Part shown: positions 1 through 64,000 of the stretch, in pieces
How the letters are laid out: each line of letters begins with the position of its first letter
Numbering within the stretch: the stretch's first letter is position 1
Assembly: GCA_049999805.1 (NCBI GenBank)
Contig: JBNGIO010006283.1
Coordinates: 234,742 to 298,741 of the forward strand
Reading direction: 5' to 3'
Length of the DNA stretch: 64,000 nt
Origin: Folioceros fuciformis
Lineage: Eukaryota
Program-made: the position numbers and the translations under genes
The notes under the pieces: generated by a model
Database searches by the model: none
The model's input: the letters and a program-made list of their open reading frames with translations, nothing else
What the model was told of the DNA's origin: nothing

Positions 1-177
1 AGCGCACGTTTGGGAATAATGATGCCTGCTATCGTCAACACAAGGTGCAGGTTTTACTTTGAACACATCCGCTTGAAATTGAACCTGCTCAACTCTTTTG
101 GATTTGAAAATACATGTTGCTGTGATTCATTACCAATTTGTGTCTCTAAGTATGCAGCCATCTTCTAATCTATGCAG

Positions 178-3100
178 GCGAATGAGGCTGTCTGTCGAGT
201 TGATATTGACAATGTCCCTCCACTTTCACTTTCTGCGTCATCAGGCGTTGACCTCTATGGGACTGAGAAGTATGGATCCCTCGGAAAAATTCGGGCATTC
301 AAATCAGTGGGTCTTTCCAGCTATCACAATTCTCTGTAGGTTGCTTTGTTAAGCATGCAGTCTGCAAGGCAATGTGTGTACCTTGCCATTCTGCCTTCTA
401 TCTCAGTGGCACGTTTGGTTGTTTACTTTCTTGATCTCACTGTGGGATTCTGATTGGAGCATTTGCCAGTAGATTACTTCGCTCGTCTCTGATCTCATTA
501 GCATGTTTGATTGTCTCCTTGCTGTCATGTATGGCATTCTGATTGGAGAAGTCAGTGGCATTTTTTTTTTTTTTTGGCTCTGTTCTACATTCTGTGTTCT
601 AACCAGGCACTTGTTCCGGACAGTTTGCGATTGTACAAATGCTGGAAAAGCAAATGGGCCCCGACAGCTTTCGAAAGGTATGCTGGGCAGCAGACACTGT
701 AGTGTAGAGGTGCGGCTGCTGTGTTTGCTTTTTGTATTCATGACGTGTATGTGTATACAGATTCTGCAAAGGATAATTATTAGAACACATGAGGACAACT
801 CGTCCAAGGATACTAAAGCCGCAAGAACTCTGAGCACTAAGGAAGTAAGAAAATCCAGAATGTCTATGGTTGTCAGAGCTCGTCTGAAATAAATTGGCTC
901 GACAAGCATCTTTGTAAGCTTATTCTAACGATGATGCTTCTTGTAGTTCCGCCATTTTGCCATGAAGATTGGAAATTTGGAGCGTCCCTTTCTTAAGGAT
1001 TTTTTCCCTCGATGGGTTGAGTCGCAAGGTTGCCCCATTTTACGGTCTGTACCGTACTCCCTGGTTGAGTTTCAAGAACCTGCAATAGACTTATTCGTAA
1101 GGACATGATTGCACGTGTGCCGTAGGCAATGATGGTTTTAAATATGAAAACATGCGAATGCTGTGACTGTTCATTTATCACCATCTTTCGACTGAGGTTA
1201 TAGTGCAGCATGTCTGAGGCGTGTTTAGTAAGTTTTGTTATCAGTGGATGACGTTGAAGACCTGACTATGTCCATATTTGACAGATTGGGATATTCTTAC
1301 AACAAGAGACGAAACATGGTAGAACTTGCAGTGCAACGAGATTCCACAGCCTCGTCTGACACACCTCGTGTAGGCAAGGATGAAACGGATGATGGTAGTA
1401 TGAAAAACATGCACACAGGGTGGCCTGGGATGATGAGTGTGAGAATACATGAACTAGATGGTATGTACGACCATCCTAGTCTTCCAATGGCTGGGGATCC
1501 CTATCAGCTTTTGGAGCTGCAGTGCCACTCAAAACTGGCAGGCCGTCGTGTACCACGTCCCAAGAAAGGAAGCAAAGTTGATCCAAATGAAGACATTGTT
1601 GAGATTGCAAGCCAAAAGTAAGGAAGGAGATAATGTAGGCTCCATCCATTGGAGTCCTTCTATTGCAAAGCAAGAGTTTTGGCCATGTAGACAATCAGTT
1701 CTGATTCCATTGGTTGATGCCCTTGTAAACGTGTGAATTTCTTGTGCAGCTTGGAGTCCCCCCTATTGTGGTTGCGGGCAGATCCTGGGATGGAATATCT
1801 GGCTGAAATCCACCTCTATCAATCCGAACAGATGTGGGTAAGAGTTGCAGAAGTTTTTCTTGCTGTTGGAGAATAGTCATTGGGAACGCATGTTTTACTG
1901 CTGAAGAGGCATGTTCATGATGTCCGGTGGGCCTGTTTTGCGTATATTAGATCAACCAGCTGGAGAGAGAGAGAGATGTGGCTGGACAAGTGCTCGCAAT
2001 CAATGAGTTGCGGGCTCTCCCTCGACCTTCTTTTGCTGTAGTTACTGCTTTGAGCAATTGTCTGAATGATAGCAAGGTTACGATCCCTCTCTTTTATCAT
2101 GTCTGATTTGGTAATCGGTGACTTGCCCACTGGTATCAAACTGATGTGGGCACATGCAGGTCTTTTGCAGGGTGCGGATTGAAGCTGCTTCAGCTCTTGC
2201 AAGCACTGCTACAGAGGTTGGATATTTGGAACTTATGATTCTGGCTTGCAAAGTTTTGCCCTGTGCGCTGTCTCAGTTTGAGCTGGTTGTTGCAGACCAC
2301 CAACTGGGCAGGGTTGTCCCATCTCATCAAGTTTTACAAGAACTCTTGCTTTGATTTGGACCTGGGCCTTCCAAAGTACAACTCTACACTGTTTTGTGTC
2401 ATGCACTCGTGGATGATTTGGTACCTTCTTCTAGATTACCTCTGGTTTAATTTTACCACGGAATTATATCTTGGTTTCGTGGTTTCTTTTAGGCCAAACG
2501 ACTTCCAAGATGTGGCTGAGTACTTCGTTCTTCAGGTGAGGATTAGCAGACTAGATGACTGTGCATGATATGTCACAGAACATAAATTACTAGGCACTTC
2601 ACTGGTGCATACATTCGGCCTTGATTCTCTAGGTTATGACAAACCTGATTTTGTATTATGGCTGTAGGCTATTCCTGGGTCGGTTGCAGCAGTTCGTGGG
2701 TCAGATGGGAAGAGTCCTCCTGAAGCAGCAGAGTTTGTGCTGCACATTTTGAAGGTGCTCTCTCTTACCAGCTTCTGTGCCACCTTTTTTTAGCTAGAAG
2801 AAGTTGAAGTTGGCCTTATACCATCCTGTGCTTGCAGCATAACGACAATAGTGGGAACATGTTCTCTGATGTGTTCTGGCTGGCGTCTGTCATAGAATCT
2901 GTGGGGAACTTCGCCTTCGGTCAACAGGTATTTTGTGTTTCTTACTCAGCTCACGCTTCGATTACAGATCACCTGTGGGAGTTGCACCTTTAGCTTTCAA
3001 TGTTGTGTCAGACAATGAAGATCCTCTTCAAAATTGTGAAGCAAATTGATCACTATCTACAGTACGACAGGTGTGTCTAGACCGTCTGTTGCTATTTTCG

Positions 3101-5198
3101 CGGTATGGTAATGGATGCTGATAGTGGACTGTTCTTGATCAAATGGTTGGATCGTGTCAGGATCGTGTCAAGTTTCAATGGGCTTCTGACGACCAGCTGC
3201 ATAAGAACATTGACCAAACTTTCTTTGAAATTGCACAATCCCACTTCAACGGTAGAGAGGCTAGCCTTTCCTCAGAGATTAAAGCGAATTTGCATCATCA
3301 TTGTCAGAGCTCTGTGCTTGGAGATGATTGACTGGATGATGGTGTACTGGGTTTTGGATTTCAGAGCAAGATGCAACAGATTCTTTTGCCACTGAAGGAT
3401 GCTGCGTCCACTGAACAAAAGGTTCGAGTGGCTGCATTAAGAGCTCTTCTAGACATCGAGTGTCTTTGGAAGGGATATGATGCGGCTGTGAGTTTGGCCA
3501 TGGATTTTGTTGCAGCTGAACCATCAATAAGAGGTCGGAAATAGAGCTGTTATTCTCAGATTTTGCATATCTGGTTGAGAAGCAGAGATATCCTGACGGA
3601 AAATTTGTCTGTGTTTCAGTTCAAAGTAAGGTGTTCTCCCACCTGTTTAGAACTGCCTTTGTAAGGAAACCAACAAGTGTCGTGGATGTCACCGCCCCAA
3701 CCTTGATAAGCATTCTGCGATTTCTGGACAGCAAAGCTGCACGCCGGAATGTCCAGCTTCGGCATGCTACCTTTGGTCTCCTCCAAGTTCTTGCCGGAAG
3801 GTGATTTTGAATTGATCCATGCTTCATAGGATCTGTTGTGGCTCCCACAATTCATGATTGAAGTATGGCTTGTTACAATCGTGCGATATCCTCATGAAGG
3901 TGGTTTGTGTGGCCTGCAGACCAGCTACGTTATACCGCCTCGACACTTCAGCGAGCGTCCAGGCACAGAAAGCTCACGACACTCCTGCACCAGCGAAGAC
4001 AGTCATTACCCCTCAAGTCCGATCCTTGAAACCGCGGGAACTTTCAAAACCAGTTCCCGCTGATAGCCCTGCCACTCCCATGGCCACCCTCCGCCTCGAA
4101 CCTCCGCGCCGTATACGTCTGGTGAACAACATCCGCCCTGGCATCTCGAAGGAGGCAGAATCAACTCCCACACATAGTGCTAGTAGCTCAGGTGGGGCCA
4201 GGCAGATTGATGACAAGAGGACTGTGGGGAAGGTGAAATTGCGCCTGAAACCATCCTTAGACGTCATCAACCAGGTAGAGGCTGCTTTGAACCGGAGCTC
4301 CCCTGGGGGTGTGGGGACATCTCCAGTTCCTGACGAGGCACACAGTCGAGGAAGGAGCGACAACAACATGCCTGCAGACGTGGTTGATGGGGGCAGGCGT
4401 ATAGATACTAGGACTAAGGAGGAGGAGGATTTTCAGGGTGGGCAAGGTCTGATGCGGCTCTTGACTGATGACAGTCCTGTCCGAAGGGAATCCATGGGAT
4501 TTGGATCTGGGCTAGCTGGTGGCCTGCACGGTGCCCAGATCTTCCGAGATGAGGGAGGCGGGTCGGAGTTGGAGCTTGGTGAAATCCCTTCAGACAAGCC
4601 TGCCGAGGGGGTAGGAGTAGCACTGCTGCAACCCTCTCCCTGTGCTGATGGGTCTGAAGGAAATGTGGTCGTGCCAGGCAATGTAACCTCCCCACCGACT
4701 GGGGAGAAATCTCACCGCAAGGACAAGAAGCAGAAGAAGGAGAAGAAGGAGAAGAAAGACAAGGATAAGAAGGAGAAAAGAGACAAGAAAGAGAAGAAGG
4801 ACAAAGAAAGCAAGTTGAAGCAGGATCAAATAGCTGGGGACGATAAGGACGACAAACACGATAAGAAGGAGAAGCATAAGCATAAGCACAAGAAGAAACG
4901 AAAGCACCAAGACGAGGAGGGGGTAGCAGACGATGGGGCAGGGAAGGCTGACAAGAAGAGGAAGAGAGAAGAGGAGGAGAGCTATGATGGAAAGAAACAC
5001 CGGAGTGAGAAGAAAAAGCTGAAAGCAACAGATCCAGTGGCCACCCACCAAGGGGCTCAAGGGCCGAGTGACCCTGGTGGCACAGTAGGCAGTGTAACGG
5101 TGGGCGCAAAGCCTGCTTCGAATGCTGTAGATACAGGTGGGGAGAGCAATAAAGGCAATCCTGACAGCATCCTTCGTTTGAGAATAAAGAAATTTTAG
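178..5198 (+). CDS. TAF2: Transcription initiation factor TFIID subunit 2, multi-exon, 5' end outside the window
   Basis: Spliced exons read [116 protein letters not shown], all typical of plant TAF2. Last exon ~3920-5198 encodes a K/D/E/H-rich tail, stop TAG 5196-5198. Confidence 0.9.
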
Positions 5199-5593
5199 GA
5201 GTAAATCTAGCCTGTGAAATGCAAGTTGTCCAGGACTTAGCCGATACCATAAGATGGCACCCATGTCCCAAGGGAATCTCATCACAATATCTCTTGGGTG
5301 TGGAGTGGCGTCAACATGAGGGATCCACTCATAAGCGGTAGGGTGCTAATCCAGTCTAGGCCGGTGGCCTAATCTAACCCTAGGCTACCTTAAACTGGCC
5401 CCAATCAGTTCTTGCGAAGACAAAGGGTAGGTGTAGATAGCACAAACTGAGTTGACAAAGTGAGTTCCCTGTAAATATTGAGCTAATCAGCCACCATCTT
5501 AAGATTATTTTCAAGCACATATTTGGTCGCTGGCGAATGGGTTGGGTTGTGTTGGGTTGGTTTGGTTTGGTTTAGAAAGCTAAAGAACACAAA

Positions 5594-5688
5594 TGGCGGC
5601 GGACATGCTCGTTCGTATTCTCCTTACATTCCCAAGGACAGCCTTAGAGATAGCCATGCATGGGTCCCTTGGGACGATGAGGAGGATT
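5594..5688 (+). pseudogene. Duplicated ~95-bp fragment of the neighbouring F-box coding sequence
   Basis: gacatgc..gtattctccttacattc.caagga....gatagccatgcatgggtcccttggg.acga.gaggaggat matches ~7185-7280 with substitutions and small indels. Confidence 0.8.
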
Positions 5689-6209
5689 TTTATATTTCGT
5701 GTATAGACAAGACTTGGGATTGTAAAATTATCTACTTAATGAGATAAAAAGGTAACAGGAATGTGTGTTAGGAAAAAAACAAAAAACAAAAAAGTCCCAT
5801 ATATGGCCATTTCTAGAGGTGGCATAGCGATTTGAAAACGATGGGGGAAGCCCATTCGTAGAATCCCGCCTGAAGATAATAGGGTGCGATGAATAGGCCA
5901 TTGTGTAGCAGGCAATTAAGATTGGTTATTTCCCAAAGAAGAAGAAGATCCATCCTAAGTTAGAAGTGCATGAAGTTCAAGCGTGGAAGCTGAAGCTGGT
6001 TGGTACATATTTTGCCTTGGTACCAAGCCTTGGGGACCTTGGTGGTGTCGGGATGTTTGTGTAGACACAGAGGTGTGACACCAGTGGAAGGGGCAAAACG
6101 GGAAGGTGAAGGGGTTGAGATAGTAGATGATGCAGAGGTACTGGGGTCTGGGATAGATACGGAGTACCTGGGCTCCTCGACTGGTACCCAGGAGGTACCG
6201 GACTCCGGT

Positions 6210-7625
6210 ATGGATGCGTTAGAGCGTGCAGGTTTGTGGAGCGAGATACCTAATGATGTGCGGATCTTGATCCTTCTGAGGCTTCCGGCAACAAGCCTCC
6301 TGCGGTTTCGTGTCGTATGCAGAGACTGGAAGGATGAAATATCGTCGCCGGCCTTTTGGCATGAGCGGCAAGCATTACAGGGGGGAGAGAGAGACCGGAT
6401 GTTATTCGTCATAGGCGTCAAATCTGGGGTGCATGAATCCTCGTGTGTCTACGATCCCGCCTTCAAAACCTGGTACAAGCTCCAGCACTCTTCATGGCTG
6501 CCAAGCATGTTGCCCCAAATGGCGGAGCAGCTGCCACGTGATCCAGTACTTGCGTGGATGGAGCTCATACCATCGTATCCAGGTTTCGGCATGGTCATGT
6601 GCGTCAGGTCTTCCAGGGAGCAGGAAGCGGGGAAGATGGGAAACCTGTGTGTGGGCAATCCGTTGGCGAATTCCTGGCTCTGCCTGCCGCCTCTTCCAGA
6701 TGAATCAAAGATGATGGACTTGCGCGGCCTGTTCGTGGATGATAGGGCGCGATGCTTTAAGCTGGTGGCGTTGAGGGACAATCGGCAGGGTGCCGCGCAG
6801 AGGGACAGACCTGTCGTCACTTCTGTCTTCGATTCTGCAGTCTGGAGATGGTTTGAGACGAGCAGCCCCTTGGAAATCCCCGTGGGAGTGTTAGGTCGGC
6901 GGAGGAATCACCTCGGGGTGTTTCTGGGCCGCGTGCTTTACTGTGTCACCAGCGTCATCGATTCCTGCGATCTGGTGACATACGATCTGGAGCAGAGCAG
7001 GTGGGGGTGGATGCCTGTGGCCCAACCTCAGGATCACGGCAGATTAATTTTTTTCAGGTCCGTGATGAAGATTCGGGACCGGCTCTTGGGTCTGGCCGTA
7101 AGGCGGAACCTTCCTGCACCTACCCTTGAAGGAAAGCTGTCCGTCCAGATATGGGAGCTGAATTTGGAGCGTAGAGCCTGGACAGTGGTGGCCGACATGC
7201 CGCCCGGTATTCTCCTTACATTCGCAAGGAAAACCCTGCAGATAGCCATGCATGGGTCCCTTGGGGACGACGAGGAGGATCTCGTCGATGGCGACATCAA
7301 CTCCATCGCCAGGTTCAGCATCGAGTTTGCTTGTCGCATGAACATGGTGGCAGGCCAGGATGAAGTATACGTCTTGCAGGACCACCAGCCTCTGTCGACC
7401 GATCCGGACGACGAAGATAGCGACGACGTTGTGAAGCAGGATGTCCACGAAGACAAGATTGTGGCTGTCGATTTCCGCAACACGCCTCCGACCTGGTCTT
7501 GGCTTCCCTCTTACCCTCACTGTCCGAGTGGATGGAAAAGTTCCATGTGCGTCTGCGTCGATCCTTGCTTCCAGTTCGGCTCCTGGAAGGAACACGGAGA
7601 GTTGGTGCCCGACTCTAAGTCCTGA
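6210..7625 (+). CDS. Intronless F-box protein with kelch/FBA-like C-terminal region
   Basis: First ATG at 6210. F-box motif WSEIPNDVRILILLRLPATSLLRFRVVCRDWK, followed by YDPAFKTWYKL, VGNPLANSWLCLPPLP and IWELNLERRAWTVVADMP. Confidence 0.88.
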   Translation: MDALERAGLWSEIPNDVRILILLRLPATSLLRFRVVCRDWKDEISSPAFWHERQALQGGERDRMLFVIGVKSGVHESSCVYDPAFKTWYKLQHSSWLPSMLPQMAEQLPRDPVLAWMELIPSYPGFGMVMCVRSSREQEAGKMGNLCVGNPLANSWLCLPPLPDESKMMDLRGLFVDDRARCFKLVALRDNRQGAAQRDRPVVTSVFDSAVWRWFETSSPLEIPVGVLGRRRNHLGVFLGRVLYCVTSVIDSCDLVTYDLEQSRWGWMPVAQPQDHGRLIFFRSVMKIRDRLLGLAVRRNLPAPTLEGKLSVQIWELNLERRAWTVVADMPPGILLTFARKTLQIAMHGSLGDDEEDLVDGDINSIARFSIEFACRMNMVAGQDEVYVLQDHQPLSTDPDDEDSDDVVKQDVHEDKIVAVDFRNTPPTWSWLPSYPHCPSGWKSSMCVCVDPCFQFGSWKEHGELVPDSKS

Positions 7626-7992
7626 TTCTGGAACTCTAACTCATGCATGATGTTGGGACTCTATGTTATGGAACTCTCAAACAAGGTATCTTAGTAACTC
7701 TTAGTAACCTACTTTGCCTAAGCTAAACTATGCCTTAGTTACATACCTGCAACACACTCCTCCGTGCTGAAATTGGGATAGTCTGGGCCTTGCGCTTTTA
7801 TTTATATTGAGCTTCTATAGGGGTAATATGTGCATCCAACTTTTAAACATTTTGCGCTCCAATCGGTACAATACCATAGAGTGCTCACATTTCCGGTGAT
7901 GGAATTCCTTTTTAGTGACTTCACTAGCTAACTAATTTGCACCACACTTTATGTTCGTTTGTCCACAAATATAGCGTATGTTGGGAGAGGAA

Positions 7993-8315
7993 ATGGATCC
8001 AAGCAAAGAATGCTTACTCCTAGCATATAGTATATGCTGGGAGAGCAAATGGACGTAGATGTAAGAAACATCTACCTACAGGCTAAGATAAGTCCAAAAA
8101 AATTCTTGAACAATGATATGGGCTTGAAGATAGGGGAACTTACATGGTGAAGTCCCACGCTGAGAAGATCATTGCCAAGGGAGTGCATCATAGAAGCTTA
8201 CATATGTAAGTTTCGTGGAAACGTATATGCAGTTGCGGATAGCAACTACACTGATGGTGTGTCTAGGAAATCGAGAACTAAGCTTTGGCATGAGCGCTTA
8301 TGAAATTTGGGAGCA
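7993..8315 (+). mobile_element. Degenerate Ty1/Copia-like pol fragment (GAG-pre-integrase region)
   Basis: Broken frames give GTYMVKSHAEKIIAKGVHHRSLHM* and SRTKLWHERL*NLG, resembling the Copia 'VIA.G.R..LY' and 'LWHxRLGH' motifs. 7993-8108 recurs at 11388-11500. Confidence 0.45.
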
Positions 8316-8684
8316 TGAAATGAGCTAAGCTACCATGATGTTCAAAGAAACCAAATGCACGTCCTTGCCTTCTTGAGAAGTGTTGAATAACCATCTGCCA
8401 GCAATTAATGCGGTGATCCATCTTTGATCATGGAACGTTCTTGTGCTACCATTGTTGTGGAAATACATACTCGTAGGCAAGTAAGGGGTCTGAAACAAAA
8501 TGCTGCTATTCCCTTTTATTCACACCTTTCAATGATCCACAATTTAATAGTGCTAGCCTACTAGGACGTGTACACTATGTGATCGCTGCATGTTGTTGGA
8601 ACATCCAAGGGTCTTAGCCGCAAGTTAGTAAACTTTAACTTGAAGGAGTAGGCTAGAACGCTTGTCAAAATCATGATCAACTAA

Positions 8685-10229
8685 TCAACTGCTGAGTTGC
8701 AGCCACGGATCCACTGAGTGCAAACTTTTGTTCAAAAGACTCTTGTAAGGCAAGGTGGGGAGCCAGCTCCAGACTGCATGCGTTTCTAGCATGCCGACAG
8801 CCACAATGTCGACTATGTGGTCTAGATCCATATGGTCATGCATAATGTATACCTGGTCTAGCCCGGCCACAATCTTCATCCCAATGGCTAGCATGTGCGT
8901 GATATATTCCAAAGTTTGATTATGGCTATCCATGTGTGACAATGGGCCCATGAAGCGAGGGACCATGGCCACGGGCATGGCAGCCACCACCTTCCAAGTA
9001 ATGCTCGCTAGATCCAACTCCCATACGTGCACGCAAAATGCTATTTCTTCATAGCTAGGTACCCCCTGGGAGTCCACTCCTACAGCGACGCACAACAGTC
9101 GATCTTGTACGTTAACGGGCCCCTTACATGAAACCATTTGGAAGCCGGGAGGAATTGCCACATTTGACCAACTCCACATAGCCTGCTTTAGATCGTAGGT
9201 CAAGAGATTACACCTTTTGGTAAGGTAGTATAGCACAGTGCCCCTAAACACTCCTTGATGGGACTCGTTCTGGATGTTGTGAACGAAGCTTTCAGCCAGG
9301 TCAGGCACGTTCAACGTGCAGGTTGTCACGCTCCAGCCATCATGCATGGAATCAAATATCAAAGTCGAAATGGGTAAGGGAGGATGGCCACTAGATGGCC
9401 ATATCCTCTCCACCACCACCACCTTGAAGTGGCACATATTTTCGTCCACAAATATTCCCCGTACATCTTGGATCCCCAAGTTATTTGGGAGAGCCGGCAG
9501 GCGAGCCCAGGTGCGCGTCACAGGGTTGCCCAGGTATGGGACTGCGTCCTCCATCCCTGAAGACATGGACAAAAGCACACCGCCGCCCGCCGTCACTACA
9601 GGAAGATCCAAATGTGAGAAGAGTTGGAAGAGGTCGACGATTCTTGTGGAGAGCTCATCATGAAGCTTTGTCGGGGGCGAGTCACTATCGTAGAGCTGGT
9701 GTGATAGTTCTAGAGCATGTGGCGACAACTGGAGCTTATGCCAACAGTCTACGTCAGGGTCGTAGATACACGAGGCCATGCCCAAGTCGGGTGTCAAGCC
9801 TACCACAAACAACATTCGTTCTCGCGACGTCTCCAACTTCTCTTTTAGTAGGAATGATGATGATCCAGCCTCATTCCACGATGCACACACCGTGCGTGCC
9901 CGGACTAGGCTTGCCATAGGCAACTTTGCCAAGATGGTAATTAGCAAATCTGAACACAACTCGCTGCATTCCGTTTTGCTTCCGTTCGCATTCATTGAAC
10001 TAGGCTTCGCTGAGACTATCTTGCCATTATCTCCCTCCATGCGGTTGCATAACCACTCCTTCTCGTCCTCCAAGTCCGTCGACCCCGATTCCCTCGCTCT
10101 CTTAAACATTGTTTTAATGGTTGAACTAAGCAACTTAAAATGGGCCGATAATGAACACAACTTAGACATTGTTGTAATGGCTAAACTAAGCAACTTAAAG
10201 TGGACCGATAATGAACACAACTTAAGCAT
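8685..10229 (-). CDS. Intronless F-box protein, divergent paralog of 6210-7625; true start may be a downstream Met
   Basis: F-box SELCSDLLITILAKLPMASLVRARTVCASWN. Shares RMLFVVG, CIYDP, GNPVTRTWARLPALP, LLTYDL, VWELD..W.VVA.MP and WSWLP blocks with the upstream F-box gene. Confidence 0.85.
   Translation of the reverse strand: MLKLCSLSVHFKLLSLAITTMSKLCSLSAHFKLLSSTIKTMFKRARESGSTDLEDEKEWLCNRMEGDNGKIVSAKPSSMNANGSKTECSELCSDLLITILAKLPMASLVRARTVCASWNEAGSSSFLLKEKLETSRERMLFVVGLTPDLGMASCIYDPDVDCWHKLQLSPHALELSHQLYDSDSPPTKLHDELSTRIVDLFQLFSHLDLPVVTAGGGVLLSMSSGMEDAVPYLGNPVTRTWARLPALPNNLGIQDVRGIFVDENMCHFKVVVVERIWPSSGHPPLPISTLIFDSMHDGWSVTTCTLNVPDLAESFVHNIQNESHQGVFRGTVLYYLTKRCNLLTYDLKQAMWSWSNVAIPPGFQMVSCKGPVNVQDRLLCVAVGVDSQGVPSYEEIAFCVHVWELDLASITWKVVAAMPVAMVPRFMGPLSHMDSHNQTLEYITHMLAIGMKIVAGLDQVYIMHDHMDLDHIVDIVAVGMLETHAVWSWLPTLPYKSLLNKSLHSVDPWLQLSS
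10101..10229. repeat. 60-bp tandem duplication (just over two copies)
   Basis: 10101-10160 and 10161-10220 are near-identical, giving the repeated peptide KLCSLSxHFKLLS in the ORF N-terminus. Confidence 0.9.
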
Positions 10230-10489
10230 GGAATATAATCACTTTTCTTTGTACTTCATTTTCATGCATGGTGCTTTAGCATATATAGATGATCACAAAG
10301 CTTTCCTTCTGTTTTTTGAGCTAAATATATCCAAGTATACATTGCAAGGATATATTTATCTCGAACCCCTATATGTATAATATAGTCCTATTCGGCTCAT
10401 ATAACATATACATGTCAAAAGCCAAAGCAAAGGTATTTGGGGCACGAAGAGCAACCTTGGTCACCTTCGGCACTGGCGATGTTTGGGTG

Positions 10490-10517
10490 TAGGGTATAGG
10501 GTATAGGGTATAGGGTA
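10490..10517. repeat. (TAGGGTA)4 telomere-like variant repeat
   Basis: tagggtatagggtatagggtatagggta, one base different from plant TTTAGGG. Confidence 0.75.
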
Positions 10518-10772
10518 ATGCTACAGGCAAATGCTAGAGCATGCGCATTTCTGAAATCGCACTAGATGTGGGTTGCACTTAGCAAGCTTGAAGCTGCTGT
10601 AGCGAGCGTGAATCCCTACAGCATGAGGAAGTAGTCAAAGAGATAAACAATTGAGTTATGTTCTTTCCTCTTCTTCTTCTGTTAAGTGTGTTGGTCTTCT
10701 CCTGCTGTTGCATGGAGAGAGAGCTTGTCATGTGAGGCATCCATTCCAAGAATCTTGCGAGGGTTTCGAAGG

Positions 10773-11050
10773 ATGGATGGGGAGTTGGATGTAGCGAGCG
10801 AGTTGCCTCTTAATGTCAAGGCCACCAAGATTGTGGCTAGACTAACATTACGAAGCTTGGTGCGGTCGTAGGCACTATGCAAAGTGTGGGAGAAGGAGGT
10901 CTGATCGCCAAGATCTCTCCGAGAGAGGGTGGAGGTGCGAACAATAGGAGGAGAATGGATGGATGTGGCCCATCGTAGGGCACTCCACGGGCCAACGCCT
11001 TGCTTCACCTCCTGGGCCTGCAACTTGGGCTCTGACTGTCGGTTTTACGT
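10773..11050 (+). pseudogene. F-box pseudogene (5' fragment)
   Basis: One frame reads MDGELDVASELPLNVKATKIVARLTLRSLVRS*ALCKVWEKEV*SPRSLRER, an F-box motif with in-frame TAG (10869) and TGA (10902). Confidence 0.7.
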
Positions 11051-11810
11051 GGACTGCAGCAAGCAATGCAACAAGTGTCTCTCCCAATCCTTTACGCATT
11101 ACAAGTTTGTTAGCAATAGAGTTTTGGTTGCCAAACAATTTCTTTTGGAACTAGGATGGAGCTAAGAGAACTCAACTTCCAAAATTGAAGTCAAATTCTC
11201 CTAACCCATCTTTAGCTTAGTGTTTTTTCATCCAAGATTGAATGTAATTGTTGTAATTGTTTATGCAGGCAGTCCAAAAGAAGAAATCTATTGCACTCCA
11301 CTAATGACGAATGTTGTCACGAGACTTAAATGGTAAACCTCCCTACTTGTACTAAGGACATATCGCTTAAGGCTGGGTATCGCAAGTATGGATCCAAGCA
11401 TAAGAATGCTTAGTCCTGGCATATAGTGTATGTTGGGAGAGCAAATGGCCGTAGATGTCGAGAAATATCTACCAAGGCTGAGATAGGTCCAAAAATTTCT
11501 TCTTGTTATTAACATGAAAAATGAGATACGTGGGAACGAAAAGGAACAGCCCTTGCTAGGCCACCCCTTGTGCCCCCAATCGTCCGTCCCGACCTTCCCT
11601 TTCCCTCCCTTTTTCAAGCAGGCCCGCCGTCTGCTCGCTCCCTCTTTCCATCTTGCTTTTGGTTAGGGATCTGGCGTCGTGTGCGCGCGACTGACTCCTT
11701 CTCGCGGAAGGCGTAGTTGCCGTCTTGTGCCGGCAAGGGGTGCGGCTGGCAGGGTTATTTGCATCGGATCGATACCGTCTTCGTGTGCCGGTTGGCCGGT
11801 TTCGGACACC

Positions 11811-14349
11811 ATGAGCAACGAAGGCGGCGAGAAGAATTCCAGCTTCCAGATGGCCGATTTGGGGTCTGCGCTGCCCAGCGCTGGAGGTATCACTTTACTC
11901 ATTTCTATTCTCTTCTGTCGGTGTGTGTATGCGTTATGAGACATCTCCGGATGTTTCTGCACTGTTTTTTTCGATCACCTGGGACGGTCAGACCGGCTCT
12001 TGTCCAAGATTGGATGAGATTATGTACATTCGGACGACGCCCCTCCCTAGGGCTGGACCGCTGTCGCTGACCCTTGTTCTCGGGTGGCTGTGTATTTGCA
12101 GCTATGAGTGCGGCCGCTCGCGAGGGTTTGGTCAATGTCCTGAAGGTGCGTGAATCGGTCCATGGTCAGAGGCTCTGCCTCAAGCGACAGAGCTGACGTT
12201 TAGGGTTAAAGAATTTGGAAGTCGTTGTCTACCAGGACAAGCTGGAGTACCTCACTGGGCAGTCATCCGGATACGTGGAATCTCTGCCGAAGGCCGTGAG
12301 GAGACGTGTCACTGTTCTGCAGGAGCTGCAGGTTGAGTTGATTGCCTTTTCAGTCTGTCGTGCGTGCACGTCATGTGACACTGGTCATCTTAACTCTGGA
12401 CGCGATTGTGGTTTGAACAGACTCAGCATGATGAGTTAGAGGCCAAGTTCCAGCAGGAAAAAGCCGCCCTGGAAGCAAAGTATCAGAAACTGTACGAGCC
12501 TCTCTACACAAAGGTAAAAGTCAACAGCTGCGGCTGTGTGGTTTATTTCAGCACTAAGGAAAGGACATCTGATATTGATACCGAGCATGCTGTAGAGGGC
12601 GGACATTGTCAATGGAGTTGTGGAAGTTGAGCCGGCCAAGGACGAGCCCGCAGTGGCAGAGCCGGCTGCTGCAGATGAGAAGAAGGATGAGGATGGTGTG
12701 TTTTTTTAGTGCTAAGTTGTCTTCTTGCTTGCATGTCTTGTCCGCTTTGAGTTGTCAACCTCTGAATGTCTCCTTTTCTCGGTTGTTCCCATTGTACAGT
12801 GAAGGGAGTTCCCGAGTTTTGGCTCACTGCCATGAAGACCAACGAGATTCTTGCCTTGCAGGTACTGTTTGTTGTTGCTGATCAAGTTCAAGTTAGATGT
12901 GACTGGGTTGTTTTCTCTTTGTTTTGTTCTCGGTCGTTGTCATTTTCATTTAAGCTTCTTGTAATGGCGATGCAATGGGCAATCAGATCACAGATCGGGA
13001 CGAGGGTGCTCTGAAATTCCTGAAGGACGTCAAGTGGAGCAGTCTGGATGACAACAAGGGCTTCAAATTGGATTTCTACTTTGACAGCAATCCGTACTTC
13101 AAGAATGAAGTGGTATGGTGTTTGTAGGTTTGGCTATCGCTATTTGCTATCAGAGTCTGTGGATGCATCTGATATGTTTGTGTTTCTACAGCTGAGCAAG
13201 ACCTACCACATGATCGATGATGATGAGCCTATCTTGGAGCGTGCCGATGGGTGTGCACTCTTGGCCTCTTTGTTCATTGATGCTTTTGTCTAGCTTAAAC
13301 TGAAGTGAGACGTTCTTCAGCTCATGTTTGTCTTGTGTGGCTGTAGCACGGAGATTGATTGGGTTGCAGGGAAAAATCTTACCACGAAAGTCATGAAGAA
13401 AAAGATCAAGAAAGGAGCTAAGAACACAAAGCCAGTGACCAAGACGGAACAATGTGAAAGCTTCTTCAACTTTTTCAATCCGCCCCAAGTACCTGATGAT
13501 GATGATATTGACCAGGACACGGTGCGTGCGTGAGACAACAACCTTAGGCGCGGTTTGTTCCTTCTCAAGCCTTCTGGACTACGTGAATTTGTTAACTCCG
13601 TGTTTTGCAGCAGGCTGAGGAATTGCAGGATTTGATGGAGCAGGACTACGATATTGGGTAAGCAAACAATCTGAGTTTCACGCTTTCAAGGTCTGACTGG
13701 TTTTCATGTGATCTGGAGTTGAATCGGGCTCTTTCTGTGCTTAGATCGACTATCCGAGATAAGATCATTCCCCATGCTGTATCATGGTTTACTGGAGAAG
13801 CATTGCAAGGAGAGGACTACGAAGATGATGACGAAGAGGATGAGGAAGATGGTGATGAGGATGAGGATGAGGATGAGGATGATGATGATGAAGACGATGA
13901 TGAGGAGGAGGAGGAGGAAGAGAAAGTGCGAAAGGTATTGATCATGATATCTTGCTGGGACTCACGTTGTTTAGTACGATACAGCTATCGACGTTCCAAC
14001 TCTGATGTTGCTTTCTTGTTGGGTATGTGTGCACAGCCGCGAGTGCCTTCCTCTAAGGTGAGAACCTGAAACTCGCTGGTTAATATTGCGACCTCCATCA
14101 AATGCGGGGATCACTGCAGGAAGAATGGCAGAGCATTATATAGATCTGTAGAGGGTGATTTATTGGTTGAACAGAATGTCTCAGAAATGGTTTTTGGCAG
14201 TTTTGTGCCTATAGACGGCTCCACCCATTACGTTGCTTCTCAACCCTTGGATGATGTCTTTTGGAACTTGTGTTTTTCAGCTCGCAAGCAAAAATCTTGC
14301 ATCAGGGCCGAAGGAAGGCGAACAGCCACCAGAGTGTAAGACGCAATGA
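11811..14349 (+). CDS. NAP1: Nucleosome assembly protein 1, multi-exon
   Basis: Exons read [83 protein letters not shown], an acidic tract, and C-terminal EQPPECKTQ* (CaaX-like). Confidence 0.95.
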
Positions 14350-15016
14350 GTTGAGCGTCGCTTTTGTCGACTCTTGTTACGAATCCGGTTGAACCTCACT
14401 TGAGCACCGAGTGCGCATACGAAGCCGGAAGTCTGTTTTCCAGGGTCATTGGGAAGCTGCTTTCCCATCGCTCTGATGATTTGTCAACTGCGGGGGTTGA
14501 CCAAGTGGATATGGTAGGTTTTTCAATTTTTTTTAAGGAAGCATTATTTGAGGCCACTGCAGCCAGTTTTGTAGATCGTACAGTAGAAGAGGAAAATAAT
14601 GAATTCGACACTGAGTGGGGGGTTTTATTATGGTACATAATCAAGAGACGAATTTCCTTATCAGTCTCTCTGTGCTATGGCTATTTATGGTTGTCTATAT
14701 TCTGTCCTTGAACGAGTTTGCATTCTGAGATTTCAATGAAAGAAGACACGGGGAAAGTGAGATTGAAATCCCTGTTGTCTCTGGGTTTGGCGTGAAACCG
14801 AGAGGTGAGATTTCAATTTCGCTTTTCTCCAATAACAAACCCAGCGCGTTGTTGGGAGTGCAATGCAAACGGCTTTGGTCCATGGGCAGGAGGATCTGGA
14901 TTTAAGGACCAGGCCGGCAATGCAATGCCACCAGCCGTCTTGGTGCGATACAAGGCCCAACGCCTTCACTTCCTATACCTCAACCACACTCACCTCTCAA
15001 AATACCCGGCAGCTTA

Positions 15017-15320
15017 GTCTCCTATACACTTGAGAAAAACAGGTTTCTAGAAAGGAGATAAATCTTCTTTATTTGAAAAAAAAAAAAAACAAGATGGGTT
15101 TGGAAAAAGGGAGAAGAATCTCCTTTACTTGAGAAAAACAAGATGGGTTTGGAAAACGGGAGACAAACCTCCTGTACTTGAGCACAACAAAGATGGGCTT
15201 GAAAAGAGGAAGACAAATTACCTACGCTCAAGTCTCCTTCATTTGAGAAAGATAAGATGGATTTAAGTCTCCTTTACTTGAGAAAAACAAGATGGGTTTA
15301 GAAAAAGGGAGACAAATTAC
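15017..15320. repeat. ~49-bp degenerate minisatellite, about 6 units
   Basis: Recurring tctcctttacttgagaaaaacaagatgggtttggaaaaagggagacaaa. Confidence 0.85.
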
Positions 15321-15521
15321 TAAAGGTGCCGAGGGCCATTGAATAGCACTCCATCTCAAACTCACCAGAGAGAGCTTATATATTTTTTATGATTCAAAAA
15401 AGAGGAAGATGTTGGATGGCTAATGCCATATATAGGATAACAACGACATTAGCAGGACATGTGGCGTCAACAATCCCAGCGGTAGGTAGACCCTTTCTCC
15501 TCCTAGACCATGATGTTTTAG

Positions 15522-15625
15522 CTGCTATTAGTAATCATTAGGCTTTAGGGGGTTAGCGTCTACTATTCNNNNNNNNNNCTGCTATTAGTAATCATTAGGC
15601 TTTAGGGGGTTAGCGTCTACTATTC
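15522..15625. other. Assembly gap (10 N, 15569-15578) with duplicated flanks
   Basis: ctgctattagtaatcattaggctttagggggttagcgtctactattc occurs on both sides of the Ns. Confidence 0.9.
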
Positions 15626-15849
15626 GTAGCATAGTTTATCTCCTGCTTTAGGGGTAGATGGGTTTTTCCATTTTAGTTTATCCCCCTCTTCAGTCATGGG
15701 AGTTGAGGATTGGCCATTCCCCCTCTAGGAGACCCTTAGGAGGGCCCGGGATCTCTTATCCTCACAAGCCCGATTAGTCATGCCTTCGTTTTCCTCCTTC
15801 CTTTGTGGGGGTATGAGGGGGCTTCAGGCCACCCTCATAGAAAAGCCTC

Positions 15850-16880
15850 AACAATGAGGGCCCTCAAGCCCTCATGCTAGATTTCTCTATTGACAAGTAG
15901 GCTCGGGCACTCCTTTGATCTTGTTCAGGGAAGGGCACCGCCTCTTGGCTATGGGCCCGTCCATGCATCAAAGCTTTCCAAGTCGTACTAGCTTCTTTCT
16001 CTACTGCGATGAGGTTTTGCCTTGGCTTGGTCCAGGTGTTGGCTTAGTCTCTCTCTTCTTGTAGTTGTGGAGTCCCCCTTGACGACCCTGGGAGCCACCT
16101 AGCGCGTTGCCCTATTGGCGGGCAACACATTGCTACTTTTAATACAGTGAGGGACATTATGTTTTCTTTGGCCAAGGAGGGTGGCTTCTTCCTCTACAAA
16201 GAGGGCCCATATACTTTGCTGAATGACGTCTCCCTTATTGCAAACCTTTTCCTTACCAAGGAGGACCAGGTTTCCATAACCGATGTAATAGTCATAGAGC
16301 CCACTCGGACAACCATAAGCGAGCATGTCATTATCAACCCCTCGGGGTTGGGTAGCAGAAGGAAGCGCAACAAGAAAGACTTGCAAGTACAGGCCCATGT
16401 AGCAGGGTCACGTGTTCATCCCCTTGCTATTGAAACGCATGGTGCCATGGGTAAGGATTTTTCCCAGTTTTTGAAGACATGCATGAAGGCCCATCACGTC
16501 ACTAGGAGTGGCGTCGAGCTTCCCCTATCCGGCATGGTGGCATTTTTCCGGCAATGGGTTTTGATTAGGCTACAAAAGGCCTTGGCAAACACGATGCTTC
16601 GGACAACATTAAGCGCAACGGATGCGGCTTCAATGACCCAAGTGGTAAGTAGGCTATACCTTATATCTGAATGTGACATCTTAGAGGCAATAGGGGTTTA
16701 CAGACTTAACAGACGACACGGTTAGGACCCCATTCTTGGCTTTTCCCCATTTTGGGTTATTCCCCTTATCACGCCGTAGATAGAACTTCCATCTCTCTTT
16801 TTTCTATAAACTCCTCATGTTCCTCCTCTTCCTGTTTAGGGATAGATGGGTTTTTCCCTCTTGTTCTCTCATATGAATAA
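15850..16880 (+). mobile_element. 5'-truncated non-LTR retrotransposon remnant with zinc knuckle and restriction-like endonuclease (CRE-like)
   Basis: Frame reads ARALL*SCSGKGTASWLWARP..FSTAMRFCLGL..*..CSCGVPLDDPGSHLARCPIGGQHIATFNTVRD and later HPLAIETHGAMG. This is the CCHC plus PxxxETxGxxG layout of RLE-type elements, with in-frame stops. Confidence 0.75.
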
Positions 16881-17523
16881 ACTATTCTCATATATAGAAG
16901 AATATTTATATTTAAAGGATTAAAATAAACATAGTATAGTAATAATAATATACTGAAAAAGTCGACCTAAATTAAGTTACTATTATAATATGTTGTTATT
17001 GAAACGCGGTGTGGGTAGATGCAGATTGGTACAAACAAGGGGTAGATGTGAACATGAGAGGCTGTATAGGGGGTGAACTTAGAGTAGCCCTTGGCAGTTG
17101 ATAGGCACAAGGCGGCACGTGCTGAAATAGGGGAAGGTAAGGTTTAGTTTAGGGGAAAAATCTGGCGTGAAGCTGGGCCGGATTGGAAGGGAGGTTGTCA
17201 TCCCAACGCCCAATAGTGAACTGCGAACTGCGAACTGCGCCAAATGACAGAATGCGGAGGTAACGACGAGTCTAATTAGAGTAGAGCTTGCAAGAGTAGC
17301 CAGCCATAGGAGCGGCCTGGCCTGGCCTGGCCAAGCATCGATCTACTAGACACACATGTAGATGGCGTATTTTCGTTGTCGTTCGAGACGCAGTTAGTCT
17401 ACATGTCGGTCACGTTAACCGCGTGGCGATCATCCACATAGTCGTTGTAAACAGACGGGAAGCTGCTTGCCAATCCAGCTCCCTCCGCTGCCTGCCCCCA
17501 GTGTGCGAGCCCAACTGCGCGCC

Positions 17524-18865
17524 ATGGCTTCCCAGGAGCTAGACGCCGCTTCTCGGTACGTCAAACTCGTCAAGGAGCAGGACGCGCCGCTGGAGGACAT
17601 TCGTCCAGGGGAGCTCAACCAGCCAGTCCACGTTCCTCAGGTGGGACGCGGTCCCTTCACTATCCTGCTCTCTTCCTATCTGCTGATCCACTCGTATCTA
17701 CGGCCGCGACCATGCAGCGGTGCGGGATCTGTGCTTGCTGCGCCGTAGGACCAATTGGCCAATGCGTTCCCCGCTCCCTGCTGACCTACGAAACATTGCC
17801 TGGGGTTTCTGCTTCGCCGGCATGACAATTGCGGATTGGCTGCCATACCTCTGTGGAGGAGTGGTGGAGATCGTGCATGCGGGCATGTGATTTGGGTGGA
17901 ACAGGATGCCCTACACCCTCGACGCCTGTCCTCGTAACTTGTTCCTGTCTTTCTCACGCCTTGAACTTCTGTCTTGGAACATCAGCTTGTGGTCCATCGC
18001 TGCCGAGAGTGTGGTCAACCTCTACCAGACAGCTACGAGCCGCCTGGAAATGAGCCGTGGACTACGGGCATCTTTGGTTGCGCTGAAGACACAGATTCCT
18101 GTACGTGTGTCGGTGCTTTTCTTCACACTGTTGCTCCACATTGTCTCCAGTAGTTGTTCAGCCGTTTCACTGTGTTGCGCGCCCTCCTATGATGATGTAC
18201 CCCTCGCCTGTGTCCTCGGAAAATGTTTGGTAACAGGCTTGCAACCCTACGTTGTGACTCAACCATGCTTCGTGCAGGTCTGCTTGGGGCTTTCTGCCCC
18301 TGCGTCTTGTTCGGACGGAACATCGAGAAACTGAAAGAAGACGTCTCCTGGACAACTCCCTGTATTTGTCATGCTGTAGTTGTGGAAGGGGGTATTGGTC
18401 TTGGTCTTGCAACAGCCGGCCTTGTGCATGTCATCAATCCCAGAACAGTGTTTCTGGCCGTGGAATGTCTGGTCTTTGCGTGGTGGATGTGCGGGATCTA
18501 CACAGGCTTGTTCAGACAGGAGTTGCAGAAGAAGTATCATCTTGAGGTAAAGGCATTCAGAACCTCCTCCATGAATATGACGTGTGACAAGTGGGAAGTG
18601 CTTCACACTTAAGTTGCCTCCTAACCATGCCCCTTGTCTTTTTTTTTTTCTCTTGCAGAACTCGCCGTGCGATCCGTGCATGGTGCACTGTTGCTTTATG
18701 CACTTGTGCGCTCTGTGTCAGGAGCACCGGGAGATGCAGAGCAGATTAGCAGACAACCTTGTCATGCCCATGACCGTGATAAACCCGCCCGTTCCTCAGG
18801 AAATGAAGAAGACAGAAAATCAGCAGAACTCTTCTTACGAGCATGCTGAGATCCACGCTGTCTGA
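17524..18865 (+). CDS. PLAC8 family protein (cell number regulator 6-like), 4 exons
   Basis: MASQELDAASRYVKLVKEQDAPLEDIRPGELNQPVHVPQ|LVVHRCRECGQPLPDSYEPPGNEPWTTGIFGC|FCPCVLFGRN..RQELQKKYHLE|NSPCDPCMVHCCFMHLCALCQEHREM. Confidence 0.92.
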
Positions 18866-19173
18866 CAAAGACGGGCTTTTCGAGTTTTCGGCAGCCAGAG
18901 ACGTGAGTGGACATCCGCACAGATCTCAGAACCGACCCGGAGCCAGTCTCTCCGAGCCAGAGCTTCTCACACTTCAGCGTCCTTGTTTCCTTTTTATTTC
19001 CAAAATCATCTCTACAGAAAAAACTCTCGGATGGAGATGGCAACAGTTTGTCTAGTCTGATGCCTACGACGGAGGTGTGTGAGTTGAAGTTGTTCCTTAC
19101 AACCTTCAGGTGATTGATATCAGGAGTTAACCAAACTTGGCAAATACTATGCATACTATGACTATTGTGGCGG

Positions 19174-21553
19174 CTAGCCTATCACTGATTCCAGCCGAGG
19201 TGGGGGTGCACCCACAACCGAATTGCGCTGGCCGAGGCCCGGCCGTTGCCTTCTCTCGGCGAAGCCTCGTCCTCCAGGGTTCGTCTTGCGTCCGTCTGCA
19301 ATCTGCCCTCCACCGAGGACCAACGACTGGCCGAGAAGGATGGCAATCTGATTGGCCATTTCCTGTGCCTGGTCGCGTTGGGGGAAACATTCGGCTGGAA
19401 AGTGGCCAGCCAGCCAGAGATAGGTGGAAAGCAACTGATGTTGAGTCTCCAGAGCCATCATCTCCAGCTGTCTTGAGGTAGCCGGGGACCCTGCCATGTA
19501 CAGCTGCACAGGGATCTTTTGACTGTACGCTATTGCATACTTCTGAAGAGCATACAAGGCTTTAGGATCCCTGGTGTTCACAGGTGCAAAGCAGAAATAG
19601 AACCGGTCTTCCAATGACAAGCCTTGCACTTTCTCCAATACGGTTGCAATCTTCTTGAGATTGTCATGACGACATAAGAAATACGAACCTTCCAGTCGGC
19701 AAATCTGGGAAAACCTGTCCAACAGTGCACCAAAACCCAGATCTGGCAGCTGAGTGGCGAAGAGTTCCATCTGTTCAAAAACAGGGAACAGACCCGCTGA
19801 TGTCGACTCCTCGATGTCTTGCTTCAGACAATGGATTAGGTATGGAATGTCAGTTGAGTAAAAGCACGTTGCCATCCCTTCCGGATAGAGACTGCTCCTG
19901 CGTCCTGCCCTTCCAGCGATTTGCTTCACCATGGACGAGGGGATGGGTCCCTTCTCATCTCCATTGAACTTGTGTAAAGTGGAGAAGACCACTCTCCTAA
20001 TGTTCAAGTTCAGTCCCATGCCGACAGCATCGCTGGCCACAAGGACATCATACCCACTGTTGGCTTCGTTGAAGAGCTTCGCTTGCTGCGTGCGTGTTTC
20101 CGGAGGCAGTGCCCCATAGACTACACAACATCGATGGCTGGTGGCAAGCTCCACCTCCCGTTTAATTTCAAAAATGCCTTTCCTGGAGAAAGCAACGATG
20201 CAGTCTCCAGCCTGCACATTCCGAAAATCTCCTCTCAATGATAGCTCATCTACCACGAGGGGCTTGAATCTCACATATTCTCGTACCACCAGCTCATCCC
20301 CAGTCGCTGCACACAGGCTCTCCAGCAGACGAATGGCACTTGAATCCCCACACACATGCACCTCATCAGCTACCAACCCTAAGAACGCTCTAGTCCAAGC
20401 CCAACCCCTATACTCATCTGCCATCATCTGAACTTCATCTATCACAGCAACTTCCCAAGGCTGGTTCATGAAGGCCATCTCGACGGTACAAGCCAGGTGC
20501 TCAGCGAACGGCACATCCTTCTTTTCTTGTCCTGTGCGCAGGTTGCAGTACACCCCCTTAAGATTGACAAAATCGTATACTTCCATCGCCAGCAGTCTGA
20601 GAGGACTGCAATAAATCCCGTTCTTCGCCGCCATGAAGCGCTGAAGTGCATTGTACGTCTTACCACTGTTGGTAGGCCCACAGTGATAGAACACTTTGCG
20701 TTTCACAGCCCGAGCGAAGGGATACCACCCTTCAGGCTTGGTCAAATCAGCAGTGCTCACAAGTTCCCGATACCTACTGATCTCCTGAGGGTATGTCTCC
20801 ACACAATACTCTGCAAAAATTGGGAACAAAAACTCTTCCGCCTTGTTAGTAGGACCCATTCCGATCAAAAAAGCACGTAGCTCTCCCGAAGATCTCTTCA
20901 TGAACCACTTGCGGAAAGAGCTGCAAGCGGTAGGGAAAAACTTCGAATTCACATAAAGAGCAAGAGCCTGATCAGATGCCCACCTGGAGCCAAAGGAAAG
21001 AAAGTGTAAGCATGCGGCATTCTGCTACCAAAACCCATCGTGTAGAACAAGAGAATCGTAGAATTTCAACATACTTCCAAGCCAACGTGCATGCAGAAAC
21101 GGGGTCTCACCCTCTGCTGGCAAATCTTCGAAATATCTCTCCCAGCGAGCCCCTCTGCTTGCTCGGTACGCCCTCGAATTTCTCACACTCCTGCAGAGCC
21201 CTGAAAATTGCATGGGAATCCTGAAACTCGACTCGTCCTTTCCCAGTACTAGCTACACCATCTCCACCTTCAGTATTAATCATACTACCATTGTCCATTG
21301 CCCCTCGGGCTGCAGACGGGCTTCCATCCCTTATCCGCACTGATGCACTCGCGAAGTGCCTGTCCTGGTGACCACAACCCGCTCCGTAGAGAAAATGCCG
21401 CAGCTCGGACCTCCAATCATGCAAACCGGGATCTCCCCCAACATCACCACGTACAACCGAAACCTGGACCAGGAACTCGCGTTCCAATACACGACTCCGG
21501 GGTCGAGCCCGCCGGAGCAATTGGTGTAGGATCCTGAAGTGGACCCTACCCAT
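19174..21553 (-). CDS. SUV3: SUV3-family mitochondrial ATP-dependent RNA helicase (DExH18-like), 2 exons (21553-21111, 20983-19174)
   Basis: HCGPTNSGKT, YCSPLRLLAMEV, IDEVQM, YGALPPETR, ASDAVGMGLNLNI, KQIAGRAGR. GT-AG intron joins FASRG|WASDQALALYVNSKFFP in frame. Arg-rich presequence-like N-terminus. Confidence 0.92.
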
Positions 21554-21567
21554 CTCATCGAGGTAGA

Positions 21568-21999
21568 TCAAAAATCAGCCGCCCCTGCGGCAGCCAAGGC
21601 ACGAGGCAACTCAACGTTGTGCAGCGGAAACGAGAGCAATGAAGCTGCAGCCCGGAAGTTGGCCCTTATGAGGTCCAGTTGCTCGTTCAGCTGCGCTTGC
21701 TGGGGCCACACTAGAGGGAAAGTCAGTAGCTGCTGATGCAGCTGCCGCAACCTGCGCGCAGCCCTGTCAGGGAAGAGTTCTGGATGAAGCTGTTGGGCGG
21801 CCCGCCACACATCCAGGCAGCCGCGGTAGAAACCCACCTCCTCCCCTACCTCGAACCCTGTCTTCAACCCCACCTCGTAGCCTTCCTCACGTCCCTGCCT
21901 CACGCCCACTCGGAAGCCTTCTTCGTAGCCCGCCCGCACAATCTGGTCCTCAAGCCCAACTGTAGCCTCGAAGGGATCGTCGCTGTCTGTGCTCGTCAT
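21568..21999 (-). CDS. LTO1: LTO1/ORAOV1 family protein (Yae1_N deca-GX3 motif), intronless, 143 aa
   Basis: MTSTDSDDPFEATVGLEDQIVRAGYEEGFRVGVRQGREEGYEVGLKTGFEVGEEVGFYRGCLDVW (GxxxG repeats) and LDLIRANFR. Confidence 0.88.
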   Translation of the reverse strand: MTSTDSDDPFEATVGLEDQIVRAGYEEGFRVGVRQGREEGYEVGLKTGFEVGEEVGFYRGCLDVWRAAQQLHPELFPDRAARRLRQLHQQLLTFPLVWPQQAQLNEQLDLIRANFRAAASLLSFPLHNVELPRALAAAGAADF

Positions 22000-22173
22000 C
22001 GCTCCTCTCGCATAGCAACCCAATCCCGCCGCCACCTTCACCAGGCTTTGTCTAAAGGAATTAGGGTGGTAACCAGTTCAACCCCTTCACCTACTGTTGG
22101 AGCGAGCCGTACACGAGCACAGACCTGTGTTTAGCAGCGTACCAAGCTACGCTATGGGATAGTTGTGGTGATA

Positions 22174-23592
22174 ATGGTGAAGACGAAACCCCAAAAGCAG
22201 CACCAGGTACGGCAGCAGAAGCAAAAGGAAGGCGAGGTGAAGCTTTGCGCAACCCCGAGGCTAAACAGAGAGGACTGCCGTCGAGTAAAGCATGACTCCC
22301 AATTCTCAGACTGGAGGGTAATGACCCTGACACATGACCCGCAATGTTGGTTGTTGCTCTTAACGGAAGCTGATGCATGCTGGTCTCACAACGCGCAGAT
22401 TCTGGTTGGCGCTTCAGACTGGCAGGATCATGCTGCGGGAAGGAAGGTGTGGCTAAATACAGGCTGCATAATCTGCCCAGCCCCGATCATACGGGGCCTG
22501 GGGTGTACGAGCTTGGCATTTTCTCAAGAGTCTTGGCAGTTAGGGACAGACCGGTTCGGAGGATCAAGGGGGAGGATGTTGTGTCAGTGTATGTTGGGGA
22601 GGCGGAAAATGTTAGACAGAGGCTGCAGCAGTATGGGCGGGCGGGGTCCCATTTGGAAGAGTGCCCGGCGTTTGCAAGCGTGAAGGTGGCAGGACTAGGT
22701 ACAGGGGAGGGAAGGAAGGAATGAAGGCATCTTGTGGTGTGTTCCGTTGCAGGTTCAGTGAACATGACAAAATGGGGATTTCTGAGATGATTGACATGCT
22801 GAGCAGAGGTAGATGGCAAGGGTTCGGGGAGAGCCAGGGTGCTGCTCTCTGTGACTGACGATGGAGCTTGGCAAGGACCTCAGCTCTTCACCGGAGTGTT
22901 TGCCGAAGGGCGGTCTGTAGTTTTCCGCTGGGCTCTGGTGAGTTCTGTGTTTGCAATGCCAGGTTGCGCAGAGTCTGTCTAGTTGGCGGTTGGCCTAGTC
23001 TGAAGCAGCTCGTCCAGAACAGGCACAGAGCAAGGAGGCAGCCAAGAGCGTGGAAGGGGATCTGCTTGCAGTGTTCGATTATGCATGGAACAGAGACAAG
23101 AGCGGATGTAGAAGGCCGCACGATATCACCTCGAAGCTCCATATGGCAGAGCAGACGGTTTCCTGCTACCCTGCCTTCAGTTACCTTGCTCATCTCAGGT
23201 GGGTGATGTCAGGAAGGCCGCGTCGAGGTACTGCTGTTGCGGTGGGCAATCCAAAGGCCGCCTTGAAGCAGCATGAGCGGATCATGGCCTCAGTGGTGCA
23301 GGCCTCTGAAACTGTGAAGGTGAAGGAAACCAAGGCGGCCGCAGCACGGAAGGAAGCCAGTCCCAAGCTGCCAGCATCAGCCAAGCAGGTGGAACCAGGT
23401 AGTGTGCAGGGACTGACGGGCAAAGTGCAGGCGTCTTGAAGATCAAGATCAAGTGGAGGCAGTCTGGTTGCAGTACACGCTGTCTGTGGCGTTGTGTTGC
23501 ACGATGGGAACACATGCAATGTTGCCCCAAGGAATGGACGAAAGCGATGTCCTGCCCACAAAGGGATGAGAGTGAGATTGCGTAGGTCATGA
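22174..23592 (+). pseudogene. EFFECTOR OF TRANSCRIPTION (ET/HRT)-like GIY-YIG gene with a frameshift and a premature stop
   Basis: RLNREDCRRVKHDSQFSDWR|ILVGASDWQDHAA, then a frame change near 22438 to GKEGVAKYRLHNLP..PGVYELG..VYVGEAENVRQRLQQYGRAGSHL, FRWAL|..LLAVFDYAWN. In-frame TGA 23437-23439 precedes the ET repeat CGVVLHDGNTC...GRKRCPAHKGMRV. Confidence 0.78.
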
Positions 23593-24235
23593 GACCAACC
23601 ACAGCCTCAGAAGTCGATCGACGAACTGTCGACAGCGGGAAGGAGCTAAACGGGAGCGCATGCTGCCTGGTCTATGTGTTGCCTCACCACGCTTGGTGTG
23701 TGTTGAAACAACAGACTCCAGTCGCGTTAAAGGTCAAGCAGGCGTGCCAATACCTGTTTGCCTTGGAGCTAAAATCGCGAACAGCAGGCTTGGCAAACTA
23801 CAGTATGCTAAAGAGTTCAGACCTTGCAACTAGACTCTTCCGGTCAGCCCTGACCCTACCACGCGACTGTGATGCTTTTCAGGAACATGCCTGAAGGAAT
23901 TACGTAGAGTAGCATCTGTCCATAATCCTATGATTCTCGAGAGGGACGAAAATATTTACGACCCTACGTCGTAGCACTGCATCATCGAGCATACTCCTGA
24001 TCGAGCATACCTCGTTAGGTGAACGTCGTCTAATAAGAAGTTGACGAGTACAACAGCGGGTAGAAAACACTGAGCTTCGACTTCATTCCATCTTACATTA
24101 TATGAGCAGTACATCTTCTGACACCTAATACGTCTATGGAGAGGAAATCCGACGTCCTTCCACGTAGGACTTGAGACAAGTTTGCATCTGGCACACTGGT
24201 CACTGTGAGGCAAAACTTTGAAGCATTTGGATGCG

Positions 24236-26691
24236 ATGCATAGCAGCGCAGTGTGGTGGAGCAGCGGCAAGCTCTGCACCCTGGTGCCCCACTCTTTCCA
24301 TACTGTGGCCAAGAGACACGGACGATGTCACTCAAGTGAGTGAGTGATGGCTTGCATCCTATCATGTTCTCTGCCTTATGTTTTGGTGTGTGCATTCTCA
24401 TGGGTCATGGAAGCGGAATCTGGTGACTATCTTTCTTGCTGTCATGCATGCAGATCAAGTTAACCATCGGGCATTCACCGGAGGAAAATTTCTGGGACTG
24501 TTGGAGACTAAGGGTGGATCGGGTCACTCTTGTAGGAGGATTTCATGGAGGATGGGAGAAAGAACGTCAGTTGAGCTTTCCCCTGTGGTGGAGCGAAGTG
24601 ACGGGCTGCTGGAACCGTCTGCCACCGCTCCTGGTGATGGGAGGGTGAAGAAGAAGGTTTGCTTCTGGGTTGGCTACGTTGGAACCGTGTACAAAGGTTG
24701 GTAGACGGGTCAGCCCCTGTAGATTAGTGGATGCTCGATAGTTGGTCATCACGCTTGAGAGTGAAGCATGCGGTTGCCCTGAAGTCTCTCAGGTTTGTGC
24801 AGGACTTCAGTTGCAACGGTCCACAGGAGTCCCCAGTAAGTAGCTTCTGTCCAAGCTACATTGGTTCAGGTGCTGCACGTAGCATGTAGGTTGTCACACT
24901 CTCTCCGGTCTCTATTATTGCAGCCGTGGAAGCAGAGCTTGAAAAAGCCATACTCGCGGCTCATGGAATGCTCGCTAGTAACTTTGGGAATCTTCACAGA
25001 CTTGGATGGGCTCGCAGCAGCCGAACTGATAAAGGGGTAACCGTCGTGCTATACAAGTTGCTGTTTGTGCCAAAGCCTGATGCAACATGTATGTTACCTA
25101 TCGTTAGCACGACTGGAAGGTCCTGGTTTGACTGCACCTCAAATTGCTAATCTAGCAATTGGAGGAGGTTGCACTTCAGCTCCCCTTCGTTGTGACTGGG
25201 TTAACACAGATCAGCAGGTTCTAAGTTTGTTTCTACGTTCAGCTCAGGTGCACTCCATAAGTACAGTCATTTCTATGAAGATGGAAGTTCCAGAAGCAGC
25301 ATGGGTCCATGACAGGGACGGTCTTGCTTTGGCGGAAAGTATCAATGCTCACTTACCTGCAAACATAAGAGTGTTTTCTGTTGTCCCAGTGCCCAGGTCT
25401 GACTTAAGCTCAGTGTGTTGATTCTTTGTCACATCTGCAATTTCCGGCACTGATCTTCCTGGTGTTGCAGGTCTTTCGATTCGAGAAAGATGTGTTTAAC
25501 CCGCACATACGAGTATCTACTACCAGCGGCTGTGCTTGACATCAATCACTCTGGTTCAGTGGCAGCAAGGGAGGATCGAGTGACAGAACTCAACACTATA
25601 TTATCAGGATTTCAGGTTGTCAGCCAATTGAGCCACAGACAGCTTGGTTAGGAGGACGTCTAGTAGTACCCGTGACATAGGCTGTAACCTTCCTGCTGTT
25701 GTTGATTGGCAGGGAAGGCATCCTTTTCATAATTACACCGCTCGGAGCAAGTACAAAGACGTGAACAAGCCTGCCTATTTGAGCCGCAGGGGCAATCGGT
25801 CTTCCAACGAAGAATCGGCGGTTATGCCGGACGTGTTGAATGACAGTGACCCTAATGGTGTGAGCATCCCGGAAGATGAACTTTCATCTTTTGATGAAGA
25901 GAGCCAGGTTCCAGGTGGGGCAGAAGAGGACGAATCTATAGGAAGGGCAAGGTGGTTGTTTGAGCCTGACAGCAAAGACAAAGTCAGGACTGCACATTTT
26001 CGGCACATTATCTCGTGCTCCTGTAGTCCTCACATTGAAACTTGCGGAAATGTCCGTCTTCTCAAATTGTCCATCACCGGCGAGTCCTTCATGCTCCATC
26101 AGGTACAGATGATATTGCAGGATGTGTGTTGGGTTCTTTATGTCTTGGCACTGGTCTTTATTTGAATTTTGTACTGCTGTCTGGGTCGTCAATTATTGTG
26201 TGTGGGTGATGTGTTGTCAGATCAGGAAGATGGTGGGAACAGCTGTGGCTGTGTTGTGGGGAGTGCTTCCCCCTGACGTGATACCTCTGTCACTGGCTCG
26301 ACACTCCCGCATAATCTTGCCACTTGCGCCGTCAGAGGGCTTAGTTCTTGTCGACAGCGTGTTTCAGAATTTTCGGCAGCCCAGCTCATATGCCCAGAAC
26401 TTGATGGCAACCATGAATGATGCCAAACATTCAAGGTTAGAACCATCCAGCGAGGTGAAGAACATTATGCAAACATTTTTGCAGACTGTGGTGCTCCCGA
26501 GTGTGGCCCCCCTGTTGGACCACACTACTCCAGTGTGGTCTTTCTGGATAGATAATGTCACCTCACAGGCTCAGATAGAGGATGCGGAGCTCAATCCTGT
26601 ACGGGAGGCCTTCCGTCACTGGAGTGAGCAAAATGCATTGCAGAAGGACCTTAGGAAACAGCAACTGCAGCCAGAAGAAATCATTCTTTGA
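24236..26691 (+). CDS. tRNA pseudouridine synthase (TruA/PUS1 family), multi-exon, probable organellar transit peptide
   Basis: [28 protein letters not shown] (catalytic Asp), [54 protein letters not shown]. Start inferred from splice phase. Confidence 0.9.
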
Positions 26692-26750
26692 ATTCACTAC
26701 GTGTAATTGCTGATAAAGAAAGTTTACTACTTACAACTTCTGCCTTGCGT

Positions 26751-29700
26751 TCAATTCACCTCACCGTGCCAGCTTTGCTCCAAGGCTGCATGCCCAGTCT
26801 CCTTTAGCTTAGTGCTAAGGTCTTCCAGCAATGCATATAGCGACGGTGCTTCCTGATGCTCCTGGTCCGCGACTCGAAAAGTGTGAACCTTCTGCTTATG
26901 CTCAATCCAACTTTTGCCAGGCTGCTTCCTTGCCCCTAAACTCTGCCTTAACTCAGACACCTCTTTAGCACACTCAAGCATGCCAGCATCAGCATATATA
27001 CTCGCCATCAGTACGTACGCTGCCGAATGTTTGGGCTCTAGAGCCACAGCCTTGTCGAAAAACTGCTTCGCCCTTCCCACGTCACGGTGCTTTCTGCAGG
27101 CATCCAGCAAACACATCCACACTGGCAAATCAGGCTCCATTGGCATGTGGGAAAGCAGCTCTTCTGCCTTGCTCAACTGTCCACATCGACCAACAAGGTC
27201 GATGACACAAGTATAATGCTCCACGTCCGGAGCTAAGCCATGTTCGCTAGTCATGCTTTCAAAGTACTCCAGGCCCAGGTCTACCATGCCAGCATGACAG
27301 CAAGCAGATAGGAGTGCCAAGTACGTGACCCGATTAGGACTCACCCCCGCCAGGCGCATATCGTCATAAGATTCGATACTGAGCTCACAATGTCCAAGTT
27401 GCCCATATCCTGCTATCAGTGCAGTCCATGACACGACATCGGGATGTGGCATTGAGTCAAAGATGCTCCGAGCAACTTCCATGCTCCCAACTTTGGTGTA
27501 TGCATACATCAAACTGTTCGCCACAGAGGGACGGCACTCCAACCCGCGCTCCACTATCCTTTTGTGGGTTTGTACACATATATCCAGGGCTCCAGTCTTG
27601 CTGCATGCTTGTAAAACAGCCACAAGCGTCGCCTCGTTGAACGTCACGCTTTCTGCTTGCATGGTTGCGTAAAGTTGTAAGGCCTTTTCCCCTTGCTCAT
27701 GCTGAACATAGCCTGCGATCATTGCATTCCATGCCACCACGTCACGCTGAGCCAGGTTGTCGAACACCTGTTCGGCATCCTGCATGCTACCACACTTTGC
27801 ATACAGACTAATCAAGCTACTCCCAACGAAGACATCTAATGCAGAAGCCCGGTAAGCCTCAGCATGTAATTCCCTTCCCTTTTGTAGGCACTCCTTCTTC
27901 ACATTCTGGCCATCCACGAAGGCATATGCCTCCCTTTCCGCAAGGCTCCAACATGCTTGAAGACTGCTGACAAAAGTGCGAGCATCTGGCCTGACCCCTT
28001 CCTCACGCATCTGCTGGTACATTTCCAATGCCTTTTCGGCTTGGTCCTGCTGTGCATACCCGGCAATCAGGGAATTCCACGTGATCACATTGCGCTGGGA
28101 TAATGTGACAAACACCTGTTCTGAGTCCTTCATACTGCCACACTTTGAGTACATGCTAACTAGACTGTTCCCCACAAAGATGTCCGATTCAAAGCCATGT
28201 ACTCTAACGCTGGCATGTATTGCCCTACCTTTCTGAAGGGATAATGCTTTGACAAGCTGGCCACCGGTCAGTACAGTTTCCTCCTTTTCTGCAAGGCTGC
28301 CACAGGACTGGAGAACACTGACAAAGGTCCGGGCATCTGGACTGACGCTCTCCTCTTCCATTTGGCTAAAAGTATGAAAGGCATCTTCGCCTTGGTCCTG
28401 TTCTGCATAACCTGCTATCATGGCATTCCATGCTACCACATCACGCTGCTGCAGTTTTTCAAATACTTGTTTTGCATCCTGGATGCTTCTGCACTTTGCA
28501 TACATGCTAATCAATGTGATATTTACAAATGTGGATAGACAGCCTCTTCCTGTAGCTGCAGCATGGATTTGTTTCCCCTTCATTAGGGAGCCCACTTTGA
28601 AACATTTCCCATCGCAAACCACGCTTTCTTCTTCTTCTGCGAGGTTACCGCACGCTTGTAGGGCACTAACAAAGGTTCGCGCATTTGGAGCGACCCTTTG
28701 CTCTTGCATCTCGTGATATAGGCGCCAGGCATTCGCACCATCACCCTGCTGAGCGTATGCAGCAAGCATGGCATTCCATGACACCACGGAGCGTTGCTGC
28801 AATTTGTCAAAAACGTGCTCTGCATCCTTGATGCTCCCACATTTTGAATACATGCTAACCAAAGTGTTTCCAACAAAAATATCTGATTCGAAACCCCCTT
28901 CTGTTGCACCAGCATGTATCTTCCTGCCCACTTGAAGGGATTCAATTTTGAAACCCTGCTCATCAACGTAAGTGCTTTCCTCCTTCTCTGCAGTGCTGCC
29001 ACATGCTTGAAGGGCACTGACAAATGTCCGGTCAGTTGGCCTAACTCCTGCTTCTTGCATTCGCCTAAACATCTGTAAAGCCTTCTCACCTTGGTCCTGT
29101 TGAGCATATGCTGCAATCATGACATTCCACGTTACAACATCATGCTGAGGCATTCCATCAAACACCTGCTGTGCATTCACAGTGCTCCCACACTTTGCAA
29201 ACATACTTACCAACGTATTTCTAACATACCAATCCGATTCAAACCCATGTGCCAGCACATCAGCGTGAATCCTGTTGCCCTCTTCCAGATCTCCCAGTTT
29301 GCTGCATGCTTTGAGTAAACTGACAAACGTGTACCTGTCAGGCTGCACACCTTCCTGCTGCATCTGGTCATAGCACAAAAGTGCCTCACGACATTTCCCA
29401 GCATTGCTATACCCTGAAATGATAGCTGTCCATGAAAATGCAGTTCGATGGGGCAACCTTTCAAACAACTGCACCGCATCTGCAAGGCTACCACAGTTAG
29501 CCAGCGTAGTAACCATGAGATCCCCCAAGGATTTGTTAGACTCTAATCCATGTTTTGCCAGCTGAGCAATGATCTGCTTAGCCTCCCAGAGAGCTTTCCT
29601 TTTCATACAGGCTTGTAGAAGCGTCTGGTAAATCTGTACAGAAGGCACACATCCCTGCTGGTCCAGATGGAGCAAACCAAGCACAGCCTTGTTAACTTGT

Positions 29701-32700
29701 CCTTGGTGACAGAGTGCCTCTAATGATCGAATGGTCAAACGACTTGACTCTTCAGGTTCAGATGTCTGTTGCACAGTTGAGACTGCTGCTGAAAGGGTCC
29801 CTACCTGCTCCAGTTTCCTGTTTAAGTATGTGAGAAATTTGTAGATCGTTGACTCTAGGTGATGTCTGTGGTCACCAACCATAAAGGTGTGCACCTCCTG
29901 ACCATGCTCGATCCAGCTCTGCCCGGGCTGTCTGGTTGCAGCCACACAATGCCTCAATTCATCTACTTCCTGAACACACTCCCACATTCCAGCATCAGCA
30001 TAGATATTAGACATGAGCACATAGGCTGCACCATGTCTTGGTTCTAGACCCACGGCAGCATCGAAAGCACGCTTTCCAAGTTCCACCTCACCGTGCTTTC
30101 GGCAAGCACCAAGCAGACACAACCATACGGGCAAATCAGGCTGCATTGGCACGTGGAGAAGTAAATTTTCTGCTTTGCTAAAGAGTCCTGCGCGACCAAC
30201 CATGTCAATAACACAGGCATAATGCTCCGTAGTAGCAGAAATGCCATGTTCATTCGTCATGCTCTGAAAGTACTCCAGTCCGTTCTCCACCATGCCAGCA
30301 TGACTGCATGCGGAGAGGACTGCCATAAATGCGACTCCATCTGGTCTGAAGCCTGCAGTCAGCATTTCCTCAAAAAGCTGCAAGCTTCTAATACAATCTC
30401 CAACACGGGAATACCCAGCAATGAGTGCACTCCACGACACGAGACTAGGCTGAGACAGTGAGTCGAATACAAGCTGAGCATCCACCATACTCCCACATTT
30501 GCCATACGCATTGATTAAACTGTTGGCCAGAGAAAGGTTGCACAGAAGTCCTCTTTCCACGATGCTCTCGTGGACGTGCATGCACATGTCTAAGGCTCCT
30601 GTACGGCTGCATGCGTCAAGTACAGAAATGAAGGTGGCTGTGTCTGCTTTGACTCCTTCTGCTTGCATCTGGGTATAAATTTGAAACGACTTCTCCCCTT
30701 GCTCTTGGTGAGCATATGCTGCTATCATGGAATTCCATGACACAACATCCCGCTGATACATCCTGTTGAACACGTGTTCCGCATCCTTGATGCTCCCACA
30801 TTTTGCATACATACTTATCAAAGTACTACCTACGAAAGCTTGTGACTCAAAGCCCCACAAAGTCGCATCAGCATGCACTGCCCGGCCCTCCTGCAAAGCC
30901 TCGACCTTCACATTTCTTCCATCCACCAGTGAATATACCTCTGTTTCTGCAATGCTACCACACGCTTGCGAAGCACTGACGAAGGTCCACATATTTGGCA
31001 TGATTCCTACCGCTTGCATCTGCTTATAACACTGCAAGGCGGCTCCTCCACGGTCTAGTTGGGCGTACGCTGTTATAAGGGCATTCCATAACACCACATC
31101 GTGCTGCAAGGATGTCTGAAATACATGCTCTGCATCTTTGATGCTTCCACACTTGGCATACATGTGGACCAAAATAGTGCTGACGGAGGTGTCTGAGTCG
31201 AGACCCATACTCACAGCTGTAGCTTGTATCTCCCTCACCTGCTGCAAGCACTCCATCTTTACATGCTGTCCGTCAAGCAGTGCACTTTCTTCCTTTTCTG
31301 CGAGCTTGCCACATGCTTGGAGGGCATTAACAAGCGTCCGCAGATCTGGGCTCGCCCCTTCCTGAGACATCTGCATATACAGCTGCATTGCCTTCTCTGC
31401 TTGGTCCTGTTCAGCATATGCCGCAATCATGATATTCCATGAAACCACATCACGCCGCTCCAGCCTGTCAAACGCCTTTTCTGCATCCTTGATGCTCCAA
31501 CAATTAGCGTACATACTAACCAAGGAATTGCCAACAACGAGGTTGGATTCGAGACCGTCTTCAATGACGGCAGAATGTATTTCCCTTCCCTTTTGCAAGG
31601 ACTCCACCTTCAGATATTGCCCATTTATGAATGCACTCTCCTCCTTTTCTGCGAGCTTGCCACACGCGTGGAGAATGCTGACATAGGTGAGTCCATCTGG
31701 CTTGAGACCTTCCTCTAGTAGTTGATAATAAATTTCCAATGCCTTTTCACCTTGGTCCTGCTGAGCATATGATGAAATCATCGCAGTCCATGCTACCACA
31801 CTGCGCTTAGGCAATCTGTCAAATAGCTGCTTGGCATCATTGATGCTGCCGCACTTCCCATAAACATTCACCAAAGTGCTTCCCACAAAACTGTCCAAGT
31901 CAAGACCCCTCTCAACAGCCCCGGCGTGTACCTTCCTTCCCTTCTCCAACGACGCCACCTTCACATACTGCTCATCCACAACAGTAGTTTCCTCAGTATC
32001 TGCAAGAGACCCACATGCTTGAAGTGCAGTAACAAATGTTCGAGCATTTGGCGTCATGCCCTCTAGTTGCATCTCCCAGAAGGTTTTCAAGGCGCTCTCT
32101 CCCTGCCCACTCTCAACATATGCTGCAATCATGGCATTCCACAACGCCACATCAGGCTGCGAAAATCTGTCAAACACCTCCTTAGCATCAGTAATGCTCC
32201 CACATTTTGCATACATGAGGACCAAAATGCTCCCAATAAAAACATCTGATTCAAGACCTCTCCACTTAGCTTTGGCATGGATTACCTTTCCCCACTGTAA
32301 GGCATGCACTTTCAAATTCTGGTCGCCTACAGTTGAAGTTTCCGTCTGTCTTGCAAGGCTGGCACAGGCTTGGAGAGCACTGACAAAAGTCCGATCATTA
32401 GGCGTAAAACCTTCCTCTTCCATTCTACAGTATATCTGCAAGGCCTTCTCGCCTTGGTCCTGTTGAGCATATGCTGCAAGAAGTGCATTCCACGACACCA
32501 CATTCCGTTGTGCCAATCCGTCGAACACCCGTTGAGCATCGATGATACTCCCACACTTTGAATACATGCTAACCAGAGAGCTCCCAACAAACACGTCGGA
32601 TTCAAATCCATGTGCCTTAATTTCAGAATGTATCCGCTTGCCTTGTTCCAGGTCCTCCAACCTGCTGCATGCTTTGACTAGGCTCACAAAGACATGAGCG

Positions 32701-33086
32701 TCGGGCTGCACACCTTCCTGTTGCATCTGGTCATAGCACAACAAAGCCTGCTGACACTTTCCAGCAGTGATGAACCCTGAGATGATGGCTGTCCAAGAGA
32801 GAACAGTTCGGTGTGATAATCTAGTAAAAACCTGCAGCCCATCTGCAAGGCTACCACAGTTCACGAGACTGGTGACCACCAGATTTCCTAGATATCTGCT
32901 GGCATCTAACCCGTGTTTTGTAAGGTGAGCTTGTACCTGCTTTGCTTCCGCAAGGGTCTTCTGCTTCGAGCATGCCTGCAATAATCTCCTGTACATCTCA
33001 ATGGACGGGACGACTCCCTGTTGATCCATACGGAGCAGAGCCAGTAGAGCCGCATCAAGCCGTCCTTCCTTGCATAGGACCTCCAT
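26751..33086 (-). CDS. Giant PLS-class PPR protein made of two tandem PLS-E1-E2-E+ units, no DYW catalytic domain
   Basis: Uninterrupted 2125-codon ORF (first ATG 33086) with repeated LVSMYAKCGS / DVVSWNAMIAAY motifs. E/E+ block (PDLPVW.CLL.ACRKH..AAYVLM..IYADAG..PG.SWIEH..VHTF) occurs both mid-protein and at the C-terminus. Confidence 0.93.
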   Translation of the reverse strand: MEVLCKEGRLDAALLALLRMDQQGVVPSIEMYRRLLQACSKQKTLAEAKQVQAHLTKHGLDASRYLGNLVVTSLVNCGSLADGLQVFTRLSHRTVLSWTAIISGFITAGKCQQALLCYDQMQQEGVQPDAHVFVSLVKACSRLEDLEQGKRIHSEIKAHGFESDVFVGSSLVSMYSKCGSIIDAQRVFDGLAQRNVVSWNALLAAYAQQDQGEKALQIYCRMEEEGFTPNDRTFVSALQACASLARQTETSTVGDQNLKVHALQWGKVIHAKAKWRGLESDVFIGSILVLMYAKCGSITDAKEVFDRFSQPDVALWNAMIAAYVESGQGESALKTFWEMQLEGMTPNARTFVTALQACGSLADTEETTVVDEQYVKVASLEKGRKVHAGAVERGLDLDSFVGSTLVNVYGKCGSINDAKQLFDRLPKRSVVAWTAMISSYAQQDQGEKALEIYYQLLEEGLKPDGLTYVSILHACGKLAEKEESAFINGQYLKVESLQKGREIHSAVIEDGLESNLVVGNSLVSMYANCWSIKDAEKAFDRLERRDVVSWNIMIAAYAEQDQAEKAMQLYMQMSQEGASPDLRTLVNALQACGKLAEKEESALLDGQHVKMECLQQVREIQATAVSMGLDSDTSVSTILVHMYAKCGSIKDAEHVFQTSLQHDVVLWNALITAYAQLDRGGAALQCYKQMQAVGIMPNMWTFVSASQACGSIAETEVYSLVDGRNVKVEALQEGRAVHADATLWGFESQAFVGSTLISMYAKCGSIKDAEHVFNRMYQRDVVSWNSMIAAYAHQEQGEKSFQIYTQMQAEGVKADTATFISVLDACSRTGALDMCMHVHESIVERGLLCNLSLANSLINAYGKCGSMVDAQLVFDSLSQPSLVSWSALIAGYSRVGDCIRSLQLFEEMLTAGFRPDGVAFMAVLSACSHAGMVENGLEYFQSMTNEHGISATTEHYACVIDMVGRAGLFSKAENLLLHVPMQPDLPVWLCLLGACRKHGEVELGKRAFDAAVGLEPRHGAAYVLMSNIYADAGMWECVQEVDELRHCVAATRQPGQSWIEHGQEVHTFMVGDHRHHLESTIYKFLTYLNRKLEQVGTLSAAVSTVQQTSEPEESSRLTIRSLEALCHQGQVNKAVLGLLHLDQQGCVPSVQIYQTLLQACMKRKALWEAKQIIAQLAKHGLESNKSLGDLMVTTLANCGSLADAVQLFERLPHRTAFSWTAIISGYSNAGKCREALLCYDQMQQEGVQPDRYTFVSLLKACSKLGDLEEGNRIHADVLAHGFESDWYVRNTLVSMFAKCGSTVNAQQVFDGMPQHDVVTWNVMIAAYAQQDQGEKALQMFRRMQEAGVRPTDRTFVSALQACGSTAEKEESTYVDEQGFKIESLQVGRKIHAGATEGGFESDIFVGNTLVSMYSKCGSIKDAEHVFDKLQQRSVVSWNAMLAAYAQQGDGANAWRLYHEMQEQRVAPNARTFVSALQACGNLAEEEESVVCDGKCFKVGSLMKGKQIHAAATGRGCLSTFVNITLISMYAKCRSIQDAKQVFEKLQQRDVVAWNAMIAGYAEQDQGEDAFHTFSQMEEESVSPDARTFVSVLQSCGSLAEKEETVLTGGQLVKALSLQKGRAIHASVRVHGFESDIFVGNSLVSMYSKCGSMKDSEQVFVTLSQRNVITWNSLIAGYAQQDQAEKALEMYQQMREEGVRPDARTFVSSLQACWSLAEREAYAFVDGQNVKKECLQKGRELHAEAYRASALDVFVGSSLISLYAKCGSMQDAEQVFDNLAQRDVVAWNAMIAGYVQHEQGEKALQLYATMQAESVTFNEATLVAVLQACSKTGALDICVQTHKRIVERGLECRPSVANSLMYAYTKVGSMEVARSIFDSMPHPDVVSWTALIAGYGQLGHCELSIESYDDMRLAGVSPNRVTYLALLSACCHAGMVDLGLEYFESMTSEHGLAPDVEHYTCVIDLVGRCGQLSKAEELLSHMPMEPDLPVWMCLLDACRKHRDVGRAKQFFDKAVALEPKHSAAYVLMASIYADAGMLECAKEVSELRQSLGARKQPGKSWIEHKQKVHTFRVADQEHQEAPSLYALLEDLSTKLKETGHAALEQSWHGEVN

Positions 33087-33724
33087 CTCACAGGCATTCC
33101 TGAAGTTGCAGAAAGTAGGGGTCGTCAAGCATCACAGAAGTCAAGAGCAGAACGTACATTCAAACGGGTACAGAACTTTCAAACAGGTCGCACCTTCCAT
33201 TCACAGATGTCCCAGGCGTTGACGACGCTGATAGGTCTAACATCCCAACCTGCACTCGAGCATCTAGCATGGCCTGGGTGCAGGTCCACCTTGTCGTCAG
33301 GCTGGTAAGTTCGTAACAGAAAATTTGTGCCACGCCCACACTCGGTGCCGATCGATGTTTGTCTTTCTATCTTCTGGTATGGCTCGCTGCTGCTGCCTGT
33401 ATCTGACGTCTTATTGAGGCAGACGTGCGTGGTCCGCGGTCATCAGGCTTTCCCTTGCTCCTTGAGAATAGGGGACAGTGTCGATGAAGGCATCCATCAC
33501 AAAAGACGCAAGGAATAGCCTCTTCCACGCCTTACGCAAGACTGGGACACGGGAGCATAAGGCACGTTCAACTTGGTCAGTCTGCTTTTCCTTTCCAGTT
33601 ACCGATAGCAGTGCTTGAGGATGTGGAGCCTGACGACAGAAGAAGCCAGTCTGAATGGTCCCGCTGTATACTGATGATGGGTAGATCCCGTTTTCTGCTT
33701 TGACAGGTACTTCCTGCTTATAGG

Positions 33725-36700
33725 GTGGTGGCGTATGAAACAGATACAGAGGTGGGAACCTGGAGAAACAGCGAAAAGGGGCAGCTGAGCTACGCTGTTG
33801 AAGCATTGGGCCTCCTTGTCCAGCAGGGGTCTTATGTCTCCCCACTTGTCTTTTACGAAGTTTTCAGGAGATCGAGAGCCAAGAAGGAACTGGTGGTGGG
33901 ACGATATATTCATGCTCTTGTTCTCAAGAGTGGGTATGAGTCAAACAAGCTCCTGGCCAACCACATCATCCGCATGTATGCGTCTCATGCGAGGTTGCAG
34001 GAAGTGCTGCAAGTATTTTCCAAAGTGGTTGCACCAAACGCTCACGTGTGGGCATCGTTCATCTTGGCGCATGCTGAACATGGGCATCCGATGCAGGCAA
34101 TAAAACTGTACTGGCAGATGCGACGGTCTGGGGTCCTACCGGATAACCACATCTTTGTGGCTGTTCTGAAAGCATGTGCCAGGGCAGCAGATTTGACTTC
34201 AGGAAGGCAGCTGCATGCGGAGGTGTTGAGAGGTACAACTGAGCCGGATGTGTTTGTTGGGAGCTGCCTGGTGGACATGTATGCGAAATGCGGGAGCTTA
34301 GACGATGCCCGGAGAGTCTTTGACAGCCTAGCCACGAGGAATGTTGTGACATGGACTGCCATGGTTTCTGGATATTCTCAGCATGGACTTGGGCACGAAG
34401 CTCTGATTCTGTACGCAGCTATGCACCAGGAGGACATCACTCCAGCTGACCACGTGATATTTATGTGCCTGCTGAAAGCATGTGCCAGCGTTGGCGCCCT
34501 ACGAGAAGGGAAACAGCTGCATTGCCAGATTCTGGAAAGATGCTTGGATGAAGATCCAGTGATGGGCAGCTCCTTGGTAGACATGTACGCCAAATGTGGG
34601 AGCCTGGATGATGCCCGCAAGGTTTTCGACAGCTTAGCCTCCAGGAACGTGATCACATGGAATGCGATGCTTGCAGGATATGCTGAGCACGGGCTTGCCG
34701 ATGAAGTTCTCTCCCTTTATGATACCATGCAGCAAGGAGGCATCACTACCCCTGACAGTGTCACATTCATGTGCCTCCTGAATGCATGTGCCAGTATTGG
34801 AGCCACAGGTGTAGGCAAGGAGATGCATTCACAGATCCAAGAGCAAGGACTGGACATCGACGACGTTCTTGGTAGCTGCCTGGTGGACATGTATGCAAAA
34901 TGCGGGAGCTTGACTGATGCCCGCCATGTGTTTGACAGTCTAGCCTCAAGGAATGTGGTGGCCTGGAACACGTTGCTGACAGGATATGCTCAGCATGGCC
35001 TCGGGCGCGAGGCCCTCAGCCTGTATCAACGTATGCAAGAGGAGGGCGTCCCTCCTGGTGAAATCACATTTGTATGCCTTTTGAAATCATGTGCCAGCAT
35101 TAAGGCACTGCCTGAAGGTAAGCAACTTCATTGTCAAATTCAGGAAAGAGGGCTGGAGGCTGATGTGGTCATTGGCAGTTGCTTGCTGGACATGTATGCC
35201 AAATGCGGGAGCTTAGACGATGCCCGCAAGGTGTTCGACATGATGCCCACAAGGAATGTGGTTACATGGAATGTCATGCTCGCAGCATATGCCGAGCACG
35301 GACTGGCACAAGAATCTCTTACACTTTATACAGCAATGCAACAGGAGAGCATCACTCAACCTGACCACGGCACATTCGTCTGTCTCCTTAAAGCATGTGG
35401 CAGCACTGGAGCTCTACATCAGGGGCAGCAGCTCCACCGCCAGATACAAGACAGGGGCCTGGACTCCGATCTCGTCATCAGTAACTCCCTGGTAGACATG
35501 TATGCAAAATGCTCGAGCGTCGAGGAAGCCCGCAAGGTGTTCGACAGCATGGTCACGAAGGACGTGGTAACATGGACAGTTCTGCTGGGAGGATATGTGG
35601 GGCACGGGCTGGGTCAAGAGGCCCTTCATCTTTATAAAACCATGGAGCAGGAGGGCATCGCTCTGGCTGATCATGTTACATTTGTCTTCCTCCTGAAGGC
35701 ATGTGCCACCATCGGAGCTCTGCATCAGGGGAGGCAGCTGCATGCCCTGGTTCAGGAAAAAGGCTTGGAAGGCAACGTGGTTGTGGGCAGCTGCCTGGTG
35801 GACATGTACACCAAATGCGGGAGCATTGACGATGCACGCCGAGTGTTTGACAATCTTGCGATCAAGGACGCTGTAACCTGGACTGCCATGATCGCAGGAT
35901 ATGCCGAGAACGAGCTCGGAGAAGAAGCCCTGGCTGTGTATTACAGTATGCTGCAGGAGGGGGAATGGCCAGCTGATCGTGTCACATTCGTTTGCCTGCT
36001 GAAGGCGTGTGCCAGCATTGCAGCCTTGGAGCCAGGTAGGCAGCTCCATGCCAGGATTGAGGAGGTGGGGTTGGGCGCTGACGTAGTTGTTGGGAACTGT
36101 CTTGTGGACATGTATGCTAAGTGCGGAAGCTTAGACGACGCCAGGTTGGTGTTTGAGAGTTTACCCACGCGGAATGTGGTGACCTGGAACGCCATGCTTG
36201 CAGGATACGCCGATCAGGGGCTCGGTGACAAGGCTCTCGACCTGTATGCACGTATGCAGGCTGAGGGACTCACTGCCGCGGATGCTGTCACATTCGTGTG
36301 CCTGCTCACTGCATGCTCCAGCACCGGAGCCCTTGGTTTGGGCAAGGAGCTCCATGCTCAGATTCGGGGACGAGGGCTGGAAGCCGATGTGGTTGTGGGA
36401 AGCTGCCTGGTAGACATGTATGCCAAATGCGGGAGCTTGGAAGATGCCCGCATTGTGTTTGACAGCTTGGGTAGCAGAAATGTGGTCACCTGGACTGCCA
36501 TGATCACAGCATACGCTCAGCACGGGCTTGGTGCAAAGGCCTTACAGTGCTTTGAAGAGATGCGGCTGGCTGGGGTGAAACCCAACGAGGTGACATATCT
36601 CTCGCTCCTCTCTGCATGCAGCCATGGTGGGCTGGTGGACCAAGGTGTGGAGTTCTTCACATCCATGAGCAGGGAGCATGGTTTCACTCCCAGTATTGAG

Positions 36701-37081
36701 CATTACGTGAGTATGATAGACCTCTTCGGCCGCGCTGGATGCTTCGCAAGAGTGCAGGACTTGCTGTCAACCATGCCCATGCCGCCTGATCTGGCTACCT
36801 GGTTGTGTATCCTGGCTGCGTGCCGGAATCACGGCAACGCGGAGCTGGCTGAGAAAGCCTTCAATGGAGCAGTTCTTCTGCAGCCCAATCACCCTGCTGC
36901 ATATGTATTGATGTCGCACATATATGCAGATGCTGGCCACTTGCATCGTGCAAACGAGGTGGAGAGGCTGAGGAAGGAGAGAAAAGCCTGGAAAGAGCCA
37001 GGGCGCAGCTGGATTGGTCATGAGTGGGACGCTCAAGCGTTTCTTGTCGGGAGTGCCCTCTCTCAGAATGCATTAACATGA
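33725..37081 (+). CDS. PLS-E class PPR protein; start codon unresolved, upstream exon likely
   Basis: Regular P-L-S triplets (LVDMYAKCGSLDDARKVFD, RNVVTW), then E1/E2 and PG box PGRSWIGH, ending without DYW. Confidence 0.92.
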   Translation: MVAYETDTEVGTWRNSEKGQLSYAVEALGLLVQQGSYVSPLVFYEVFRRSRAKKELVVGRYIHALVLKSGYESNKLLANHIIRMYASHARLQEVLQVFSKVVAPNAHVWASFILAHAEHGHPMQAIKLYWQMRRSGVLPDNHIFVAVLKACARAADLTSGRQLHAEVLRGTTEPDVFVGSCLVDMYAKCGSLDDARRVFDSLATRNVVTWTAMVSGYSQHGLGHEALILYAAMHQEDITPADHVIFMCLLKACASVGALREGKQLHCQILERCLDEDPVMGSSLVDMYAKCGSLDDARKVFDSLASRNVITWNAMLAGYAEHGLADEVLSLYDTMQQGGITTPDSVTFMCLLNACASIGATGVGKEMHSQIQEQGLDIDDVLGSCLVDMYAKCGSLTDARHVFDSLASRNVVAWNTLLTGYAQHGLGREALSLYQRMQEEGVPPGEITFVCLLKSCASIKALPEGKQLHCQIQERGLEADVVIGSCLLDMYAKCGSLDDARKVFDMMPTRNVVTWNVMLAAYAEHGLAQESLTLYTAMQQESITQPDHGTFVCLLKACGSTGALHQGQQLHRQIQDRGLDSDLVISNSLVDMYAKCSSVEEARKVFDSMVTKDVVTWTVLLGGYVGHGLGQEALHLYKTMEQEGIALADHVTFVFLLKACATIGALHQGRQLHALVQEKGLEGNVVVGSCLVDMYTKCGSIDDARRVFDNLAIKDAVTWTAMIAGYAENELGEEALAVYYSMLQEGEWPADRVTFVCLLKACASIAALEPGRQLHARIEEVGLGADVVVGNCLVDMYAKCGSLDDARLVFESLPTRNVVTWNAMLAGYADQGLGDKALDLYARMQAEGLTAADAVTFVCLLTACSSTGALGLGKELHAQIRGRGLEADVVVGSCLVDMYAKCGSLEDARIVFDSLGSRNVVTWTAMITAYAQHGLGAKALQCFEEMRLAGVKPNEVTYLSLLSACSHGGLVDQGVEFFTSMSREHGFTPSIEHYVSMIDLFGRAGCFARVQDLLSTMPMPPDLATWLCILAACRNHGNAELAEKAFNGAVLLQPNHPAAYVLMSHIYADAGHLHRANEVERLRKERKAWKEPGRSWIGHEWDAQAFLVGSALSQNALT

Positions 37082-37580
37082 ATATTACCACGTACAGTAC
37101 ATCTTACCGTCCACTGCGGTGTATAGCTTGCAACCCTGTCAACCGTCCCGTCCCTCCAAAGCAAACTGTCCCTCTACAGTCTACTCTGCCCCTTCTATAT
37201 GGCAGGGCCCAAAGGACATGTTCCGCTGTGGATAGCCTGTGGTCCACAACACGTTGAGAAGTTGGAAACATTGAAAGGCCACAACCCCCCTTCACCATGC
37301 AACCTCACGCTTACGCAGAGGCTGCACCAGACCACCACCTCGTTCGAGGTGCTAGAGGTCTCAGAGACCGCATAAATAAAGGGGGCATGCAGGCTGACGC
37401 TAGTTCTACCATAGCGAGACAAAAAATTAAATTCGCATTCAGCGCTGCTGATCAACGTCCCAATCTCTCTCTCCCGCAACACGAATCTCTCACTACAGGG
37501 GTATCTTCACAGGTGGCCAGGTGGCGAGTCCAAAATTCTCGGGTAAGCGCTGTGCACCATACTCAAGTACACAACAAATG

Positions 37581-39073
37581 TCAAGGCAGAGCCTGGTCCA
37601 TGACAGGTAGCCGATAGTGGAGAGTGATTGAACTATCCATCTGTCGAGTTCCCGGAATGAAGTACTGAAACATCATGAGAAAGCTCGTGTCGTTGGGCGA
37701 AATCCCTGTCAAAGAAGACAGGATGAGTCAACTTTCAGAGACTGGTGCAAATGAAAACTCTGCAGCACGCTCACCGCAGAATGTAGCATCTGGCTTCGTA
37801 AGGTGGCACTGAAGGCTTTTAACGAAATGCTTCATACCCACTTGCTGCAAAGAACAGGAACGACATTATTGATATTGCCATTCATAACCTCCTAGCTAGC
37901 ACGACAGCAAGACGAGACGTACCACACATGATGCCTCGGATCTGTTCAGAGCTTGCTCAAGCCTTACACGAGGACTCTGATCAGCATCCAAAGAGGGGTC
38001 CTCAGCTGCAAGCACAGCCAAGGTCCATCAACACGGCGTACTGGAGATGAAATTCTGGAGCTTTCTTGGCAAAATGTTTACCACGGCTTCCAAGCACCCG
38101 CAACTTTCTGTATTCTGTTCCCAGAGACACCAAAGTAGTGGACACATGTAGGTGGAGATCCCCATACTGGGTCACTGCCACTTCAAGCACCTCTCCAACG
38201 TTTTTCAGACGTTCCACCAGGGCTTGGAGCTGCACAAGATCAGGAACTTGTACAAGTGTCTGCAGTAAACAAGACAATAATAGGCAGGTAAGGAAAATAG
38301 CGAATTACAAGTTCCAACAAGTGGCTGTAGTCTTACCCGTGGCAAGTCCTGGGCCCTGTCAAGGGTTGACTGAAGCTCCTGAACGTCCATCCGATTCAAG
38401 GGCTGAGATATTGGGACATCTTGAATTACTGCCGACCGATGACCCTGAGACCAAGGACTCTCAGAGGGTCACGAATCAGGACAGTTGGCTGTTCAGAACA
38501 GAAGAATCAATACAACCATACCTTGCTTTCAAAAGTCAAGTAAGGCATCGGCCTCTCAGTGATTGAAGGCCGCTTTTTCACCAGTTTCACCTGCAGTTTC
38601 TCCGCGTCCATGCTGACGCTACTTCTAAGAGCTTTGGACAGCAAAGCCAAGTCCACGGTGAACGCAATGCGGTCATCATTCTGACTGGAAATGCGGTAGT
38701 CGTCGAATACAGCTTCCTGATTCCAAAAACAGAAACAACTCGATTGCCCACGCTGATCTGTATGTATCCCTTCAGAAACAGTCGATGGCAAGAATGGTTA
38801 CCTTGTTAAACTGCGCAACAGCCTGCACTCCGTCCGCGTTCAAGACGTTGTGTAACATGATCAAGTGTTCCCTTGTAAGATAAACGTGGCATGTCCTCCC
38901 GATCTTCTCAAATGCAGGCACAAAACCTGCCCGTATTCTCGGCGTCAGAACCAGACTCGTGAACACCGAGCATCACCTTTGTGGCATCATCACACTTTGC
39001 AACAGAGAGGAAGAAGCTTACGGCGTTCTAGAAGAGAGACGCCATAGTCGCTTAGTATCGCCTTGAACTTCAT
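37581..39073 (-). CDS. HUS1: Checkpoint clamp (9-1-1) subunit HUS1, multi-exon
   Basis: MKFKAILSDYGVSLLERR|FVPAFEKIGRTCH..DGVQAVAQF|FDDYRISSQNDDRIAF..LQVKLVKK..PYLTFESK, GDLHLHVSTTLVSLGTEY, ending FQYFIPGTRQMDSSITLHYRLPVMDQALP*. Confidence 0.92.
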
Positions 39074-39467
39074 AGTCGCTGAACAAGGGAGAATGCTCCT
39101 CTTGGCAGGAAGACAAGACAATTAGGGTTCCCGAGTTCTGACGGGCAGCATTGTACGCGAAGTCCTCGATTCTGTCACCGATGCAGCAGAAGCCAGACGC
39201 AGAAAGTCGGCTTGTTGAGACACATGGTCAATGTACATCGTCTCCATAGACGAATGCCATGCATGAAATCCATGCACGAACATACTCATCATGGAGTCAC
39301 ATTCAAGGATTCGAACATCAACCATCAAAAACATCTGTACAAAATGAAGACTACCAGAAAAATGTGAAAGGCAAGTGAGTCAACCTACATAGACAAATCT
39401 CCTGCAGTCCAGGAAGATGATATAAGAGCTTCCGCTGATATAAATGGTTCTTGCAACTCTGGCAGAG

Positions 39468-40262
39468 CTAACTGAAAGAGCTCCCTCCAATCCCAGCAAT
39501 TGATGGAGCAGCAGACCCGCTTGACACAGGAGATGCGGGTGTTGGAGATTTATTGCAAAACTGGTTAGGTATGATTGGGACGAGATAATTGCCAAACTGA
39601 GATTCACAGTTCTTGAAACTCGAAGTAGCACCAGATGTCTGTGCTTTCACCCAGGCAGTTCGCCTGGCTTGCTGCAACCTTAGCTCCTCACCATGCTTTG
39701 GTGCAACCACAGGATGTTCATGTTGCCGCCGAGCACCCTGTTGAACAACTATCCAAGTTCAGGCATTGAGTGCTGCACCTCCAATTTGACAAAGCTACTA
39801 CCTGCAAGAACCTGCAGCCCTCACCGTATCAAATTTCTCCCATTTGTCCCTGAAGTGCTCGGTATGACTTACAGATGCAGCCGGCTGCTTTTGATTTGCC
39901 GCACTTGACTTTGTTCCAGCTTGAGCAGCTTTCACTCCCTTCCCCTCTCTATGCTCTCCCCGGTGCTGTCCTTTCGCACTCCTCTACAGGCAATCCGCGT
40001 TCACATAGGTACAATATTTGCTAGCCTCGAGCAGCTTGCAAGGAATATTACACAGAAATCGCTTACCGCGTCTGAACTGCTTCTGGATTTCCCACCCTTC
40101 TCCTTCACCGCGGGTACTTCCCACTCCTTCGAGTCCTTGCTCAGATCAGACAACTCCTGCGAGCACATCACAATGCATCAATGAGGAACGGCATAAAATA
40201 TCCACGGCAGGCGGAAGACGAGCGCACACCGCAGGAGCCTTAGGCGAGCCCTCGGACGCCAT
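39468..40262 (-). other. Small spliced gene of unknown function, possibly disabled
   Basis: ATG at 40262 and three GT-AG intron candidates. Last exon reads ELRLQQARRTAWVKAQTSGATSSFKNCESQFGNYLVPIIP. The penultimate exon frame that splices to it contains TGA (ESIERGRE*KLLKLEQK). Confidence 0.45.
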
Positions 40263-40627
40263 CGCTGGCGCAAGCTCTGTTGCAAACTGGACATGTGAAT
40301 ATCTTCCCGTTCCGTTTCTGGAAGGAGTGTCAGCACGGAACGGGACAACGGAGAACGGGTTAACTGGAAACGGAACAGCGCAGAAAACGATGTGCAGCGC
40401 ACCAAATGCGAAATAAACGGCACCAGTTCCGAAAGTGGCCGGGGCCGCCCCTTCCTTTAGGGCACACGCGTAGATGAACCCGTTGCCATCTTTCTTCTTA
40501 CCTCAGTGTGCTCAGTCTCAGCTCAGCTCAGCTCAGCGTCGCTCAGCTCATTTCAGAGCGAGCGCAACGCAGGTGTCTTCGTCCGGGCTTTGCAGTGCTG
40601 TGCGAGGCTGCAGCGGCGGTATCAGCC

Positions 40628-42054
40628 ATGGCGGACTACCGGCAGTCTCGTCACTTCGTGACGCAGTTCTCCTCGCAGACCTACCTCGGCACCAAGTTGT
40701 TGCACCAGAGGCCCGCCGCCTCGTTTGCCGAGAACGGGTTGGGAGCGGCCGCTGCTTTCCCTCGCACCAGCACTGACTGCACTGCCTTGTGCCCGCTGGA
40801 GGTGTTCCAGGGCCCTAGCATGGGGAACTCTTCAGTTTCTTCCCCGATCTTCGTTGCTGCGGGTAGCGAAAAGCCAGCAGGCACCTTCGTGGCCGACTTC
40901 CTCATGGGAGGAGTGTCTGCGGCTGTGTCGAAGACTGCAGCCGCTCCCATCGAGCGTGTGAAGCTCCTCATCCAAAATCAGGATGAGATGATCAAGAGTG
41001 GACGCCTTTCCAGGCCGTACGACGGCATCGGTGAGTGCTTCAAGCGGACGATCAGCGAGGAAGGTTTTGTTGCCCTGTGGAGAGGAAATCTGGCCAACGT
41101 GCTTCGGTATTTCCCCACTCAGGTATGCTGCAGGTTTACCATGCTCTTCGGTGCCGGATCTGACTTGCATGGCTTGTGGATCTGACCCATGTTCGCTCTT
41201 ACTGGCGATCCATCTGCTTTTCGGATGTCGTCCTCTGCCTTCATCCTTGGAATGGATTTTCCTGTGCAGGCCTTGAACATCGCGTTCAAGGAACGTTTCA
41301 AGAAGATGTTCGGTTACAGGAAGGACAAGGACGGGTACTGGAAGTGGTTCGCAGGCAACTTGGCGTCCGGTGGTGCTGCCGGTGCCTCGTCCCTTTTGTT
41401 TGTGTACTCTCTGGATTATGCTCGTACTCGTCTGGCTAATGATAACAAGTCCGCAAAGAAAGGAGGAGAGCGGCAATTCAAGGGCCTCCTGGACGTTTAT
41501 CGTCAGACTCTCAAGTCCGATGGAATTGCTGGCCTTTACCGTGGTTTCAACATCTCTTGTGCTGGTATCATTGTGTATCGCGGCCTTTACTTCGGCATGT
41601 ACGACTCCCTGAAGCCTGTGGTTCTGGTTGGACCTCTCGAGGTATGTGTGGTCTGTTTTTGTTACTGTATCTGAGAGTCACCATGTCTCCGCGACACCCA
41701 ATGTGGGGGATTGCACAAGCTTTGGCTCATTATTTCATTTGGTTTGGTTTGTTCCAGGGAAATTTCCTCGCGAGTTTCCTCCTTGGATGGGCCATCACAA
41801 TTGGTGCAGGACTCTCCTCGTACCCTCTGGACACCGTTCGTCGTCGCATGATGATGACTTCGGGAGAGGCAGTCAAGTATAACAGCTCACTGCATGCGTT
41901 CAGGGAGATCATCAAGAAGGAAGGCACCAAGTCTCTCTTCAAGGGCGCAGGAGCAAACATTCTGCGGGCTGTTGCTGGCGCTGGTGTGCTGGCAGGTTAT
42001 GACCAGATGCAGATCATCTTCTTCGGCAAGGCCTACAGCGGCGGTGGTGGTTAA
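40628..42054 (+). CDS. AAC: Mitochondrial ADP/ATP carrier, copy 1, 3 exons
   Basis: [74 protein letters not shown] signature. Confidence 0.96.
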
Positions 42055-43190
42055 TTTCTTTCGACTCTCGTATGACGACGAAACAGTCCAGTTGAATAAG
42101 GTCCTGGGAGTTGAGAACTCCCAAATTTTTTTTGTCTCGCAAGATTCTTAATTCGGCAGTTGGTGTAGGTTAGACTCAGAGATTGGAACTGTCTCGAATG
42201 CCACTTTTAACTCTGGCGTGGCTCTGGGCCCTGCGCCTTATTGAGGTGCGCACCTTGGTCGGTAGCAATACTTGGGAAAAGTCACCTCACCGAAACCTTC
42301 TGAAGTTGCCTTCGTGTCCATGGGGGTAGATAGACGGACGGATGATCCGTATGGGGCCTGTGGTCTGAAGGAGGGGAACTTTCTCAAACTAGTATCACAC
42401 GCTGTCCTGGGACTCGGACTTCCGTGCAGCGCGTTGGGTTTCAACGCGATGCACCGATAAAGTCAATGGGTCGTGAAATGGCTAGCCATAACGTGATTCT
42501 AAATGCAAGGCTGGAATTGGCAGGCACAACTGAAATGCCGTAAGACGGGGAGGGGGTGTATGGGTACGTGCCACTTCCTCCCCGTGGCCACCAGCGTTCC
42601 TAAATTTTCGTAATTTATGTGTATTTAGCGAAGGGAGTAATTTATTGCGAAAGAAAAGTGAAAACTTAATTTTTGTACTGGGGATGGGAAAATTATATAA
42701 GATATTTTGATTTCAATAATAGGTATAAAAATGGTGGATAATAAAAACACCATTTCATAGAATGGTCCTGTCCCCGGGTTTAGAGTTGACACTACCTATA
42801 GGTCCTATGCATTGCAATATGCTTTCTTCCGTCCTTCCTGGGTTGAAACACAAGCCTTTGTGTTTCAACCCAACCCCACATGTTCCTAAGTACCCGACTC
42901 ACCAACAGGGTCAGATTTGCGCACTCACCTACCAAGGTACAGGAACACAAAGTCTGATTGGGGAGTGGCAAGGAAGTTGCCGAGCAGCCCAGCGGCAGGC
43001 AGCGCCAGAGACAGGAAATGGAACAGGCGTGTTGCACTACACATTTGCGAGGCTCCTGTGAATTCAGCTGCATGACATCTGCCCCCCCCAGTCTTCTCGG
43101 TCTCGGTTCCCAGCAAGCGCAGAGCACGCTACCATTCATCGATATAAGGGCTCTGCAGCGTTTTGCCAGGCCACAACAGCGGCATCAGCC

Positions 43191-44675
43191 ATGGCGGACG
43201 ACCAGAAGACTCTTGATTTCGTGGCGCAATTCTGTACGCGGACCTGTCTCGGCACCAAGCTGAGGTATCACAGCTGGCCCGCCGCCTCCTTCTCAAACAA
43301 CGGCTTTGGTGCGGCCTCTTCTTTCCCTCGCATCAGCACAGACTGCACTGCCTTGTGTCCGATGGACATGTTACAGGGCCATCACTTGTGCATGGGAAAG
43401 TATGCGACTTCTTCGGCCCCGATCTTCGTTGCTGCGGCCAGCGAAAAGCCACCTGCTTCGAGCTTTGTGGCTGACTTCCTCATGGGAGGAGTGTCTGCGG
43501 CTGTGTCCAAGACTACAGCTGCTCCTATCGAGCGTGTGAAGCTCCTTCTCCAGAATCAGGGTGAGCTGATCAAGAGTGGACGCCTTTCCAAGCGGTACGA
43601 CGGGATCGTTGACTGCTTCCAGCGGACGATCAAGGAGGAAGGTTTTCTTGCCCTGTGGAGATCAAATCTGACCAATGTGATTCGGTATTTCCCGACTCAG
43701 GTATGTCCTGCGTAGCTTACTTACCGTGTTCTTACTTTACTTCTTTGGTGCCAGATCTGACTCCGCATGCCACAGCTGACGCGTGCTCACTCTTGGAGGG
43801 GAATGTCGATCTATCTGCTTGTCATTCTGATGTGCTCCTGGTGTGTCGTGTGTATTACGCCAGCCTGGCCAGGCCTTGAGATACATTGTCTTGTGTAGGC
43901 CTTCAACATCGCTTTCAAGGAACGTTTCAAGAAGATGTTCGGCTACAGGAAGGACAAGGACGGGTACTGGAAGTGGTTCGCAGCCAACCTGGCCTCCGGT
44001 GGTGCTGCCGGTGCCTCGTCCCTTCTATTGACATACTCCCTGGATTATGCTCGTACTCGTCTGGCTAGTGACAACAAGTCAACAACAAAGGGAGGAGAGC
44101 GGCAATTCAAGGGCCTTGTAGACGTGTATCGCCAGACTCTCAAATCCGATGGCATTGCTGGCCTCTATCGTGGCTTCACCATCTCTTGTGCTGGTATCGT
44201 CGTGTATCGGGGCCTTTACTTCGGCATGTACGACTCCCTCAAACCTGTGGTTCTGGTTGGACCTCTCGAGGTATCGTTTTGCGTCTCTGAGATATCGTCT
44301 GTTTTGGCTTCACCTACTACGACAATGCGACTGCTTTTTCCTCCGCTCATTCATACCCGCAATTCTGTGTTGTTTCAGGGAAACTTCCTTGCCAGTTTCC
44401 TCCTGGGATGGGTTGTCACAAATGGTGCAGCACTCACCTCCTACCCTCTTGACACTGTTCGTCGTCGCATTATGATGACGTCGGGAGAGGCAGTCAAGTA
44501 CAACAGCTCACTGCATGCATTCAGGGAGATCATCGCGAAAGAAGGCGCCAAGTCTTTATTCAACGGTGCAGGAGCCAACGTCTTTCGAGGTGTTGCTGCT
44601 GCCGGTGTGTTGGCAGGCTATGACCGGCTGCAGCTCATCTTCTTCGGCAAGGTCTACAGTGACGGAGGCGGTTGA
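43191..44675 (+). CDS. AAC: Mitochondrial ADP/ATP carrier, tandem copy 2, 3 exons
   Basis: Same exon structure and high identity to copy 1, with similar 3' flank. Signature reads RRRIMM. Confidence 0.93.
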
Positions 44676-45074
44676 GTTATTCGGTCTCCCTCCATATAAC
44701 GACGAAACAGTCCACTAAGGTCCAGGCAAATTAGGACTCCAAATTTATTTCTGTTTGTAGATTCTTAATTCCACAGTTATTGTACGTTAGATACCATGGA
44801 ATACGTATACGGATATACGGTTTGCCATTAGGTTTTTTCAACCGTATTTTTTTAGGCGAATATTCCACGGAACTTTTTATGTACGTACGGATTTTAGGGA
44901 TCCACGTCACATCTCAACTGCATATAACGACTTTTTTTCTCTTCTATACTTACTTAAGTGGACCGATCAAGAAACTAAAAGAATCTTCCTTAGGCACTTC
45001 TTTCTTCCAAAGGCCATTCACAAAGTTTCTATGCAAAAGCTTCTTCCTATGTTTTTTTTGCCTCTTCAAACCAA

Positions 45075-45485
45075 CCACCATTCTTCCATGCTCAGCGGCC
45101 GATCCGACGACCATTCTTCCATGTTCAGTAGGCGAACCGATAGCTAATTTTGCACGCTGAGCGTGCGTGTACGCGTTTAAGGATTTCCCTTGCTCTCAGC
45201 GGAGGAACGAGTATTCGTGTACGGGTTTAAGGATTTCCCTTGCTTAGCAGAGGAACGAGTATTCGTTTGCACTTGCTCAGCAGGGGGGACGAGTATTGGT
45301 ATGCACTATCTCACTAAAGGATTTTAGGGTATGCACTATCTCACTAAAGGATTTTAGGGTTCAGTACCATAGCCAAGTAGAATGGGCTGAGGCTCATTCT
45401 AGTAGGTATCTTGCTTGATTTGCAGGGCTGAGGCCCATTCTAGTAGGTATCTTGCTTGATTTACAAAGCTGAGGGCCATTCTAGT
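45075..45485. repeat. Cluster of unrelated short tandem duplications (~33, ~50, 30 and 41 bp units)
   Basis: accattcttccatg.tcag x2; gtttaaggatttcccttgct..gaggaacgagtattcgt x2; ggtatgcactatctcactaaaggattttag x2; gctgaggc.cattctagtaggtatcttgcttgattt x2 plus a partial copy. Confidence 0.85.
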
Positions 45486-46547
45486 GTGCTGGAAGAATGC
45501 ATCACCTGGCCATGAGGAATTTGTAGGTGTGGTAGAAAAGAAACTAAGCTTTCTCATAAGGAACACAGCTTCGCTTGGTTTCCAAAGTAATAGGGTTTAG
45601 GGTTTAGGTTTTGTTCTTCGTTGTCTCTGAGAGATGTGGCCATGGCTTAGGCTCCATCCAAAACGTAGTTATGATTGAGGCAATGATTGATGCAATGCAT
45701 GATGGTGGAGCTTGGCGGCTCTGTAGCCTTGTGCATGCGTTGAAGGAACCTCGAAAAAATCCTAAATGAGCAAACCCTAACTCCTAACCCTGGAAGCCCG
45801 ATGGATGAATGTAAAATGATAGTCATTGAATGTTTGAGAACTCTTTTTAAGAAAAAACTTTTAGAGAGATATGAATGTCATGTGGAAAAACGTGACATCT
45901 CGTGAAAACCATAAAATAATGCACCCTTCTCTTTATCCCGTTTGGTATGTCATAGACATTACCAATAAATATTTTTAATTACATATCAATCAGTTATATT
46001 ATTTTATAATATTTAATTCTGATATAAAATACAATTTATTTTTTCAACATATAAACCTCTTCATAATTTATAATGTTGTTCAAGGTTTAAGAAAAAACAA
46101 TTTACTTGGAACTTGGGTTGTTTAGGGTGGGCTCTTTCATGCATGCCAAGCTGAACTTATTAGAAGGCTGGGTACAAACGATACGAGATTCACATGTGAT
46201 GACTAAGCACATCGTTAACCTGTGTTATATTTTATTTAACGAAGAATCTTGGGAGACACGAATTCTCTTGGCGACTCGGTTCTTGAGTACTTAGCGCAAG
46301 GGCATCCTTCCCTTGCGGGACCCCAAGCAGGACGTTAATCCAGAGCTCTCGATTTGGCCTACCCCATTTGGACAGCATTTGGAAGCTTTTAAGGGTGACG
46401 TGTTGGTCCGAGCGTCAAGCTGGATTTACAAAACTGCATCCCAAAATTGAGACATCAAACCTAAACGAGGCTACTGTTTGTACCCTCATCCAGCCAAGGC
46501 TGGTGTTCTTAACTCCAAATTGAGTTCAAGAACGTTATCACATCCGT

Positions 46548-51293
<4,746 letters not shown>

Positions 51294-51727
51294 TGCAGCG
51301 TGCCTGCCTTCTCCTCAGGCATCAAGTTCAGACATCTGTCGCCAGGAGAAGCTCCTGAATCCCGGCAAAACGATGGAAAGGAAGGTTGGAAAGGGAGTGA
51401 AAAAACATAGACGTCGTCAGTTGAGCGAAAAAGATCAATGCAGACGAAAAACTGAAATCCTCGGGAGAGAAAACCTCGGATGGTACAGTGTCTGTGTACT
51501 CTTGTTCTGATATGGCGTTTTAGGTCTGTCAACTTGTCCCTACCTTGCAACCCCTTGCAGAGCGAAGTTGATTTGTAACTAGACGCATATCCCTTTTGAT
51601 CGGCACTTGGTAGGTTGGGCATGTCTAAGCCATGTGTGAGGAGGTGGTCTTTGCGGGTCACCGATACAAGCTTCACGCAATTGGGTCTCACATGTCGATT
51701 TGCTGCAGGGGCAGACCTCGTATCCGG

Positions 51728-52626
51728 AGATACTTGGCAGGTGGAGGAGTCGTGCAAGAAGGGGGAGCTGAAGATGGTGCACTTTTGCAGAGAGCTGCTG
51801 CAGGCCTGTGTGGAAGAGAAGGCCCTTGGACACGTGCAGCTCGTGAATGCTCGTGGGGCAGAAGAAGGGATGGTGTTGAAGAGGTCTGCGAGTGACGTAC
51901 TGGTGGCTCCTCTGAAATGTGGGAGGGTTTGAGGAATTGGCTCAAATTGTTTCGCAGCTTGCGTCAACGAACTGCTGGATGTGGTTACTGTTCGTTATCG
52001 GCTACTCTATACAAGGACACTGTGAATCAAGCTTGCTAGGGTTTGAGGACAACATGCGGAGGGCAGGCGTGAAGACGAGCGTCATTACCTTCATGGTGCT
52101 CCTCTCGTGATGCACGCTCGCCGGGAAGGTGGAAGACCGGTTTGCACTTCTTCGAGGGCATGAGCAGGGATTACGGAATGTATCCTGTAGTGGGGCATCA
52201 TGTGTGTGTGCTCAATCTTGCCCCGGGACGGGCAGATCGTCTGATTCTGAGCATGCCGAAGCCTCCTACTGCACAGGTTTGGCTATGTCTGCTGAGCACC
52301 TGCCGGATGGACGATAGATAACCTGCTACTGGCGCGGCGTGCCTTCTACTGCGCCGTGGCTCTGGCTCTCGGACAGGGTGCGCCTTATGTCGGCAAGACG
52401 AACATGGATGGCCGTGCTGGCATGCGGAACCATGCGGAGGAGATCAGTGAGTTCAGGCAGGAAGCCCAGACGTGGAAGAAAGCCTGTGAACGTGAACGCT
52501 GGATCGAGCACTAGCGTCAAATGCACATTCGTCATTAGAGACCGCATGCATCAACAAATGGCAGCCTTGTATGCAGTGATCCACACTGTCAGCTCCAAGT
52601 TTCAGGATCAGCGATCTGTATTCTAA
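51728..52626 (+). pseudogene. Internally deleted, degenerate PLS-E/E+ PPR pseudogene
   Basis: Broken frames give VEESCKKGEL..RELLQACVEEKAL..KCG, MRRAGVKTSVITFMVLLS*, FFEGMSRDYGMYP, VWLCLLSTCR, ARRAFYCAVAL, RWIEH*, TFVIRDRMHQQMAALYAVI. Confidence 0.8.
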
Positions 52627-53075
52627 AATCGCTCTGCCGACGCCATGATCCATCCAATGGCAGCCAAGATGTTGATCAATGGTGAAACGTACAGCGCCTG
52701 CACCTCTACACGATGCCAGTTCTGTCATGCACCGTGTGATCCCGTCACCCAAGGCAGACATGGTGTGTACCTACGTACACATACTGGTACACTTTCCATA
52801 TTGATGTACGGTCACCGGGCGTGGATAGGTGATGGCTTGTTATTTTTGGCGTTCCCTGTCCGTCTCGTCCCAAGTGCCCTTCGTGTCCTGAACCCTTTCA
52901 TTTCTGGCATCATTTCCTTTCCGTCATTTCTGACTTAGCACATGCGGTAACGGGCTCTCTCTCCTCTCTCCCCATCATCGCAGGAGCACCTGGCAGTTCG
53001 TCGAGATAGTTCACGCACTCAGGACCAGGAGCAACAATTCCGCTGCGCGCCTGCCCCAAATCTTGGAGCAGTGCC

Positions 53076-55722
53076 ATGGCATCGCGTCCACACAATGTGG
53101 GAATTCTGGCTGTCGATGTCTATTTTCCCTCCGCCTACGTGAGCCAGGTATGTGCCCGCCATTTTCCTGCTCGAGGCGCTGCTTGCTGCGCCTGGCTGTC
53201 CCTACGGGCGTCAAGGGCTTGAGAATCTTGAGATCTCTGCGGAATGCAGGCGGAGCTGGAGATTCACGATGGAGTGGGTCAGGGGAAGTACACCATCGGG
53301 CTTGGCCAGACGAATCTCGCATTTTGCTCCGATTCGGAGGACGTGGTGTCAATGAGGTACTCGGGGAGTTTTTGTGCGCGCTTTGGAGGTTTTCTGGACA
53401 CCTCGGGCTTGTCTCTGGCTGTCGCTGACACCGCGCTGTCTTCTTAAACAGCCTCACTGTGGTGCAATCGCTGCTTGAGAAGTACAATGTCGCTCCGGAT
53501 CGAATTGGTAGGTTGGAAGTTGGCAGTGAAACCGTTGTTGATAAGAGCAAGTCGATCAAGACTTTCCTCATGCAACTGTTCGAGGTACGTCGCTGCTGTG
53601 ATTTTTCCTGTCTGTCGTTGTGGGTCAGTGTTGTGGCCGAGGTTACGATGTTTGGTTGCCTGCAGGATAGTGGCAATGGAGACATTGAAGGAGTGGATTC
53701 GACCAACGCCTGCTATGGGGGAACGGCTGCTCTCCAGAATTCTCTTAACTGGGTGGAAAGCAGTGCATGGGATGGACGTTTGGCTCTTGTGGTCGCTGCA
53801 GATGTGGCTGTGAGCATCTCTTTTCTGCCAGCCTTGAACTTCTCTCCTTTTTGCTTGTCGTTTTTCCTGTTTTAAGCTTGTGACTGGGTTGGTAGACGGC
53901 TGGGGTGCAAGCTTGCTTGACAGCGTTTGTGCCTGCTACCGCTGAAGGTTTATGCCGAGGGAGCTGCCCGGCCCACCGGAGGTGCAGGTGCTGTTGCTCT
54001 GTTGATTGGGCCAAACGCGCCTCTAGTATTTGAGCGTAAGTACACTGGGACACACATGGCTCATGTCTTTGACTTCTACAAGCCAGACCCGCACAGCGAA
54101 TATCCAGTCAGTGTCAAACTCTCTTTGGTTTAATTGGTATGTTTTTATTGAAGACGTCCTCTTGCCACGCAGTGAGGCAATGGAGGGTCATCCCTTTGAT
54201 TCTCAGCTCCTCCTTATCCTGATGCATAACTCTTCTTGGCACCGTCTGGTTGCAGGTTGTTGATGGGAAGTTGTCCCAAGTTTGTTATCTGAGGGCACTG
54301 GACCTATGCTACCAGCGGTATGCAACCAGGTATGTCACGTGAGGTCACGCATGCAAATCTTATTCGTTCTGCCGGAGTATGGCCAAGTAAACTGCAAACT
54401 CTTGGCTTTGCAGATTCGAAAAGCATGAAGGCAAACAGTTTTCCTTGGGAGAAGCTAACTACCTTGTCTTCCACTCTCCTTACAATAAGGTACCAGCGGT
54501 GAAGTCCTGGAGTTTCTTCGCAGTTGAAATGAGTGCATCATAATTTGCTGCTTGTTCGCGTCTACAGCTTGTTCAGAAGAGCTATGCCCGCCTTGTCTAC
54601 CAAGACTTCCTGAAAAGTGCTAGGTGGGGAGATGGACTTGTTTTGTGTTCCACTGTCGTATTACCTAAAGGCTGTCGTGTCTACTCTTCTACTCTTGACT
54701 GAAAATGTGGTGTTTATATGGGTTGGCTGTCTGTAGCCATGTGACTGAGGATGTGGCAGAAAAACTTAAGCCATTTGCCGGGCTGACCCATGAAGAGAGC
54801 CTCAGTCACCGGGATCTTGAAAAGGTGCTGTGTTTTCCCTTGGTTTGTGTTAACTTTTATGAGGAAATCAATTGTTCCTCGTAGCTTGATAGTAGTTTGT
54901 TTGTTTGCTGTGTTTCACCTGAGAACAGGAGGCATGGGGAGTGGCCAAGCCTGGATATAACGTGAAGGTGGCACCGAGTACAGTTCTGCCCAAGGAAATA
55001 GGGAACATGTATTGCGCGTCCCTGTACGCTGGGTTTGCGTCCCTGTTGCACAAACAGTCTGATTCACTGGTAAGTGTTGTGTGGATTTGACTGTTTTAAG
55101 CATGGCTAACAAGAGCCCAGTGCAAACACGCACATCGCAGACAAGGTCTCCTATGATTCGTCTCTTGGAGCAAGTGGGGGGAGTGAAGTATCTGATCGGC
55201 AAGAAAAAATATTTGCAGGAAGGCAAGCGAGTGCTGCTGTTTTCGTACGGAAGCGGTTTAGCTGCGACACTCTTCTCCCTCCGTGTGCAGGAGGGTGAAA
55301 AACCCTTCAGTGTTGCACACATCGCAAGCGTCTTGGATATCGATGAGAAGCTGAAATCTCGGATCCAGGTATTTGACTAATCCCTGATGTTGTATTGCTC
55401 CGACAGCGAGAAGTCTGGCAGAGTCTAGATTTGTGCTCGTGGGCATATTGTTTCCAGTGTCATTGAATGCCCTTGTCGCTCCACGCTTAGTCGCCCCTTC
55501 GTTTCTGCCGTGCGCGAGCAGGTAACACCCTCCGAGTTCGTGAAGACTATGCAACTGATGGAAACACGATATGGCGCCAAAGACTACGCCCCAGTCAGCG
55601 ACCGTGAACGGATGCGGCCAGGGACATTCTATCTAACGCAGGTGGATGCCAAGTACCGACGCACCTACGCCCGAGAGCCCGCGGAGAAGGGAGCTGTTGT
55701 AGCAAATGGTTCCGTTCGCTGA
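53076..55722 (+). CDS. HMGS: Hydroxymethylglutaryl-CoA synthase, multi-exon
   Basis: [58 protein letters not shown] (catalytic Cys), [33 protein letters not shown]. Confidence 0.96.
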
Positions 55723-55833
55723 CACTGTTGGTGATAAAGGCTCGATTCACACCAGCCTGACACACTATTACCACCCTGCCATCCTCACTATTACCACCCT
55801 GCCATCCTCACTGTCGCTTTACATCCCGGTGAG

Positions 55834-56031
55834 ACATTTGGGCCACACTGGCGCTACATCTGGGCCACAGTGGCGCTACATTTGGGCCACACTAGCGCTA
55901 CATTTGGGCCACAGTTGCGCTACGTTTGGGCCACAGTTGCGCTACGTTTGGGCCACAGTTGCGCTACATTTGGGCCACAGTGGCGCTACATTTGGGCCAC
56001 ACTGGCGCTACGTTTGCTCCACAGTCTCGCT
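55834..56031. repeat. 22-bp minisatellite, about 9 units
   Basis: acatttgggccacagtggcgct with units starting at 55834, 55856, 55878, 55900, 55922, 55944, 55966, 55988 and a degenerate one at 56010. Confidence 0.95.
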
Positions 56032-56259
56032 TGAGATCTTGGTGACCTGGTCTGCATTTGTGGCTTGGGTCTCGGACCCGTTTTTCTCAATCCTCGTAAA
56101 AGGTTTGAGGGTGTCTCAAAAGTAATAGAGGAAAGAGAACGATTCATAACAAACATCTTCTTGGAAGAGGAGTTTCCAACTAAAGATATTGGAGAGTGGA
56201 TAGGTTTCATTTGAAAGATCCTATCTTATTGTCATATCAAAATCTTCTCGGAAGAGGTG

Positions 56260-56347
56260 TTTCAAGTCAATAGAGGTTTAGTTTTCCGCAGTTTAGTTTT
56301 CCTCTATTGACTTGAAAACTGCGGAGAAAGGTTTCCTCCGCAGTTTT
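56260..56347. repeat. Two abutting perfect inverted repeats (17-bp and 12-bp arms)
   Basis: tttcaagtcaatagagg (56260-56276) pairs with cctctattgacttgaaa (56301-56317). aaaactgcggag (56315-56326) pairs with ctccgcagtttt (56336-56347). Confidence 0.9.
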
Positions 56348-56374
56348 GGACGTAACACATCTGCCCCCTCCAGT

Positions 56375-56458
56375 CGTAGGGTGCCATCTAGGTGTCTCGA
56401 TTGAGACAAACNNNNNNNNNNCGTAGGGTGCCATCTAGGTGTCTCGATTGAGACAAAC
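56375..56458. other. Assembly gap (10 N, 56412-56421) with duplicated flanks
   Basis: cgtagggtgccatctaggtgtctcgattgagacaaac occurs on both sides of the Ns. Confidence 0.9.
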
Positions 56459-56571
56459 CTTAGGGTGTGATAATATTTTCTCCCTCACACGTTCGGATCC
56501 GTCTCTCTCCACTCACAATCATTCAGCATCCATCCTCCAGATGCAGTGTTCACAAGAGGACCTCGCCGTTC

Positions 56572-56800
56572 ACCTTTTTGTCTTCCATGCACACATCTCT
56601 CTCACCTCCCCGCACACCCATAACCTTTTTGTCTTCTGTGCACACCTCTCTCGCCTCCATGCACACCCCCAACTCTCGCCTCTATGCACACCCCCAACCT
56701 TTCTATCATTTGTGCACACATCTCTCTCACCTCCATGCACACCCCTAACCTTTCTATCTTTTGTGCACACATCTCTCTCACCTCGATGCATACCCCTAAT
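56572..56800. repeat. ~51-bp degenerate pyrimidine-rich tandem repeat, 4-5 units
   Basis: Recurring ctttctatcttttgtgcacacatctctctcacctccatgcacacccctaac. Confidence 0.85.
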
Positions 56801-59039
56801 CGGTTTCATTTCTGGGTTTTCACCATTCCAATCCACAACTTTATGAAGGGGACGTTCTTTCTTGCCTTCCTTGGCTATGCAATCATGTAGATGTGAGGAG
56901 AACAAGGGGGACAAACAAACGACGATAGGAGGTTTGCACAACCTTAGTGGGGAATGAAATGCCCATCTTTATTTCACAGCCCATGAGGGCTAGGCAAAGC
57001 TACATAGGGTCTCACTCCACAACACACATGCCCTTATGGCACTGGATAGGTCCCCCCACTAGACTGGACTATAAAGAGGGAAGGAGGCAAATGCCTGTCC
57101 ACTCCCACAGAGTGGCCTCCTCTTGTGTCCAAGCATTAGGTAGGCATGCGGTATGCAAGTTGACAGTTTGCATAGGACATAAGACTGGTGCTTTCATGCA
57201 TGGGCTTGAATAGGAGATACCCCCTTCAAGATCTCTGATCATGACGTCTTGGGGGGGTAGGAGATAATTGTGGAGTGGAATTCCGAAAATAGCTCATTCT
57301 TTGGCCTTCGGCTCATAGTATGAGATAGAGTTTCTCATCTCTTCTTTCAATAAAGTATACTCCTCTCTATATGTTGCCTTGTACATGCATATTTCAAGAT
57401 ATTAAAAATAAAAATAATTAATTCAAGCTCTTCGTGGAAATATTTTATTTTTAAAATATGTATATATATAAATTTCAAATCAAAGCTATCAACCTAATAT
57501 GCTTTCATGCCAAAAAAAACATCTTATTAAACGCTAGGTTGGGTTTTGTGTCCTGCCCTAAGCAGGATATTGTATGGGCGTTTCGACCCGGCCGAATCGT
57601 ACAGCTCGAGCCCTGTGGAGTTCATGAGTTCTGTTCCTTTGCGGCATCTTAAGAGCTTTGTGTATTTCACATCTGGCTCTTTGCTGCCTCGAGTCCAAAT
57701 GACCCAAGAGCGCGAAGATTCCAAGTTGGATGGCACGAGCAAAAAATCAGACCCCGGGTTGCTGTGCACATCTGTCCACATGCATAGACGTGAGAGAGGG
57801 ATCTAGCAGCAAGGCAAGTAGGCTGGATGCAACGCAAAACCGGGTGAGCTCGTCGGAACCCAAACAAACAAAAAAAAAGGGGCATGCAGGGAAGGCTCTT
57901 GAAGAAACCGATCGACAGTCCCTGGCCTCGCGCGCTGGTAAGCAGCAGACTGTGGATTGCTTTGGCAGCTGGCATTGGAATCAACTATGAATTCGGGGCA
58001 CAGATGCCGCGGCGGTGGCAACGTCACACAGTGGGAGAGACATGTGGAACGGAGAGAGACGTCGGGGGTAGAGCCAGGTGGCAAGTGGAAATGCGGGGAT
58101 CCAATCCACACCCACAGCCCCCGGCGGGCAAAATATGCGCACCGTGTAGGTCGCGATCAGATCTGCGAGCTGGGAGCGTTCCGCAGCCCTGCCGGCATCC
58201 GTCCTTCGCTCGCTCGTACCAGCCTGGATTGGACGGAATGGAATGGAATGTGTGACGAGCCAGCCAGCAAGATGCCTTCAACGGTTAGGGCTGGCCGGGC
58301 AGTGAATGCGATGAGAGGGAGGGTGAAAACGTAAGGCAACGCGTGCTTCCTGCAGTAGGTTTGGTAATGGACGTGGCCCCGGTCGCCGCCCTTGGACGGG
58401 CTGCTTCCGGTCCTCCGTCAACGTGCGGACTGCGCAGCCCTGGGCTCAAAACCAGGGCGTGACCCACCCGCCCACCACCGGGGGTAGCCGGTGCGTCATC
58501 GCAATCGGTAAGCAGCCTATGGTGTACCGTGCTCCCAACAATCTTGTGGTACGAGTTTTACACCACCTTTTTGTCAGTCGTACATGCATTCTCCCTTGCC
58601 CTTGGCTGTTGCCTGCACGGCCCTGTTTGCTTCCATTTAAGGACGCGTCTCATAGCCGGGCGAATTGTCTCAGTTCTAGGTCTCCTTGCCTCATTTACTC
58701 TTCGCCTCTGCTCTTGCTCGGCCTGAGCAGGTGGGTGCGGGAGGCCGGTTGGGGGGGGTGGAGCTGGGGACTGTGAATCGCGGCAGCTGCCATTCACGAT
58801 TCCATCGCATTCGCGACACTGCAGCTGAGGGGATTCGCGTCTCCAGCTGCGGTCCCGTGAGGTGAGGTGAGGTGAAGTGAGACGCGTCTCGTAGCCAGTG
58901 TACGGCATCTGCGCGGCCATGGCTGCCGAGAGCAGCACTGCGGAGTGAGGCCTTGCACGCCAAGCAAGGCGGCAGCGGGGGTGGCAGTGTGGGAAGAGCT
59001 CGGCAGGCCTGCTGCACAGCTGAGGCGGGGTCGGGAGCA

Positions 59040-60904
59040 ATGCAAATGCAGGTGGTTTCGTACCGGGCTGTTGCCGCAGCGGCAGCCACTCCCGACAGCC
59101 AGGTGCAGCAGCAGAGGGCCGGGGGAATCGCCGGCGGCAGCAGCAGCAGTAGCATCGGGAGCTTCTTCCAAGGAGACAGATGCGGGGGCCTGAAGGAGGC
59201 GGTGGCCAGCAGGAGCAGGAGCCTGAGCAGGAGTGGGAGCACTAGGTGGTGTGTCAGGGCGGCCAGCGCGGCGGGGAGCGGGATTGCCACGGAGGACCGG
59301 GCTGGCTTCGTGGCGCAGGCTTCGGCCTCCGGGAGGATCATCGTTCCCTCCGAGCTCAGGGTGTACGATGTGGTTGCGAAGCAGGCGGCTTTGGTGGAGC
59401 AGCAAATCCGGGAGCGGAAGCAGGAGGCTCTGCTGCTGGCGAAGGAGAAGGTGAAGCTGGCCAAGGCGGCGCCGTCCCCTCAGCTGCTGGAGGAGGCTTA
59501 TGTGAGGTGTGGTCAGGTTTGCGCGGAGTACGCCAAGACATTTTATCTCGGTATGTGTGTTGTCGGTGGTGTGTCGCCGTCTCGAGTCGGAAGCAGCAGT
59601 GGTGGATGAATTGAAGTGCGAATGTCTGTAATTGTGTGCAAGCTGATTCACAGTCTGCTTTCAGGGACTAAACTCATGACTCCGGAGAGGCAGCGGGCCA
59701 TCTGGGCGATGTACGGTAAGCGCACTGCTGTGTGCAGGGGTGGAAGGCCGTGTCGTGTGTGTTTGGTTGTGAGAAGGTGGCTTATAGTAGTCTGTCCTTT
59801 CGCACAGTGTGGTGTAGGAGAACGGATGAGCTTGTGGACGGGCCTAACGCATCTCGTATCACTCCCACTGCCCTGGACCGGTGGGAGGAGCGATTGGAGG
59901 ATGTGTTCCGTGGCCAGCCGTACGACATGCTGGATGCCGCTCTGGCGGACATGGTGGCCAAGTTCCCTGTCGATATCCAGGTATGGTAGCTCATCTTCAT
60001 TGTGCCGTCCCACGGGTGTCTTCCAGAGCGTATGACTCAGCGATGGCCTGCCGACTTGCCGCTTGTGGTGCAGCCGTACCGAGATATGATCGATGGCATG
60101 CGGATGGACCTTGTGAAATCGCGCTATGCCAACTTCGACGAGCTCTACATGTACTGCTACAATGTGGCTGGGACCGTGGGGCTTATGAGCGTGCCCATAA
60201 TGGGCATCGCTCCTGAGTCCAGGGCGACCACGGAAAGCGTGTATAGTGCAGCCCTGGCGCTGGGCATCGCCAATCAACTCACCAACATCCTGCGGGATGT
60301 CGGAGAAGAGTCAGTGTCGAACGCACGCCACTCAATTTTGTGCTGCCTCGCTTCCATGCCCTTGCTCTGACTCCTCTGTCTGGATGGATGGGTTGGTTGT
60401 GTGTCTCATCTCAACTCCAGTGCCCGGAGAGGAAGAGTGTATCTCCCCCAGGATGAACTTGCTCAGTTCGGCTTGTGTGACGAAGACATCTTCGCGGGCA
60501 GAGTGACAGACAAGTGGCGTGCCTTCATGAAAGACCAAATCACGCGAGCTCGATTGTTTTTCGCGGAGGCCGAGAGCGGCGTGGTGGAACTCGACAAGGA
60601 CAGCCGTTGGCCGGTGAGTGCTCCTCCCCGAGTCACCACCGAACAGCTGCTTGTTGCTGCATCACACGCCGTGCCTCTCTTCTAAGCTTTCCTTTTTTGT
60701 TCTTGTCGGCGTCAGGTGTGGGCTTGCCTGATGTTGTATCAGCAAATCCTGGACGAAATCGAGAGAAACGATTATGACAACTTCAGCAAGCGAGCTTATG
60801 TGGGTAAGGTGAAGAAGCTGTTTTCGCTTCCCACCGCTTACGTGAGAGCTCTTGTTCCTCCTCCCTCGTCCCTCAAGCCGCAGAAGCAACTATTCAAGGT
60901 CTAA
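59040..60904 (+). CDS. PSY: Phytoene synthase, plastid-targeted, multi-exon
   Basis: [112 protein letters not shown]. Confidence 0.96.
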
Positions 60905-61962
60905 CACGACCACTATACGTAAATCTCATTACTTGTCGATCGACTCCTCTCATCCTCTTCTTCTTTCTTGGCTTTTGCTACCTGACACGCTGACAAGCTG
61001 ACAAGCCGTAGCCCCAGCTCGCAATGGCCGCCCATTAAACATGTAAGTAACAATCCTGAAGAAGCAAGTCTCCGCCGAGGTCTTGGTTCATCCATCGGGC
61101 GGTACTGCAAAAGTAGCAGTTCCCATCTATGATTATTACATCTCTAGTAGGCCACTATGTATCATGGGATAGCCCAATTCATCTCACACCGTTGCGTGAG
61201 AACAGACAAAGAAAATTGTTCCGGGTCCAGGCGAGTGGAAGGGAAAGGTGTAACACCAGCGTGCACATCACCACAATCGATAACAGACACGGAGGAGAAG
61301 GGAGCGTCGGCATCTAGCCAGGCTGGCCGGCTGAGATATCCATGGCCAAATTGTCCAGAGTGTGGGATGTATCTTGCTGAATCTTGCGTGCATCTGAGGT
61401 GGCCGTACCCGTTGAATGAACACTGTCTGTGTTGGGAGTCTCCGCCCGGTACAGAGAGGTGGCTGAAGGTGGAGTTAAATGGCCCAGTTAACCGAGGAGC
61501 GTGTTGCTGTTTTTTGCCTAGGATCCGTCTCCTGGAGACTGCAGATGCCCCCTATTTAAGGAGAAGGTAGTAGCTAGTTCAGAGGTGTGCCGCGGACGTC
61601 GCAATTGTGGGCCTGGGCACCTGCAGAGGCAGCAACGATGTCTTGTCACTTGCAAGGCGTTGCAGCCTGATAGGTGTGTTGCGTCGACTGTGTGACTTGG
61701 ACGCCGCGAGCAGGAGCGATATCAATCAGGCAGTTGAATTCGCGATTCGCGACGGAGTCGACGTCAGACTGTGCGCTCCGGCTGTGATTGCAGTAAGCAG
61801 CAGCAGGATCTTTCGGGTTGTTTGCTGCAACAGCCTGAGACTGAGACTGAGCCTGAGCCAAAGGTGGTTGGGGATCCGAAGAGGAAGACAAACTTCCCAC
61901 ACGCGTAGTAAGCAAAGCCAAGGGAAATCCGGGCCGAGTAGCATATCCAGACCAAGAAAGCA

Positions 61963-63441
61963 ATGGCGACGCAGGTGCCGCTGGCGTACATAAACGGGTC
62001 GGCCACTTCGTCCGTTCCCGACTGGCTGAACAAGGGCGACAACGCATGGCAGCTGACGGCGGGGACACTGGTAGGAATGCAATCGGTGCCGGGGCTGGTG
62101 ATCCTGTACGGCAGCATAGTGAAGAAGAAGTGGGCGGTGAACTCCGCCTTCATGGCGCTGTACGCGTACGCGGCAGTGCTGCTGTGCTGGGTGCTATATG
62201 GCTACAAGATGAGCTTCGGGGAGAAGCTGCTGCCCTTCTGGGGGAAGGCGGGCTTCTCGCTGGATTACAAATTCCTTGTGGCACAGTCCATCCTGCCCAG
62301 CACCGAGCACAGGTACAGTCACGGCGACGCCACCCATCCCAAGGGCAGCGTCGAGACGCCCGTCACCATGCCCTTCTACCCGGCTGCCACCATGGTGTAC
62401 TTCCAGTTCGTGTTCGCAGCCATCACCCTCATCCTCATCGCCGGCTCGCTCCTGGGCCGCATGTCCACCAAAGCCTGGATCCTCTTCGTGCCCCTGTGGC
62501 TCACCTTCTCCTACACCGTGGGTGCCTTCAGCCTGTGGGGCGGCGGCTTCCTCTACCACTGGGGTGTCATCGACTACTCCGGCGGCTACGTCATCCACCT
62601 CTCCTCCGGCGTGGCTGGCTTCACCGCCGCCTACTGGGTCGGCCCGCGCCTCACCCAGGACCGCGAGCGCTTCCCCCCCAACAACCTGCTGCTCATGCTG
62701 GCGGGCGCGGGCCTGCTCTGGCTGGGCTGGGCCGGCTTCAACGGCGGGGACCCCTACGCCGCCAACCGCGACGCCAGCATGGCTGTGCTCAACACCAACA
62801 TCTGTGCCGCCACCAGCCTGCTGGTGTGGTGCCTACTGGACGTGGTCTTCTTCGGGAAGCCGTCGGTGATCGGCGCCGTGCAGGGCATGATCACGGGGCT
62901 GGTCTGCATCACCCCCGGCGCCGGCGTCGTCCAAGCCTTCGCTGCCATCTTCATGGGCATCGCCAGCGGCAGCATCCCCTGGTTCACCATGATGGTGGTC
63001 CACAAGCGCTCCTCCTTGCTTCAGCACGTGGACGACACCATGGGCGTATTCCACACCCACGCCGTGGCAGGCACCCTGGGCGGCATCCTCACCGGCTTGT
63101 TCGCCGAGCCCAACCTCTCCTCCCTCTTCTGTGTCGTCACCAACACCAAGGGCGCTTTCTACGGCAGCCCCTTCCAGCTCGTGCTCCAGATCGGGGGCGC
63201 CGCCTTCATCATCGGCTGGAACGTGGTGGTCACCTCGCTCGTCCTGCTCCTCGTCCGTACCATCACGCCCCTGCGTATGGACCAGGACATGCTCATTATC
63301 GGGGACGACGCTGTGCACGGCGAGGAGGCGTACGCGCTATGGGGCGACGGCGAGCGCGAAGATTATTCTCGTCACGATCGCTCGCAGGAGCTCCTTCCTA
63401 CAGGCGACAATTTGAAGAGCCATCCCGATGAATCCACGTAA
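61963..63441 (+). CDS. AMT2: Ammonium transporter, AMT2/AMT3 (MEP-type) subfamily, intronless
   Basis: [103 protein letters not shown]. Confidence 0.96.
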
Positions 63442-63688
63442 CAACTCCTCAGAAAAATCACCCCCTCGTCAAATATAGTTTACAAAATCCCTTTTTTCTC
63501 ACTACTGCCATCTCCTACCCTCCTGCTCCAATCTAGCTAGTCTAGTATTGCGATGTAATGAGCGGATCATTTACATACATAAATACACGAGTTTGATTTG
63601 TTTGCAACACTCATGTACCAAACATGAACTACCTATGACTATATGCCTACCTGTTCTGGCGCGGCTAGAGTTCCACTCGGCCAGCTAC

Positions 63689-63927
63689 CTACCAGGAACT
63701 TCGCAGACTGCCGCTGCTCCTCGTTGGAACCACCGGATCCGAATCCGCTATCTGTCTCAAACGCGTCACTAAGTTCTCAAACACCTGCTCCCGGCTTGTC
63801 AGACTCAGCCGCACAAAATTGGCATCCGCGCCGAAAATGCTCCCGCCCTCTCCTATTATGCCACCCTCTCGCAGCACTGCTGCACAATCCCGCTCCGACT
63901 CTCTCGTGCATTGGATCCAGGCGAATG
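63689..63927 (-). CDS. Last exon of an alliinase / tryptophan aminotransferase-related (TAA1/TAR) family gene; remainder outside the window
   Basis: After an AG acceptor: AFAWIQCTRESERDCAAVLREGGIIGEGGSIFGADANFVRLSL...FENLVTRL, resembling the Alliinase_C terminus. Confidence 0.8.
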
Positions 63928-64000
63928 CTGCGCGCAATCGTACACACGTATGTAATTTGTGACATCGTTAGTCAGTCGTCCAACAAACTCAAACAAAAGT

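Follow-up and report, generated by a model that had tools for sequence, protein, structure and literature searches.

The question raised by this locus is whether two genes, encoding the small protein LTO1/ORAOV1 and the helicase DExH18/SUV3, are expressed from a single nuclear mRNA. They lie one behind the other on the minus strand of the window, by which we mean the whole 64,000-nt stretch of Folioceros fuciformis DNA that was analysed, and in whose numbering all positions are given. The preliminary description had placed the stop codon of LTO1 only 14 nt upstream of the helicase start. All coordinates were rechecked and match: the LTO1 ORF of 143 codons runs from ATG 21999-21997 to TGA 21570-21568, and is followed by a 14-nt gap and then by ATG 21553. 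The features of the locus are as follows.

21996..22013, minus strand: 5-codon upstream ORF (uORF), ATG 22013, whose stop TGA 21998-21996 overlaps the LTO1 start codon (AUGA arrangement)
21568..21999, minus strand: LTO1/ORAOV1 coding sequence, intronless, 143 aa, deca-GX3 (Yae1_N), C-terminus ...ADF
21810..21812, minus strand: the sole ATG inside the LTO1 coding sequence, out of frame, weak context (U at both -3 and +4), opening a 29-codon ORF
21575..21577, minus strand: TGA in the helicase frame, which bars unspliced upstream extension of the helicase ORF
21554..21567, minus strand: inter-ORF spacer, 14 nt, holding ATG 21558, and AG 21555-21554 after a pyrimidine-rich stretch
21111..21553, minus strand: DExH18/SUV3 exon 1, ATG 21553 with a strong context (G at both -3 and +4), Arg-rich N-terminus
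20984..21110, minus strand: the sole helicase intron, 127 nt, GT..AG, missing from a spliced RNA contig
19174..20983, minus strand: DExH18/SUV3 exon 2, stop TAG 19176-19174, five SUV3-type domains
18993..18998, minus strand: AATAAA, candidate shared poly(A) signal, 176 nt past the helicase stop

The other details of the junction were also as first described. The TGA at 21577-21575 closes the helicase frame, such that the stop-to-stop ORF begins at 21574 and its first ATG is 21553. The spacer, at 14 nt, has no space for a terminator and a promoter. It does contain the out-of-frame ATG 21558. This ATG has U at -3 and A at +4, which is a weak context, and begins a 75-codon ORF in the frame of LTO1 rather than that of SUV3. 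With only 14 nt in the gap and an in-frame TGA before the ATG, three possibilities are left for the helicase leader: it includes coding sequence of LTO1, it belongs to a bicistronic mRNA, or it is spliced. Readthrough from LTO1 to give a fusion protein was ruled out, as LTO1 and the helicase are read in different frames (their offset being 446 nt). The 5-codon uORF is relevant only if transcription starts upstream of 22013.

The LTO1 ORF matches Yae1_N in Pfam (PF09811, 2.2e-11, residues 24-62), and a search for homologs gave 811 at E<=0.001, of which the best 150 were listed. Its C-terminus is ...ADF; the last residue is F in 89 and W in 8 of 119 full-length-like homologs, and the residue at -3 from the C-terminus is A, not L/I/M. 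A C-terminal aromatic residue is described, in the parts of two papers used here, as contacting the CIA targeting complex (PMC4523923, PMC10245660). No LTO1+SUV3 fusion was found by a Pfam scan of the 6 proteins longer than 230 aa among the best 150 of the 811 homologs; other fusions present in these six were LTO1 with a Rieske/ring hydroxylase, LTO1 with FTCD_N (two), and CHD5 with LTO1.

The helicase has 750 aa, encoded in two exons with one intron, and is 60-72% identical to proteins named DExH18/SUV3L. Exon 2 carries, by Pfam and domain searches, DExH18_N, DEXQc_Suv3 (2e-67), Helicase_C, Suv3_C_1 and SUV3_C, in the order of the DExH18 subfamily. Judged by their sequences, LTO1 and the helicase are not a chance pair of ORFs, since both are conserved, with hundreds of homologs each.

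An RNA contig crosses the junction with 0 mismatches. Four introns have been removed from it, and it is therefore derived from spliced RNA. The 127-nt helicase intron is confirmed by this contig (joint 20980/21108, cut +3), which is continuous from 22316 to 21108, so that neither ORF is spliced out. The same contig merges four genes, namely a PLAC8 gene (plus strand), the helicase (minus), LTO1 (minus) and a GIY-YIG gene (plus). Because it joins transcripts of opposite strands, its continuity would also be expected from overlapping separate mRNAs and is not proof of one mRNA; the contig is uninformative on transcript starts, ends, strand and level.

Signals for the ends of transcripts were sought across 22600-18700 of the minus strand. 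Apart from the hexamer at 18993-18998 this region contains no AATAAA, and the stretch from the LTO1 stop to the helicase stop has none. The preliminary description saw no room at the junction for a poly(A) site plus promoter, and the motif scan shows that no canonical poly(A) hexamer precedes the helicase 3' end. By comparison, six of seven monocistronic-looking LTO1 loci from a metagenome scan have an AATAAA within ~80 nt of the stop. A TATA-like hexamer is likewise absent from 22600-18700 on this strand. Upstream of LTO1 there is a region of ~300 nt, which is shared with the divergent GIY-YIG gene.

We tentatively propose that LTO1 and DExH18/SUV3 form one transcription unit, which makes the pair a credible candidate bicistron, at a probability we would put a little short of even. 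Transcription would begin upstream of 21999, in the ~300-nt region shared with the GIY-YIG gene, and the transcript would span both ORFs and terminate beyond the helicase stop, close to the AATAAA at 18998. The first good AUG would direct translation of LTO1. A minority of 40S subunits would bypass this AUG, as well as the weak AUGs at 21812 and 21558, and would initiate at 21553, giving a helicase with an Arg-rich, presequence-like N-terminus. We thus infer that both ORFs are on one mature mRNA, and that the second is fed by leaky scanning and not by reinitiation.

The start codons were compared without a species-specific consensus, and on this basis the LTO1 AUG has an intermediate, not weak, context (G at -3, A at +4), U stands at -3 of both ATG 21812 and ATG 21558, and at the helicase AUG positions -3 and +4 are both G. 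This order appears to match that expected for leaky scanning. Because there is a purine at -3 of the LTO1 AUG, only modest leakage is expected, and ATG 21558 would intercept some of the ribosomes. Depletion of ATGs was considered as a mark of leaky scanning and dropped, being not significant (P = 0.11-0.18): the LTO1 coding sequence contains 1 ATG against 3.1 expected from dinucleotide shuffles (P = 0.11), coding sequence and spacer together contain 2 against 3.8 (P = 0.18), and a synonymous shuffle of the coding sequence gave P = 0.75. The lack of internal Met in LTO1 was dropped as a mark for another reason, namely that 23 of the 119 homologs are alike in this.

Predicted RNA structure did not go beyond that of shuffled sequences either at the junction (21660-21500, z = -1.42) or at the LTO1 start (22110-21950, z = -0.60), and therefore provides no argument for an IRES-like element or a hairpin. 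There were 0 Rfam matches in the whole window. UGGGA is the motif of TURBS-type termination-reinitiation; none was seen when the ~70 nt before the LTO1 stop were read by eye. The idea that one mRNA yields both proteins by reinitiation or leaky scanning therefore stands in part: the geometry, the helicase start and the unspliced RNA cover across the junction agree with it, and the signatures of leaky scanning are not significant. Also to be set against a bicistron are an NMD-type geometry, the purine at -3 of the LTO1 AUG, a weak codon score in helicase exon 1 and, as described below, the lack of the arrangement at seven angiosperm-like LTO1 loci. The LTO1 stop lies ~460 nt upstream of the exon junction, and from there it is ~2.4 kb (unspliced) to the helicase stop.

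The main rival is a transcription start inside LTO1. On this reading there are two overlapping but separate mRNAs, the helicase being transcribed from a TATA-less promoter within the LTO1 coding sequence; we regard it as somewhat unlikely, though to be taken seriously. The LTO1 transcripts would be cut at a non-canonical poly(A) site that lies in exon 1 or the intron of the helicase gene, or else read through with the second ORF unused. Overlap seems to be general here, given that one RNA contig fuses four genes of both strands, and the lack of significant leaky-scanning signatures also suits separate mRNAs. Plant poly(A) signals are degenerate, and there is an AU-richer patch at ~21310-21250 (0.50-0.55 AT) as well as an AT-rich helicase intron (0.57-0.60 AT). 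In Arabidopsis, moreover, read-through RNAs that are bicistronic seldom have their second ORF translated, according to the part of the paper used (PMC9768141). Against this, the promoter would have to function without a TATA-like hexamer anywhere in the region scanned, and inside a coding sequence that has 62% GC and a coding score of 0.29. A private LTO1 poly(A) site would sit within the helicase unit on the same strand and, if efficient, would be expected to cut the helicase pre-mRNA and so truncate helicase transcripts too. The contig data also have no loose ends or alternative paths, though contigs drop rare variants.

A single promoter could alternatively give two isoforms, if an intron in the 5' leader removed the entire LTO1 ORF and the unspliced form encoded LTO1. 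Such an intron would have its donor at ~22091|22090 or 22042|22041 (G|GTGAAG) and its acceptor at AG 21555-21554, and the spliced coding part would begin at ATG 21553. Reading of the sequence provides an AG that abuts the ATG, a pyrimidine-rich stretch before it and, at 21578-21574, a CTGAT that resembles a branch site, together with two GTGAAG donors in the leader, the confirmed donors nearby being GTGAGA and GTAATG. However, these sites were read by eye, and both GT dinucleotides and an AG before an ATG are frequent by chance. The RNA contig is unspliced here, yet spliced at four real introns, and we consider the leader intron improbable.

The preliminary description allowed that the real helicase start might be a much later Met. 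Comparison of the N-terminus with those of liverworts favours ATG 21553. Residues 1-22 score 28 (ungapped BLOSUM62, 7/21 identities) against the N-terminus of Marchantia paleacea DExH18, one of 6 full-length N-termini tested (permutation P = 1e-4), and the Riccia DExH18 N-terminus gave a permutation P of 0.006; the maximum score for 109 other DExH18 N-termini was 17. Further on, residues 96-148 of exon 1 are conserved with bryophyte and lycophyte DExH18 and align with the stretch immediately before the conserved WxSDQ block of Riccia (E = 4e-5) and Diphasiastrum (E = 1e-4). From the liverwort likeness and the conservation of residues 96-148, we take ATG 21553 to be the genuine helicase start. 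The N-terminus is presequence-like by composition, with 6 R/K and 0 D/E in residues 1-20, in agreement with the Arg-rich peptide described earlier, and is putatively a mitochondrial targeting sequence. The R-H-F|A-S at residues 65-69 conforms to the -3R cleavage motif of plants.

That the helicase starts instead at Met 86 or 91 (ATG 21298 or 21283), with its own transcription start downstream of LTO1 and with 21553-21299 as untranslated leader, is hardly credible. In its favour are the weakly positive codon usage of residues 1-95, which score 0.07 where exon 2 scores at least 0.18, the tie between frames 0 and 1 over residues 1-50, and the fact that exon 1 as a whole matched no database protein (0 matches among 86 candidates for the exon-1 peptide in the protein collection, 81-259 aa). 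Against it, the N-terminus from 21553 resembles those of liverwort DExH18 in register, and its first 20 residues are rich in Arg and free of acidic ones. Met 86 as the start would leave an acidic N-terminus with no targeting-like peptide, and the inter-ORF distance would still be only ~270 nt.

Returning to the bicistron, the arrangement of the two genes was compared in other organisms. The closest relative of LTO1 among the best 150 of the 811 homologs, P0274 (55% identity), is on a Logan contig of 12,559 nt, and the closest relative of the helicase, P0001 (72% identity), is on a Logan contig of 12,559 nt. As these lengths are identical, the two relatives are almost certainly on the same contig, and the linkage of LTO1 and helicase is probably conserved there. 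A metagenome scan with an LTO1 alignment gave at least 594 pattern matches, among which at least 7 loci encode a relative. The seven loci are angiosperm-like, with ~35% GC, and are closely related to each other, encoding 5 distinct proteins. The LTO1-helicase arrangement is missing from all seven, no helicase match being found beside LTO1 in downstream flanks of 241-4,982 nt. It is therefore not pan-plant.

To our knowledge, land plants have very few validated nuclear bicistrons that encode a pair of conserved proteins, and such loci are common only in chlorophyte algae. The textbook land-plant example is CDC26-TTM3. Portions of two papers describe its transcript as sensitive to NMD and state that the upstream product is supported when the downstream ORF is translated (PMC11892635, PMC9768141). 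The present locus resembles it in that the ORF of a small conserved protein precedes that of an enzyme on one strand, too closely for separate signals to fit. The proteins are different, however, and for CDC26-TTM3 a single transcript and dual translation have been demonstrated, whereas the present pair is known from sequence. CDC26-TTM3 is also found in land plants and green algae, whereas the LTO1-helicase pair is missing from the seven angiosperm-like loci.

Leaky scanning has been shown in vivo for exclusively polycistronic loci of chlorophytes, and algal bicistrons have a strong context at the second ORF and internal AUGs that are few and weak, one of them having a 14-nt inter-ORF distance; these points come from parts of the two reports (PMC7896298, PMC11892635 for the first; PMC11892635 for the others). 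Pairs such as TOM22-SDHAF3 and REX1S-REX1B, the latter with the 14-nt inter-ORF, resemble LTO1-helicase in combining unrelated conserved collinear ORFs with a very short inter-ORF distance, a strong start context for the second ORF, and few and weak internal AUGs. The difference is that LTO1-helicase is in a land plant, as the PLS-E pentatricopeptide ORFs in the window show, that the start of its first ORF is not weak, and that its depletion of AUGs is not significant. Neither LTO1 nor Yae1 nor SUV3 is mentioned in the main texts of PMC7896298 and PMC11892635, whose supplements may list loci. A search for literature on bicistronic LTO1 found no title on the LTO1-helicase pair among the matches listed, with the same proviso on the algal supplements, and the matches listed for hornwort polycistronic RNAs concern organelles or transformation methods.

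The third comparison is with the read-through bicistronic RNAs of Arabidopsis, which, in the part of the account used, come from 271 loci and are NMD substrates, marked for NMD by an early stop upstream of an exon junction and by a long downstream sequence (PMC9768141). They are similar in consisting of tandem genes with a first stop followed by a long region with an exon junction. They differ in that the Arabidopsis genes are also expressed as monocistronic mRNAs and are separated by normal intergenic regions, whereas here there is no intergenic region, and therefore no conventional helicase promoter.

Work on Lto1-Yae1-Rli1, as far as the portions used extend, is the basis of the link between LTO1 and ABCE1, and parts of the published literature connect ABCE1 with iron and NMD, and LTO1/YAE1 with NMD. 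It is conceivable, though very doubtful, that the bicistron senses itself, LTO1 feeding back on its own mRNA through ABCE1, recycling and NMD. With the LTO1 stop ~460 nt before an exon junction, a shared mRNA would be an NMD substrate. Both mRNA decay and reinitiation 14 nt downstream would depend on ribosome recycling by ABCE1, which LTO1 matures. Low LTO1 would then mean less ABCE1 activity and poorer recycling, more ribosomes left past the stop, weaker NMD and a stabler mRNA, by which LTO1 would be restored and the mitochondrial helicase raised. Through the 5-codon uORF, ribosomes could in addition be divided between the two ORFs in a GCN4-like way.

The bicistronic arrangement is rare in land plants, and LTO1-helicase would be a candidate addition to this known kind of bicistron. 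If instead the helicase starts inside LTO1, the locus would be an extreme example of a promoter lying within coding sequence, which is less novel but still relevant to annotation. If the bicistron is true, a non-seed land plant would have provided a second pair, unrelated to CDC26-TTM3 and probably still linked in a distant relative, and this would mean that the mechanism is wider in embryophytes; the locus would offer a natural test case in which a 143-codon upstream ORF, NMD and downstream initiation coexist, and it would tie a cytosolic Fe-S and ribosome-recycling factor to a mitochondrial RNA-decay helicase through one mRNA.

The preliminary description proposed a single bicistronic mRNA for LTO1 and the SUV3 helicase, translated by reinitiation or leaky scanning. 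The minus strand was read from 22600 to 18800 and its ORFs were listed, and all the junction elements named in that proposal were found in place. The features of the locus are as follows.

Features of the LTO1-helicase locus
22013, minus strand: ATG of a 5-codon uORF, whose TGA overlaps the LTO1 ATG
21999-21568, minus strand: LTO1 ORF as read from the sequence and ORF listing, ATG 21999 (-3 G, +4 A, intermediate context), 143 codons, stop TGA 21570-21568
21812, minus strand: ATG out of frame (-3 U, +4 U), 29-codon ORF
21567-21554, minus strand: inter-ORF spacer, 14 nt, followed by ATG 21553
21558, minus strand: ATG (-3 U, +4 A), 75-codon ORF
21553, minus strand: helicase ATG (-3 G, +4 G, strong context)
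21553-21111 and 20983-19174, minus strand: helicase CDS, 750 aa
21110-20984, minus strand: single helicase intron, 127 nt, GT..AG

The minus-strand ATGs here (21999, 21812, 21558 and 21553) lie in frames 0, 1, 0 and 2 relative to LTO1. LTO1 and the helicase are therefore in different frames, so that simple stop-codon readthrough cannot join them and a readthrough fusion protein is ruled out. In the helicase frame the stop-to-stop ORF starts at 21574, and the frame is therefore closed upstream by TGA 21577-21575. Given ATG 21553 as the start and an in-frame stop 22 nt before it, three kinds of leader are possible for the helicase mRNA: a bicistronic one containing the complete LTO1 ORF, one that begins within the LTO1 CDS, or one spliced past LTO1. 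The 75-codon ORF (21331-21558, LTO1 frame) overlaps the helicase N-terminal region, and over helicase residues 1-50 its frame scores 0.057 in a codon-usage test, against 0.055 for the helicase frame.

The upstream ORF matches Pfam Yae1_N (2.2e-11). At E<=0.001 it has 811 homologs, with plant LTO1-like proteins aligning over its full length; the best named representative is from Psilotum. It ends in phenylalanine, as do 89 of 119 full-length-like homologs, and parts of PMC4523923 and PMC10245660 describe recognition of a C-terminal aromatic residue by the CIA targeting complex. Helicase exon 2 encodes DExH18_N (from profile position 15), DEXQc_Suv3 (2e-67), Helicase_C, Suv3_C_1 and SUV3_C. Its relatives, many of them named 'DExH18, mitochondrial' or 'SUV3L' at source, show identities of 72% (nearest Logan protein), 70-71% (mosses and liverworts), 65-68% (lycophytes) and about 60% (seed plants).

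Sequence from one public run covering the stretch, whose type is a guess, was aligned over 18000-23500. It gave a single 7,922-nt contig with no mismatches, lacking four introns (three plus-strand GT..AG introns and, on the minus strand, that of the helicase), and is therefore derived from spliced RNA. The contig is unbroken from 22316 to 21108. At least four genes from the two strands are fused in it, namely PLAC8 (+), helicase (-), LTO1 (-) and GIY-YIG (+), and it reaches past both ends of the aligned region, which means that transcripts overlap or abut all along this region. Any set of overlapping transcripts would give such continuity, which a bicistron requires but which is no evidence of one mRNA. 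Transcription starting inside LTO1, with overlapping mRNAs, would give the same contig, and we regard it as a rather unlikely but serious alternative.

The GIY-YIG-domain gene (22292-22724, plus strand; PF19239, 1.9e-26) diverges from LTO1. Its sole in-frame ATG (22377) falls in an intron (22318-22398) that the RNA contig lacks, leaving a spliced exon 1 with no AUG in that frame; ATG 22292 gives 27 codons only. With the end of exon 1 about 320 nt away from the LTO1 ATG, the bidirectional region between the two genes is very short. Elsewhere in the window, 26751-33131 (-) is an uninterrupted 2,126-codon ORF full of PPR repeats, with an E motif at residues 1013-1075 and TPR/E-like matches again near 2004-2057, resembling two PLS-E editing-factor units that share a single frame. 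It is adjoined by a divergent 1,125-codon PPR ORF with a C-terminal E motif (33704-37081, +). Two long, intronless F-box ORFs are convergent, at 5994-7625 (+) and 8685-10238 (-), with 543 and 517 codons stop-to-stop. The PPR and F-box ORFs and the Psilotum match mark the DNA as that of a land plant, most likely one without seeds.

On the minus strand between 22600 and 18700 there is one AATAAA, at 18998, 176 nt past the helicase stop, and no TATA-like hexamer. Between the LTO1 stop and about 21340, AT content stays within 0.37-0.47. As a contrast we took seven closely related metagenome LTO1 loci among the matches listed (about 35% GC, 5 distinct proteins). They are also intronless, have 4-5 internal Mets and 8-12 ATGs, and show no helicase in their flanks; in six of the seven an AATAAA lies within about 80 nt of the LTO1 stop. 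In Folioceros, an efficient LTO1-only poly(A) site would sit inside the same-strand helicase unit and truncate helicase transcripts too. From the signal layout and this argument, we judge it fairly likely that RNA containing LTO1 continues across the helicase ORF.

A leader intron, from a GTGAAG donor near 22091 or 22042 to AG 21555-21554, would splice the helicase past LTO1. Before this AG the sequence reads as a branch-like CTGAT and a run rich in pyrimidines, but the RNA contig contains no such joint, nor any splice removing the LTO1 stop, ORF or spacer, and we consider it improbable.

The real helicase start is the pivot of the finding. Residues 96-148 of exon 1 align immediately upstream of the conserved W-x-SDQ block (Riccia, E = 4e-5; Diphasiastrum, E = 1e-4), which shows exon 1 to be coding. 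Residues 1-22 resemble, in register from the first residue, the N-terminus annotated for Marchantia paleacea DExH18 (ungapped score 28, 7/21 identities, permutation P = 1e-4; maximum score 17 against 109 further DExH18 N-termini). Among the six full-length N-termini tested, Riccia gave P = 0.006 and the other four P = 0.04-0.84. The first 20 residues contain six R/K and no D/E. A start at either of the only other in-frame Mets, residues 86 and 91, would leave the N-terminus acidic. In the codon-usage test residues 1-95 score 0.07, which is only weakly positive where exon 2 scores at least 0.18; this fits a fast-evolving targeting region and adds nothing further. About 100 residues precede the conserved block here, compared with 300-450 in other bryophyte orthologs. 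With good confidence, ATG 21553 is the real start; a much later Met, a case raised in the preliminary description, is disfavoured by the Marchantia paleacea similarity and is very improbable.

The order of AUG contexts is what leaky scanning needs, and a matching order is described in parts of PMC11892635 for in-vivo work on green-algal bicistrons, including a natural 14-nt inter-ORF spacing. The statistical hallmarks fail. ATG depletion against dinucleotide shuffles is not significant in the LTO1 CDS (1 vs 3.1, P = 0.11) or in CDS plus spacer (2 vs 3.8, P = 0.18), and a synonymous-codon shuffle gives P = 0.75. LTO1 here lacks internal Met, as 23 of 119 homologs also do. Neither start is flanked by significant RNA structure. 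With a 143-codon ORF ahead of it and a spacer of 14 nt, reinitiation should be inefficient. The 5-codon uORF, if within the leader, could allow reinitiating subunits to bypass LTO1. About 460 nt separate the LTO1 stop from an exon junction downstream of it, and Arabidopsis read-through bicistronic RNAs are described in sections of PMC9768141 as NMD substrates whose second ORFs are seldom translated. The CDC26-TTM3 transcript is described in sections of PMC11892635 and PMC9768141 as NMD-sensitive, its upstream product being helped when the downstream ORF is translated; exposure to NMD thus does not disqualify the locus here.

The closest LTO1 relative (protein P0274, 139 aa, 55% identity) and the closest helicase relative (protein P0001, 72%) both come from a Logan contig whose recorded length is 12,559 nt, almost certainly the same one. 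Co-location of the two genes within 12.6 kb has therefore probably been kept despite considerable divergence. P0001 begins within intron-equivalent sequence and reads '...R-WASDQ', thus the intron position appears conserved, and that contig is unspliced. Of the 811 LTO1 homologs, the best 150 include no fusion of LTO1 with the helicase. Other fused gene models (proteins P0149, P0132, P0269 and P0139) join the LTO1 domain to Rieske/ring-hydroxylase domains (Monoraphidium, 665 aa), to FTCD_N (Hibiscus and Sinapis) or, in one model, to a preceding CHD5 domain. These models may reflect genuine fusions, or they may merge genes that stand in very tight tandem; the latter would suggest that LTO1 is often packed closely against a neighbour.

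The original observation is thus confirmed, and its interpretation is supported in part: a functional LTO1-helicase bicistron is a tentative reading, slightly short of an even call. LTO1, Yae1 and SUV3 are not mentioned in the main text (supplements aside) of PMC7896298 and PMC11892635, and none of the paper titles listed for bicistronic LTO1 concerns the LTO1-SUV3/DExH18 pair. By analogy, the locus may belong with the nuclear bicistrons of chlorophytes and CDC26-TTM3, a class defined by one mature mRNA carrying both ORFs, and would work alike. If true, this would be a further nuclear bicistron of a known class, notable for its land-plant host.

Follow-up and report, generated by a model that had tools for sequence, protein, structure and literature searches.

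The analysed window, i.e. the whole stretch of 64,000 nucleotides under study, carries on its minus strand a single uninterrupted ORF at 26751-33128 (2125 codons, or 2111 when counted from the first ATG at 33086) in which two complete PPR editing-factor units follow one another, and this frame is considered, with slightly better than even confidence, as a real nuclear in-frame fusion gene that encodes a bivalent E+ factor, in what is probably a spore-bearing land plant. In plant organelles, the specificity of C-to-U RNA editing is provided by PLS-class PPR proteins of the E+ subgroup, whose members in Arabidopsis and maize work with DYW2/NUWA or DYW1. A specificity factor of this kind binds a cis-element lying upstream of the edited C, and editing is abolished when the factor is lost. 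Editing factors are taken to follow the same plan, with a single PPR tract and a single C-terminal E/DYW module per protein. In the proposed origin of the gene, a PLS-class PPR editing specificity factor of the E+ type would have been duplicated in tandem and the two paralogues joined in frame, the stop being lost from the C-terminal tail of the first copy and the start from the leader of the second. The product would be one polypeptide of ~2100 residues with two independent alpha-solenoid RNA-binding tracts and a flexible linker in between; each tract would read its own organellar RNA sequence via its 5th/last-residue code, each E1-E2-E+ would be presented to a DYW-type cytidine deaminase recruited in trans, and a single import event would deliver two editing specificities. 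The full functional reading, that is one imported polypeptide with two differently programmed PLS tracts, each with a working E1-E2-E+ and one of these internal, is put forward only tentatively; such a factor could couple two editing events, on one or two transcripts, or hold two RNAs together.

The anatomy given in the initial annotation, i.e. a 2125-aa ORF with two complete PLS-E1-E2-E+ units, proved right when the ORF was examined, and the motif layout is as follows:

26751..33128, minus strand: whole open frame, 2125 codons plus the stop at 26751-26753, with an upstream in-frame stop at 33132-33134
33084..33086, minus strand: first ATG (residue 15), directly 5' of the unit 1 cap
32805..33086, minus strand: unit 1 cap, residues 15-108, a degenerate P-L-S-like N-terminal block with 'MEVLCKEGRL' from residue 15
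30444..32804, minus strand: unit 1 P1-L1-S1 triplets (seven), residues 109-895, of 101, 117 (five times) and 101 aa
30135..30443, minus strand: unit 1 P2-L2-S2, residues 896-998
29805..30134, minus strand: unit 1 E1-E2, PG box (QPGQSWIE) and E+ tail, residues 999-1108, ending in ...LNRKLEQ; this E domain is internal
29730..29804, minus strand: linker, residues 1109-1133 (VGTLSAAVSTVQQTSEPEESSRLTI), stop-free, predicted coil
29442..29729, minus strand: unit 2 cap, residues 1134-1229, with 'LEALCHQGQV' from residue 1136
27438..29441, minus strand: unit 2 P1-L1-S1 triplets (six), residues 1230-1897, of 101, 117, 116, 117, 116 and 101 aa
27129..27437, minus strand: unit 2 P2-L2-S2, residues 1898-2000
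26754..27128, minus strand: unit 2 E1-E2, PG box (QPGKSWIE), E+ tail and 13-residue C-terminal end, residues 2001-2125

Along the 2125-codon frame, Pfam recognizes many PPR-repeat stretches (PPR, PPR_2, PPR_1 and PPR_3) as well as two separate stretches of E_motif (PF20431), which scores 47.6 and 38.6 bits on the isolated tails for a cut-off of 27.3. Each unit is composed of an N-terminal cap, located where the motifs quoted initially fall, followed by PLS triplets, P2-L2-S2, E1-E2 and a PG-box/E+ tail. The tandem P-L-S triplets (about 35/35/31 residues) that characterize the PLS class are found as regular 101/117-residue triplets, seven in unit 1 and six in unit 2, and each of the five 117-aa triplets of unit 1 bears a 16-aa insert in its L motif.

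Regarding the tails, the E+ label is provisional. On the one hand, the PG box is visible and both tails can be aligned with DYW-type relatives from this box as far as a 'G-Y' position, beyond which these relatives extend by ~88-93 residues; on the other hand, the Pfam Eplus_motif (PF20430) is matched by neither tail, even at E<=10. Besides, neither tail matches DYW_deaminase (PF14432) at E<=10, so the deaminase must be borrowed if the units are active in editing. The tails stop about where DYW-type relatives have roughly 90 more residues of deaminase domain. In lacking the deaminase centre, both units resemble the E+ factors of trans editosomes, which pair with a DYW-type deaminase (CRR4/DYW1 and E+/DYW2/NUWA), but the fusion would put two recruiting modules on one chain; no deaminase partner was identified within the window. 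Taken alone, each unit displays the full architecture of the E+ subgroup (PLS triplets, P2-L2-S2, E1-E2 and PG box). Besides the unmatched Eplus_motif, the fusion differs from this subgroup by the presence of two units in one frame with one E1-E2-E+ internal, by a 16-residue insert in nine L motifs and by a frame showing no presequence.

The continuity of the frame could be followed in sequencing runs, of which X3 and X14 are taken as RNA runs from GT..AG joints in a neighbouring gene that are absent in X1 and X2, none of them being recorded as RNA. An artefact, whether a mis-assembly of two genes or a stop or frameshift missed in the linker, is barely credible: nothing speaks for it beyond the general possibility and the fact that the two DNA runs come from one sample, which may be the source of the assembly, and the units, 67% identical in DNA, cannot be collapsed or mis-joined repeats, and an exact short-read contig of the DNA run X1 (record 4, 28824-29919) bridges the linker with neither the stop nor the frameshift that the initial annotation had named as counter-evidence. 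The run X3, under the same organism label but from another study, is free of differences at 29901 (depth 8) and provides exact contigs over 26735-27826 and 27810-28391. In X14, from a related species, a 1681-nt contig (record 11, 28758-30438), about 92% identical with 127 mismatches and 0 gaps, is collinear with the window and crosses the joint unspliced, and two more contigs, 26217-28785 and 30770-31770, show similar divergence; this orthologue is known from contig coordinates alone, and conservation rests on that one related organism. In these contigs, no transcript end or start was seen within the linker, which the initial annotation had named as the mark of two separate genes. A contig across the joint is nonetheless not proof of a single mRNA, since the X14 contig 26217-28785, which takes in sequence of both the convergent neighbour gene and unit 2, shows that overlapping transcripts are merged there.

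In the 176 relatives fetched, one E-domain place was found in 146 and two places in six, and the E domain lies at most 133 residues from the C-terminus in 140 of the 146, which agrees with the initial annotation, where a single E domain at the C-terminus was given as the normal case. The fusion departs from this rule, having two E domains, and the first is already complete at residue 1108 of 2125. Among named organisms, the closest PPR proteins are those of lycophytes, ferns and gymnosperms, with Diphasiastrum complanatum, Ceratopteris richardii and Adiantum as the nearest named sources; the short introns and the E+ type would also suit a hornwort. A number of single-headed paralogues in public assemblies (e.g. 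P0024, P0183, P0189, P0010 and P0075) are 40-50% identical to either unit over their full length and share with the units the cap motif ..LC.EG.L..A...L..M...G..P, the 101/117-residue triplets and the short tail after the PG box, but in all of them the cap is near the N-terminus and the single E domain is C-terminal. Six seed-plant models with two E/DYW regions, namely P0005, P0026 (Cryptomeria japonica), P0041 (Tasmannia), P0043 (Malania), P0044 (Asimina) and P0045 (Reevesia), resemble the fusion in that a single predicted protein carries two E-motif PLS tracts; they are, however, automatic gene models, most with full DYW domains, are only 33-37% identical to the query part and are not relatives of the joint. 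Of these, P0044 contains a ribosomal L34e domain between its units and is therefore a merged annotation. For the frame under study, a merged gene model was considered and ruled out, the joint being a continuous stop-free genomic frame reproduced in X1 DNA and X14 RNA-run contigs.

The same fusion, which the initial annotation had proposed to look for in relatives, was not found in the protein collections searched; these collections do not contain the window's own protein, the public contigs of the organism are short, and such blanks are not proof of absence. A word-indexed search with residues 960-1300 against proteins of 1168-3719 aa gave 56 matches with a best local cover of 57%, none carrying the joint; one exception exceeding this cover is a repeat alignment at 27% identity. 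With a 560-aa query across the joint (lengths 308-980), the best match reached 61% identity and 57% cover, again without the joint, and with a 166-aa joint query (lengths 91-291) none of the 27 candidates was at E<=1e-10. Likewise, none of the best 150 of 13321 HMMER matches (E<=0.001) to a 261-aa joint query among 1.84 billion representatives has its best stretch across the joint. No description of a natural double PLS-E protein was found in the literature searched on PLS-class PPR editing factors (among others PMC11121751 and PMC13386178), and supplementary domain tables, e.g. those of PMC13386178, may list such architectures.

The alignment of the two units runs over their whole length and comprises 982 residues, of which 568 (58%) are identical; unit 1 has one additional PLS triplet, and their DNA is 66.6% identical over 977 aligned codons, which agrees with the initial description of diverged halves and excludes a collapsed repeat. 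Over these codons, pS is 0.66, dS 1.62, dN 0.29 and dN/dS 0.18, with an identity of 50% at third codon positions against 71% at first and 78% at second positions. This dN/dS, together with near-saturated synonymous sites, indicates an old duplication of which both copies were long kept coding under purifying selection, and a fusion gene is a plausible, if unusual, product of an old tandem duplication. In a tree of the C-terminal block (47 rows, 314 columns), the units are mutually nearest rows (path 0.83, 58% identity) within a 10-row clade (SH-aLRT 97), the fork that would make them sisters being open. When the P and S motifs are aligned starting at the C-terminal end, their 5th/last residues match in 2 of 15; as most of them differ, different RNA targets would be implied for the two tracts.

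The same comparisons bear on the idea of a tolerated accident, in which a neutral or recent loss of stop and start would leave one working head, most likely unit 1 since it adjoins the start codon, and a decaying passenger. This is improbable. Odd joins are to be expected, as the PPR families of such genomes are of very large size and undergo frequent duplication (PMC13386178), and no second lineage with the joint was found in the searched collections; yet unit 2 has kept an open frame of some 1000 codons with the above dN/dS relative to unit 1, neither unit has lost the integrity of its PG box or E1/E2, and X14 is devoid of frame-breaking indels over 28758-30438 and 30770-31770, the only coding indels being a compensating -1/+1 pair at 26841/26844.

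Between the units of the fused frame, the linker amounts to about 25 codons, rich in Ser, Thr and Glu, and the stop-free sequence quoted for it initially, TLSAAVSTVQQTSEPEESSR, is found at residues 1111-1130 (window 29739-29798). In a single-sequence AlphaFold model of residues 896-1330, helical repeats are predicted with confidence (pLDDT 80-94) on either side of residues 1108-1132, which are modelled as coil. The confidence of this model is low over E2/E+ (residues 1031-1129), which, for a single-sequence model, is not evidence of disorder. As for the origin of the linker, blastn against the upstream and downstream flanks of the gene returned chance matches only (best E 0.5), and its equivalence to the next 20 residues of DYW domains, from a MAFFT placement, was dropped as too weak. 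At the possible GT donor suggested after LEQ there is indeed a donor-like site, CAG/GTAGGG at 29805/29804 after ...KLEQ, which delimits the following candidate:

29718..29804, minus strand: candidate in-frame GT..AG intron of 87 nt, whose removal would connect ...KLEQ with ALCHQG...

This site bears on the view that the fused frame is real but that the cell makes two separate single-headed proteins from one locus, which is unlikely, though by no means negligible. Splicing from the GT after LEQ to an alternative AG at 29720-29721 would remove a frame-breaking intron of 85 nt and give a unit-1-only protein; alternatively, unit 2 could be produced by an internal transcription start or by initiation at Met 1181, or a polyprotein could be cut proteolytically in the linker after import. 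The AGs lying 85 and 87 nt downstream of the donor are within the range of the three verified neighbouring introns (74, 97 and 118 nt), but the T content of the candidate intron (0.24) is that of coding sequence, compared with 0.28-0.43 in the verified introns, its acceptor is weak, and CAGGTA is present three times in the frame by itself. The 15 joints listed, out of 291, include none at 29805, and in the X14 contig the linker is kept without any gap. In favour of separate products, an internally placed E+ is atypical in view of the C-terminal position in single-E relatives, and the Ser/Thr/Glu-rich predicted coil would be accessible to proteases. With respect to a separate unit 2, a Leu (TTA, residue 1136) stands at the place of the ATG of unit 1 and the first Met is residue 1181, 48 residues in; a protein initiated there would lack the cap and any presequence. 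Since a start codon is missing from the corresponding position of unit 2, the simplest explanation for the conservation of this unit is that translation proceeds from the start of unit 1.

Models of deaminase placement at the target C by E/E+ domains assume a free C-terminal end. Should the bivalent E+ factor prove true, a conserved and expressed fusion with an internal E+ would test this assumption and would show that a trans deaminase can be engaged by an E+ module placed elsewhere than at the C-terminus; besides, it would be a natural case of two specificities delivered by one import event and a template for engineered multi-site PPR editors. Should it be only a tolerated join of neighbours, it would still show that very large PPR families make new architectures, and would caution annotators against treating every double PPR model as an error of merging.

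Regarding the 5' end, the frame is closed 14 codons upstream of the first Met and shows no N-terminal presequence for mitochondrial or plastid targeting, whereas 8-130 residues precede the cap in single-headed relatives, hence the true 5' end is not fixed by the frame. Of note, the depth of X3 is low (1.3-3.2) over the 5' part of unit 1 and the upstream region, and nothing is drawn from it. A putative upstream exon can be drawn from the sequence:

ATG at 33270 to donor AAG/GT at 33194/33193, with acceptor cag/G at 33100/33099, minus strand: candidate 5' exon, phase-compatible

The minus-strand frame at 26751-33128 had been described in the initial annotation as a double-headed PLS-E-E+ RNA-editing factor in one 2125-aa ORF; one frame of 2125 codons with two complete units is indeed present, the coordinates and quoted peptides being all correct. 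Cutting the fused protein at the regular W[NTS] anchors gave the anatomy below, in which unit 2, after the linker, presents the whole plan of unit 1 over again.

Anatomy of the fused gene (minus strand)
33132-33134, minus: in-frame stop just 5' of the fused frame
26751-33128, minus: fused frame, 2125 codons, closing stop at 26751-26753
33086, minus: first ATG, 2111 residues from here
Unit 1 cap: 94 residues, degenerate P-L-S block beginning MEVLCKEGRL
Unit 1 triplets, directly after the cap: seven P1-L1-S1 triplets, of 101, 117 (five times) and 101 residues
Unit 1 C-terminal part: P2-L2-S2, E1, E2, PG box QPGQSWIE and a short tail up to residue 1108 (...LNRKLEQ)
Linker, residues 1109-1133: about 25 residues, Ser/Thr/Glu-rich
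Unit 2: cap (..LEALCHQGQV), six triplets, P2-L2-S2, E1, E2, PG box QPGKSWIE, tail and stop

Pfam scores on the fused protein are overwhelmingly for PPR, with E_motif in two separate stretches, and each unit has the features that define PLS-class factors of the E1-E2 type. A DYW deaminase domain was found in neither unit. From the PG box onwards both tails can be aligned up to the position beyond which DYW-type relatives run on for about 88-93 residues, an alignment on which the designation 'E+-like, truncated DYW' can be accepted, with the caveat that the Pfam Eplus_motif model matches the tail of neither unit. In the PPR code, P and S motifs are read via their fifth and last residues; here the units agree at 2 of the 15 positions aligned from the C-terminus and mostly differ, so that the two PPR tracts are predicted to read different RNA sequences. 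The W[NTS]-anchored split also showed that 9 of the 13 L1 motifs in the two units (27438-32804) carry, between the motif's two helices, a conserved insertion some 16 residues long (e.g. AEKEES..VDGQ.VKVESL), which lengthens the PLS triplet from 101 to 116-117 residues; in each unit the first and the last triplet are normal and without it. Such long triplets occur at least twice in 85 of the 307 fetched relatives, including one Diphasiastrum and one Adiantum protein.

A collapsed repeat, as the initial annotation had maintained, and also a mis-joined one can be ruled out, since the DNA identity of 66.6% between the units (977 aligned codons) is far too low. Regarding the joint between the unit 1 tail and the unit 2 cap, a short-read DNA contig of run X1 matches 28824-29919 exactly, although X1 shares its sample, possibly the assembly's source, with X2, which makes this match weak as independent support. 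X3, a run from another sample and study under the same organism label, is exact wherever it covers, with a depth of 8 and no difference at 29901. The X1 contig shows no stop or frameshift in the linker. The only runs of N in the window (15569-15578 and 56412-56421, ten N each, assembly gaps) lie far from the fused gene. Given units so diverged in DNA and an X1 contig exact over the joint, an artefact is highly improbable.

Aligned end to end, the unit proteins are identical at 568 of 982 aligned residues, with one extra triplet in unit 1. Between them pS is 0.66, dS 1.62 (near saturation), dN 0.29 and dN/dS 0.18, the latter ranging from 0.10 to 0.31 across 150-codon windows, and identity is 50% at third, 71% at first and 78% at second codon positions. 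This dN/dS, together with the low third-position identity, indicates an old duplication of which both copies have been retained as coding sequence since, and it argues against a merely tolerated fusion with one head idle, which we hold to be quite unlikely. Unit 2 has Leu (TTA) in place of unit 1's ATG and its first Met at residue 1181, inside the cap, so that the simplest explanation of its preservation would be translation beginning at the ATG of unit 1. A tree was built of the C-terminal block (314 columns) from 47 rows, comprising both units plus the best 45 among 184 relatives that span the block; in it each unit has the other as its closest row (path length 0.83, identity 58%) and both fall inside a 10-row clade with SH-aLRT 97, a fork of just the two units lacking clear support. 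What stands of the interpretation first offered is a real, old and selectively maintained in-frame fusion of two editing-factor units of the E+ type; work at two sites as one two-headed protein is what we infer, and the fused-protein reading as a whole, this function included, is held with slightly better than even confidence.

The donor-like GT noticed after LEQ is present, at 29804-29803, and can be paired with two acceptors.

GT after ...KLEQ to AG 29718-29719, minus: candidate in-frame intron, 87 nt, which would join KLEQ to ALCHQG
GT after ...KLEQ to AG 29720-29721, minus: candidate frame-breaking intron, 85 nt

The candidate intron has a coding-like T content (0.24 vs. 0.28-0.43 in three verified introns) and a poor acceptor, and since CAGGTA is found three times in the fused frame, the donor-like motif is not special. 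As single-headed paralogues stop 5-20 residues past the 'G-Y/H' position, part of the linker is probably unit 1's former C-terminal tail, read through into unit 2's old leader; comparison of the linker DNA with the gene's flanks yielded nothing as to its origin. Residues 896-1330, modelled with AlphaFold from the single sequence (mean pLDDT 73.8), form confident helical repeats on either side of the linker and coil at residues 1108-1132; the low confidence over E2/E+ is uninterpretable in a model built without an alignment.

None of the runs is recorded as RNA, and the RNA nature of X3 and of X14, a run from a related organism, was judged from spliced joints (15 of 291 joints listed). Both carry three GT..AG joints (74, 97 and 118 nt skipped) in the convergent gene at 24924-26700, X1 and X2 do not, and X3 and X14 therefore hold spliced RNA.

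26735-27826 and 27810-28391: exact X3 contigs, both in unit 2
26217-28785: X14 contig, 193 mismatches, 5 gaps
28758-30438: X14 contig, 127 mismatches, 0 gaps
30770-31770: X14 contig, 79 mismatches, 0 gaps

The joint is crossed unspliced by the second X14 contig, by which transcription across it is supported, at least in the related organism. The sole indels listed in the PPR coding sequence are a one-base deletion at 26841 and a one-base insertion after 26844; three bases apart, they restore the unit 2 frame. From these contigs and this compensating pair, judged by contig coordinates and indels, which would not reveal a stop made by substitution, the related organism shares the locus, with the same neighbour in collinear position and no frame-breaking indel, at a divergence of about 7.6%. 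Contigs are not equal to single molecules, the X14 contig 26217-28785 itself merging the convergent neighbour and unit 2, and in those of the RNA runs PPR segments are joined chimerically in many places. At 27736-28669 and 34741-35207 the depth summed over contigs is very high in each of the four runs (reaching 408 in X1 and 25379 in X14); these stretches are common to many paralogous PPR genes at 90% or more. That separate products are made from this one locus is a tenable but minority alternative to the fused-protein reading.

Closest in sequence are single-headed paralogues of public assemblies, with full-length identities of 40-50%, and the nearest named relatives belong to Diphasiastrum, Ceratopteris, Adiantum, Cryptomeria and Ginkgo. 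Among 176 fetched relatives, 146 have one E-domain place (at most 133 residues from the C-terminus in 140 cases), 24 lack one by the criterion used and 6 have two. All six of the latter are predicted seed-plant gene models. P0005 (Cryptomeria japonica LOC131069670) consists of two PLS-E-DYW units with two full DYW_deaminase stretches, while P0044, an Asimina triloba model, was rejected as a true double protein, the Ribosomal_L34e domain between its two PLS-E-DYW units revealing a merged annotation. Both resemble the fused gene in having two PLS-E units per predicted protein, but both carry DYW. Sequence searches did not show the joint elsewhere among the matches listed, and the literature searched, in PMC13386178 passages of the text, describes no natural protein with two PLS-E units. 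Those passages report PPR fusions with MORF, RRM and zinc-finger domains, and an enrichment of the E+ subgroup in hornworts (PMC13386178).

As to the N-terminus, 8-130 residues precede the cap in single-headed relatives; in the fused gene the Met stands immediately before it, and the open frame extends no more than 14 codons further upstream. Ahead of the ATG there is a good acceptor (cag|G at 33100|33099), and a candidate 5' exon, followed by an intron of 94 nt, can be drawn in phase from an ATG at 33270 to AAG|GT at 33194|33193.

A second PLS-class PPR gene (33974-37081, plus strand, 1035 aa) is arranged head to head with the fused gene, at a distance of about 890 bp from the latter's ATG; it has a Pfam E_motif, ends soon after its PG box, lacks the L1 insert and falls outside the 10-row clade of the C-terminal block tree. 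The three GT..AG introns of the convergent gene (24924-26700, plus strand) are verified by RNA and measure 74, 97 and 118 nt; the frame of its last exon, whose peptide had no match in a Pfam search, ends at 26691, 60 nt from the fused gene's stop at 26751. The X14 contig running from its exon into unit 2 suggests overlapping 3' ends for the two genes. Further long frames in the window are of kinds ordinary in a plant nuclear genome.

5994-7625, plus: F-box protein
8685-10238, minus: F-box protein
19174-21024, minus: SUV3-type mitochondrial RNA helicase (DEXQc_Suv3, Suv3_C)
43899-44675, plus: mitochondrial carrier
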